A stretch of DNA of 52,093 nt, taken from a plasmid. The notes under the pieces were generated by a model. That model saw only the letters and a program-made list of their open reading frames with translations. It had not been told where the DNA came from and made no database searches. Made by a program: the position numbers and the translations under genes. The stretch is taken from sequence record NZ_CP094683.1; one strand, written 5' to 3'. Shown piece by piece: positions 1 through 52,093 of the stretch (positions are counted from its first letter, which is position 1; every line of letters starts with the position of its first letter).

Positions 1-594
1 CATTACAATTTCTGGGTCAGCAACCGTGAAGTTGGCAACGATGACAACCCGGATACAGGCGATGGCATTGTGATGAATCCGGATGACAATGACACGAATG
101 TTCTTGTCTGGGGCGACGACCGTGCAGCCCTTGAGTTTGAGTCCGACGATGACGCTTCCAAGTTCTATGCGAAGATGTCCACAAAGTCTATCGCTGACAT
201 CTATACTGAATACGGCGATCCAGTCGACGCGGATCTGTGGTTCTATGACTTTGTCGGCAGTTCGACTATTCCGTCAACCTCCCGCGCTTGGCTGACGCTT
301 GGTATTCCGTGGGATGACAATGACGATTATACGCCGGACCCCACGTCTTGCTATATTTATGAGCTTGATGCCGACGGTAATCTGACGGATGTGACGAGCA
401 GCTTCTCCTACAGCGAGGACGAGCGCGAAATCCCCGGATGGTCGCGTCAGACACGGACGCTTGGCACCTATATCGTTTCGGACACAGAGCTTGACATCGC
501 TCCCGTTGACGATACGACAACAGACGAGCCTGCTCCCGAACCGGAGACCCCCTCCACAACTCCGGAAAAACCGATCCCGAATACCGGCCGCTGA
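1..594 (+). CDS. Secreted, likely cell-wall-associated protein, C-terminal fragment (5' end outside window). Member of a paralog family that ends in a Pro/Thr-rich linker plus '...EKPIPNTGR-stop'.
   Basis: Frame 1 is open from base 1. C-terminal ~100 aa align by eye with the C-terminus of the 49652..50776 product (KFYAKMSTK.. vs KFFPKLTTK.., ..PNTGR-stop) and with the 37810..38886 product. Confidence 0.7.
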   Translation, partial: HYNFWVSNREVGNDDNPDTGDGIVMNPDDNDTNVLVWGDDRAALEFESDDDASKFYAKMSTKSIADIYTEYGDPVDADLWFYDFVGSSTIPSTSRAWLTLGIPWDDNDDYTPDPTSCYIYELDADGNLTDVTSSFSYSEDEREIPGWSRQTRTLGTYIVSDTELDIAPVDDTTTDEPAPEPETPSTTPEKPIPNTGR

Positions 595-648
595 TTTTGC
601 GCCGGATTTGACAGGGAAAGAGACGCACAATAGAGAAAAAGAGATCAT

Positions 649-682
649 GCCGCCGGCTGCCTCCACAGCCGGCGGCAATTTT
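649..682 (+). terminator. Putative intrinsic terminator: 11-bp GC stem (gccgccggctg / cagccggcggc) followed by aatttt.
   Basis: Perfect inverted repeat immediately 3' of the CDS ending at 594. Confidence 0.45.
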
Positions 683-870
683 AATAAAAGCGTGCCTGCT
701 GACGGGAGCGGAAAATGATTAAAATAACTGCAGGGTAATTATAAAAAGGCGGTAAACTGCACAGCTTACTGCCTTTTTGCGGCAGAGGATGAACAATCGA
801 TTATATCAATGCGGGGAGAAATTGAAACAGGGCAAAAGCCCAGCGGAAAGAGCCGGTCAAAAAGATGCCG

Positions 871-1467
871 TTATGCATCCTCTATTATTTTCGCCCGATA
901 CATGCCCAGCTTTTTTAACCGCTCGGCTATGACATAAACGTCCAACCCGTCCATTGCAATACGCCTGCATTTACCCGGCGTCGTCTGTGAAAAGGTATCC
1001 CATACTGTAAAGAGACGGGCAGTTTCCGTGAGTCCGTTACGCTGCAAAAGGGGGACAAAGCGGCGCGGCGACGGAGAATACAATTCGATCAGCTTATACT
1101 TTTTAATAAAGAGCTCCTCCCGGCTGGTATGGGACGCAACTGCAAATTGAGAAATTCCGTCTTCCAGCAAGATTTGTCCATATAAATTTAAGATGGAATC
1201 AATTTGGTTTTGCGTCTGCCCATCAAGATAGCATACTTCTTGATGTAAAATTTTATCATGCCCAAGCTGCCGTTCCTCTTGGATGGAGAGCGGTAATTGC
1301 AATACAAAAAACAAAGGCTCGGGAAGGCTATGATAAAATTCTGTAAGCAGAAATTTTAATTTTCCAAAGCTGATATTTGCCCGAATGGCACGTCCTTCAA
1401 AAACCTGAAATTGTTCCCGGATTTTCTCTGGAAAGGGTATGGTCACTCCGGACGCTGTTTGGAACAT
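871..1467 (-). CDS. Hypothetical protein, ~198 aa.
   Basis: ORF-track ORF 871..1623 trimmed to the internal ATG at 1465-1467 (MFQTASG...). The upstream part overlaps the tRNA gene. SD AGGGGGAAAG lies 5' of this ATG. Confidence 0.55.
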   Translation of the reverse strand: MFQTASGVTIPFPEKIREQFQVFEGRAIRANISFGKLKFLLTEFYHSLPEPLFFVLQLPLSIQEERQLGHDKILHQEVCYLDGQTQNQIDSILNLYGQILLEDGISQFAVASHTSREELFIKKYKLIELYSPSPRRFVPLLQRNGLTETARLFTVWDTFSQTTPGKCRRIAMDGLDVYVIAERLKKLGMYRAKIIEDA

Positions 1468-1547
1468 CTTCTTTCCCCCTGTCGGCTTTATGAGCAAAAT
1501 GGATAAAAAGAGCCTGGAGCATACATTGACTCCAGGCTCTTGTCTGA

Positions 1548-1621
1548 TGGAGCAGGTGACGGGAATCGAACCCGCGTTGTCTGCTTGGGAAGCAGAAGTG
1601 TTGCCATTGCACCACACCTGC
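1548..1621 (-). tRNA. tRNA-Gly, anticodon CCC.
   Basis: The reverse complement reads GCAGGTG...TTCTGC-TTCCCAA-GCAGA...GGTTCGATTCC...CACCTGC-T-CCA. It has a 7-bp acceptor stem, a T-loop GGTTCGATTCC, anticodon loop TTCCCAA (CCC), discriminator U73 typical of bacterial tRNA-Gly, and an encoded CCA. Confidence 0.85.
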
Positions 1622-1749
1622 AAATTTATTTATTATTATACCGGATTATGGGCGGAAAGTCAAGCCCTTCCTGGGATATGCCGCAGGTACGGGCATTTTT
1701 TAAAAAAGAATATAAAATGCAAATATTTTAAGTGATTGTTCGAAAAATC

Positions 1750-1778
1750 TTGTCTTTTGTCATTATGCCATGTATACT
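1750..1778 (+). promoter_or_regulatory. Putative sigma-A promoter: TTGTCT, 17-bp spacer, TATACT.
   Basis: Hexamers and spacing read directly. It overlaps the ATG at 1770, which argues that the downstream CDS starts at TTG 1849. Confidence 0.35.
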
Positions 1779-1848
1779 ACTATTATAGATCAAAACGCTG
1801 GCGGACCAGCGAATGGGAAAGACCTAAATACAGAAACAGGAGTGATTG

Positions 1849-2318
1849 GCTTGACGGCATTGCTCGAACAGGTGCGCGATTATCTTGATGCACAGGAATG
1901 GAATTATGATATTCGCGGCCAGGAAGACGATGAATATATGATCATGCGCATGAATTTAAAAACAGTTGATGCGTGTACCACGGTCATGCGTTCGTTTGAC
2001 GAGGATTCCTTTGTTGTTTATAGTATTTTTCCGATTAAAGTTCCGGAAGAAAAACGTTCCGAAATCGCAGAGTTCATCACACGCGCTAATTATGGACTCA
2101 ATCACGGCAATTTTGAGATGGATTTCGACGATGGTGAAATTCGATACAAAACAACGGCCATTTGGGGCGATCTGGAGGTACCGGAACGCCATATGGACCG
2201 GGTAATCAATCTTGGATTTTGTATGCTGGACCGCTATGGTTCGGGTATCCTGTCCGTACTGTATGGCGGTGCAGACGCAGCGGCTGCGATTGATAAAATT
2301 GAAAACAGTGACGACTAG
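1849..2318 (+). CDS. YbjN-domain (type III secretion chaperone-like) protein.
   Basis: Acidic protein of the YbjN type by recognition. TTG start at 1849 is preceded by AGGAG at 8-nt spacing. The ORF-track ATG at 1770 lacks an SD and lies inside the promoter -10. Confidence 0.5.
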
Positions 2319-2336
2319 GGCTTTATAACCGCATTA

Positions 2337-2378
2337 TAAAAACAGGCCGCGCCGCGAACAGCGGCGCGGCCTGTTTTA
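2337..2378. terminator. Bidirectional intrinsic terminator. 14-bp GC stem (acaggccgcgccgc / gcggcgcggcctgt) with an A-run on the 5' side and TTTT on the 3' side.
   Basis: Perfect hairpin flanked by A/T runs. Confidence 0.7.
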
Positions 2379-2383
2379 AGTGG

Positions 2384-2806
2384 GCGCTGGCAAAATCCAT
2401 GCCAGCCGCGCGGCGTCTGTCACGGATTTTGCTGGCGGAAGCAGGGCGCGCGTGACCCGTGCGCAGGCCGCCCACCGCCGGGAGGCGTGCGCAATCCGTG
2501 CGCGGATTGCTCACCGCCGGACGCTGCGCTTGCCCGGCCGGCTATTCGGGGCTTTCCGGCGGCTATAGCCGCCGGGCGCGGACAAGCCGCGGCTGCGCCC
2601 CTCAGCGCGCCTCATGGGACAGGGGCGGGCCGCCCCTGTCCCATGGACCCAACCCTGGGGCAGGCGCAGCCTGTATAAACGCCGGAACCCGCCCCGCTGT
2701 TCGCGGCGCAGCCTGTATAAACGCCGGAACCCGCCCCACTGTTCGCGGCACAGCCGATTAAAGTTTTTTGGCACACCTTTTTTTCAAAAAAGGTGTGCAG
2801 GGAATT
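2384..2806. repeat. BIME/REP-like mosaic intergenic element, copy 1. Module order: 'gcaaaatcc..ggattttgc' hairpin; 'gtgacccgtgcgc..' palindrome; 'ccggcggctatagccgccgg' palindrome; 'gggacaggggcgggccgcccctgtccc' palindrome; 2 tandem ~41-bp units (cagcctgtataaacgcc..); terminal 'ggcacacc-T7-C-A6-ggtgtgcc' hairpin.
   Basis: The same modules recur, in both orientations, at 12337-12632, 13590-13975, 16880-17312, 23908-24300, 26737-27198, 32040-32460, 38985-39150 and 44268-44410. Confidence 0.8.
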
Positions 2807-2886
2807 GTCGTTTTTAAGATACTTATAGGATAGCAGGCGGTGTTGGCAAGCGACTTATGAGGGACCGCCAAGGGAGGGAAACCAGT

Positions 2887-5800
2887 ATGACAAAAAAACG
2901 ATGGCTGATTCCGGTGCTGGTGCTGCTGGTGATTATAAGCGCGGCCAGCGCGGCATTTTTTCTTTCGCGGCCGGAGGGCGATATGATCTATGCATCCGTC
3001 AATATCCAGCCGCAGGAGCAGGAGAGCACAGAGCCGCTCGCGCCTGAAAGCACGTTTGCCATTACGCTTGATTACAGCGTGTCGCAGGAGCAGTTGCGTG
3101 CAATGCTGTCCATTGAACCTGATATCGGGGAATATACGATTGAAGGAAGCGGGAAAAAATGGACGCTGCGTCCGGCAGTCCCGCTGGAGGAAAATACGGT
3201 TTACACCGTCCGCGTGATCAATCCGGATACCGGTGCGGCGGTGCAGTCGTTTGCCTTTCAGACACGCAGCGATCTGCTGGTGAACACGGTTTATCCCGGC
3301 GACGGCGAAACCTTTGTGCCGCTGGAAACGGGAATCGAAATGACTTTCAACGCGCAGGATGTTGATCTGCAAAACTATTTTGAAATCAAGCCGGCTGTTG
3401 CCGGAAGCTTCGAGACAAACGGCTATACAGTTATCTTTAAACCCATGGAGCCGCTGACGGCCAACAGCATTTACCGGGTGACGCTCAAAGCCGGATTGAC
3501 GGCGCCGGGCGGTATGGCGCTTAAAGAGGATTATACGTTTTCGTTTGAGACGGTGCAGGCAGAGGATGCGCAGCGCGATTATGAGAAGCTGCGGCTTGAC
3601 GGCCCGTATGCGGAGACCTTTTTGCCAGGCGATCCGCTGACAGTCAAGCTGCAAAGCGGCGGCGAGGTATCCGGGCTGCCCTTTGAGGTCAAAATCCATC
3701 GTTATGGCGACATCAGCGGATATATGAAAGAGCTGCGCGCATATGACGCGTTCTATCGGGAGCGGTACGGCGAAAAGACAGAATATGTCGCCAATACGAT
3801 CGGTCTGGAAGAAGTTGCGTCTTATACCGGCGAGCTGTTTTCCAAAGATGACGGATGGGGCGAATTGTATGCGATCCTGCCGGATGATCTGGGGGAAGGC
3901 TGGTATGTCGTCACAATCTCCGGGGAGGACGCTTCCGGCGCCGACCAGTTTGTACAAAAGCTGATCCAGGTCTGTAATTTAAGCGTTTATACACAGTCGG
4001 CCGACGGCGACACATTGTTTTGGCTCAATGATCCCGCAACCGGCGAGCCGGTTGCAAAAGCCACGCTCCAGCTTGAGGACGTGAACGGTGAAGGCGAGTT
4101 CCCAGCGGTTACAATGGCCGATGGAACGGCGCGCGTGATGACAGGGGAAAGCGAAGCCGCTTATTTGACGGTGCTGCGCGATGGAAAGAGCGTCTATTTC
4201 GCGCGCGCGCCCCTGTCGCAGGCGGTCGAGACGCCGCCGTTGTCCGAACGGTATTATACGGCGCTTTATACTGACCGCGAAGCTTACCAGCCGTCGGATA
4301 CCATCCATTTTTGGGGCGTTGTCAAGCCGCGCTCCGGCGACGGCATGCTGCCGCAGAGCGTATGGGTGTCGCTTTCCACCTCATGGCCGCGTGCGGAGGT
4401 TTACCGCGTGAAAGCGGCTGTCAATGAGGCGGACGGCACGTTTGAAGGCGCGATTGCCGTAACCGGCATCGCCAAGGATTATTATGAGCTTTCCGTTAAC
4501 GATGGAGAGCAGGGCGTTTACACCTCCAAGGGGCTTTCGCTCGAAAAATACATAAAGCCGCCGTATGAAATCAGTGTGGCTTTGGATAAGGACCACTATT
4601 ATTTTGATGAAGCGGTTGGCGTTTCCATTACGGCGCGTTATTTTGACGGTACGCCTGTTTCAAATGAAACGCTTACGCTGACAGGCGCTTACATTACCGA
4701 GCAATCCGTGACGCTTGACGCATCCGGCCGCGCGAACTGCACAGTCAGGCTGAAAGCGCCGAACGATGAAAACGATCCGATGGGCTGGTCGCCGCGCAGC
4801 CTCTGGATTGAGGCGCACAATGCGAGCGCCCAGGACGTCTATGTTTCCGGCAGCGCCAATGCGGCGGTCCTGCCTTCGCGCGTCGCGCTCAAGCTGGAGG
4901 GCGATTCCCTGGAGAAGCTGACGGTGCGCACGGCGCAGCTCGATGATACGAAATTAAACGACGGTCATTCCGTCAGCCCGCTGAAAATTTATGACAGCGA
5001 ATATGACCGGCTGGCGGGCGCGCCTGTCGATGTGCCGGTGACGGTGCTGATCCACAGCGTCACACGCCGTCAGGTGGAAACCGGAAGTTATTATGATTAT
5101 GTCAATAAACGCACGGTGACAGAATATGAAACGCAGCTTGACGAGGCGGTCGCCGAAACGATCGAGACAAAGACAAGCGGCGGGGTTGTTGCAATTGAGG
5201 GGCTGGATTACAAAAATACGGACGATACAACCTATTGGGCCGAGGTGCGCGTTGACGGCGGCGCGGCCGGCACGGTTTCTGAAACAAACCGGTTCGGCAC
5301 GCGGCCTTACGGATTCAGAGGCGACACGCCGGTTTATACCTTTGTCAATCCGGACGATGAAGCCGCGAACGCACCGGTCGATGTGGGCGATGCGATCACG
5401 CTTGGGCTGTACCGCAACGGTGTAAAAACCGAAAATACCGGCCGTGTGCTTTACAGCGTATTGCAGCGCCGGTCGCTCAAAAATGGAATCTTTGAAGGGG
5501 ATTCGCAGACGTTAACAATGGAGGAAAGCTTCCTGCCGAACGTTGTCATTGCGGGCGCCTATTTTGACGGGCGGCATATCTATGCCGTGGAGGAATATGC
5601 GGTTGATTATGATTACACGGACAAGGGATTGAATGTGACGGCCGAGACGGACAAAGAAACGTACCGGCCCGGCGAAACGGCGACGGTGACGCTCAAGCTG
5701 ACGGACGCGGCGGGAAATCCTGTGTCCGGCTCCGTCTGTGTGGGCGTGGCCGACGAGGCGGTGTTCGACGTCGCGGAGCAGCACGCAGAGCTGCTTGACC

Positions 5801-7980
5801 AGCTTTACAGGGCGGTCTATTATCCGCGCCTGCGGCGCAGCCTGTCGTATGCGGAATATGATACCGGCGCTGATGAAAAGGCAGGTGCCGAATCAGGGGA
5901 CGGGGCGGTCCCGATGAGCGCCAATACCGGCGGCAACGCGGGCGGCGTATTGCTGCGCGAGGACTTTGCAGACACGGCGCTGTTTAAAACGGCGAAGGCC
6001 GATGAAAACGGGCAGGCAACCGTAACCTTTGAGCTGCCGGACAATGTAACCTCATGGCGCATCACGGCGCTGGCTGTGACAAACGATCTGAAGGCCGGCG
6101 ACACGGCCGAACTTGCGGCCGCAACGCTGCCGTTTTACCTGTCGCCGCTCTATACGGATACGTATCTGGAGGGCGACGACGTTGTGATCGCGGCAGGCGC
6201 TGTTGGGACCGGTGCGCATACCGGCGACGCGGTTTCGTATACGGTCACAATCGCCGACGCCGCGGGCAGGGAGCTTGACAAACAGACCGCCGAAGGAACC
6301 ATCGGCGTGCGCGTGCCGTTTACCTTCGGCAAGCTGGAGGCGGGCGCTTATACGCTGACGATAGAAGGCGTGTGCGGTGAAAACAGCGACGCTGTGCGTT
6401 ATCCGTTTTCTGTTGTAAAGCAGGCGCTGACAACGCCGGTTTATGAAAATATGCCGCTCAAGGACGCCGTTAACATTGAATCGGTGCGTTATCCGGTAAA
6501 GCTGATGGTGTACGACCGGCGGATGCAGCCTTATATGGAAGGTTTGCAGTATCTTTCCATGCAGGCGGGCGAACGCACGGAGATCATCGCGGCTGCGTAC
6601 CGCGCGCAGCTTGCATACAATGAGCTGTTGGACGAAGCGGACCGCGAGCCGGTGCGCCGGGACAGCCGTCTGGATGATATCCAGAATGACGACGGCGGCG
6701 TGCGGCTGCTGCCTGTGTCTGAAAGCGACGCCGCTGTGACGGCCAAGATGCTGGTTGCGGCTCCGGAACTGATCAACAAGGGCGCGGCGCGCGATTATCT
6801 CAAGGGCGTGCTCCAGGACCCGGCCGCTACGCAGGACGACCGCGTCATGGCCTATCTGGGGCTGGCGGCGGCAAAGGAACCGATTTTGCTTGATCTGCTG
6901 CGCATCATCTCTGAGGAGGGCGCGTCCATGACAGACGCGCAGCGCCTCTATCTGGGGACCGGGCTTGCGCTGCTTGGAGACTTTACATCGGCTGATCTTG
7001 TTTATAATTCGCTTGGCGGCCGCCTGGTTAAGGACGGAGATATGCTCTATGCCGAAGGCGCGGACGGCACGCTCGACGCGCGCATTCAAACGTCGGCTGC
7101 GGCGCTGATGCTTGCGTCGGTTACATCCAATCCGGACGCCGACGCGCTGATGCGCTATATGAATAACCTTGACCAGGACCGTGCAAAGAGCTACAGCACA
7201 ATTGCCAATTTGGAGATGCTTTGCTATATCAATTCGTTTATACCATCACAGAAAGGAGCGGAAAGCTTCAGCTACACGGATACGCAGGGTGAAACCCAAA
7301 AGCGTACCCTGGAAAACGGCGGTGTGGAACCGCTTTCCATGAGCTATGAGGCGCTGGCGGCCGCCGATTTCCAGGCAAACGATCATGTATATGCCTGCGC
7401 GCTTTACACAGGTTATGCAGACGCGGCGCAGATCCCGGATGACGAACGCGTACAGATCACCAAGACATATACGCCGGTCGCCGGCGATGGGATCGGCGTT
7501 TCCGACAGGGTACGCGTCGATTTAACGGTGCGCTTTTCCGATGACGCGCCTGACGGCTGTTATATCGTCTCCGATTATATCCCATCCGGTATGCGTTATA
7601 TGGAAGCCTCCGGCGTATCGGAGATCAATCCATACTTTGATTGGATGTGGGGCCGGATCGACAATGAAGGCCAGGCCGTTTTTGGGCGAATCTACCGCAA
7701 TATTGCCGTTTGGCGCCAGTCCCAGGCGGCGCGCGCCGGACAGCAGTCCGGTGAAAGGGCGGTCCCGCTGACTGACAGCGCGGCGGCCGAAGAAAAGATG
7801 ATCCCTTCAACCAACGGTACGGTGGTGCAGGAGGACACGAATGTATATACCCTGACGTATTATGTTAGCGCGGCGCTTCCGGGCGAATTTGTTTCGGAAA
7901 GCGCATATGTAACCCCGTATATCGAGGGCGCGGCCGCTAAGAGCGAGCGCGGCACGGTAACGATTGAGGCGGAGAGCTGA
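2887..7980 (+). CDS. Large surface-anchored alpha-2-macroglobulin (MG-domain) family protein, ~1697 aa, with an N-terminal TM anchor.
   Basis: Start MTKKRWLIPVLVLL after SD AGGGAGGG. The internal motif 'LREDFADTALF...DNVTSWRITALAVTND' matches the conserved A2M 'R-x-F-x-ET-x-W ... D-S-I-T-T-W' signature. No CxEQ thioester motif was seen. Size and domain-repeat character fit bacterial A2M. Confidence 0.65.
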   Translation: MTKKRWLIPVLVLLVIISAASAAFFLSRPEGDMIYASVNIQPQEQESTEPLAPESTFAITLDYSVSQEQLRAMLSIEPDIGEYTIEGSGKKWTLRPAVPLEENTVYTVRVINPDTGAAVQSFAFQTRSDLLVNTVYPGDGETFVPLETGIEMTFNAQDVDLQNYFEIKPAVAGSFETNGYTVIFKPMEPLTANSIYRVTLKAGLTAPGGMALKEDYTFSFETVQAEDAQRDYEKLRLDGPYAETFLPGDPLTVKLQSGGEVSGLPFEVKIHRYGDISGYMKELRAYDAFYRERYGEKTEYVANTIGLEEVASYTGELFSKDDGWGELYAILPDDLGEGWYVVTISGEDASGADQFVQKLIQVCNLSVYTQSADGDTLFWLNDPATGEPVAKATLQLEDVNGEGEFPAVTMADGTARVMTGESEAAYLTVLRDGKSVYFARAPLSQAVETPPLSERYYTALYTDREAYQPSDTIHFWGVVKPRSGDGMLPQSVWVSLSTSWPRAEVYRVKAAVNEADGTFEGAIAVTGIAKDYYELSVNDGEQGVYTSKGLSLEKYIKPPYEISVALDKDHYYFDEAVGVSITARYFDGTPVSNETLTLTGAYITEQSVTLDASGRANCTVRLKAPNDENDPMGWSPRSLWIEAHNASAQDVYVSGSANAAVLPSRVALKLEGDSLEKLTVRTAQLDDTKLNDGHSVSPLKIYDSEYDRLAGAPVDVPVTVLIHSVTRRQVETGSYYDYVNKRTVTEYETQLDEAVAETIETKTSGGVVAIEGLDYKNTDDTTYWAEVRVDGGAAGTVSETNRFGTRPYGFRGDTPVYTFVNPDDEAANAPVDVGDAITLGLYRNGVKTENTGRVLYSVLQRRSLKNGIFEGDSQTLTMEESFLPNVVIAGAYFDGRHIYAVEEYAVDYDYTDKGLNVTAETDKETYRPGETATVTLKLTDAAGNPVSGSVCVGVADEAVFDVAEQHAELLDQLYRAVYYPRLRRSLSYAEYDTGADEKAGAESGDGAVPMSANTGGNAGGVLLREDFADTALFKTAKADENGQATVTFELPDNVTSWRITALAVTNDLKAGDTAELAAATLPFYLSPLYTDTYLEGDDVVIAAGAVGTGAHTGDAVSYTVTIADAAGRELDKQTAEGTIGVRVPFTFGKLEAGAYTLTIEGVCGENSDAVRYPFSVVKQALTTPVYENMPLKDAVNIESVRYPVKLMVYDRRMQPYMEGLQYLSMQAGERTEIIAAAYRAQLAYNELLDEADREPVRRDSRLDDIQNDDGGVRLLPVSESDAAVTAKMLVAAPELINKGAARDYLKGVLQDPAATQDDRVMAYLGLAAAKEPILLDLLRIISEEGASMTDAQRLYLGTGLALLGDFTSADLVYNSLGGRLVKDGDMLYAEGADGTLDARIQTSAAALMLASVTSNPDADALMRYMNNLDQDRAKSYSTIANLEMLCYINSFIPSQKGAESFSYTDTQGETQKRTLENGGVEPLSMSYEALAAADFQANDHVYACALYTGYADAAQIPDDERVQITKTYTPVAGDGIGVSDRVRVDLTVRFSDDAPDGCYIVSDYIPSGMRYMEASGVSEINPYFDWMWGRIDNEGQAVFGRIYRNIAVWRQSQAARAGQQSGERAVPLTDSAAAEEKMIPSTNGTVVQEDTNVYTLTYYVSAALPGEFVSESAYVTPYIEGAAAKSERGTVTIEAES

Positions 7981-8240
7981 CAGGCGGTTTTGTATGGGCG
8001 CGCCCCCGGCGCAGGTGCTTTTTCGCAGAAAAAGCCCGCGCCGGGGACCTTGGCGGGCCGGGCGGCCTCATGGCCGCCCGGCCCGCCTTTTTGCCGTTTC
8101 CCCATGCGGGGAAACGGCGGAAGCGCCGCGCGCCTTAGCGCGCGGCGCTGTCTGTGAGGCGGCGGCGATTGCCGCCGCCTCACAGACAGCGCCGGACGCG
8201 CGGAAAATTCGCGCGTCCGGCGGTTGTCCGGTGGTAATTT
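7981..8240. repeat. Array of six consecutive perfect GC-rich hairpins.
   Basis: Stems read directly: ccccggcgc/gcgccgggg enclosing gcttttt/aaaaagc; ggcgggccgggcggcc/ggccgcccggcccgcc; gccgtttcccc/ggggaaacggc; gcgccgcgcgc/gcgcgcggcgc; ctgtctgtgaggcggcggc/gccgccgcctcacagacag; cgccggacgcgcg/cgcgcgtccggcg. Confidence 0.6.
8052..8092 (+). terminator. Intrinsic terminator of the A2M gene: 16-bp stem ggcgggccgggcggcc / ggccgcccggcccgcc, then TTTTT.
   Basis: Second hairpin of the array, followed by a T-run. Confidence 0.7.
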
Positions 8241-8482
8241 GAAAAGGAATATGGTACAATAACCGCAGAGCGGTTATTATACCGGGTGATGCCCAACGGC
8301 TCGCCGCTTACGCGGCAACCGCCTTTTGATGGGCAATTGTACCATGCCGCTTCGCGGACATGGTACAATATGCGCAGAGCAAACAGCTTGCTGTTTGCAG
8401 CAATCATCCAGCGGCAACTGCTGTCCGGCGGCGGACTGCGCATGCCGCGCCGCAGCATAAAAATACAGCCGCATGAAGGCTT

Positions 8483-9106
8483 TCAGAGAAGCAGCCGCGC
8501 AGCCCCAAGCCCTGCGAGCAGCAGTCCGGACGCGCAGGCCAGCGCGCGATTGGAAACCGGCAGGCGCGCAAGCATCCGGCCGGCCAGCGCGCCGAGCGTC
8601 AGACAGATGGTTTGTACGATCCCCACAACGGGCGGCAGCCAGACAGAGCCGGCGCCGGCAAGCGCCAACCCTACGCCCGCGCCGAGCATATCGACCGAGA
8701 GAGAAAAGCCGAGCAGCAGCGCCTCGCCGATATCGATTGCGCCGGAGCCGTCGAGATCTCCCGCGGCCGGCTCGCGGATGACAAGGATGGTCAGCCCAAG
8801 CGCGCGAAAGCGGCGGCGCACCGGCGGACGCGGGGGCCGCTGCGGCTTTGGCGGGAGCAGAGCGCGGATACAGCAGGCCAGGCCAAGCGCAATTAAAATC
8901 AATGCGCCGGCGGCGCGTCCGGCCCATGCCGGCAAAAATGTGCCGAGCGCGCCGCCAAGCAGGATTGCTGCGGCTGCAAAGGCGGTGGACAGCAGTGCGA
9001 TCGCGCCCTTGGCGGCCGCGCCGATTTTGACGCCGCGCATGCCAAACGCCGCGCCCGCGGCGAACCCGTCGGCACTCAAGGCGAGTGCTGTAAGCAAGAC
9101 AAGCAT
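8483..9106 (-). CDS. Polytopic membrane protein with two DUF204-like repeats (MntP / YtaF-like, possibly a manganese efflux pump).
   Basis: Very hydrophobic 207-aa product with repeated 'S(A/V)D(G/M)..AG' motifs (LSADGFAAG; SLSVDMLGAG). The two larger ORFs overlapping it (8286..9194 +, 8277..9131 -) are Arg/Pro/Ala-rich low-complexity translations typical of antisense high-GC DNA. Confidence 0.5.
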   Translation of the reverse strand: MLVLLTALALSADGFAAGAAFGMRGVKIGAAAKGAIALLSTAFAAAAILLGGALGTFLPAWAGRAAGALILIALGLACCIRALLPPKPQRPPRPPVRRRFRALGLTILVIREPAAGDLDGSGAIDIGEALLLGFSLSVDMLGAGVGLALAGAGSVWLPPVVGIVQTICLTLGALAGRMLARLPVSNRALACASGLLLAGLGAARLLL

Positions 9107-9273
9107 GTTTATGAAACACCACCCGGTACAATGTTCATTCCATACTATGGATTCGCCGGGTTTTGGTGCAAAGGCTTTGGAAAGGCGGCCCTGAATATGC
9201 GGGTCAAAATCCCTAGAAACAAGCCGGTTTCAGCGGCGCTGCGGATGGATGGTTTGATTTTTGTATTCACTGG

Positions 9274-9301
9274 TTGTCACATCTGTGACAGACAATATAC
9301 T
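9274..9301 (+). promoter_or_regulatory. Sigma-A-like promoter (TTGTCA, 16-bp spacer, TATACT) with a perfect 7-2-7 palindrome TGTCACA-tc-TGTGACA (9276-9291) embedded in the -35/spacer region. Candidate operator.
   Basis: Read directly. Located ~70 nt upstream of the DUF1015-like / adenine deaminase operon. Confidence 0.4.
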
Positions 9302-9368
9302 TTTTTCCGCTGGCAGACTCAATTTAAAACTCTTTGATTATAAAGTTTCGGTAAAGGCGGTATATAGG

Positions 9369-10631
9369 ATGGATAAGGTTGGTTTTTCAGCAGCGGACAT
9401 TTTGCTTCCGAAGCATGTGGACATGACGCGCTGGAGCGTCATTGCATGTGACCAGTATACTTCGCAGCCGGATTATTGGGAACGCGCGGCGCAGATGGTC
9501 GGTTCATCCCCAAGTACATTGCACCTTGTTTTGCCGGAAGTTTATCTGGAACAGGACGATGTCGGCCGGCGCATTGCGCAGATCAATGCGTCGATGCGCG
9601 CCTATCTGGACAGCGGCCTGTTTTACGTCTTAAATGACAGCTATGTTTATGTGGAACGGACCGTTGCGCCGGGGCGGGTGCGGCGCGGCCTGGTTGGAAA
9701 GATCGATCTGGAGCAGTATGATTACAGCGCGGACAGCCGTTCCCTGGTAAGGCCGACCGAGGGGACCGTTGAAAGCCGCCTGCCGCCGCGGATGCGTGTG
9801 CGCGAGCAGGCCCCGTTGGAAAGCCCGCATATTATGGTGTTGATCGACGATGCGCTGCATACGGTCATTGAGCCGCTGCAAAAGCAGAAAAATGCAATGG
9901 AGCCGCTTTATGATTTTGATCTGATGGCGGACGGCGGCCATATCGCGGGCTGGCGTGTGGCCGGGGACTTGTGCGCGCAGGTCGATGCGGCGATGCTGTT
10001 TTTGCTTTCGGGCCAACAATGCTGCCGCGGCGTATGCCGGGAGTGCGCGCCGCCGATGCTGATTGCCGTGGGGGATGGAAATCATTCGCTTGCCACGGCA
10101 AAGGCCTGTTGGGAGAAGATCAAGCCCGCGCTTTCCGAACGGGAACGGCGCGTGCATCCGGCGCGTTACGCCCTGGCGGAGCTGGTCAACCTGCATGACG
10201 GTGCGCTGGCCTTTGAACCGATCCACCGCGTTCTGTTTGATGTCGATCCCAATAGCGTCCTGGATGCGCTGCAAAAACAGCTTGGCGCGTGTGCTGATGG
10301 ACAAGGGCAGGTATTTACATATGCGGCGGGCGGCCGCACAGGCCGCCTTGTGGTGGCAAATCCGCCGTCGCCGCTGGCGGCCGGTACGCTCCAGGGCTTT
10401 ATTGACGGCTATCTTGCCGCGCATGGCGGGACTGTCGATTACATACATGGCGACGACGTGGTTATGGAGCTTTCAAAAAAACCGGACGCCATCGGTTTTT
10501 TGCTGCCCGCGATGGAAAAATCGCAGCTTTTTCCGGCGGTGCGCGAAGGCGGCGCGCTGCCGCGGAAAACTTTTTCGATGGGACATGCGTATGAAAAACG
10601 TTTTTATCTGGAATGCAGAAAAATACAGTAA
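9369..10631 (+). CDS. Conserved hypothetical protein (DUF1015-like), probably co-transcribed with adenine deaminase.
   Basis: ORF-track ORF 9261..10631 trimmed to ATG 9369 (MDKVGFSAAD...), which lies downstream of the predicted promoter. Gap to the next gene is 12 nt. The family call is by weak recollection only. Confidence 0.45.
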   Translation: MDKVGFSAADILLPKHVDMTRWSVIACDQYTSQPDYWERAAQMVGSSPSTLHLVLPEVYLEQDDVGRRIAQINASMRAYLDSGLFYVLNDSYVYVERTVAPGRVRRGLVGKIDLEQYDYSADSRSLVRPTEGTVESRLPPRMRVREQAPLESPHIMVLIDDALHTVIEPLQKQKNAMEPLYDFDLMADGGHIAGWRVAGDLCAQVDAAMLFLLSGQQCCRGVCRECAPPMLIAVGDGNHSLATAKACWEKIKPALSERERRVHPARYALAELVNLHDGALAFEPIHRVLFDVDPNSVLDALQKQLGACADGQGQVFTYAAGGRTGRLVVANPPSPLAAGTLQGFIDGYLAAHGGTVDYIHGDDVVMELSKKPDAIGFLLPAMEKSQLFPAVREGGALPRKTFSMGHAYEKRFYLECRKIQ

Positions 10632-10643
10632 GGAGGCTGTCTG

Positions 10644-12341
10644 ATGAACAGGGAACGCTTGATCCAAACGGCGCTTGGGGAGAAAAAGCCGGCGCTGGTC
10701 TTAAAAAACGCCCGGATTATCAATGTATTCACTGGCGAGATCCTGCCGGGCGATATCGCGGTAACAGATGGCCGCATTGCGGGCGTGGGCGCTTATGAAA
10801 ACGGGGAGGAGACGGTTGACCTCGGCGGAGCGTATGTCGCGCCTGGCTTTATCGACGCGCATGTGCATATTGAATCGTCGATGGTCACGCCGCCGGCCTA
10901 CTGCGCCGAGGCGCTGCGTTGGGGGACGACGACGCTGATCACCGACCCGCATGAGATCGCCAATGTAGCCGGCGGCGACGGCGTACAGTTCATGCTGGAT
11001 TTATCGGAGCGTTTGCCGGTCAATTATTATGTACAGCTTCCGTCGTGCGTGCCCGCGACGCCCTTTGAACATGCCGGGGATATTTTCACGGCTGAAAAAA
11101 TGAGCCGTTTTCTCAACCATCCGCGCGTATTGGGCCTTGGCGAAATGATGAATTATCCGGGCGTCGCGGGGTGCGACCCCGAGGTGATGGCCAAGCTGGA
11201 GCTGTATGGCGGGCGTGTGATCGACGGCCACGCGCCCGGTATCTCAAAAAACGGTTTGCAGGCATATATTTCCGCCGGGATGGCTACGGATCATGAATCG
11301 ACCTGCTGGGCCGAGGCAAAGGAAAAGCTGCGCGCGGGCATGGCGGTGCTTGTGCGGGAAGGTTCGGCCTGCAAAAACCTGGAGGAAATCATCCGCGGCG
11401 TCCTGGCCGACGGCGCGGACACCTGGCATCTTGCGTTCTGTACCGATGACAAGCACCTTTCCGATATCCGCCGGGAGGGGACCATCCGGCATAATATCCT
11501 GCGCGCCGTTGCCTGCGGCATGAACCCGGTGACAGCCATCCAGATCGCGACGATCAACGCCGCGCGCATCTACCGCCTGTATGACTTGGGCGCGGTCGCC
11601 GCCGGTTATCGCGCCGACCTGGTTGTATTGCGCGATTTGGAGCACATGGAGGTGCTATCCGTTTACAAGGACGGCCAAAAGCAGCCGGAAGCGGCGGCGA
11701 TTGGACTGATCGGCGGCGGCGCCGACGCGATCCTGCATTCGGTCAGGCTTGCGCCCGTTATGGAAACGTCGTTTGCGCTGCCGGATTGGCATCGTTATCC
11801 GGTGATCCGCATTGTGCCCGGCAACGTCACGACAACGCGCTTTGATGTCGACGCCGCCGAAGTCCCGGCGATGCTGGCGGACGGCAGGCTGCGTAAAATT
11901 GCGGTGATCGAACGCCACCACGCCACCGGGAACATCGGCGTCGGGCTGATCGCCGGGTATGGGCTGGCGCATGGCGCGATTGCGACGACGGTCGCGCATG
12001 ATTCGCACAATCTGATCGTAGTCGGCGATAACGACGCCGACATGCTGGCGGCTGTGCGTGAGATTGAACGCGTGCAGGGCGGTTATACCATTGTGCGCGG
12101 CGGCCGGGTGCTTGGCTCGCTGCCGCTGCCGGTGGCCGGCCTGATGAGTCTTGACGGCGCCGATACGTTTATTCCCGCGCTTGACCGGATGATTGATGAA
12201 GCGCGCGCCCAGGGCGTTGCGGACGGCATCGATCCGTTCATCACCCTCAGCTTTATGGCCCTGCCGGTCATCCCTGAAATCCGCATCACGGACATCGGCC
12301 TGTTCGACGTCGTAAACTTCCGCCCGCTCCGGCCTTTTTGA
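10644..12341 (+). CDS. ade: Adenine deaminase (amidohydrolase superfamily).
   Basis: N-terminal 'ARIINVFTGEILPGDIAVTDGRIAGVG...YVAPGFIDAHVHIESSMVTP' is the characteristic Ade metal-binding region. ~565 aa. SD AAGGAGG. The stop codon lies inside the 'ctttttGAaaaaa' module of the downstream repeat. Confidence 0.85.
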   Translation: MNRERLIQTALGEKKPALVLKNARIINVFTGEILPGDIAVTDGRIAGVGAYENGEETVDLGGAYVAPGFIDAHVHIESSMVTPPAYCAEALRWGTTTLITDPHEIANVAGGDGVQFMLDLSERLPVNYYVQLPSCVPATPFEHAGDIFTAEKMSRFLNHPRVLGLGEMMNYPGVAGCDPEVMAKLELYGGRVIDGHAPGISKNGLQAYISAGMATDHESTCWAEAKEKLRAGMAVLVREGSACKNLEEIIRGVLADGADTWHLAFCTDDKHLSDIRREGTIRHNILRAVACGMNPVTAIQIATINAARIYRLYDLGAVAAGYRADLVVLRDLEHMEVLSVYKDGQKQPEAAAIGLIGGGADAILHSVRLAPVMETSFALPDWHRYPVIRIVPGNVTTTRFDVDAAEVPAMLADGRLRKIAVIERHHATGNIGVGLIAGYGLAHGAIATTVAHDSHNLIVVGDNDADMLAAVREIERVQGGYTIVRGGRVLGSLPLPVAGLMSLDGADTFIPALDRMIDEARAQGVADGIDPFITLSFMALPVIPEIRITDIGLFDVVNFRPLRPF

Positions 12342-12632
12342 AAAAAAGCCTCGGCAAAAAACTTTAGTCGGCTGCGCCGCAAATAGTGGGGCGGGCGCTG
12401 CGTAAAAACAGGCTGCGCCGCCAACAGTGGGACAGGCGCAGCTTGGCGGTTTACCACAGAACGCACCGGCGTGCGTCCAATGCGATCACACCGCCCAGAG
12501 GTGGGGATAACATAAGGGGAGGGTCGCCGACCCTCCCTTTATGAGGCGCGCTGAGGGGCGCAGCCGCGGCTTGTCCGCACCTCCCGGCGGTGGGCAATCC
12601 GCGCACGGATTGCGCGCGCCCAAGCGCCTGGG
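12337..12632. repeat. BIME/REP-like mosaic element, inverted orientation relative to copy 1. Two tandem 41-bp units.
   Basis: Reverse complement of modules seen at 2384-2806 and 32040-32460. Contains the 'ggggagggtcgccgaccctcccc' hairpin. Confidence 0.75.
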
Positions 12633-12657
12633 GATCATGAAAACAGGAGATGTGCCG

Positions 12658-13605
12658 ATGTCCTTTTTGTATTCGGACAGCAACAAACGATACCACACAT
12701 ACAGTTATGCGATGCGGCGGCGGTTTGGCGGCAAGGTGATGCGTGTCAGCCTGAACGCAGGCTTTACCTGCCCGAATATCGACGGGACAAAGGGGCGGGG
12801 CGGCTGTGTGTTCTGTTCGCCGTCGGGCAGCGGAGAATTTGGCGGAAATCCCGCCGAATCCATCGCCGCGCAGTTTACACAGGTTGCGGGGCGTATGTCT
12901 GAAAAATGGGACACGCCTTTGCGGATCGCATATTTTCAGGCGCATACAAATACGTATGCGCCTGTTGCGGTTTTGCGGCGGCTTTATGAACAGGCGCTTG
13001 CCTGTCCGGGCGTTGTGGGCCTGGCGATCGCAACCCGGCCTGATTGTTTGCCCGATGATGTCTGCGCGCTGCTGGAGGAATTAAGCCGGCGCACATATTT
13101 GACGGTGGAGCTTGGGCTGCAGAGCATACATGATGAAACCGGCAGGCAAATCAACCGCTGTTATGGCTATGATACATTTTTATCCGGTTACGAGCGGCTG
13201 CACGCGCGAAACATCCCGGTCGGCGTGCATATCATCAACGGCCTGCCCGGGGAAACGCGGCGGATGATGGTTGAAACCGCGCGTACATTGGCGCGTCTTG
13301 ACCTGCATCTTGTCAAAATCCACCTGCTGCATGTGCTGGAGGGTACACAGCTTGCAAAGCTGTGGCGCGCCGGGGCGTTTGAGCTGATGACGCGGGAGGC
13401 GTATGTACAGACGGTCTGCGACCAGCTTGAGGAGCTTCCGGCTGAATGTATCGTCGGCCGCCTGACCGGCGACGGCGATCCGGATACGCTGCTTGGTCCT
13501 GAATGGAGCCGTAAAAAGCTGTGTGTGCTCAACGAGGTCGACAAAGAACTTTTGCGCCGCAACTCCTGGCAGGGCCGCCGGCGCGCGTGCCCCCCGCTTT
13601 TTTGA
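12658..13605 (+). CDS. Radical SAM protein, TIGR01212-like (YhcC-type).
   Basis: Near the N-terminus 'NKRYHTYSYAMRRRFGGKVMRVSLNAGFTCPNIDGTKGRGGCVFC' carries the conserved radical-SAM cysteine block. ATG 12658 is preceded by AGGAG at 8 nt. The last codons (..PPLF-stop) lie inside the downstream repeat. Confidence 0.8.
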   Translation: MSFLYSDSNKRYHTYSYAMRRRFGGKVMRVSLNAGFTCPNIDGTKGRGGCVFCSPSGSGEFGGNPAESIAAQFTQVAGRMSEKWDTPLRIAYFQAHTNTYAPVAVLRRLYEQALACPGVVGLAIATRPDCLPDDVCALLEELSRRTYLTVELGLQSIHDETGRQINRCYGYDTFLSGYERLHARNIPVGVHIINGLPGETRRMMVETARTLARLDLHLVKIHLLHVLEGTQLAKLWRAGAFELMTREAYVQTVCDQLEELPAECIVGRLTGDGDPDTLLGPEWSRKKLCVLNEVDKELLRRNSWQGRRRACPPLF

Positions 13606-13975
13606 AAAAAAGCTTGGCAAAAAACTTTAGTCGGCTGCGCCGCGAACAGTGGGGCAGGCTTTAGTTTTTTTTACAGGTTGCGCCGCAAACCCCGGGGCAG
13701 GCGCAGCTTGACGGTTTATCACAGAACGCACCGGCGTGCGCCCGATACGATCGCGCCGCCCACAGGTGGGGATAACATAAGGGGAGGGTCGCCGACCCTC
13801 CCCTTGTGAGGCGCGCTGAGGGGCGCTGCCGCGATTTATTCGCGCCCGGCGGGCGGCAATTGCCGCCTGCCGGAAAGCCCCGAATAGCCGGCCGGGCAAG
13901 CGGAGCGCCCGGCGGTGGGCAATCCGCGCACGGATTGCGCGCGCCTGCCGAAGCCTTTTTTCAAAAAGGCTGGAG
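13590..13975. repeat. BIME/REP-like mosaic element, inverted orientation.
   Basis: Shares the 'gaaaaaaagc(c/t)tggcaaaaaactttagtcggctgcgccgcgaacagtggggc' module, the 'ggggagggtcgccgaccctcccc' hairpin, and the reverse complement of the 'ccggcggctatagccgccgg' module. Confidence 0.75.
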
Positions 13976-13983
13976 CCGCGGCG

Positions 13984-14880
13984 TCAATCGATATTGATAA
14001 TCTGGCGGCATTTTGGAAAATTCGGACAGCCGAAAAACTCGTTTCCCTGATTCGCGCCTTTTTTGGCTGTGCGCCGCACCATTGGGACATTGCATTTCGG
14101 ACAAAGCGGGACGGTAAACTGATAATTTGCCGGCGGCGTAAACGGCCTTTCCTGATGCGCCGAAACGAGGATATCGGCAATGGCGCGCATATCCTGCTCG
14201 CTTAACAGGACGCCGGTATTTGCTTCCTGCAATTTTTTAAGATGGTTGATCAACTGATCGTGTTTGATAATCTTATCCCGGATTTCCGCCGGGGCATTGG
14301 CATCCTGGATAACGGTTTTAGGGTTGGCCAGCACAACGACAGATTGAAGGAGCGTATCCCAATCCTGTACGGGCAGGGCCGGCATTTGCTCGCTCAAAAG
14401 CCGTTTGAGCAGATCCACATGGCGTTGATTTTGCGTAACAGGGTTATACATGCCTTCTTTTTTGTAAACCAGGCCGGTTGCTGTTTTAAAACAACGGTTG
14501 AAATCGCCCTTATTTGTCACTTCGATATCGTCGATTAGTTTTTTGCTTTCGATAACCAGGATAAACGATGTGGCGATGACAACAAAATCGATCTGTGCTG
14601 TTGTGTCCTGATTTTTCAAATAAAGGTCCTGTAAAATCAAGATAGGCAGATAGCTGTTTTTCAGTTCATAGGCCACGGTTTTTTCACCATTCAGGCCGCT
14701 GGTCAGCTTTTTGATATCCTTTGTTAAACGGTCTGCCTGTTCCGGGATAATCAGCTCCTTCCACTTTTCCAATTTTTCAATCTGATTTTTGGTGGAGCTG
14801 TTTTCTTTTATAAAAATCGGCTCTGAGAAGCTCAACGGCTTTACAGCCGGCTTTGGCCTTAAAAAATCCAGAAACGCCAT
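13984..14880 (-). CDS. NERD (nuclease-related) domain protein with a C-terminal topoisomerase-type C4 zinc ribbon.
   Basis: C-terminus 'CPKCNVPMVRRTAKKGANQGNEFFGCPNFPKC' is a zf-C4-Topoisom-like ribbon. The N-terminal ~200 aa have a NERD-like pattern. The gene and its flanks are visibly AT-richer than the surroundings. Confidence 0.65.
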   Translation of the reverse strand: MAFLDFLRPKPAVKPLSFSEPIFIKENSSTKNQIEKLEKWKELIIPEQADRLTKDIKKLTSGLNGEKTVAYELKNSYLPILILQDLYLKNQDTTAQIDFVVIATSFILVIESKKLIDDIEVTNKGDFNRCFKTATGLVYKKEGMYNPVTQNQRHVDLLKRLLSEQMPALPVQDWDTLLQSVVVLANPKTVIQDANAPAEIRDKIIKHDQLINHLKKLQEANTGVLLSEQDMRAIADILVSAHQERPFTPPANYQFTVPLCPKCNVPMVRRTAKKGANQGNEFFGCPNFPKCRQIINID

Positions 14881-15211
14881 TATTTGTCACCCTTTTACGT
14901 CGATTGATGCATTTACATTGATTGGACACATTGTCTTTTATACAAATTATACGATAGATTGACACGTTTCGCAATAGCATATAGTATCATAAAAAACAGT
15001 TTGTTTTCAAAAGTGATGGGTGATGGGTTTGCCAGTATGTGCTGTTAACTGGAAATAAAGGCAACTAATTTCGCTAAAGAAAGATTTAACGAAATTTAGG
15101 GGGATGCGGACAGCGGATGAAGGGCGCGCCAAGCAATCAATAAAGCCAATAGAAGTATGAATAGAACATCGAATATATATTTGAATAGAGATTCTATTCG
15201 CGGCGTGCCTA

Positions 15212-15240
15212 TTGTATGACAGCCAAAATTGCGGTACAAT
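15212..15240 (+). promoter_or_regulatory. Putative promoter: TTGTAT, 17-bp spacer, TACAAT.
   Basis: Read directly. Lies ~28 nt upstream of the beta-CASP hydrolase start, followed by SD AAGGAAGGTG. Confidence 0.4.
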
Positions 15241-15268
15241 GGAAAAAAGCCGTCAAAGGAAGGTGTTT

Positions 15269-16873
15269 ATGCAGCTATCGTTTTTAGGGGCGGCGCATGA
15301 AGTGACAGGAAGCTGTCACTATCTGCAGGCCTGTGGGAAAAAAATACTGATCGATTGCGGAATGCAGCAGGGTCCGGATGAATATGAGCACCAGGAGATG
15401 CCGCTTGCGCCGGGTGAGGTCGATTTTGTGCTGCTGACGCATGCGCACATTGACCATTCGGGACGTTTGCCGCTGCTCGCGAAAAACGGATTTCATGGAA
15501 CGATCTGCGCGACCGATGCAACATGCGACCTCTGTGGGATTATGCTGCGTGACAGCGCGCACATTCAGGAATTTGAAGCTGAATGGAAAAACCGCAAGGG
15601 CAAACGCGCCGGCCGCGATCCGATTGAACCGCTTTACACCGTGGACGACGCCGAAACCGCTATCGGCCTGCTTTCCCCGTTTGTATACAACCAGGTGGAG
15701 CAGCTCTGCGATGGGATTGCCGTCCGATTTGTCGATGTGGGGCATTTGCTCGGTTCCGCAAGCATTGAAGTTTGGGTGACTGAGGATGGGAATACGACAA
15801 AAATTGTTTTTTCCGGCGATATCGGCAATCTAAACCAGCCGCTTCTGCGTGATCCGGCCTATATAACGGACGCTGATTATATTGTTGTAGAATCTACCTA
15901 TGGCAACCGCCTGCATGAGCCGCCGCCCGATTACAGCATTAATTTGGCGCAGATCATCCAGCGCACCTTTGACCGGGGCGGCAATGTTGTCATTCCTTCG
16001 TTTGCCGTCGGCCGCACGCAGGAAATGCTGTATTTCCTGCGCGATATCAAAGCGCGGGGACTGGTCCATGGACATGACAATTTTCCTGTCTATGTCGACA
16101 GCCCGCTTGCTATCGAAGCGACAACCATCTTTCAGGAAAACCGCGTCGATTGCTTTGACGACGAGGCAATGGAGCTTGTAAAGCATGGTATCAATCCCAT
16201 CACCTTTTTGGGGCTTGAACTTTCTGTAACAAGCGAGGAATCACGAGCCATCAACTTTGACAACACGCCCAAGGTAATTATTTCCGCATCTGGCATGTGC
16301 GATGCGGGCCGTATCAAGCATCATTTAAAGCATAACCTTTGGCGGCGGGATTCCACGGTCGTATTTGTTGGCTATCAGGCTGTCGGGACGCTTGGCCGTT
16401 CCCTGCTGGAAGGCGCAAAAAGCGTCAAGCTGTTCGGTGAAACGATTGAAGTCGAGGCTGAAATAACCTCCTTGCAGGGCGTCAGCGGCCACGCCGATCA
16501 GGCCGGCCTGCTTCGCTGGCTTGACGCTTTCCAGACGCCGCCGCGCCGCATTTTTGTCGTGCACGGCGAGTCGAGCGTCTGCGAGGAGTTTGCAGGCATT
16601 GTCGCCCGGCGTTACAATGTCCCGGTGAGCGCGCCCGATTATATGGCCCGCTTTGACCTTGTCAGCAATACAATGCTTGATCCCGGCGTCAAGCGCGAGG
16701 CTATGAAGCCGAAGCCCGCTGTATCCGCTGCCGTGCCGGCCGGCGTGTTTGGACGCCTTGTAGCTGCGGGCAAACGCTTGATGCAGATTATCGAGCGCAG
16801 CAAGGGCAGAGCCAACAAGGATTTGACAAAATTTACAAACCAGATTAACGCGCTGTGCGATAAATGGGAATAA
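15269..16873 (+). CDS. MBL-fold beta-CASP family hydrolase (RNase J / CPSF-like RNA-metabolising metallo-beta-lactamase).
   Basis: N-terminal 'HEVTGSCHYL...IDCGMQQG...LLTHAHIDHSGRLPLL' is the MBL H-x-H-x-D-H motif set. ~535 aa with a beta-CASP-like C-terminal half. ATG 15269 after SD AAGGAAGG; the upstream TTG and ATG lack an RBS. Confidence 0.8.
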   Translation: MQLSFLGAAHEVTGSCHYLQACGKKILIDCGMQQGPDEYEHQEMPLAPGEVDFVLLTHAHIDHSGRLPLLAKNGFHGTICATDATCDLCGIMLRDSAHIQEFEAEWKNRKGKRAGRDPIEPLYTVDDAETAIGLLSPFVYNQVEQLCDGIAVRFVDVGHLLGSASIEVWVTEDGNTTKIVFSGDIGNLNQPLLRDPAYITDADYIVVESTYGNRLHEPPPDYSINLAQIIQRTFDRGGNVVIPSFAVGRTQEMLYFLRDIKARGLVHGHDNFPVYVDSPLAIEATTIFQENRVDCFDDEAMELVKHGINPITFLGLELSVTSEESRAINFDNTPKVIISASGMCDAGRIKHHLKHNLWRRDSTVVFVGYQAVGTLGRSLLEGAKSVKLFGETIEVEAEITSLQGVSGHADQAGLLRWLDAFQTPPRRIFVVHGESSVCEEFAGIVARRYNVPVSAPDYMARFDLVSNTMLDPGVKREAMKPKPAVSAAVPAGVFGRLVAAGKRLMQIIERSKGRANKDLTKFTNQINALCDKWE

Positions 16874-16879
16874 GGGGGC

Positions 16880-17312
16880 GCTTAGGCGCGCGCGACCCGT
16901 GCGCGGGTCGCCCACCGCCGGACGCTGCGCTTGCCCGGCCGGCTATTCGGGGCTTTCCGGCGGCTATAGCCGCCGGGCGCGGACAAGCCGCGGCTGCGCC
17001 CCTCAGCGCGCCTCACGGGACAGGGGCGGGCCGCCCCTGTCCCATGGACCCAACCCCGGGGCAGGCGCAGCTTGACGGCTTACTATCAAACGCATCAGCT
17101 TACACCCGATACGATCACACCAAACAGAGGTGGGGATAACATAAGGGGAGGGTCGAACGACCCTCCCCTTTTGAGGCGCGCCGCGTGGCGTTGCCGCGGC
17201 TTGTCCGCGCCCGAAGCGCGGCGATTGCCGCGCTTCGGAAAGCCACGCGAAGGCGTCGGACGCCAGAGCGTCCGACGCCGCTGTGACCCGCGCACGGGTC
17301 ACGCGCGCCTGC
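16880..17312. repeat. BIME/REP-like mosaic element containing both forward-type and reverse-type modules.
   Basis: 'gcgcgcgacccgtgcgcgggtcgc', 'ccggcggctatagccgccgg', 'gggacaggggcgggccgcccctgtccc', then 'ggggagggtcgaacgaccctcccc', 'ccgaagcgcggcgattgccgcgcttcgg', 'ggcgtcggacgccagagcgtccgacgcc', 'gtgacccgcgcacgggtcac'. Confidence 0.75.
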
Positions 17313-17317
17313 GGGGG

Positions 17318-18256
17318 TCACGCACGCCCTCGCCGCCATGGCTGGACGATCGCGTGTGCGAGCACATGAGCGGCGAGCGTGCCGACGACGTTGATGTCGG
17401 CGCGCAGGGAACCGACGGACAGCGCATAAACGCTGTCGCCGTCGGCTGTGGTGTGCACCGGGTCTATGGCGCGTGCAAGCCCGTTTTGCGCCATAGACGC
17501 GATTTTGGTCAATTGTGTTTTATCAAAGGCGGCGTTTGTGACGATTGCCGCGATGGTTGTGTTGCCTGTAAAGAAGCTGCCCTTGCCGGAGATATCGCGG
17601 CAGAGCACGGCGGTGCTGTCGGCAAAGCCCTTGCCGTCGGGCGTGCGCATACCGGCGATGCGCTCATGCGTGTCGGGGTCAAAAATATCGCCGAGCGCGT
17701 TGACGACAACCGCCGCGCCGACCTGTAAATCGCCTGCCTGGACAGCGAAAAAGCCCTGCCCTGCCTTCATCATGGTCGCCGTTCCGCCGAGCTTGCCGAC
17801 GGTGGCGCCAGTCCCCGCGCCGAAGCTGCCGCAGCGCGGGCGGTTGTTTTCCTGCGCGTCGAGACAGGCCGCATATGCCATACCGGCGTCAGGGCGCGCG
17901 TCGGGCGAGCCATAGCCGAGATCAAAGATGCAGGACGCGCAAACAAGCGGAACCTTGGCAATGCCGGTGTCAAACCCGACGCCGCGTTCGGACAGATAGC
18001 GCATCACGCCGCCCGCCGCGTCAAGGCCAAACGCCGAGCCGCCGGAAAGCAGCACCGCGTGGATCCGTTCGGCCGCGGCCCATGGGCGCAACAGTTCCGT
18101 TTCGCGGGAGGCAGGCCCGCCGCCGCGCACATCGACGCCTGCGGGCGCGCCGTCCGCGCCGCCGCAAAGCAATACGGTGCAGCCAGTTTTACCGGCCTGA
18201 TCTTCTGCGCAGCCGATGCGCACGCCGTTTATATCGGAGATCGGGATTTGCCGCAA
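17318..18256 (-). CDS. P1-family (DmpA/OAT-type, formerly S58) peptidase, L-aminopeptidase/D-esterase-like.
   Basis: The overall ~310-aa Gly/Ala-rich pattern '...GVRIGCAEDQAGKTGCTVLLC...LLSGGSAFGLDAAGGVMRYLSERGVGFDTG' is typical of the DmpA family. Confidence 0.65.
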   Translation of the reverse strand: MRQIPISDINGVRIGCAEDQAGKTGCTVLLCGGADGAPAGVDVRGGGPASRETELLRPWAAAERIHAVLLSGGSAFGLDAAGGVMRYLSERGVGFDTGIAKVPLVCASCIFDLGYGSPDARPDAGMAYAACLDAQENNRPRCGSFGAGTGATVGKLGGTATMMKAGQGFFAVQAGDLQVGAAVVVNALGDIFDPDTHERIAGMRTPDGKGFADSTAVLCRDISGKGSFFTGNTTIAAIVTNAAFDKTQLTKIASMAQNGLARAIDPVHTTADGDSVYALSVGSLRADINVVGTLAAHVLAHAIVQPWRRGRA

Positions 18257-18258
18257 AC

Positions 18259-18849
18259 TTATCGCCTCGCTTTCAAAAAGATCTGAACCGGCCGGCAGAC
18301 AAATACCGACAGTATAATTGCCGCGGCCAATTCACAAAGCCCATTGACGCTGATAATCGTCAAAAAAACCTCTTTTAGAGCAATCGCCTGGAAAAATATC
18401 CATAAGCAACCAAGCACCATGACAGTATGTGAAACCGCCGCGACGGCCGCCGCCGCGCCGATGCACAGCTCAGGGCGCATACCGGCGCGTTGGGCGGCTT
18501 TGTATACGAGCGCCGCGATCACCCCCAACAGGATACGGGGGGCCAGGCACATGATCAGCGAGCTGACGGGCGCGCCGCTGGCAGCCGGGGAAAAAAGCAG
18601 ATCGACCGGGCCGCCCGGGGTTGTGACCGCTTTAAACAGGCTGATGCATCCAAAGACGCCGCCAAGGATCGCGCCGTCAAGCGGGCCAAGCAAAATGGCT
18701 CCGATGATGACGGGTATGTGCATCAGCGTGATCGATACCGGCGGGATCATAATGAATCCGAGGGGCGTAAAGCCAAGTACCGCCAGCAATGCGACGAGCA
18801 GTGAAAGCTGCGTCAGCCGTGTGGTTCTGCGAGTGGTTGCCGTTGTCAT
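18259..18849 (-). CDS. Energy-coupling-factor (ECF) transporter substrate-specific (S) component; a pantothenate-type (PanT-like) carrier is suggested by context.
   Basis: ~196-aa 6-TM protein with the 'TLMHIPVIIGAILLGP' signature typical of ECF S components. Located 3 nt downstream of coaX. Confidence 0.6.
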   Translation of the reverse strand: MTTATTRRTTRLTQLSLLVALLAVLGFTPLGFIMIPPVSITLMHIPVIIGAILLGPLDGAILGGVFGCISLFKAVTTPGGPVDLLFSPAASGAPVSSLIMCLAPRILLGVIAALVYKAAQRAGMRPELCIGAAAAVAAVSHTVMVLGCLWIFFQAIALKEVFLTIISVNGLCELAAAIILSVFVCRPVQIFLKARR

Positions 18850-18917
18850 AAGAAATCGCTCCTTGCTGCTGCTCCATATGCGGATGCAGCGCGTTTTATT
18901 TGTAAAGGTAAGTCCCC

Positions 18918-19688
18918 TTACATGCCGGTGTTCTTTTTCCAGACAGCATAAAGCCCATCGAGGCGCAGCGTTTTGTCAACGAGAAGCTTGTGACGGCAAA
19001 ACGGCGCGACCGCATCGACCGATTCGCCCGTCGCAACGATGGAAGCGGCCGGGCCGGCCTTCTCCTCGTACCGTTCGATCATGCCGTCGATCATGCTGGC
19101 GTTGCCCAGTAGCACCCCTGATTTCATACAGTCGATCGTATTGGTCCCTATGACCGGCGCGGGCGGTTCCAGGCTGATGTGCGGCAGCTGCGCGGCCCGG
19201 TTGCTCAAAGCGTCAAGCGATACCCGCACCCCCGGCATGATTGAACCGCCGATAAAGCTGCGGCTGCGGTCGACGATGGAAATTTTCGTCGCCGTGCCGA
19301 AATCGACGATGATGACCGGCAGCGGATATTTTTCAAACGCGCCGACAGCCGCCGCGACAAAGTCCGCGCCAAGCTGCGCGGGGTTGTCAATGCGGATATT
19401 CAGCCCTGTTTTGACGCCCGGCCCAATCTGCATGACCGGAACGGGGCTTGTAAGCTGGACGGCTGCTTTGAGCACGGGCGACAACTGCGGAACAACCGAT
19501 GAAATCACCGCGCCTTTTAAATTCTGCTCGCTTAAGCGATGCAGATGTAAAATATGGTGCAGTAATACGGCATATTCAACCTCCGTCTTGCCGGCTTCAC
19601 TAACGATATGTGTCAGGAACAACAATCCGCCGTTGCAATAAGCACCAATATTAATATTGGAATTACCAATGTCAATCGATAAAATCAT
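18918..19688 (-). CDS. coaX: Type III pantothenate kinase.
   Basis: 'MILSIDIGNSNINIG' N-terminus and the overall ~256-aa CoaX (Bvg accessory factor) pattern, including 'DFGTATK'. Confidence 0.85.
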   Translation of the reverse strand: MILSIDIGNSNINIGAYCNGGLLFLTHIVSEAGKTEVEYAVLLHHILHLHRLSEQNLKGAVISSVVPQLSPVLKAAVQLTSPVPVMQIGPGVKTGLNIRIDNPAQLGADFVAAAVGAFEKYPLPVIIVDFGTATKISIVDRSRSFIGGSIMPGVRVSLDALSNRAAQLPHISLEPPAPVIGTNTIDCMKSGVLLGNASMIDGMIERYEEKAGPAASIVATGESVDAVAPFCRHKLLVDKTLRLDGLYAVWKKNTGM

Positions 19689-19790
19689 ACTGCTTTCCTG
19701 TCCTTGATCAACGGATGTGTAAAACGCGGCTCTGCGCCTGCCAGCTTTTGCGGCAGGGCGGAATATGATTTGTACCTTTTTGGGCGGCTT

Positions 19791-20336
19791 CTAATAACGC
19801 GGGCGGTCAAAGGAAAGGATGGACACAACGCTCGCGGCCACGCCGAGCGCGCAGCCGACAATCAACAGATAAGGAATGGCCATCAGGCCGTAAAACGCGG
19901 CTGTGCCCATTTCCAGGTAGGCCTGTACCGTCACCGACAGGCCGCAGGCCATCAGGAAAAGCCATACCGCGTCGAGCGTAAGCGATGCGCGCCGTCCCCA
20001 GAGCAGCATCGTCTGCATGACATAGACGACGGGAACAACCGCCATCAGGGCCGAACGCACCCACCAAAAGATATCCAGCTTTGGCGCAAGCGCGCCGCCC
20101 GGCCCGAGGCCAAACAGCGCCAAAAGATGGCACACCAGCGCCAGAATGAGCGAAAGCCCGCAGAACCCGCTGAGAACAACCCCGGCCAGCGCGCCGCCGC
20201 TCGGGCGCGAATCCTGTATCTCGTCGGCGCGCTGCTGCGCGTCCTGAAAATAGTCGTGTAAAAGCGACTGCCCGCAATAACCGCAGCGCCGCGCCCGTCC
20301 ACTGACAGGCCGGCCGCATTTCGGACAGGTAATCAT
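19791..20336 (-). CDS. Membrane protein with an N-terminal C4 zinc ribbon followed by ~4 TM helices.
   Basis: 'MITCPKCGRPVSGRARRCGYCG' followed by hydrophobic segments. The alternative frame 19807..20391 is Arg-rich low complexity. Confidence 0.5.
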   Translation of the reverse strand: MITCPKCGRPVSGRARRCGYCGQSLLHDYFQDAQQRADEIQDSRPSGGALAGVVLSGFCGLSLILALVCHLLALFGLGPGGALAPKLDIFWWVRSALMAVVPVVYVMQTMLLWGRRASLTLDAVWLFLMACGLSVTVQAYLEMGTAAFYGLMAIPYLLIVGCALGVAASVVSILSFDRPRY

Positions 20337-20480
20337 CCGTCTGCTCCCTCCCCTGCTTATCAGGCGGCATGCGCCGCCACAATATATCCATTGTAACACA
20401 GGGGGCCGCCTTTTACAAGGCGCGCAGCCCCGGCTTGCCGGGGCCGCTTGCCCGCCTTTTACAAGGCGGCGGCCCGGGCG

Positions 20481-21836
20481 CTACGCCCTGCTTTGCTCCG
20501 GCGCGGGCGCCAGGTATGACAGGCGGCGCATGGTCAGAAGAAACGCGATGGATAAAGGCACGCAGGAACCGATCCAGGCCAGGGGATTGGCCATGCACGC
20601 GCCCGCGAAACCGAACATGCCGGCCAGCACGAGCGCGGCCAGGGCGCGCATACAAAGCTCCATAATCCCGGCAAAGGTCGGTACGAAGCTTTGCCCAAGC
20701 CCCTGAAGGGTGTAACGGAAGATAAACAGCAGGGACAGGATAAAATAACAGGAACCGTTGATGGCCAGATAGATCTGCGCGGTTTCAATCACCTCAGGAT
20801 GGCCGACAACAAACAACCCGATCAGGTTTTTCCCGAAAACATTGTTGACAATCCCCATCACAATGCTGAACGATACGGACATCATCGCGCATTGCAGCAC
20901 GCCGCGCCGGATGCGCGGCACATTGCCCGCGCCGTAATTCTGGGCGGCATAGGTGGCCATGGTCATGCCGAACGACATCATCGGCTGCGTGGCGATCAAA
21001 TCGATTTTCTGTGCGGCCGTATAGGCGGAAACGGCGGTTTCTCCAAGCCCGTTGAGCGTAAACTGCAAAATGATGGAACCGATTGCGATGATGGACGATT
21101 GAAAACCCATCGGAAGCGCGACGCGAAGATGCTCAAAAATTTCCCCGCGTGTGACGCGCCAGTGTTCGCGGCGCAGATGAAGCATGGGAAAACGCCGGGC
21201 GATATAAACGATACACGCGCCGCCGGAAAGAAGCTGCGCGGCAATGGTCGCCACAGCCGCGCCCGCCACGCCCATTTGAAAGGTTAAAATGCACAAAAAG
21301 TCAAGCCCGATATTGATCAGGCAGGCGATCACAAGAAAGATCAGGGGGGTGCGGCTGTCGCCGAGCGCGCGCAGCACGCTTGAAAGCAGATTAAAGAGGA
21401 CGGCCGCCGCAATGCCGGCGTAAATGATGACAATATAGCTGTACGCGCCGTCGATGATGTTGGCAGGCGTGCGCATTAAGATAAGGATCGGCCGTGCGAG
21501 CGCCACGCTCAACGCCGTCAGAAACACGGTGATCACGCCGCCGATCAGGATGCCTGCCGCAAAGCTGCGGCGCACGCCCTCCTCATCGCCGGCGCCGAAC
21601 CGCTGCGCCGTCACAATGGAAAGCCCGGCGGTCAATCCCTGCGTAAAGCCGAGGATTAAAAACATGATGCTGCTTGTACAGCCGACGGCGGCCAGCGCAT
21701 CGACGCCGATCGTGCGCCCGACGATCAGCGTATCGGCCATGTTGTAAAGCTGTTGGAACAGGTTGCCGATCAGCAGCGGGATTGTAAAAAACAGGATGAG
21801 CTTTGCCGGATTGCCTACGGTCATATTTTTTGTCAT
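20481..21836 (-). CDS. MATE-family multidrug efflux transporter.
   Basis: 12-TM ~450-aa protein with the MATE N-terminal pattern 'LILFFTIPLLIGNLFQQLYNMADTLIVGR'. Confidence 0.85.
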   Translation of the reverse strand: MTKNMTVGNPAKLILFFTIPLLIGNLFQQLYNMADTLIVGRTIGVDALAAVGCTSSIMFLILGFTQGLTAGLSIVTAQRFGAGDEEGVRRSFAAGILIGGVITVFLTALSVALARPILILMRTPANIIDGAYSYIVIIYAGIAAAVLFNLLSSVLRALGDSRTPLIFLVIACLINIGLDFLCILTFQMGVAGAAVATIAAQLLSGGACIVYIARRFPMLHLRREHWRVTRGEIFEHLRVALPMGFQSSIIAIGSIILQFTLNGLGETAVSAYTAAQKIDLIATQPMMSFGMTMATYAAQNYGAGNVPRIRRGVLQCAMMSVSFSIVMGIVNNVFGKNLIGLFVVGHPEVIETAQIYLAINGSCYFILSLLFIFRYTLQGLGQSFVPTFAGIMELCMRALAALVLAGMFGFAGACMANPLAWIGSCVPLSIAFLLTMRRLSYLAPAPEQSRA

Positions 21837-22139
21837 TCTGCATGAATCCTCATTTCATATTGCAAATTTCCAGTGAGATCATTTTACACCCGGCGCGTAT
21901 TTCGTCAAGGGGTTTTCATAAATTCGGCATACGTTACAGTTCGCGCGGCTCGTTCGGCCATTCTTTTGGCTTATTGACGCAAATAGGCATTGTAAAGGCC
22001 CTGTCCCCCATGCTGCGAAGCTGTTCTTTGCTTTAAACAGCCAGGCCGCCGCCGGAACAGATTCCGGCGGCGGCCTGACCTGACAAGAGGATTCGCTTTA
22101 CAATCAATCATGCATGATTGACGTTCAGTTGATGCATTC

Positions 22140-23096
22140 TCACAGATTGACGACGTTTACCGGGCTGCCCTCCAGGAACCTGCGCAGATTGTCGGCGGCG
22201 ATCTCCATCAGACGTTGACGGCTCTCTTTGGGCGCCCAGGAGATGTGCGGCGTAATCAGGCAGTTTTTTGCTTTCAGCAGCGGGTTGTCCCCCCGGATCG
22301 GTTCAGTTGAGACAACATCAAGACCGGCGGCATACACCTTGCCGCTGTTGAGCGCGTCGGCGAGGTCCTGTTCGACAATCAGCGGCCCGCGCGCATTGTT
22401 GAGGATAATGACCCCATCCTTCATTTTGGCGATGTTTTCCCGGTTGATGATTCCCTGTGTGGAAGGCAGCAGCGGACAATGCAGGGCGATCACATCGGAG
22501 CGTGCAAACAGCGCGTCAAGCGCGGTATATTCGGCCAGCGCGCGGCCGGCGCCGCTTTCATATTCGTCATAAGCGATCACGTTCATACCAAGCGCCCTTG
22601 CAATACGCCCGGTCGTCTGTCCGATCCGTCCAAAGCCGATAATCCCCATCGTCTTGCCCGCCAGCTCGATCAGCGGGTAATCCCAAAAACACCAGTCGGC
22701 ATTTTGTTCCCAGCGGCCGGCGTGGACGGCGTCGCTGTGATGAGCGACATGGTGGCAGATTTCAAGCAGCATGGCAATTGCAAACTGGCCGACAGCCGCC
22801 GTTCCATATGTCGGGATGTTGCAGACCGCGATCCCGCGTTCACGCGCCGCGGCTATGTCAACTACATTGTAACCTGTCGCCAGAACGCCGATAAACTTTA
22901 AATCGGGAGCGGAAAAAATCGTTTCACGGTCGAGCGCAACCTTGTTGACATATACCGCGCCGGCGCCGCGTATACGCGCGGCGATCTCGTCAGGCTGCGT
23001 GCGGTCGTATACCGTCAGCTCGCCGAGCGATTCAAGCCCGTTCCAGCTTAAGTCGCCGGGATTTTCCGTATAACCGTCCAAAACTACAATTTTCAT
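22140..23096 (-). CDS. D-isomer-specific 2-hydroxyacid dehydrogenase (glycerate dehydrogenase / hydroxypyruvate reductase-like).
   Basis: 'MKIVVLDGY...', NAD-binding 'GIIGFGRIGQ', and the catalytic-domain pattern. Start trimmed to MKIVV (SD AAAGGGGA). The gap to the upstream aldolase gene is 13 nt. Confidence 0.8.
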   Translation of the reverse strand: MKIVVLDGYTENPGDLSWNGLESLGELTVYDRTQPDEIAARIRGAGAVYVNKVALDRETIFSAPDLKFIGVLATGYNVVDIAAARERGIAVCNIPTYGTAAVGQFAIAMLLEICHHVAHHSDAVHAGRWEQNADWCFWDYPLIELAGKTMGIIGFGRIGQTTGRIARALGMNVIAYDEYESGAGRALAEYTALDALFARSDVIALHCPLLPSTQGIINRENIAKMKDGVIILNNARGPLIVEQDLADALNSGKVYAAGLDVVSTEPIRGDNPLLKAKNCLITPHISWAPKESRQRLMEIAADNLRRFLEGSPVNVVNL

Positions 23097-23109
23097 CTGC
23101 CGGTCCCCT

Positions 23110-23880
23110 TTACTGCTTTGTATGTTCATCCAGCCAGGCGCGCATGGATTTGGCGCCCATCTGCATCAGGCCGATATCGCTGCTGCACATATTGACCGTC
23201 ATACCGGCTTTTATCCAGCGCGCGAGCGGTTCCATGCCGCCAAAATGCGTGCCGGAAGCCTTCCCGGCGTCTTTTGCGGCCCGGATGACACGTTCAAACG
23301 CCGCGACAATCTCCGGATGGCCGTACTGCCCGAGCAGGCCGTAATCCTGCGACAGATCGTTCGGCCCCATAAACGCGATATCGATCCCCTCGACCGCCAA
23401 AATTTCCTCCACGCGCTCCACGCCTGCGCGCGATTCGATCTGACAAAACAGCAGCGTTTCTTCATTCGCCCGCTCCATATACGCGCGGCCGTCGACCTTC
23501 ATAAAGTCAGTGTGCGGCCGTGACAGCGACACGCCGCGACGGCCCATCGGCGCATATTTTGTAAAGTCGACCAGCTTTCGCGCATCCTCGGCGCATTCCG
23601 TATTGGGCAGCAGCAGGCCGGCCGCGCCCATCTCCATAAATTTAAGCGCTGGTTCGCGCAGTGGTCCGGGAATGCGCACAATCGCCGGCAGGCCGATCGA
23701 ACGCGCCACGCCGATCATCCGCGAACAGCCGTCATAGGAAAAAGAACCATGCTCACAGTCGATGATAAAGAAATCAAAGCCGCAGACCTTTAATATTTTT
23801 GCAAGATCGGGGGTGTCAAAGGTCGTCACCATTGTGCCGAGGACGCGCTCCCCGCTTTGGATACGTTTTTTCAAATTCAT
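23110..23880 (-). CDS. HpcH/HpaI-family 2-keto-3-deoxy sugar-acid aldolase.
   Basis: ~256-aa TIM-barrel aldolase pattern ('FFIIDCEHG', 'PIVRIP', 'GAAGLLLP', 'IESRAGVE', 'FMGPNDLS'). Confidence 0.8.
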   Translation of the reverse strand: MNLKKRIQSGERVLGTMVTTFDTPDLAKILKVCGFDFFIIDCEHGSFSYDGCSRMIGVARSIGLPAIVRIPGPLREPALKFMEMGAAGLLLPNTECAEDARKLVDFTKYAPMGRRGVSLSRPHTDFMKVDGRAYMERANEETLLFCQIESRAGVERVEEILAVEGIDIAFMGPNDLSQDYGLLGQYGHPEIVAAFERVIRAAKDAGKASGTHFGGMEPLARWIKAGMTVNMCSSDIGLMQMGAKSMRAWLDEHTKQ

Positions 23881-23907
23881 AGCTGTTTCCTCCATCGTTG
23901 TATTGCC

Positions 23908-24300
23908 CCGGGGGGCGCGCGCGACCTGTGCGCAGGCCGCTCACCGCCGGGAGGCGCGCGCAATCCGTGCGCGGATTGCTCACCGCCGGGCGCTGCGCTT
24001 GCCCGGCCGGCTTTGGCGCGCGCGACCTGTGCGCAGGTCGCCCACCGCCGGACGCTTCGCTTGCCCGGCCGGCTATTCGGGGCTTTCCGGCGGCTATAGC
24101 CGCCGGGCGCGGACAAGCCGCGGCTGCGCCCCTCAGCGCGCCTCATGGGACAGGGGCGGGCCGCCCCTATCCCATGGACCCAACCCTGGGGCAGGCGCAG
24201 CCTGTATAAATGCTGGAACCCGCCCCACTGTTCGCGGCGCAGCCGGTTAAAGTTTTTTGCCGAGGCTTTTTTTCAAAAAAGCGGGGGCTTTTTTCAAGAA
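23908..24300. repeat. BIME/REP-like mosaic element sitting between two co-oriented genes of one operon.
   Basis: Carries two copies of the 'gcgcgcgacctgtgcgcaggNcgc' module, plus the ccggcggctatagccgccgg, gggacaggggcgggccgcccctatccc and 'gccgaggc-T7-C-A6-gcgggggc' modules. Confidence 0.75.
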
Positions 24301-25250
24301 AGCCGGTGCATGAGGGCCTCGACCTCGGCGCTCGACGGCAGCGCCCGGCCGATGGAACCCTGTTTTGTGACAGCCAGCGAACCGGCGCAGTTGCAAAACA
24401 GCGCCGTCCGCTCCAGATCGTACCCTTGCAGCACGCAGTATACCAGCGCCGCCGCGAATGTGTCGCCGGCCCCTGTAGGGTCGATTGCCGGAACGTCAAT
24501 ACCGCCGGCAGTTACGATTTGCTTGCCGTCGCTCACGATCGCGCCGTTTGCATCGCATGTCAGCGCGATCACGCGCGGCCCCCAGGCGTGCAGCTCGCGC
24601 AGGATGTCGTGCGGGTCGTCAAGCCCGGTCACAAACCGTGCCTCGTCGAGCGTAGGCGCGATGATATCGGCCGAGCGGATCGCTTTTAGCAGACGGTCGC
24701 GGGCCTCGTCGCTGCCCATGACCTCCTTGCGGATGTTCGGATCGAATGAAACAGGCACGCCGTGTTTGCGCGCGATACGCACGCATTCCTGACAGGCGGC
24801 GCGCATTTCGGGGCTGACCTCAAGGAGCATCCCGGCATAGTGGATGGCTGACGCGCCCGCAATGAACGTTTCGTCAATATCTGCTGGCGACAGGCGGCTG
24901 CCGACAGAATTTTTGCGGTAATATTGAAAATTGCGGCCGTTTTCAAGATATTCGACAAAGGAAAGACCGATCTGCCCTTCATCGGACACGACAATGTGCG
25001 AAACGTCGACGCCCTCCCGTTTCAGCGCGCCATAAACAAAATCGCTCAATCCGTCGCGGCCAACCTTGCCGAAAAAGGCCGCGTTGCCGCCGAGCCGCGC
25101 ATAAGCGCAGGCGACAATCCCGCAGGAACCGCTGGCTGTCTTGATAATTGCGCCTTCCTCACAGATGCGCAGCTTCGGTTCCACAGGGATACATTCAACG
25201 AGCAATTCGCCGATAGAAATAAACGGCCGGCCGGTTTTTGCATGCTCCAT
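24294..25250 (-). CDS. PfkB-family sugar(-acid) kinase, 2-dehydro-3-deoxygluconokinase-like.
   Basis: Ribokinase-fold signatures, including the C-terminal 'DPTGAGDTF' anion-hole motif. The stop codon lies inside the repeat module 'cttGAaaaaa'. Confidence 0.8.
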   Translation of the reverse strand: MEHAKTGRPFISIGELLVECIPVEPKLRICEEGAIIKTASGSCGIVACAYARLGGNAAFFGKVGRDGLSDFVYGALKREGVDVSHIVVSDEGQIGLSFVEYLENGRNFQYYRKNSVGSRLSPADIDETFIAGASAIHYAGMLLEVSPEMRAACQECVRIARKHGVPVSFDPNIRKEVMGSDEARDRLLKAIRSADIIAPTLDEARFVTGLDDPHDILRELHAWGPRVIALTCDANGAIVSDGKQIVTAGGIDVPAIDPTGAGDTFAAALVYCVLQGYDLERTALFCNCAGSLAVTKQGSIGRALPSSAEVEALMHRLS

Positions 25251-25308
25251 AACTTTTGCCTCCTATTAATAATATTAATCAATTTCTATTAATTGAGACT
25301 TTGATCTT

Positions 25309-25338
25309 ATTATAGACCTGCACATGAAACGTGTCAAC
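25309..25338 (-). promoter_or_regulatory. Near-consensus sigma-A promoter on the minus strand (TTGACA, 18-bp spacer, TATAAT) driving the kinase-aldolase-dehydrogenase operon. An AT-rich near-palindrome ATTAATAATATTAAT (25264-25278) lies between the -10 and the SD.
   Basis: Hexamers read on the reverse complement. Confidence 0.5.
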
Positions 25339-25590
25339 AGTTTTTTGTTTTGCGCTCATATGACAGCCAGTCCACACTAGGGGCTGTTTGAAAAATCGGA
25401 AATACCGTCTTTTTCTACAAACAGCGGTGAATCCAGCGTTAAAAAGCCTCGGAATCCGAAAGGATTCCTGTGTTTTTTGCCTTGTATTCTCCTGCTGTCT
25501 GCGAAAAATCCGGCAATTCCTCTATTTTCAAACAAGCCCTAAATTTATTTAAAAATATAGGAGCATTCTACATTTTTTCAGACTTTTCCC

Positions 25591-25619
25591 TTGACGAACG
25601 ATGATCGTCTGACTAAAAT
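25591..25619 (+). promoter_or_regulatory. Promoter of the LacI-family regulator gene (TTGACG, 17-bp spacer, TAAAAT). The imperfect palindrome GACGAACGATGATCGTCTGAC fills the spacer and is a candidate autoregulatory operator.
   Basis: Read directly. Confidence 0.45.
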
Positions 25620-25653
25620 AATAACTAATAATTATTAATGGAGAAGGTGTGAT

Positions 25654-26691
25654 ATGAAGAAACCGACATCTTCCGATGTCGCGCGTGCGGCAGGCGTTTC
25701 ACAGGCGGCCGTCTCGATGATTTTGAATGGGAAAAGCGGCGTTTCCTTCAGCGCCGAAACGCGCGCGCGCGTGTTTGACGCGGCGCGCGCGCTTGGATAT
25801 AATCTGCCGCTGCAAAGCGCTGTAGATTCTGACGGGCGTCTGCTTGCCGTACTTGTCCCAACGCTTTCCAATCCATATTATACGCAGCTTTTACAGGCGG
25901 TTGAGGACCAGGCGGCCGCGCGCGGCTTTCGAACGCTTTTTTGCAACACGGCGCGCGATGCGCAGCGCGAAGCGTATTATCTTGCGTTGTTCAGGCGCAG
26001 CCGCGTTGCGGGTGTGATTTATACGTTCCTGCCCGCCTTCCCCCAGCAGGCCGAACAGCTTGCACAGACAATTCCAACAGTTTTGATCGGTGAAAAAAAT
26101 ACCGGGCAAACATTGCCGTCCATTGAACTGAGCAACCGCAAGGCCGGCGCGACCATCGCCCGCCATCTTTTAAAGCTCGGGCACCGGCGCGCGGCGTTTC
26201 TGTCCACGCCTACCAAAAACCTGACGCTTGCGCGCGGTCAGAGATTGGAAGGCGCGCGCGCCTGCTTTGAGCGCGAGGGCGGCGAACTGCTCACGCTTTT
26301 TACAGACGATGTGTCCGAGGGGGATTTTGACAGCGAACCGTACGAATTTGCCGCCGGCGAGCTGCTGGCGCGGCGCCTGTTTACACAGACGCATGGCGTT
26401 ACGGCTGTCATCGGCGTCAATGATATGACCGCGCTCGGCGTCCTTTCAGCCGCGCGTGCGCTCGGCGTACGCGTGCCGGAGGACTGCTCCGTCTGCGGAT
26501 TTGACAATATTTTTGCGGCGCGTACAGCTTTCCCGGCGCTCACGACCGTCGACCATCATCTCGACCTGCGCGGCCGCGCCGCTGTCGATATCGTGCTTGG
26601 CGAGCGCGGCGCGCTTTCACCGCAGGTCAGCCGGATTGAATATGAACCGCGGCTTGTGGCCCGCAGTTCCACAGGACCCGCGCCGCAGTAA
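25654..26691 (+). CDS. LacI-family transcriptional regulator.
   Basis: N-terminal HTH 'DVARAAGVSQAAVSMILNG' and a periplasmic-binding-protein-like sugar-binding domain. Divergent from the sugar-acid operon. Confidence 0.9.
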   Translation: MKKPTSSDVARAAGVSQAAVSMILNGKSGVSFSAETRARVFDAARALGYNLPLQSAVDSDGRLLAVLVPTLSNPYYTQLLQAVEDQAAARGFRTLFCNTARDAQREAYYLALFRRSRVAGVIYTFLPAFPQQAEQLAQTIPTVLIGEKNTGQTLPSIELSNRKAGATIARHLLKLGHRRAAFLSTPTKNLTLARGQRLEGARACFEREGGELLTLFTDDVSEGDFDSEPYEFAAGELLARRLFTQTHGVTAVIGVNDMTALGVLSAARALGVRVPEDCSVCGFDNIFAARTAFPALTTVDHHLDLRGRAAVDIVLGERGALSPQVSRIEYEPRLVARSSTGPAPQ

Positions 26692-26736
26692 CGTTCATAT
26701 TTTTTGCATAGGAATTGCCCCGCCCATCTGTTATAA

Positions 26737-27198
26737 TAATCATACCGGCTTTTTTGAAAAAAAGCCTCGGCAAAAAACTTTAGTCGGCTGCGCCGCGAAT
26801 AGAAGGCTTGGCGCGTCGCAAAACAAAAGTTTTCGCCCGCCTTTTTCAAAAGGCGGCGGGTGAAGGCGGAGGCCAAAGCCCCTTGCGGGCTTTGGCCTCC
26901 GCCGAGGGCAGCGCCCTGAACCCCGGGCCGCAGCCCTCATAAAAAGCGCGGCCCGCAGGCCGCAAGACACCTGTTCAGGCGCACCGCCTGCCCCTAGCAA
27001 AATCCATGACAGACGCTGCGCGGCTGGCGTGGATTTTGCCAGCTCCCACCTTCCGCTTTTCCCACTTTTCCGGCCTTTTTGAAAAAAGGTATGCCAAAAA
27101 ACTTTAGTCGGCTGCGCCGCGAACAGAGGGACAGATTCCGGCGTTTTTACAGGCTGCGCCCCGGGCGCGCGCGCCTTGGTGCACGGGTCGCGCGCGCT
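26737..27198. repeat. BIME/REP-like mosaic element, long variant with extra hairpins.
   Basis: Two inverted-type 'gaaaaaa..ggcaaaaaactttagtcggctgcgccgcgaa' modules flank additional perfect hairpins (ggcggaggccaaagcccc/ggggctttggcctccgcc; gcaaaatcca..tggattttgc). Confidence 0.75.
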
Positions 27199-27207
27199 AC
27201 AGAAAGG

Positions 27208-28146
27208 ATGGTCAATTTGCCTATACGCAAGCTGCGCCGGGCGGCGCTGCGCGCGCTCTCCAGTCCGGCCTTTGATATCCGCAAAATGTATAAAGCCGTC
27301 CGCTCCGTGCAGACGGCGGCGGGAAGGCCGCCGCGCCTGTTTTACAAGCCGTGGGACCATACCGTGCGCGTGGACGGGCGGCGAGTGCCGGTGCGGCTGT
27401 TCGCGCCGAAAACAAACAGCCGCGATTCCATCCTGTTGTTTTTCCACGGCGGCGGATGGGTGACAGGTAACATCGACAGCTATGACCGCGTGTGCGCCAA
27501 TTTGTCGAATATCACAGGCCGCATGGTCGTATCGGTCGATTACCGGCTTGCGCCGGAGCATCGCTTCCCGGCTGCGCCTGAGGATTGCTACGCCGTGGCG
27601 CGCGATATTTTTACCGATCTCTCGCTGTTTATGATGACGCCGCGTCAAATTACTCTGATCGGCGACAGCGCCGGCGCGAACCTGGCGGCGGCTGTCTCGC
27701 TGATGGCGCGCGACCGGGGGGAATTTCTGCCGGAAAGCCAAATCCTGATCTATCCCGCGACAGCCGCGGACCACGGGCCAAATTCGCCCTTTCCTTCCGT
27801 ACATGAAAACGGCGAGGGCTATCTTTTAACCGCGAAGCATATTGAAGAATATATGTCGCTTTATATCTCCAGCGAACAGGACCGCTGTAATCCCTATTTC
27901 GCGCCGTTGGAGGCTTCCGATTTGTCGCGGCAGCCGCAGACGCTTATCCTGACGGCGCAGTACGACCCGCTGCGCGATGAAGGCGAAGCGTATGGCGAAC
28001 GCCTGAAGCTCGCGGGCAACCGCGTGGAGATGCACCGCATCCCGGACGCGCTGCACGGCTTTTTTTCGCGTTCGCCGCGCACTCAGGCAGCCAGGCAGGC
28101 ATATGGATATATCAACCGCTTTTTATGCGAGGTGACGCATACGTGA
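27208..28146 (+). CDS. Alpha/beta-hydrolase-fold esterase/lipase (HSL-like family).
   Basis: 'LLFFHGGGWVTGN' oxyanion motif, 'LIGDSAGANLA' nucleophile elbow, and a His near the C-terminus. The long N-terminal extension of ORF-track ORF 27079 is repeat-derived and is excluded. TTG 27217 is an alternative start. Confidence 0.8.
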   Translation: MVNLPIRKLRRAALRALSSPAFDIRKMYKAVRSVQTAAGRPPRLFYKPWDHTVRVDGRRVPVRLFAPKTNSRDSILLFFHGGGWVTGNIDSYDRVCANLSNITGRMVVSVDYRLAPEHRFPAAPEDCYAVARDIFTDLSLFMMTPRQITLIGDSAGANLAAAVSLMARDRGEFLPESQILIYPATAADHGPNSPFPSVHENGEGYLLTAKHIEEYMSLYISSEQDRCNPYFAPLEASDLSRQPQTLILTAQYDPLRDEGEAYGERLKLAGNRVEMHRIPDALHGFFSRSPRTQAARQAYGYINRFLCEVTHT

Positions 28147-29420
28147 AACGACAGAAAGCCGCGGCCTGGACCCGGCTTGACAACGCCGCCAAAATTTTTC
28201 CCTCCACCAGCAGCAAGGCCGACCCCAAGGTGTTCCGCTTTGCCTGCGAGCTGACGGAGGAGGTGGACCCGGATATCCTCCAGCAGGCGCTTGACACAGT
28301 GATTGAAGCCTTTCCGGTCTTTCGCAGTGTAATCCGGCGCGGCCTGTTTTGGTACTACTTTGAGACAAGCGCCCTGCGCCCCGTTGTCGCAGAGGAATCA
28401 CAGCCGCCCTGCCGGCCGCTTTATGACCCGGTAGTCAAAAGCTTATTGTTTTCCGTCACATATTACCGGCGGCGCATCAATCTTGAAATTTACCACGCTC
28501 TGACCGACGGGACCGGCGCGCTCCAGTTTTTGCGGGCGCTTGTGTGCCGCTACCTGATCCTGCGCCATCCCGAACAGTTCGGGGACAATCCGCCCGTGCT
28601 TGATTACGACGCGTCGCTGACCGAGCGCACGGACGACAGCTTTTACAAGCACTATAACCCCGATACAAAGCGGCGCGCCAATATCAAAAAAACGCCGGCA
28701 TGCCATTTAAAAGGGCCGCGCAATCCGGATTATTTTCTGCGCGTCATCGAGGGTGAAGCGCCCGTTGCCGCAGTCGCAGCCAAGGCGCGTATGTATGGCG
28801 CGAGCATCACGGCGTTTTTGACGGCTGTATTGATCTGCGCGTTTCATGAGGTCATTCCCGCGCGCCGGCAAAAGAAACCGGTCGCCGTTGCCATCCCGGT
28901 CAATCTGCGCAATTATTTTGAATCGGAATCCGCCCGCAATTTTTTTGGCGTGTTCACAGTCGGCTACACCTTTCACAAGCAAAGCGACCGGCTTGAGGAT
29001 GTAATTGCCTCCGTGGCCGCGTCGTTTAAACGCGAGCTGACCGCGGAAAACCTCAGCCGCCGGATGAACGCGCTGCTTGCGCTGGAACACAACCCGCTTG
29101 TGCGGATTTTGCCGCTGGCGCTCAAGGACCCGGTCCTGCGGCTGTCGGCGCTTGTTTCGGAGCGCGGAGAAACAACGTCGCTTTCCAACATTGGGCCGGT
29201 TACAATGCCGCCCGAGCTGACGCCGTTTATCTCCCGGTTTGACGCGTTTGTCGGCGCGGACCGGCTGCAAATGGTCATGTGCTCCTTTAACGGCAATCTT
29301 GTTATGAGCATTACGTCGCCGTTTTCCGGCGCCGATGTGCAAAAGGGTTTTTTCCGCACGCTGACGGAAATGGGCGTCCCGGTGACAATTGCGGCCAATA
29401 CGCTTGACGAGGAGGAATAA
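28125..29420 (+). CDS. Acyltransferase of the condensation / WS-DGAT-like superfamily (HxxxDG motif).
   Basis: 'EIYHALTDGTG' is the catalytic HxxxDG motif of the condensation-domain / wax-ester-synthase fold. GTG at 28143 (SD GAGGTG at 8 nt), overlapping the esterase stop, is a likely true start. Confidence 0.5.
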   Translation: MRGDAYVKRQKAAAWTRLDNAAKIFPSTSSKADPKVFRFACELTEEVDPDILQQALDTVIEAFPVFRSVIRRGLFWYYFETSALRPVVAEESQPPCRPLYDPVVKSLLFSVTYYRRRINLEIYHALTDGTGALQFLRALVCRYLILRHPEQFGDNPPVLDYDASLTERTDDSFYKHYNPDTKRRANIKKTPACHLKGPRNPDYFLRVIEGEAPVAAVAAKARMYGASITAFLTAVLICAFHEVIPARRQKKPVAVAIPVNLRNYFESESARNFFGVFTVGYTFHKQSDRLEDVIASVAASFKRELTAENLSRRMNALLALEHNPLVRILPLALKDPVLRLSALVSERGETTSLSNIGPVTMPPELTPFISRFDAFVGADRLQMVMCSFNGNLVMSITSPFSGADVQKGFFRTLTEMGVPVTIAANTLDEEE

Positions 29421-29423
29421 TCC

Positions 29424-30086
29424 GTGCAGTACTGCGAAAAATGTAAAGTCCATGTGCGCGGCCTGCACGCAAACTGCCCGCTTTGTCAGGGGCCTTTGAC
29501 AGGCGAGGGCGAAACGCCAAACAGCGTGTTCCCTGCCCACACATATCAGGCGCCGCGTTATCACCTGCTGATCCGTTCGATGATCTTTGCCTCCATTGCC
29601 GCGATCGTCGTCTGCGCCACGGTCAATATCCTGCTTGGCGGGCGGCGCTGGTGGCTGTTTATCGCGGCGGCAGTCGCCTGTATGTGGGTCTGCCTTTATA
29701 GCGTGATCCGCCGGCGCAACAATATTCCAAAAAATATTATCTGGCTTGTATTCTGGCTGTCACTCATTGCCGTACTGTGGGATTTGTTCACCGGGCGGCG
29801 CGGCTGGTCCATCGATTATGTCATCCCTGCAATCTGCGTGCTGGCCATGATCGCAATGGCCGCCATTGCGATTGTTCTGCGTCTGCGCATTGAAGAATAT
29901 ATGATCTATGTATTGCTCGACGGCCTGTTCGGCATCGTTCCGCTGTTGTTTTTAACGCTTGGATGGGTGCGCGTATCGTTCCCTTCCATTCTGTGCGTCG
30001 CGGCAAGCATCCTGTCCCTTGCCGCTCTGCTTTCCTTCCAGGGCGAAACGCTGCTGTCCGAGCTGCGCCGCCGCCTGCATCTCTAA
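29424..30086 (+). CDS. Membrane protein with an N-terminal zinc ribbon plus ~5 TM helices.
   Basis: 'CEKCKVHVRGLHANCPLCQG' followed by hydrophobic helices. GTG start 3 nt after the preceding stop, with SD GAGGAGGA. Confidence 0.5.
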   Translation: MQYCEKCKVHVRGLHANCPLCQGPLTGEGETPNSVFPAHTYQAPRYHLLIRSMIFASIAAIVVCATVNILLGGRRWWLFIAAAVACMWVCLYSVIRRRNNIPKNIIWLVFWLSLIAVLWDLFTGRRGWSIDYVIPAICVLAMIAMAAIAIVLRLRIEEYMIYVLLDGLFGIVPLLFLTLGWVRVSFPSILCVAASILSLAALLSFQGETLLSELRRRLHL

Positions 30087-30108
30087 GAACCTGCAAGGAT
30101 CGATCAAT

Positions 30109-31008
30109 ATGAAAAAGCTTCTTTTCGCAATCAATCCGCACGCCGGCAAAGGCGAAATCAAAACAAAGGCGCTTGAAGTCATCGACCTGTTTGTGCATGA
30201 CGGTTATGAAGTAACCGTGCATACAACGCAGCGCCGCCGTGAAATCACCCACCTGCTGGCCGGCCGCGCCGCATTGTATGACCTGATCGTCTGCTGCGGC
30301 GGCGACGGCACGCTCAATGAAACCATCGACGGCCTGATGCGCTGCGCGCAGCGTCCGCCGCTTGGCTATATCCCGGCGGGAACCGTTAACGATTTCGCTT
30401 CAAGCCTTGGGATCTCAAAAAATATTTTACAGGCGGCGCATACCATTTTGCAGGGCGTGCCCTTTGCCTGTGACATCGGCTCGTTCGACGCGCGGTATTT
30501 TTCCTATATTGCTGCGTTCGGCGCGTTTACCGATGTGGCGTATCAGACGCCGCAGCAATCAAAAAATATGCTCGGCCGCGCGGCGTATTTTCTCGAAGGG
30601 ATCCGCCGCCTGCCCTCAATCCATCCTTACCATATGAAACTGACGCACGACAGCGGCGAAATCGAAGGCGATTTTTTGTTTGGGATGGTATCAAACGCGC
30701 TTTCTGTTGGCGGTTTCAAGCTGCGTTCCCCGGAAATCCGCATGAACGACGGCCTGTTGGAGCTGCTGCTTGTACGCGATCCGAAAAACGCCGCTGAAGC
30801 GACCGCCATCATTGGGGCGGTGCTGGGGCGTGATTTCAGCTCGCCCTATATCACAACGCTGCGCACAAAGCAATTGTCCATTTCGGCCGCCGAGGCGGTC
30901 CCCTGGACGCTCGACGGGGAATTTGGCGGTAAAGTTGAAACCGTTCAAATTGAAAATCATCACGCTGCGATCACTGTCCTGACAAACCCATCGCCGCCCG
31001 CGCCGTAA
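30109..31008 (+). CDS. Diacylglycerol-kinase-family lipid kinase (YegS/DagK/BmrU type).
   Basis: 'AINPHAGKG...', 'VCCGGDGTLNE', 'IPAGTVNDFA' motifs. ORF-track ORF trimmed to MKKLLF at 30109 (SD AAGGA). Confidence 0.85.
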   Translation: MKKLLFAINPHAGKGEIKTKALEVIDLFVHDGYEVTVHTTQRRREITHLLAGRAALYDLIVCCGGDGTLNETIDGLMRCAQRPPLGYIPAGTVNDFASSLGISKNILQAAHTILQGVPFACDIGSFDARYFSYIAAFGAFTDVAYQTPQQSKNMLGRAAYFLEGIRRLPSIHPYHMKLTHDSGEIEGDFLFGMVSNALSVGGFKLRSPEIRMNDGLLELLLVRDPKNAAEATAIIGAVLGRDFSSPYITTLRTKQLSISAAEAVPWTLDGEFGGKVETVQIENHHAAITVLTNPSPPAP

Positions 31009-31018
31009 CCAATAGACA

Positions 31019-31066
31019 AAAGCCGCCCCTTTCACCGGAATATTCCGGTGAAAGGGGCGGCTTTTT
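31019..31066 (+). terminator. Strong intrinsic terminator: 19-bp stem aagccgcccctttcaccgg / ccggtgaaaggggcggctt, then TTTTTT.
   Basis: Perfect hairpin plus a T6 run immediately after the lipid-kinase stop. Confidence 0.8.
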
Positions 31067-31180
31067 TCCGTCTCCCGGACGGCTGTCAAAGTCTGGCGCG
31101 CGCAAAGACGGCAGGCAAGAGCTAAGACCCCCTGTATTCACAGCCGAAGGATGCAGGGCAGGCGGCTGTGAATACAGATT

Positions 31181-32020
31181 CTAAGGCAGGCTGTTGCCCT
31201 GAAGCACAAGCGCGCGCAGCAGCGCCATGCATTCGCGCACCCAATATGACGGCAGCAGGCCCCACGGCGTTGTAGATGAAACAGCGGCGCACGGCTTTAA
31301 CCCGGCGGCCTGCGCATAGATCGCGCCGCGAAGCTGGTGAAAGCCATCTGTCACAATCAAAAGCTGGCGCGGCAGGTCCTCGTGTGTGATCAGTTCACCG
31401 GCAAAGCGCAGGTTTTCGAGCGTATTGCGCGACTGATCTTCCATATAGATCTGGTCAGCCGGCAAACCGCGCGCAATCAGATAATCGCGCATGGCAACCG
31501 CTTCGCTGATCGTTTCCCCTCTGTCGACGCCGCCTGTCACAACAACGGGCGTGTCAGAATGAGCCGCCAGATACGTATATGCCGCATCGAGACGCAGGCG
31601 CAGTATCTGCGACGGCTTGCCATTGACACTCTGACTGCCGAGCACAACAACTGTGTACGATTCGCCGGCACGCGGCGGCATAAACCAGGCGTAACGAATC
31701 ATCAGCACGGACAGAACAGCGCCGGTAAGCACAGCGGCCGCAAGAACGAAAGACACGGCCAGACGCAGCCAGCGCCACCAACGGGCCGCGCGTACCGGCG
31801 CCGGGCGCGCCGCGCCAAATGATAGGCTGCGGTGAATCCGCGGCGCGCTTTCCACAGCGGGAAATGCATCCCACAGGACCGCCAGCGCGCACAGCGCCAG
31901 CCCAAATAATATAAGCGTCAAAACGCCGGTGTTAAACACCCCAAAGGGCATCGGCAAAATGCCGCAAATCATTGCAAATATCCCAATAAGAACCGCGATT
32001 CTTTTAAATGCTGATTTCAT
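31181..32020 (-). CDS. DUF218 (YdcF/SanA/ElyC-like) membrane-anchored protein.
   Basis: N-terminal TM helices followed by a DUF218-like 'VVVLGSQ...GKPSQIL..R.D.A...L.....PVVVTGGVDRGETISEAVAMRDYL' core. ORF-track ORF trimmed at MKSAF (32020) to exclude the repeat-encoded N-terminus. Confidence 0.7.
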   Translation of the reverse strand: MKSAFKRIAVLIGIFAMICGILPMPFGVFNTGVLTLILFGLALCALAVLWDAFPAVESAPRIHRSLSFGAARPAPVRAARWWRWLRLAVSFVLAAAVLTGAVLSVLMIRYAWFMPPRAGESYTVVVLGSQSVNGKPSQILRLRLDAAYTYLAAHSDTPVVVTGGVDRGETISEAVAMRDYLIARGLPADQIYMEDQSRNTLENLRFAGELITHEDLPRQLLIVTDGFHQLRGAIYAQAAGLKPCAAVSSTTPWGLLPSYWVRECMALLRALVLQGNSLP

Positions 32021-32039
32021 AATAGGCCTCTGATGAAAA

Positions 32040-32460
32040 AATTTCAACATGACAGCCGGGCGCGCGTGACCCGTGCGCGGGTCACTCACCGCCGGACGCT
32101 GCGCTTGCCCGGCCGGCTATTCGGGGCTTTCCGGCGGCTATAGCCGCCGGGCGCGGACAAGCCGCGGCTGCGCCCCTCAGCGCGCCTCATGGGACAGGGG
32201 CGGGCCGCCCCTATCCCATGGACCCAACCCTGGGGCAGGCGCAGCCTGCATAAACGCCGGAGGCCGCCCCGCTGTTTGCGGCGCAGCCTGTATAAACGCA
32301 GCACCCGCCCTACTGTTCACGGCGCAGCCTGTATAAACGCAGCACCCGCCCCACTGTTTGCGGCGCAGCCGACTAAAGTTTTTTGCCGAGGCTTTTTTTC
32401 AAAAAAGCCGGAAAGTTTTTTGCCGAGGCTTTTTTTTCAAAAAAGCGGGGACTGAAAACG
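32040..32460. repeat. BIME/REP-like mosaic element with three tandem 41-bp units and a duplicated terminal hairpin.
   Basis: Modules as in copy 1. The 'cagcctgtataaacgcagcacccgcccNactgttNNcggcg' unit occurs three times. 'gccgaggc-T7/8-C-A6-gc' occurs twice. Confidence 0.8.
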
Positions 32461-33408
32461 CAGCGCGGCAATCTGTTCGTTTGTGGGGATAGACGGGATG
32501 GCGCCGCGCCCGGCGGCGCAAAGCGAGCCGGCCGCATTTGCGAAATCGAGCGCGTCGGCAAGGGCCTGGCTGTCCCCTTCCAGGCAGGACGGCTGATCAA
32601 GAAGGCGGCAGAGCAGCGCCCCCCAGAAGGTGTCGCCTGCTCCGGTTGTGTCGATAACCGTTGTCTGATAGGTCGGATATGCGCCCGTTTGGCCGCCGCA
32701 GCGGTAAAAACAGTCACGCGGCCCGAGCGTTACAACAATCAGCTTCATTGCGCCGCAAAAGAGCTTTTTGGTCCCCTCCTCCGGATCCGCGGTTCCGGAG
32801 AGCAGTTCCAGCTCCTCCTCCGACAGCTTGAGGATATTTGTATAGGGCAAGCCAAGTTTCATGCCGGCAATTCCCTGTTCTGTGCTGTTCCAAAGCGTAG
32901 GGCGCCAATTCGGATCATAGGAAACAAGCTTGCCGTGTTCAAATGCATACCGTGCTGCGTCAAGCGTGGTGGAACACGCCGGTTCAGCGGACAGGGATAC
33001 CGACCCAAAATGAAAAATCCGGCATCTGTCAATCAAAGCATGGTCAATTGCGTCTGTTTCTATGCACTGATCCGCGCCGGGCTTGCGCGCGAAGCTGAAG
33101 GAACGGTCCCCCGCCGCATTGAGATGGACAAAGGCCAGCGTTGTAAACGCATCCTCTTTCACCTGGATTCCAGATGGGTCGATCCCCAATCCTTCGATGA
33201 CCTCTGTCAGCGCTCGGCCAAACTGATCGCTGCCAACGGCGCTGATCAGCGCCGCCTTTTTCCCAAGCCGTGTGACAGCCGCCAATACATTGGCGGGCGC
33301 GCCGCCAGGATTCTGTTCAAATAAAGGGTTGCCCTGCTGTGACCGGCCGGCCGGTGTAAAATCGATTAAAAGCTCTCCAAGCGCCGTGACGTCGATCATT
33401 ATATTCAC
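32437..33408 (-). CDS. PfkB-family carbohydrate kinase (fructokinase-like).
   Basis: 'GELLIDF', 'GGAPANV', and the C-terminal 'DTTGAGDTFWGALL' motif. The last four codons plus the stop (..SPLF-stop) lie inside the repeat. Confidence 0.8.
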   Translation of the reverse strand: MNIMIDVTALGELLIDFTPAGRSQQGNPLFEQNPGGAPANVLAAVTRLGKKAALISAVGSDQFGRALTEVIEGLGIDPSGIQVKEDAFTTLAFVHLNAAGDRSFSFARKPGADQCIETDAIDHALIDRCRIFHFGSVSLSAEPACSTTLDAARYAFEHGKLVSYDPNWRPTLWNSTEQGIAGMKLGLPYTNILKLSEEELELLSGTADPEEGTKKLFCGAMKLIVVTLGPRDCFYRCGGQTGAYPTYQTTVIDTTGAGDTFWGALLCRLLDQPSCLEGDSQALADALDFANAAGSLCAAGRGAIPSIPTNEQIAALRFQSPLF

Positions 33409-33581
33409 CTCGTCCTTTTATTTTTTCCAGTTTACCATAGTCTTTTCAGGAAAGCAAACATGGCGCGAGCAATCCGTGCGTCACGCGCGCCAAGAGACCT
33501 TTTTTCAAAAAAAGCGGGAAAATTGCGTTTTTACGCAAATTTGGGGCTGTGCGGCGGTATGGGTAAAGGGGTGTTTGACAG

Positions 33582-34952
33582 ATGACAAAACAGATGACAA
33601 ACCGGCTGAAATTTGATATGATAAAGGTATTACAAAATGGCCGGCATGGCGCTTTGCTCCTGCTGCCCACGCAAGAGGTGATTTATATGGCGAATGCGGG
33701 TATGAAACCGGCCGCGCCCGCTGATTACACAAGCGCGCTTTCAGAGCTGCTGCCGCAACTGATTGAAAAGTATTCGCGTGAGGCTGTCGGGGATTATATG
33801 AATGAATGCAGCGCCAAGCTTGCGCGCGTTCAGGAAAGCAACGCAAGCCTGCTTGACGTTGGTTCAGATGAAGCCGCGCAGTCAGACGCGGTTAAACGCG
33901 TCGTTGAAGCGACGGGCGATTATTATGCGTTTTTGGCAAAGCTCCCCGAGGATATGCGCCGCTTTTTAATTTTGATGGGCGGCGTTACAGCCGACGAAAT
34001 CGACGGCTTGCTTGAAATTGAACCGGATGTACGTGAAGAAATCAGTCTGCTGGCTTCCGTCGCGCCTGCAATTCAAGCGATCCGGCCCAAAAATTACATT
34101 ATGCCGATCGACCCGATCACAAACAAATTGGCGCAGCTCAAGGAATTTAATGAGATTACAGTCGCGCGCCGGAAAAATCTGACGATTCAGACGGCCGTCA
34201 CCATCGACAGCCCGGAACATATGCGTATCGATGGCAATTTTCAGCTTACCAACTACGATAAAAGCATTATCAACGGCATCGTATCCATTTTGGAAAGTGG
34301 CAACTCCAGCTTTACGGTTCCGATGCTTTACCATGCGATGACTGGAAAGGAAAACCCAACCGTTGACGACGGACTTGTCGAGGAGATCAAGGCAAAGCTT
34401 GACGCGATGCGCCGCCTTTCGATCAATATCGATCTGACAGAGGAGATCAAAGCGCATATGATCCGCCGCAATATTGACGGCGTTGACGGCGTCGATTCCT
34501 TTACAATCGACGGCTATCTTTTGCCGCTCAATAAATATACAGGCGTGGTCAACGGGAAGCGCAGCGAAATGTATCAGATTATCGACACGCCGCCGCTTTA
34601 CAGCTATGCCAAGCTGAAAAATCAGATTACAACCCTGCCGATTGATCTGCTTAAAGCGCCGCTGAACAACAATGCGACGACCATTCCCTTAAAAACATAC
34701 CTTCTCAGCCGTATTGAAGGCATGAAAAACCAAAACAACCGTCTGACACGCGACAAGATTTTATTTGAATCGATCTATCGGGAGCTTGGGGACCTTGAAT
34801 CGGACAAGAAGCGCAAAAAACGTATCCGTGATTATACAGAGATCATTTTGACGCATTTTATCAGCATGGGCTATATCACGCGGTATGAGATCATCAAAGA
34901 GGGCCGCACCATCACAGGGGTACGCATCCACTGGAAAGATAAGGAACAATAA
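33582..34952 (+). CDS. Hypothetical protein, ~456 aa. The C-terminus is predicted basic and winged-helix-like (possible DNA-binding / replication-associated).
   Basis: Long ORF in an AT-richer region. C-terminal 'KKRKKRIRDYTEIILTHFISMGYITRYEIIKEGRTITGVRIHW' resembles a wHTH. No family recognised. Confidence 0.55.
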   Translation: MTKQMTNRLKFDMIKVLQNGRHGALLLLPTQEVIYMANAGMKPAAPADYTSALSELLPQLIEKYSREAVGDYMNECSAKLARVQESNASLLDVGSDEAAQSDAVKRVVEATGDYYAFLAKLPEDMRRFLILMGGVTADEIDGLLEIEPDVREEISLLASVAPAIQAIRPKNYIMPIDPITNKLAQLKEFNEITVARRKNLTIQTAVTIDSPEHMRIDGNFQLTNYDKSIINGIVSILESGNSSFTVPMLYHAMTGKENPTVDDGLVEEIKAKLDAMRRLSINIDLTEEIKAHMIRRNIDGVDGVDSFTIDGYLLPLNKYTGVVNGKRSEMYQIIDTPPLYSYAKLKNQITTLPIDLLKAPLNNNATTIPLKTYLLSRIEGMKNQNNRLTRDKILFESIYRELGDLESDKKRKKRIRDYTEIILTHFISMGYITRYEIIKEGRTITGVRIHWKDKEQ

Positions 34953-34954
34953 AA

Positions 34955-35008
34955 AGCGCAGACAGAGGGGGCGGCGAATTTTCGCCGCCCCCTCTGTCTG
35001 CGCTTTAT
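34955..35008. terminator. Bidirectional intrinsic terminator between convergent genes: 21-bp stem gcgcagacagagggggcggcg / cgccgccccctctgtctgcgc.
   Basis: Perfect hairpin, TTT on the plus side and an A-run on the 5' side. Confidence 0.75.
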
Positions 35009-35019
35009 TCGGTTTAAGA

Positions 35020-36264
35020 TCACGACCGCACAAGCATCTGACGCACAGAACCATTTAATATCGTCGTATACGGCACGAGCAGCAAGCGGTTGGACGAAAG
35101 CAGAAACATATAATAGTAAAAACAGCCGGCCATAAAAAGCCCCATCGCTGTATAATAAACCGCACGTTCTCCGCGTAGCTGTGCACGCAGCCTCCCAAGC
35201 CTGGAAAGCTGTTGTTTTTTTTGCTGCTTGTCAAGCGTTTGCAGCTCTGCATAATTGCTTTCATCGGGCTTGATGCTGTAAAGCATTTCCGGAAGCAGAA
35301 ACGTTGCCACGGGCAAAAATACCAGCCCTACACGCTGGAAAATAAAATGTTTGAGCGTCAGGATAAACAGGATGGATGCATAGACATAAAGATTTAAAAG
35401 CACGATGTTTTGGGGGTCTCGCGCCAATACACGCTTTTTCATCAACAGTGCAACGACCAGAAATACCAGGATCATTAACGCGGTGTCAAAGCTGCGCCCC
35501 CATGTGTAATAAGAACCGGGCGTATATGCTTTAAAGACATACTGCGTAACAAATCCCAAAATGGGTACAGAAAAGATCAGTACAAAAAGTGTTCCTGCGG
35601 CATAGAACGATATACTTTTCCAGTTCAGCGGGATCACCGCAAGGAAATATACAGGAACCATCAGCCAAAGGCTTTTATGAAAAGACGCCGCAATCACAAT
35701 AATAACCATATAAGGAAGGATTTTTCGATCCTTCAGATATGGCAATGCAAACAGCATAATGGAAATCGCAAGCTCCTGACGCAGCGTACACATCGAATAA
35801 CCAAAGAAACCAAAGCTGATGTAAACAAAAACGCTGAACCAGACAGAGCACGACTGTTTATAAATGGTGATGGCGCGCGGGATAATAATTAATACGGGAA
35901 TCAATCCCATATAGATGGCCGCGTCCTTTGTAACAAGAGAAAAAAGATATGTCAAAAGGCTGAAACCCGGTTCAAACCGGTAAACATTACTGGGGGAAAA
36001 CAGGAACGAAAAAGGGTTTTGGCTGACCGTCTCAAAATAAGCCTGATAGGTTGGATAATCGACGCCGACCGTTGAGGAACGCAGCAGCACCATCATACAC
36101 ATAACAGCGGTCATCGCATATAAATACCAAAGATCTGCGGTGCGCGACGGTTTCCATTCACAAAGCAGCAATCCGCCGGCGCCGGCAGCCGCCAACAAAA
36201 CAATATATGGTAACAATCCGCATCCTCCATTCATTGAATCATCCATTTCCGGACATGCTTTCAA
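35020..36264 (-). CDS. EpsG-family polytopic membrane protein (putative polysaccharide polymerase).
   Basis: ~400 aa with >10 TM helices, Tyr/Phe-rich. The architecture resembles EpsG/Wzy-like polymerases. The family call is by recognition only. Confidence 0.5.
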   Translation of the reverse strand: MKACPEMDDSMNGGCGLLPYIVLLAAAGAGGLLLCEWKPSRTADLWYLYAMTAVMCMMVLLRSSTVGVDYPTYQAYFETVSQNPFSFLFSPSNVYRFEPGFSLLTYLFSLVTKDAAIYMGLIPVLIIIPRAITIYKQSCSVWFSVFVYISFGFFGYSMCTLRQELAISIMLFALPYLKDRKILPYMVIIVIAASFHKSLWLMVPVYFLAVIPLNWKSISFYAAGTLFVLIFSVPILGFVTQYVFKAYTPGSYYTWGRSFDTALMILVFLVVALLMKKRVLARDPQNIVLLNLYVYASILFILTLKHFIFQRVGLVFLPVATFLLPEMLYSIKPDESNYAELQTLDKQQKKQQLSRLGRLRAQLRGERAVYYTAMGLFMAGCFYYYMFLLSSNRLLLVPYTTILNGSVRQMLVRS

Positions 36265-36555
36265 GATTTGTAAAAACCTGATCCTGGCCCCTGTTTACGG
36301 GATTTCTCCGGCAAATGACCGGGCAAAACCAAAAACCTGTATAAAGCCCTCATGTATACGGCCTGAAAATGAAATCGCCACAGCTATTTTTTCCTGATTG
36401 TGATGAAAAAATCACAAACCTTGAAACCATGCCCGCAAGAAAAATGTTCGCTCCCTCTCTACACGCGGGGCGCGCAGAGAGGGAGCGAACCCAATCGTCA
36501 CATGCGCAAGCGGAATTTCCGCTTGCATATGTGCATTATTCGCCGAGACAGCTTC

Positions 36556-37413
36556 TTATTTGCTGGTCAGGGGCGCGTCAGTGATGATGAGGCTGCCGCC
36601 AAACGGAGCCGTCACATGCGCGTAACCATTGACATCAACAAAGAAGTTCGGAGCCGCAACGCGTGTATAAACGTTGGTAGCCCTGTCGTAGGAGTAAACG
36701 ACGATCGTGTCGGTATTCAGCGCGGAAAGATCCAGCTTGGCGCAGAACTCGGCGTTCACACCGGCCAGCGGGCTTGCCTCACCATAGGAAACAACGACGA
36801 TATCGTTTGTGAAATACTTGTTGAACCTGTCAAGCACGCTCTTAACAGCCTTGTCGGTCACATCATAGGAAACCGTCGTGTTGACAGTCTCGGTAACGTT
36901 TGCCAGATCAGCCGGATCAAGTGTGATGCGGGTGATGACCTTACCATTGACAACCTTGTCGATGTTGATCGTCAGGTTGACATCGACGCCGGACTTCGCT
37001 TCAGCAGCGGCAACCGCATCGTTAATAGCCTTGATGGCCGCAGGAGACAGGCTGTTCACATTGTTGAAGGTAACAGAAGCGTTCGCACTGCTCTGGCCGG
37101 CTGCCTGCGCGTCAGCGATCGCCTTGGTGGCCGCATCAGAGGCAGCTTTTGAAGCCGCAGCCGCGCTCAACGTTTTAGCCGCACCGGTATTGGTCTTGTC
37201 GCTGACGATCCCGAGCTTGGAGCCGGAGGACGAACCGCCGCCACCACCGTTGCCGCCGCTGATAATACCGCTGTCCTGGGGATTACCGCTGTCCTGATTA
37301 CCGCTGTCCTGCGAATCCTGTACAGCAGGGCTGATGCCTTCCGCTGCGCTGACCATGACCGCGCAGCTAAACAGCATGCAGACAGCCAGGATAAGCGCCA
37401 ATGCTTTTTTCAT
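36556..37413 (-). CDS. Secreted protein of unknown function. Signal peptide, then a Ser/Gly/Asp/Gln low-complexity linker, then an Ala-rich region, then a beta-rich C-terminal domain.
   Basis: N-terminal 'MKKALALILAVCMLFSCAVMVSA' signal peptide, followed by repeats of QDSGN. Confidence 0.55.
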   Translation of the reverse strand: MKKALALILAVCMLFSCAVMVSAAEGISPAVQDSQDSGNQDSGNPQDSGIISGGNGGGGGSSSGSKLGIVSDKTNTGAAKTLSAAAASKAASDAATKAIADAQAAGQSSANASVTFNNVNSLSPAAIKAINDAVAAAEAKSGVDVNLTINIDKVVNGKVITRITLDPADLANVTETVNTTVSYDVTDKAVKSVLDRFNKYFTNDIVVVSYGEASPLAGVNAEFCAKLDLSALNTDTIVVYSYDRATNVYTRVAAPNFFVDVNGYAHVTAPFGGSLIITDAPLTSK

Positions 37414-37809
37414 TGTTGATACACTCTCCTCTTTTCCGATTTTGGAATCGAAATAGATTTTTTATGTCATCACCTTCCACGGGCGATATGACATCATTGT
37501 AATATGCAGACTCCCGGACGCACACAAGCCAACAAGGTCAAATGGATGAGCGTCTGTTTTTTGTGCCTGTCCATTTCCCCTATTGGTATATTTTTCATTA
37601 TCTCATTATAGGTTTTCAATCGCTTCTTGTCAAGCAATTTTCGGCACATATCGAGCATATGGGCGTATAATCGGGTGCGTATATTCATAGAAGTTTTGGA
37701 GGAAATGACAATTTCATTATGAAGCTCCTACAAGGCCGGGTAAAATGGGCGGACCGGCCCGCAGGCCGGTCCGTCCGTGGCTGGAGATTATATCAATGAA
37801 AGGGGATGT

Positions 37810-38886
37810 TTATTTTGTGCTGACACGTTCATTCGACAAAATGTAAGTTGTCAGCGTCCTTGTTTGAAGTTCAAATGTATCATCATCTTCATTATACGTA
37901 ACCGTGCGTGTGATATCACGCAGCTTTCCCTTGCTGTCCGCCGTATAAATATAGACATCGTCCGGGTCGATATCGCTGTCAAACGGATTGTTGAGCGCCA
38001 GCGTTGCCCGGCCGCTGGCAGGGATTGTTGCGGCTGTAAATTTGCGGATCACTGCATCCGTGTTGTGGAATTTCGAACTTAAAGAGCTGGGCCATTTTGT
38101 CGACATGGCCGCATAAAATTTGGAAGGGTTGCTGTTCGCTTTATAGGTCAGCGTTGCATACGTGTCGCTGCCTTCAAAAACAACCTCGTTGGTTACATTT
38201 TTTTCCGGGCGAATAGTAACGCCCTTGTTGCCGACGGTTACGCTCGCGCTATCGCCGTCCTCCTCTTGATTTCCGACATACAGGGTTCCGGTCAGCGTCA
38301 ATTTATCGCCGGATTTACCATTAAAAAACTGTGTGTAGCGTGTCACGCCGTTTTCCGTCACTTCGTCGTTTTTTGTGTCGGTGCGCTTTCCATAACAGAG
38401 CACAGCCGGCTTGCGCGCGGTAAATGTCACAGAAAATTCGATCTTCTGTTCATCCACGCCCGTCATGTCGTTGAGCTCCAGCGCAATATAGCTGTTGCGC
38501 TGATTCGTATAAAACTGAGCGTAATCATTGCTTGTGGGATTCTGTTGATTGGGGACATAAATTGTATTTTTAGAGGAATTTGTCAGCTTTTTTTCAACAA
38601 CCTTGATCGATTTGATCAGCTTGGAGTTTTTTTCCTTTCTTGTGGAAATACGCACATCCTTTGATGAATCCGCCCAATCGGCAAGCGTCACGGGCAGGGT
38701 AAAATACACCGTTTGTCCCGGCTGGGCCGTATCCCCGATGGAAAATTGCCCGCCGTCTTCATTCAGCGGATTTCCAGTAATATTCGTAATTTGATAGGTG
38801 CGCGCGCCCTGATCGATGGCAAACGCCGGCATTTGAAGCGACAGGACAGCCGCAGCCGACAAAATACCTGCAAGTATTTTTTTCAT
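37810..38886 (-). CDS. Secreted protein paralogous to the NTGR-ending family, but this copy ends ...YILSNERVSTK with no PNTGR.
   Basis: Signal peptide MKKILAGILSAAAVLSLQMPAFA. Its C-terminal third aligns with the 1..594 and 49652..50776 products (KFYAAMSTKW...RTLTTYIL). Confidence 0.7.
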   Translation of the reverse strand: MKKILAGILSAAAVLSLQMPAFAIDQGARTYQITNITGNPLNEDGGQFSIGDTAQPGQTVYFTLPVTLADWADSSKDVRISTRKEKNSKLIKSIKVVEKKLTNSSKNTIYVPNQQNPTSNDYAQFYTNQRNSYIALELNDMTGVDEQKIEFSVTFTARKPAVLCYGKRTDTKNDEVTENGVTRYTQFFNGKSGDKLTLTGTLYVGNQEEDGDSASVTVGNKGVTIRPEKNVTNEVVFEGSDTYATLTYKANSNPSKFYAAMSTKWPSSLSSKFHNTDAVIRKFTAATIPASGRATLALNNPFDSDIDPDDVYIYTADSKGKLRDITRTVTYNEDDDTFELQTRTLTTYILSNERVSTK

Positions 38887-38984
38887 GATGCTTTCTCCCT
38901 TTTTCTTGATGGGTCTGGATACGCCCTCTGTATAAAGAGTGCGTTTATATGGAAGAATTACTGCATATTATTTTCCTTTTTTAT

Positions 38985-39150
38985 TTGGCCTGTGATCTTT
39001 ATACGCCGGGCGGCTTTAGCGCGCGACCCCTGCACGGTCACAGCGGCGCCGGAAACTATAGCTTCCGGCGCCTTCGCGCGGCTTTCCGAAGCGCGTCGGC
39101 TGCCCCGCTGTTCGCGGCACATCTGACTAAAGTTTTTTAGCATACCTTTT
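38985..39150. repeat. Short BIME/REP-like element copy.
   Basis: 'ccgctgttcgcggcacatctgactaaagttttttagcatacc-T7-A7-ggtatgct' matches the terminal modules of the family, with compensatory stem changes. Confidence 0.65.
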
Positions 39151-39152
39151 TT

Positions 39153-40085
39153 TTAAAAAAGGTATGCTGACAGCTGCGTAATGAAAGGGATAGTCAAAAT
39201 GGAAAACAGCGTGGTAACGGCGACCAGCCGCGCGCCGAGCGCGGCGTCCGCGCCGTAGCGCGCAGGCATCATCACACAACTGATCGCCGTGGGACAGGCG
39301 CTCGCAATCATAATTCCAAGCGAAACTGTTTTTGCTCCATCAAACCAGGAAGGTACGCGCAGCGCCACAAGCACAGCCAGCATCAAAAGCGGCAGAATCA
39401 ACAGCCGCATCGCGGCCGTGAGCCACAGGCGGGGATCGTTAAACAACGTTTTCGGATCAACCTCCGCAATCAAAATTCCTGTGATAATCATTGGCAGCGG
39501 CGTATTTAATCCCGCAAGATATCCCATCGCATCGTGCAAAATACCAGGCAGCCGGATGCGCAGCAAAAACATCGCCGCACCAAGCAGCGCTGCAACAACG
39601 CATGGCGTCAGGAGAAATTCGCGCGGCTTAACCCGGCGCGTCCGCCGCAGAATCATCACGCCGTGCGACCATATGTAAAGATTGAACACCGCAATATAAA
39701 CCGCTGCAACCAGCGCGCCAAGCTCGCCCATGACGGCGCTCATCAGCGGAATTCCCATAAAACCGCAATTTGAACAGATTGCGGACAGCCGGCCCACAGA
39801 ATCATAATCATTGCGCATTCCCCTGAACACAAGCTTTGTAACCGGAATGGACAAAAGGTGAAATACTGCCGCCAACAGCGCAGTTGCTGCGATCAACAAG
39901 CCCAGTTCCGGTTCAAAATCGCGCTGAAACGATTGTATCAGCAGCGTAGGCGTGACGATTAACAGCACAAAGCCCGAAAACTGCCCGGCCGATACTTCCG
40001 AAACGATGCCGCGCTTGCGGATAAAAATCCCAACGCCGAGCAGTATAAACATTACGGCAACCTGTTCTGCCAATTTCAGCGCCAT
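39153..40085 (-). CDS. Auxin-efflux-carrier (AEC) family transporter.
   Basis: ~310 aa, 8-10 TM helices, with AEC-like N- and C-terminal repeats. Confidence 0.75.
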   Translation of the reverse strand: MALKLAEQVAVMFILLGVGIFIRKRGIVSEVSAGQFSGFVLLIVTPTLLIQSFQRDFEPELGLLIAATALLAAVFHLLSIPVTKLVFRGMRNDYDSVGRLSAICSNCGFMGIPLMSAVMGELGALVAAVYIAVFNLYIWSHGVMILRRTRRVKPREFLLTPCVVAALLGAAMFLLRIRLPGILHDAMGYLAGLNTPLPMIITGILIAEVDPKTLFNDPRLWLTAAMRLLILPLLMLAVLVALRVPSWFDGAKTVSLGIMIASACPTAISCVMMPARYGADAALGARLVAVTTLFSILTIPFITQLSAYLF

Positions 40086-40177
40086 TCTTCACCAATTCCT
40101 TTCCAGGGCTTGTTTAAAAATAGAGAAATTTTTGGATTTTTCAAACCGCCCCTGGCGCGCGATTGCGCCCTTTTATC

Positions 40178-42112
40178 TTATTCCGCAAGCTCCGCCCATT
40201 CCTCGATAAGAGCGTTGAGCCGCTCTCGCGTCTGTTCGAGCTGCGCGCAGACTTCGGACACCTTTTGATAGTCGCTTGATATCTCAGGCGCGGCCAGTGA
40301 AGCCTGAAGCCGTTCGATCTCGTACTCGTGATCAGAAATCGCCTGCTCGACTTCGATCAGGCGATTTTTACGGCGGACCGCTTCGGCGCGCTGCTTTTTG
40401 CTGCGATGATATTCGCCGGCACCGCTTTCTGCCGGCGCGGGGCGCGCCGCCTGTTCCGGCGCTGCCGCGGGAAAGCCCGCGGCCGGCGCGCCGGGGCGGC
40501 GCGCCGCAAGGTATGCGTCATAACCGCCCTTATAAAGCGTAAAACCTTCCTCCGTCATTTCAGCGATGCAGGTCGGCATCCGCGAGAGCAGGTAGCGGTC
40601 GTGCGAAACGGCGAGAATCGTGCCTTCATACCGCATGAGCGCCTGGTCGAGCACCTCGCGCGTGGCCAGGTCGAGGTGGTTTGTCGGCTCGTCGAGCAAA
40701 AGGACATTGCCCTCCTCATACATCATGATCGCAAATTTCAGACGCGCCTTTTCACCGCCGGAAAGCATTTCAACCCGCTTATAAATCGTCTCGCCGGAAA
40801 AGCGCAGGTTCCCAAGCATTGTGCGCACATCGCGCTCATAAGCCGCCGGGAACCGATCCCACAGCTCGGCAAGCGCCGTTTTGCCCGGATGCAGGTCAAG
40901 CTGTTCCTGTTCAAAATAGGATACCTTCACATTGCGGCCCCAACGAATTGAGCCGGCCTCCGGCTTGAGCCGCCCGAGCAGGGCCTTTAAAAAGGTCGAT
41001 TTGCCCACGCCGTTGCGACCGACAATCGCTATTTTTTCGCCGCGCATCAGGTCAAAATCCACAGTTTGGCACAATATCCGTCCACCGGCCGCGCCGCCCG
41101 CGCGCAGCGTCAAACCCGCGACATGCAGCACGTCCTTGACCGGCTCCTGCTCAAAATGAAAGGCGATGCGCGCCGGCGCCGGCGGAGGCGGCGGACGGTC
41201 GAGCGGCTCCATGCGCTCAAGCTGCTTTTCACGGCTGCGCGCCATCGCAACGGTCGAAGCGCGCGCCTTGTTGCGCGCGATATAATCTGTCAGCTTTGCG
41301 ATATTCTGCCGCTGCATCTCATATTCCTTGACAGCGCGTTCATACGCCGCCTCGCGCGTATGCATATACTTTGTATAGTTGCCGCGGTAGGCTGTCAGGC
41401 GCAGATTAGCCACATCCCAGATGCGCGTGCAGACCTTATCAAGAAAATAACGGTCGTGTGAAACGACTATGAGCGCCCCGCGCCACGTCTGAAGATACTC
41501 CTCCAGCCATTGCAGCGTTATAAAATCGAGATGATTTGTCGGCTCGTCGAGCATGAGCACATCCGGCTCGTCAAGCAGCAGCTTTGCCAGCGCCAGACGC
41601 GTCTTTTCGCCGCCCGAAAGCGTACCGCAGACGGTATCCTGATCACGGCCGCCAAACCCCATGCCATTTAAAACCGTATTGATTTTGACGTCGATGTTGT
41701 AGCCGTCGTTTGTCTCAAAATAGGATTGCAGGCGGCCGTATTCCGCGGACAAAGTTTTATAATCGCCGCCTGCGCGGTCCGCAAGCGTTTCCATCTGCGC
41801 GGCCAGACGTTTGGCCTGCTCCTGCGCGTCGAGCAGGGGGCGGAATACGCCGCGCATTTCCTCGCGGATGGTGTTTGCGCTTTCAATCCCGCTGTTTTGA
41901 CGCAAAAAGCCGATGCGCAGGCCGCCGCGCACGGCGCGTTCGCCCTCGTCGGGCGCAAGCGAGCCGTCAAGCACGTTTAAAAGCGTCGATTTGCCCGCGC
42001 CGTTGACGCCGACAAGGCCGATGCGGTCGCCCTCCTCCACATTTACGGAGACGTTCATAAATATAACCTTATCGGCAAATAATTTACTGACATGATCCAG
42101 ACTGATGAGCAT
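40178..42112 (-). CDS. ABC-F family ATPase: two ABC domains and a C-terminal coiled coil, no TM domain (translation-factor type, Uup/EttA-like).
   Basis: Two Walker A sites (GVNGAGKST; GRNGVGKST), two LSGGE signatures, an interdomain linker, and a basic C-terminal tail. Confidence 0.9.
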   Translation of the reverse strand: MLISLDHVSKLFADKVIFMNVSVNVEEGDRIGLVGVNGAGKSTLLNVLDGSLAPDEGERAVRGGLRIGFLRQNSGIESANTIREEMRGVFRPLLDAQEQAKRLAAQMETLADRAGGDYKTLSAEYGRLQSYFETNDGYNIDVKINTVLNGMGFGGRDQDTVCGTLSGGEKTRLALAKLLLDEPDVLMLDEPTNHLDFITLQWLEEYLQTWRGALIVVSHDRYFLDKVCTRIWDVANLRLTAYRGNYTKYMHTREAAYERAVKEYEMQRQNIAKLTDYIARNKARASTVAMARSREKQLERMEPLDRPPPPPAPARIAFHFEQEPVKDVLHVAGLTLRAGGAAGGRILCQTVDFDLMRGEKIAIVGRNGVGKSTFLKALLGRLKPEAGSIRWGRNVKVSYFEQEQLDLHPGKTALAELWDRFPAAYERDVRTMLGNLRFSGETIYKRVEMLSGGEKARLKFAIMMYEEGNVLLLDEPTNHLDLATREVLDQALMRYEGTILAVSHDRYLLSRMPTCIAEMTEEGFTLYKGGYDAYLAARRPGAPAAGFPAAAPEQAARPAPAESGAGEYHRSKKQRAEAVRRKNRLIEVEQAISDHEYEIERLQASLAAPEISSDYQKVSEVCAQLEQTRERLNALIEEWAELAE

Positions 42113-42133
42113 ACGTTCCCCTCTCCCCCGCGC

Positions 42134-43453
42134 TCATTCGTCCCCGCCAAGCAGGGCTGCCGCGTCCGTTTCCGGCAGCTCGCCGACCTGCGCCAAACGC
42201 CGGCGGATAGCGCGTGTGCGCACGCCGACAAGCTTGTCAAGCTCGCTGCCCGCCTGTTCCAGACGCTGCTGTGTCGTTTCAAGCACGTCGCCGAAGCGGT
42301 TGAATTCCGTTTTGACTGCGCCGAGCACCTGCCAGACCTCGGCCGACCGCTTTTGGATCGCCAACGTTTTAAAGCCCATCTGCAGGCTGTTAAGCAGCGC
42401 GGCCATAGTCGTCGGTCCCGCGACAACCACCTTGTAGTCTCGCTGGAGCTGTTCGACCAGGTCAAGCTGGAGCACCTGTGCATACAGGCCCTCAAACGGT
42501 AGAAACATGACTGCAAAATCGGTCGTATGCGGCGGGTCGATGTATTTATCGCGGATATCGCGCGCAAACGCCTTGACGCGTGTCTTTAACAGCCTGGCCG
42601 CCTCGTCGATTGCTTCGCGGTCGCCCAGATCATACGCCTGCGTCAATTGTATATAAGCGTCGGCCGGAAATTTCGCGTCAATCGGCAGATAGACGGGCGT
42701 CTCCCCATCCCCCGGCAGGACCACGGCAAATTCAACCGGGTTGCGGCTGTCGCGCCGCGTCGCAACGTTCGTTTCATATTGACCGGGCGCAAGGATATCC
42801 TCCAAAATCGCGCCGAGCTGCACCTCGCCGAGAAGGCCGCGCGTTTTGACGTTCGAAAGCACCTTTTTCAGGTCCCCAACTCCAGCCGCAAGCGTCTGCA
42901 TTTCGCCCAGGCCCTTGTATACCTGCTCAAGCCGTTCGCTCACCATTTTAAACGATTGTCCAAGACGCGTTTCCAGCGTTTTTTCAAGGCGTTCGTCGAC
43001 CGTTTTGCGCATCTGCTCAAGCTTTGCGGCGTTGTCCTCCTGCATTGCGGACAGCCTGTTTTCGACCGTCGAGCGGATGCCCGAAAGCTGCTGTTCATTC
43101 TGCGCCATGAATTGGGCGAACCGGCCGTCAATGCCGCGCGTCAGCTCCGCAACCGTTTTCTGCAGGCTGTCCTGCCGGATTGAAAGTTCGCGCGATTGCT
43201 GCTGCTGACCGGCAGCCAGCGTCCGCCCGAGCGATTCGACCGCTTCCATCGCCGCCCGGCTGCTCTCCTGGCGCGTTTGGCGCGCTTCCTCCGACAGCGC
43301 CGTGCGCTGCCGGTCCAGCGCGTTATAAAGGCCGTCCATATCGGTCCTTCCATTGCCGGCCGCTTTGGCGGCTAAAATGGCCGCGGCTGCGGCCGCCAAT
43401 AAGGAAAAGAGCGTCAGCAGCAGCAGGATAAAAAGAAAGGGTTCCTGTGGCAT
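42134..43453 (-). CDS. rmuC: DNA recombination protein RmuC.
   Basis: N-terminal TM helix, a long coiled-coil region, and a C-terminal 'VLPGDGETPVYLPIDAKFP...DFAVMFLPFEGLY' RmuC nuclease-like domain. Confidence 0.85.
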   Translation of the reverse strand: MPQEPFLFILLLLTLFSLLAAAAAAILAAKAAGNGRTDMDGLYNALDRQRTALSEEARQTRQESSRAAMEAVESLGRTLAAGQQQQSRELSIRQDSLQKTVAELTRGIDGRFAQFMAQNEQQLSGIRSTVENRLSAMQEDNAAKLEQMRKTVDERLEKTLETRLGQSFKMVSERLEQVYKGLGEMQTLAAGVGDLKKVLSNVKTRGLLGEVQLGAILEDILAPGQYETNVATRRDSRNPVEFAVVLPGDGETPVYLPIDAKFPADAYIQLTQAYDLGDREAIDEAARLLKTRVKAFARDIRDKYIDPPHTTDFAVMFLPFEGLYAQVLQLDLVEQLQRDYKVVVAGPTTMAALLNSLQMGFKTLAIQKRSAEVWQVLGAVKTEFNRFGDVLETTQQRLEQAGSELDKLVGVRTRAIRRRLAQVGELPETDAAALLGGDE

Positions 43454-43983
43454 GATGTTTCCTCCAAAAAGAATGCCCGCGCTGCGGGCGTTTCGTATTT
43501 TTTTTTACCGGCCATGATTATATGGCGGCTGCAAAGGGCTCAGCCGTTTGTACTGCGCATATTATAGCATAATTTTTCCGCCAGGCAAAGCTATGTTTTT
43601 GCGCTGAAAACCGGGGGCCTCCCTTTTGTAAAAGGAGGCCCTTTTTAATGATTGATACAGTACTTACATTACTTACAGTACCTACAAACGGTGGATTCAG
43701 GCTGAAAAACTGGGCAAAATCCCCTTTGGTACGCTGTTTTGCAGGGATCTTGGTGTTTGTGTCACGGTGGTCGGTTTCGGTTTGTATGGTGGTCGGTTTT
43801 GGTTTGCACGGTGGTGTGATTCGGTTAGTTTGGTGGTGTGATTCGGTTTGTTTTGCCGGTTGGAAGTTATGTTATACTGGTTACAGGCTGTTTAAGGTTT
43901 GTTCCATTCATTTTTTTATGTATGAATTGAAGCGAAAATTGATGAAAACAGAAGATATTGTGAGGTCATTTGTTTTTTAGAAA

Positions 43984-44743
43984 AAAGGTACTCAGTTTCG
44001 GTTAGTGTGTACCAATATGTGATCAGCTTCCCTTTTTCGATCTTTTACAGCGTTTGCCTGTCCTGGATTGACATGAATTTTACGCTGCTTTTCCAGAAAT
44101 GGATTTGATTATAAGCGTTAGAATTCGGCTGAAAAATTGTGTAAATGGACGATAAATTGAAAAATTGTTTTGATGGTACCCAGTTTCGGTTAGCTTGTCA
44201 CTGGCTTGTCACCATCGCGTGTTTCTGGTTGGATGCCGGCGAAAATATTGGCCGCCAACAAAATCTGCGTTCAGCCGCATAGCGTCTGTCACAGATTTTG
44301 CTTGGGGCAGGCGAAGCAGCCTGCATAAATACTGAAACCTGTCCTGCTGTTTGCGGCACAGCCGGTTAAAGTTTTTTGGCTTACCTTTTTTTCAAAAAAG
44401 GCAAGTTTCAAAAAAACGGGAAAATCGGGGATTTCTATACGCAAGGTATTTGCTTTACGGGGTTTTTGTCGGATTTTCGTTATAATGATGGGCTGCATAA
44501 ACAAAAGAATTCAGCCGATAACGGGTGATTGAACGAGATAATCTCTCTAAGGTTCTTAAAAGGTACTCAGTTTCGGGTAGTGGTACCATTTAAGAAAATA
44601 CGGATTGTAAAAAGTGATGGAAACGCTTGATTTGCGCACAAAATAAAATAAGGCCTAATGCTTTGAATTCCGACAAAAATAAAAGAATTTGAGAGATAAA
44701 TCGATATTTAAATAATAAAAGGTACCCAGTTTCGGATAGTGGG
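43984..44743. repeat. Four dispersed direct repeats of a ~24-bp motif AAAAGGTAC(T/C)CAGTTTCGG(T/G/A)TAG(T/C)G at 43984, 44173, 44558 and 44717. Iteron / centromere-like.
   Basis: Read directly in an AT-richer ~1.3-kb non-coding region, downstream of the parG-parA pair. Shorter repeats (ggtggtcggttt x2, ggtggtgtgattcggtt x2) occur at 43775-43850. Confidence 0.6.
44268..44410. repeat. Short BIME/REP-like element copy inserted within the iteron-like region.
   Basis: 'cagcctgcataaatactgaaacctgtcctgctgtttgcggcacagccggttaaagttttttggcttacc-T7-C-A6-ggcaag' matches the 41-bp unit plus the terminal hairpin module. Confidence 0.65.
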
Positions 44744-44791
44744 AACTGATCTGTGGGACTGTTGTCTGTAAAGGTTCGGCACTTTTCACAG

Positions 44792-45247
44792 TCAGACGCC
44801 AAGAAGCTTTTTCAGAATATCATTGACAAGCTTGCTGTCAGTCACCTTTTGGGCAACGGCCGCCCGGTGCAGCGCGTCAATGACGGCCGCGTCGAGATAA
44901 AATGTTTTGTTCTTTGCGCTTCTCCCCTCGTCGCGCACGATGAATGCGGTCAAATCGACTGCCGGCGCGGCCTTCGCGCTTTTCGAACGCGCCTTCGGCT
45001 GTGCGGGAAGCGGCTGCGGCTCCCGGCTGCCGCTGTCCGCCGCGGGTGGCTCCGGGTGTTCTGCCTGGGCTGCCGCGCCGCTGTGCATATCCTGAAGCGG
45101 CATTTCCGCCGCTGTGCCGCCGGGCGCAAAGGCGCCCGGCGCGGTGGAGGCTGGCGCCTGCCGTTCCCCTTCCGCCTGACCGTCCGGATGCTGCCGGCGT
45201 TCCTTGGCCTGGCGTTCCAATACGCTTTTCGTAAACTTGTTTGCCAT
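44792..45247 (-). CDS. Ribbon-helix-helix (ParG/CopG-like) DNA-binding protein with a long disordered Pro/Ala/Glu-rich N-terminal tail. Probable centromere-binding partner of ParA.
   Basis: C-terminal 'KNKTFYLDAAVIDALHRAAVAQKVTDSKLVNDILKKLL' has a strand-helix-helix pattern. ATG 45247 after SD AGGGGGGG. Immediately downstream of parA on the same strand. Confidence 0.5.
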   Translation of the reverse strand: MANKFTKSVLERQAKERRQHPDGQAEGERQAPASTAPGAFAPGGTAAEMPLQDMHSGAAAQAEHPEPPAADSGSREPQPLPAQPKARSKSAKAAPAVDLTAFIVRDEGRSAKNKTFYLDAAVIDALHRAAVAQKVTDSKLVNDILKKLLGV

Positions 45248-45339
45248 GAGTATGCCCCCCTGAATGCAGTTTGATACATGGCGCGGGCCATTCGTCCGGC
45301 GAATAGACGCGCGCATAGGTTTTCTGTTCGCTGCCTCTA

Positions 45340-46152
45340 TTATAGGATATTTTTTTCGAACATTTCGTCGACAAGCGACGCAATCGCATCGCAGCCTTTG
45401 GAACGCAGGTCGTAAAGCGAGATCGGTATAGCGGCCAGTTCGCTTTCTGTGATGCGCACGTTGCGCGGGATAACTGTCTGGAACAGCAGCGCGCGCAGGT
45501 CCTCTACGTCGGGCGAGGTGCGAAGATATTCGAGGAAATCTGTTGACAGCTTGTTGCGCTGGTCGTAATCGTTGACGATGAAGCCGCGGATATTGTCGGC
45601 GCGGCGCAGGCGGCGGCGGGCGTCCTCCCACAGCGCGATGAAAAGCTGCGCGCCTTCGATGGCGTTCATGGAAACGTCGCTGACAAGCAGCACGGCGTCC
45701 GAGGCGAGAAATGCGTTTTGGTTGACGATCGACATGCTTGGGTTGGTGTCGATGAAAATATAGTCGTAGGCATCAAAAAATTCCCGGTTGTCGGCCAGAT
45801 AGTTTGAGAGGATCTGTTCGCGCCCGGCGACGGATGCTATTTTCAGCTCCGCTTTGTGCAGGAAGATCGACCCGGCGATCATATCGAGCTGCGGCAGGCG
45901 TTCGATCGGCTGGCGCACGACGAGCGCCTGCGGGTCGGGCTGGTCGGTTTCGATGTTATATATATCGTATGTTGTGAGAAGATCCGCGCTTGTGCGGTCG
46001 ATGCCCATGTTGTTTGTCAGATTGCCCTGCAAATCGGAATCGATGACGAGCACGCGCTTGCCAAGCTGCGACACAATGCCCCCGATGTTAAAGCAGAGCA
46101 TTGTTTTGCCGACGCCGCCCTTGAGCGTTCCAAAGGTGATGATTTTTGCCAT
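45340..46152 (-). CDS. parA: ParA/Soj-family partition ATPase.
   Basis: Deviant Walker A 'GTLKGGVGKTMLCFNIG' and overall ParA pattern. Start MAKIITF after SD GGAGG. Confidence 0.85.
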   Translation of the reverse strand: MAKIITFGTLKGGVGKTMLCFNIGGIVSQLGKRVLVIDSDLQGNLTNNMGIDRTSADLLTTYDIYNIETDQPDPQALVVRQPIERLPQLDMIAGSIFLHKAELKIASVAGREQILSNYLADNREFFDAYDYIFIDTNPSMSIVNQNAFLASDAVLLVSDVSMNAIEGAQLFIALWEDARRRLRRADNIRGFIVNDYDQRNKLSTDFLEYLRTSPDVEDLRALLFQTVIPRNVRITESELAAIPISLYDLRSKGCDAIASLVDEMFEKNIL

Positions 46153-46167
46153 GGCCAAAGCCTCCAA

Positions 46168-46489
46168 TAGATTCGTTATTGTATAAACGATTCAATTATT
46201 TAGGACAGTATACCATACAATCGCTGTGATATGCAAGCATATAATGTCGATTGTATGCGTAAATACAGTGTTTTATACAATTGAAAATATATTAAAATAT
46301 ACATTTTTTATTAAATAAGCCATTAGATAACATAATATATTTTAACATATAATATTTAATAGAGAAACAAATGCATTAGTTAATATAATTTATATTAGAA
46401 AAACAATTATATTGTCGAATAGAAAAGTGAATATGCTTGCGATTCAATCCGCGGATATGATAGGATATAAATTAAGGAGATGATCACAT
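46168..46489. other. AT-rich ~320-bp divergent intergenic region between parA and the primase-helicase gene. Candidate replication origin / partition site / divergent promoters.
   Basis: Strikingly AT-rich with multiple short repeats (ATATAAT, TATACAAT, TTAAAATAT), in an otherwise GC-rich window. Confidence 0.3.

Positions 46490-52093: not shown

Follow-up and report, generated by a model that had tools for sequence, protein, structure and literature searches.

A modular family of hairpin-rich intergenic repeats in Anaerotruncus, of the same general kind as REP, BIME and BOX elements

The DNA analysed here (the window, 52,093 nt of sequence record NZ_CP094683.1) comes from a gut Anaerotruncus bacterium whose gene spacers hold a hairpin-rich, modular repeat family. 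The family occupies nine loci in the window, each of them in a spacer between genes. It is lineage-specific and belongs to the same general kind as REP, BIME and BOX elements, being a fresh example and not a new kind of system. On balance we favour the reading that it is an old repeat family of the Anaerotruncus lineage, REP/BIME/BOX-like, which now changes mainly by slippage and by recombination between copies. The repeats fill many intergenic regions of Anaerotruncus colihominis, a commensal commonly found in the human gut. A sequence-only reading of the window had described an abundant family of intergenic mosaic hairpins, a description that holds genome-wide and is BIME/REP-like in kind. 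Of the ten loci it listed, nine belong to the family, while 7981-8240 is rich in hairpins but unrepeated.

Copies of the family were found well beyond the window. Within it, the tail pattern CAGCCGNYTAAAGTTTTTTNNCNNNNCTTTTTT gives nine matches at up to two mismatches, against none in shuffled sequence; a 34-nt core is present in five exact copies (0 expected) and a 248-nt core in four copies with 79-94% identity. A scan of 185,579 species representatives finds the exact tail pattern in just two genomes, both of Anaerotruncus colihominis, and the 49 blocks of 8 kb retrieved by the exact-pattern scan all lie in A. colihominis DSM 17241 and JM4-15. The DSM 17241 chromosome carries 14 separate family blocks, 12 of them within one arc of ~0.8 Mb, and in JM4-15 the copies are spread across many scaffolds. 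The exact pattern is also present in many gut metagenome contigs, and about half of 120 metagenome loci are of the Anaerotruncus type. The family is thus not confined to the window, a point that the sequence-only reading had proposed to check. In 435 kb of sampled Anaerotruncus DNA we counted 187 tail units (T), all intergenic. Phage, plasmid and viral collections gave no family matches, by which a phage or plasmid origin was rejected. A known RNA family was likewise rejected by Rfam scans using gathering thresholds and E-values: at the gathering threshold only a tRNA passes, and the sub-threshold matches within elements are weak and implausible. Our literature search turned up no account of repeats in Anaerotruncus and none of the module sequences.

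The elements, up to ~700 bp long, consist of an optional A-type or C-type body followed by one to six U units (41 nt) and one to six T units (36-37 nt). In 75 islands the module order is fixed, as [A1]n-A2-(A3 or B3)-[U41]n-[T]n, as C0-C1-[U]n-[T]n or as [U]n[T]n; many elements are U-T or T alone, and composite islands are mostly head-to-tail joins. Each T unit reads AAAG-T6, an 8-nt arm, T7-C-A6 and a 6-nt arm, forming a hairpin with A/T runs beside the loop. Each module quoted in the sequence-only reading is present: besides the T7-C-A6 hairpin and the 41-bp unit, these are the hairpins H1 (gtgacccgtgcgcgggtcac) and H2 (ccggcggctatagccgccgg) and both H3 hairpins. Its proposal that modules are interchangeable in orientation did not hold, and there is instead one grammar with a common 3' tail. 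Whole elements do occur on either strand, as its picture of different combinations and orientations per copy implied, but inside each element order and polarity do not vary. The idea that copies share a 3' end and are truncated at random on the 5' side, in the style of retroelements or rolling-circle elements, is unsupported; minimal elements begin at a discrete box (...CCCCACTGTTCGCGGCGCAGCC).

Element 1 (2384-2806, + strand) comprises a C0 hairpin (2385-2437), two A1 units with H1 hairpins (2445-2543), A2 (2544-2614), A3 (2615-2671), two U41 units (2663-2746) and a junction plus one T unit (2751-2798) whose arms are GCACACC/GGTGTGC. On one side of the element stands a YbjN-family gene, which has its own terminator (2339-2377), and on the other an alpha-2-macroglobulin-like gene begins (ATG at 2888); the element's folding beats that of shuffles on both strands (z -5.2 and -6.5). 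Element 2 (12329-12632, - strand) has a T unit (12329-12367), U units (~12368-12442), B3 (12443-12543), half of A2 (12544-12578) and A1/H1 (12579-12620); the TGA in its T-core loop ends the adenine deaminase ORF (10644-12341), whose protein finishes in ...RPF. Element 3 (13590-13976, - strand) reads T-U-B3-A2-A1 with a lone inverted T-like hairpin at 13950-13976, and is flanked by convergent radical-SAM and NERD genes, its T-core TGA ending the radical-SAM ORF (...PLF). Element 4 (16877-17312, both strands) contains the only inverted join of the window (16885-17310), an A-type body (16885-17071, +) set head-on to a B-type body (17072-17310, -), and has no U or T tail; its flanks are the convergent RNase J and S58 peptidase genes.

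Element 5 (23908-24306, + strand) carries three A1 units, A2, A3, U and T (24249-24287), and a degenerate T-like hairpin at 24283-24309 contains the TGA of the convergent PfkB gene. Element 6 (26740-27198, - strand) includes T (26745-26781), C1 (26825-26956), C0 (26991-27039), a second T (27069-27105), U (27119-27160) and an H1 hairpin. In element 7 (32040-32452, + strand), A1, A2 and A3 are followed by three U units and two T units (32375-32411 and 32412-32450), and the outer T-core TGA (32437-32439) ends a convergent PfkB-family ORF. In element 8 (38985-39167, + strand) the A-like body is degenerate, showing hairpins that resemble H1 and H2, and is followed by half a U unit and a single T unit (39129-39167; arms AGCATACC/GGTATGCT, core T8-A6), in which a mid-core TAA (39153-39155) ends the convergent Mem_trans ORF. 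Element 9 (44256-44410, + strand) has a C0-like hairpin (44256-44301) and a U-like unit, then a single T unit (44368-44406) with arms GGCTTACC/GGCAAG, followed by a truncated outer unit, GTTTCAAAAAAA.

The relationship between the tail and the neighbouring genes is close. Of 70 islands, 51 (~73%) turn their T end towards the 3' end of a convergent gene, an orientation statistic based on crude longest-ORF gene calls. T ends lie within ~20 nt of the stop codon, with no space for a second terminator. In ~35 of 98 outermost T units the hairpin itself supplies the stop codon of the gene (loop TGA): the stop is in the T core in 27 outermost units and in a truncated outer unit in 8 more. Only three ORFs read through a T unit in another frame. 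The C-termini derived from T (...PLF, RLF, RPF) are kept between DSM 17241 and JM4-15 orthologues, and dozens of proteins gain three or four residues and a stop codon from the repeats. This bias towards an in-frame TGA (~35 versus 3), taken with the near-invariant C of the T-core loop (188 of 199 units; 188 C versus 1 G), suggests a more specific targeting or function than "neutral DNA" would have. Element orientation tracks the neighbouring genes and not the replichore; a replication-strand-dependent orientation, the signature of IS200/IS605, was rejected, both orientations being found within 52 kb and in each DSM 17241 replichore. The elements also generate spurious ORFs, as had been predicted, shift predicted gene starts and ends, and break or confuse assemblies.

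Compensatory changes, which had been claimed for the hairpin modules and spelled out for the terminal hairpin, are real for H1 and for some of the T hairpins, but about half of the T units pair poorly. In the A1-A2 alignment, 8 of 43 pairs have changes on both sides. T arms were analysed directly, alignment columns being unsuitable since the variable T/A runs shift the register. They fall into discrete types, with seven distinct fully complementary kinds of stem where 0.6 are expected if partners are shuffled; the commonest type has a right arm GCCGG or GCGGGG, giving 3+2 bp with a GA bulge or just 2 bp. As for the four terminal stems cited as examples, ggcacacc/ggtgtgc (7 bp) and agcatacc/ggtatgct (8 bp) pair, ggcttacc/ggcaag, the stem of element 9, has one mismatch, and gccgaggc/gcctcggc is absent from the sequence. 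Helix pairs common to both strands are 96% Watson-Crick, with G-U pairs (9 versus 15 of 909) showing no bias to either strand. For this reason RNA-level selection, DNA-level selection and palindrome-correcting repair are indistinguishable, and the search for a functional strand from G-U versus A-C mismatches gave no signal. Selection on the structure, which the sequence-only reading took as given, is thus not proven, since the mismatch counts carry no strand signal and many T units are poorly paired.

Comparison between strains indicates that the loci are stable and that their content is not. The window strain, 10 close strains and JM4-15 have elements at shared loci, with differing module content; occupation of the same loci with changed content extends to species that are ~88% identical. 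Close strains were seen to differ in how many A1, U and T units they carry, in the swap of an A3 for a B3 cassette between identical flanks, and in a loop inversion. The locus of element 4 has six alleles; at element 5, B3 replaces A3 in two strains between identical flanks; one hairpin loop of element 6 is inverted in some strains; and at element 7 the numbers of A1 and U units vary. T-array length and unit type vary freely between strains. The syntenic loci of JM4-15 hold family sequence, which at the element 6 locus is a C-type element in the opposite orientation and at that of element 3 is reduced to an H1-like remnant holding the TGA of the gene, followed by an unrelated MITE. The presence/absence polymorphism that a strain comparison had been proposed to reveal did not appear: no clean insertion or empty site was seen at the compared loci, every strain being occupied at all four loci across 11 close strains, and consequently no target-site duplication could be read. 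An unrelated MITE in the same genomes (25377-25542 in the window) does show clean presence/absence. Differences in unit number and cassette between near-identical strains provide ready strain markers.

REP systems include a gene for their own Y1 (HUH) transposase, as a rule in one copy with its REPs on either side, and REPs within transcripts affect mRNA stability. The Anaerotruncus units resemble REPs and BIMEs in being short, high-copy, intergenic palindromes, often at gene 3' ends and within transcripts, arranged in mosaic arrays with conserved linkers and compensated stem variation; at 36-37 nt the T unit falls within the 20-40 nt of REP imperfect palindromes. They differ in their fixed body-U-T grammar and in having A/T runs on the loop side of the hairpin, and no RAYT was found for them, in a weak test described below. 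REP palindromes conserve a GTAG or CGTC tetranucleotide at one end (PMC3733652), whereas neither stands beside the T, H1 or H2 hairpins; the conserved flank here is AAAG-TTTTTT, on one side. BIMEs are described as regularly spaced REPs of alternating orientation (PMC2817692), whereas units here run head-to-tail in 75 islands and the elements are far longer. The parallel with BIMEs drawn earlier stands for the kind of repeat, but not for the alternating arrangement or the tag. As for REPINs, the T-unit motif occurs in unrelated metagenome contigs as singlets and as inverted doublets folding into a long hairpin, but such doublets are nearly absent in Anaerotruncus (1 of 53 T units with a partner within 170 nt), where the arrays are direct.

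BOX elements of Streptococcus pneumoniae (boxA-boxB(n)-boxC) also belong to a Firmicute, are intergenic, have a fixed module order with variable internal units and extensive secondary structure, and can change the ends of genes and give rise to spurious ORFs. Body-[U]n-[T]n has the same kind of module order, a resemblance of architecture only. BOX is reported to transpose slowly, with most sites common to strains (PMC3049150). A sequence relation would not be expected from G+C content (~57% in the Anaerotruncus family versus 40%); the Anaerotruncus family differs moreover in its alternative bodies, its two kinds of tandem unit and its stop-codon-donating tail hairpin. MIRUs of Mycobacterium tuberculosis, tandem units of 40-100 bp, lie between genes transcribed in one direction, vary in copy number among strains and run into the stop or start codons of the genes beside them. 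In contrast to the Anaerotruncus family, their units are not hairpins, and there is no body-U-T architecture. MITEs such as Correia elements or RUP are likewise small non-coding sequences that occur in many copies between genes and can carry regulatory signals. The Anaerotruncus head (GGGGGCGCGCG... or GCTTGCAAAATCC...) and tail (...TTTTTTTCAAAAAAGCGGG) are nevertheless not inverted copies, and neither target-site duplication nor presence/absence was seen at the compared loci, while the true MITE at 25377-25542 shows terminal inverted repeats, target-site duplication and presence/absence.

We hypothesize that the family is old resident DNA, largely selfish or neutral, which at present would change mainly via replication slippage and via recombination or gene conversion among dispersed copies, and not chiefly via frequent transposition. 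The U and T segments that elements share could provide the homology by which bodies move between loci. Hairpins might be kept by selection on the mRNA 3' end or on DNA structure, or by palindrome-templated repair. By analogy with REPs, the most likely effect would be that of a stable 3' structure influencing mRNA decay or read-through, because the element is read within the transcript of the neighbouring gene; in the + sense (hairpin, AAG, U6), the T array could possibly act as a weak terminator against antisense transcription. Recombination alone leaves the arrival at many loci unexplained, and a transposition mechanism may exist but be slow. The family clearly illustrates the evolution of a bacterial repeat at fixed loci via slippage and inter-copy recombination.

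Other explanations have to be weighed against this one. One that deserves attention, while being unlikely, is that the T arrays are host-functional 3'-end cassettes, selected as terminators, insulators or mRNA stabilisers, with bodies and U units as passengers. The position of T ends ~20 nt or less from the stop, without room for another terminator, the conservation between species of positions and T-derived C-termini, the loop polarity (188 C versus 1 G) and the AAG-U6 after each hairpin in the + sense all point that way. An unrelated high-GC family also sets GC stems before U7/U6 runs on both strands in its inverted doublet, which resembles a nested bidirectional terminator. A canonical intrinsic terminator has a G+C-rich hairpin with a loop of 3-8 nt and a U-tract within 0-2 nt. 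In T units the U6 lies 3 nt beyond the stem in the + sense, but in the - sense, which is that of the adjacent gene, A6-CUUU and not a U-tract comes after the stem, and a consensus terminator scan of 23800-33600 called no T unit. The commonest T types are moreover poorly paired, array length and unit type are free to vary between strains, and T arrays fold no better than shuffles in the + sense (z -0.9) and just modestly better in the - sense (z -2.8). A putative promoter on the reverse strand of the T unit (TTGAAA...TTTAGT) was rejected for its 19-nt spacer and poor -10, nothing being called in the promoter scan. That the elements are structured small-RNA genes, with the A or C body as the RNA, U as linker and the T array as terminator, is very improbable. 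Their consistent polarity, the terminator-like hairpin-U6 units at one end and the very stable folding of the bodies would suit such genes, but the heads carry no promoter-like sequence, Rfam gives no match, the helices lack a + strand G-U bias, and bodies are swapped, truncated or missing in many copies, with many elements being U-T or T alone.

A doubtful alternative is dispersal of REP/REPIN type, in which T units, and maybe other hairpins, would be recognised by a Y1/HUH transposase whose gene lies elsewhere in the genome, and spread as single-stranded DNA. The T unit is short, high-copy and outside genes with a conserved flanking motif, its pattern occurs in unrelated bacteria as singlets with 34 of 70 copies in inverted doublets (one giant hairpin), and Clostridia are reported to have Group 1 RAYTs (PMC5581495). 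Against it stand the absence of a GTAG or CGTC tag, the direct T arrays (inverted partner in only 1 of 53), an orientation that follows the neighbouring gene and is mixed within each DSM 17241 replichore, and the lack of insertion or empty-site polymorphism at compared loci. The window contains no mobilising gene, as the sequence-only reading had noted, and window ORFs contain no transposase Pfam domain. The RAYT-like enzyme that it suggested has no support so far: phmmer found no Y1-transposase-like ORF among ORFs of at least 60 aa in the window plus sampled DNA (~1.3 Mb), a weak test that covered this sampled DNA. Local segmental duplication, or chance similarity confined to the region, is practically out of the question; the density is unusual (9 copies in 52 kb, and 12 of 14 DSM 17241 blocks in the ~0.8 Mb arc), but copies across JM4-15 scaffolds and in 14 DSM 17241 places, with 0 matches in shuffles, refute it. 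It is rather improbable that the T unit represents a widespread, unnamed class of REP-like hairpins in several phyla, settling at gene ends with the stop in the loop; on the same reading, a structure-specific enzyme would disperse it or it would be a portable 3'-end/terminator module, the Anaerotruncus elements being a local elaboration. That the hairpin motif of the tail recurs in unrelated bacteria is a concrete lead on the origin or spread of such hairpins.

Position 7981-8240, which is not a member of the family, is a series of perfect GC-rich hairpins 3' of the macroglobulin-like gene. It has no copies elsewhere (self-BLAST depth <3) and aligns with JM4-15 as a single orthologous block. 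One of its hairpins shares the inside-out form, with T5...A5 close to the loop.

The hairpin-rich intergenic repeats of the window form a real family. Long stretches are shared by the copy at 2384-2806 and eight of the nine other regions that a sequence-only reading had listed, and a 248-nt core is found four times in the window at 79-94% identity. A 34-nt piece of this core has five exact copies and the tail pattern CAGCCGNYTAAAGTTTTTTNNCNNNNCTTTTTT has nine window copies with at most two mismatches; shuffles (dinucleotide shuffles for the 34-nt piece) gave none of either. The self-BLAST that had been advised, run on the window and related loci, recovered the same islands at a depth of 14-70. 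Every window island is intergenic and lies between ordinary chromosomal genes, coding for YbjN, an alpha-2-macroglobulin-like protein, adenine deaminase, a radical-SAM enzyme, NERD, RNase J, an S58 peptidase, HpcH aldolase, two PfkB kinases, LacI, an esterase, DUF218 and a Mem_trans permease. The mobilising gene had been placed outside the window, and indeed no transposase was found among its genes. The remaining region, 7981-8240, put forward as a possible copy, was ruled out, since this run of perfect hairpins has a self-BLAST depth below 3; in the related species JM4-15 it is conserved as a single orthologous block. It is a unique stretch of five or six perfect GC-rich hairpins 3' of a 1707-aa macroglobulin-like gene, the first hairpin having the inside-out form seen in tail units (outer GC arms, T5...A5 beside the loop).

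An exact search with the tail pattern in one genome per species (185,579 species) gave only two genomes, Anaerotruncus colihominis DSM 17241, with 14 pattern-bearing blocks on its 3.56-Mb chromosome, and A. colihominis JM4-15, with 35 such blocks on many scaffolds. The family is therefore not confined to the window, as expected of a genome-wide repeat. The window belongs to neither genome; it shares 32 kb of synteny with JM4-15 scaffold 15 (85-91% identity), and ten gut metagenome or isolate contigs, found via the window PfkB protein, are almost identical to it. The family is undescribed in the literature and databases searched: viral, phage and plasmid collections held no similar sequence, no Rfam family matched and nothing similar was found in the searchable literature. 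As to location, two ranges of the circular DSM 17241 chromosome (NZ_CP102255.1), 0.016-0.51 Mb and 3.26-3.51 Mb, contain 12 of the 14 blocks (8 kb each); together they make up a single arc of some 0.8 Mb that spans coordinate 0. The JM4-15 copies are likewise concentrated, on a few scaffolds.

Eight hand-defined modules were mapped on 435 kb, comprising the window and the DSM 17241 and JM4-15 blocks. The resulting 75 islands obey a single grammar with four forms: [A1]n-A2-(A3 or B3, sometimes both)-[U]n-[T]n, C0-C1-[U]n-[T]n, [U]n-[T]n and [T]n alone. Where islands are composite, such forms are mostly joined head to tail. Hairpin H1 lies in A1, a unit of 60-62 nt, and A2 has three hairpins, H2 among them. 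A3 and B3 are alternatives, each a cassette with perfect hairpins of its own; a second body type is made up of C0 and C1, U is a 41-nt unit and T is the tail hairpin. Minimal elements start at a discrete box, CCCCACTGTTCGCGGCGCAGCC. The description of modules as interchangeable and differently oriented is thus only partly right: whole elements occur on either strand, but module order and polarity within an element are fixed. The window has one clear exception: at 16885-17310 an A body and an inverted B body meet, both tailless. On either strand the fold of the 2384-2806 copy is far more stable than those of its shuffles (z -5.2 and -6.5).

The T unit has 36-37 nt (AAAG, T6, an 8-nt arm, T7-C-A6 and a 5-6-nt arm) and often forms direct arrays of up to six units. 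Arm types are discrete. Some are fully complementary (GGCATACC/GGTATG, GGCTTACC/GGTAAG, GGCCCACC/GGTGGG, GGCACACC/GGTGTG and GGGTTACC/GGTAAC); the commonest arms, GCCGAGGC/GCCGG, pair 3+2 bp around a GA bulge, and the usual outermost ones, GCCAAGC/GCGGGG, pair 2 bp only. Distinct fully paired 6-bp stems number seven, where shuffling the right arms would give 0.6, and mean pairing over unique arm pairs is 3.44 of 6, against 2.53 +/- 0.13 with shuffled right arms. In the A1-A2 alignment both sides have changed in 8 of 43 predicted pairs, four of these in H1. Compensation is therefore real, both in part of the T stems, where it was first noticed, and in H1. The selection on structure read into it is not proven, because recent amplification or palindrome-templated repair would also leave pairs predicted on both strands 96% Watson-Crick, with G-U-type mismatches equally rare for either strand (9 vs 15 of 909). 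In a few T units the left and right arms are of different types, which crossing-over inside the A/T core would produce. Of 199 units, 188 have C as the loop base and only one has it flipped to G; therefore the T unit keeps its polarity.

According to crude longest-ORF calls, 51 of 70 islands have an incoming gene's 3' end opposite their T end, and the head end has no gene-orientation preference. Both element orientations occur inside the 52-kb window, as they do in each half of the DSM 17241 chromosome; orientation tracks genes, then, and is not set by replication. The spacing between T core and convergent ORF stop has a sharp peak. Of 98 outermost T units, 27 supply the stop codon from their core, as a TGA on the other strand (TTTTTTGA); in 8 more outermost cases it is the same TGA within a truncated outer unit, and only 3 ORFs cross the T core in another frame. 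Proteins stopping in the core end in PLF, RLF, RPF, QPF or YLF. T-derived tails such as DPQIFPLF and LMEKPPLF are common to DSM 17241 and JM4-15 orthologues, so the arrangement is older than the split of those lineages. Five window genes stop inside a T or T-like core (12341, 13605, 24294, 32437 and 39153). The window radical-SAM protein ends in ...GRRRACPPLF, while that of JM4-15, where there is no T unit, ends in ...GRRRRV, with its TGA inside an H1-like hairpin. Automatic gene calls on close-strain contigs (L050-L059) differ among near-identical strains because of the repeats; the esterase is called 309 or 351 aa, the longer call starting within the element at 26740-27198.

Comparison of strains for presence/absence, as had been suggested, showed no absence: four loci are occupied in every one of 11 near-identical strains, and the differences lie within elements. 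The number of A1 units is one or three and that of U units two or three, T types vary, and there are also a 10-nt deletion, an A3-to-B3 cassette swap with identical flanks and a hairpin-loop inversion at 26692-27209 (ccttgcgg vs ccgcaagg). The window and JM4-15 have family sequence of different content at the same loci. At the 2384-2806 locus both start with C0 and end in a locus-specific T (GGCACACC/GGTGTG), with an A body in one and a C1 body in the other; at the LacI-esterase locus a C-type element is inverted; at the radical-SAM/NERD locus (13590-13976) JM4-15 retains only an H1-like remnant. Unlike the main family, an unrelated MITE with TGTTTGAAAAA inverted ends shows clean presence/absence at three sites, being in the window and absent at the JM4-15 syntenic site, with the reverse at two others, and is therefore a clean insertion polymorphism. 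Its copies (window 25377-25542, L046 4080-4225 and L004 2391-2553) are about 165 bp, AT-richer, with inverted ends GGGGCTGTTTGAAAAA.../...TTTTCAAACAAGCCC. Old occupancy of the family loci is the simplest reading of these alignments. Change would be due to slippage, together with recombination or gene conversion between copies with common U, T and linker segments, and active transposition would be at best slow.

A metagenome scan for exact matches to a single T-unit pattern gave at least 120 loci; it is therefore no measure of length conservation in other families. Among the matches listed about half are Anaerotruncus-like, and the others lie on unrelated contigs, whose G+C ranges over 0.28-0.67 and whose conserved flanks differ. 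Such contigs carry several copies each of AAG-T6-N2-C-N4-C-T7-C-A6-G (for example L068 1790-1930, L142, L116 and L102). In a high-GC set, mostly Ga0116226/230/231 contigs, the pattern forms the inverted ends of ~140-bp hairpin elements directly after stop codons; an inverted partner lies about 100 nt upstream in 34 of 70 matches listed, the rest being singlets, and the doublet is a single hairpin overall (-64.9 kcal/mol, z -8.6). Among the Anaerotruncus copies listed, only 1 of 53 has an inverted partner. In the low-GC contig L142 the unit stands in 73-nt tandem arrays, with one flipped loop. The singlet/doublet picture of the high-GC set is that of REPs/REPINs, and its doublet is also like a nested bidirectional terminator, with GC stems immediately before U runs on both strands. 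Recurrence of the motif could reflect either shared descent or convergence on a useful hairpin. Approximate seed queries found no Y1-like ORF in 662 kb of metagenome contigs. L102 looks like a related Oscillospiraceae variant.

The proposed BIME parallel holds for the way of working, in which the Anaerotruncus family resembles REP/BIME and BOX, but fails on the defining features of REP/BIME: there is no tag, no alternating orientation and no RAYT found with approximate seeds in the sampled DNA. MITE features are also missing, namely inverted ends and, at the compared loci, insertion polymorphism. BOX has fixed modules, variable internal units, slow turnover and effects on gene ends, and is on those features the nearest architectural analogue (PMC3049150). 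Read in the direction of the adjacent gene, the T hairpin has A6-CUUU after it and is thus no canonical terminator; in the opposite sense each is followed by AAG-U6, and weak termination against antisense transcription is possible. A simple terminator scan calls no T unit, and T-array folds beat shuffles only modestly in the - sense (z -2.8) and not at all in the + sense (z -0.9). Our best inference is that the elements are transcribed with the neighbouring gene, at the 3' end of its RNA, or as intercistronic RNA and, by analogy, would act, if at all, like REP/BOX via stable structure. A stable-structure role leaves the strong in-frame TGA preference and the fixed loop polarity unexplained, and it is mainly because of these that we keep more specific models open. 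The features that most deserve pursuit are the tail hairpin with its stop codon and the fact that it recurs in other bacteria.

A third repeat family (ATGGTACAATATGCGCAGAGCAAAC..., several hairpins; self-BLAST depth 12-17) occupies window 8251-8456, with no Rfam match, and JM4-15 L007 5870-6340; it is duplicated at the orthologous JM4-15 site. An RmuC-family gene (42134-43453, minus strand) lies in this palindrome-packed genome. In E. coli, RmuC has been reported to keep inversions at short inverted repeats in check; its presence here may be a coincidence. Four tandem 22-bp repeats (43766-43853, GGTGGTCGGTTTCGGTTTGTAT) and four dispersed 25-nt repeats (43983-44741, AAAAGGTACTCAGTTTCGGTTAGTG) precede a primase-helicase gene (46490-48403). 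The stretch is AT-richer, and the repeats resemble the iterons that an integrated plasmid or phage-like element would carry. At 48413-49363 there are two to three ~360-bp repeat copies, 84-95% identical, each with a good TTGACA...TATCAT promoter-like site, and the AT-richer segment holding them and the primase-helicase gene is probably mobile. In one close strain a Rep_trans (rolling-circle replication) gene, L055 17333-18135, lies beside RNase J where others have the NERD gene; it is a strain-specific insertion.
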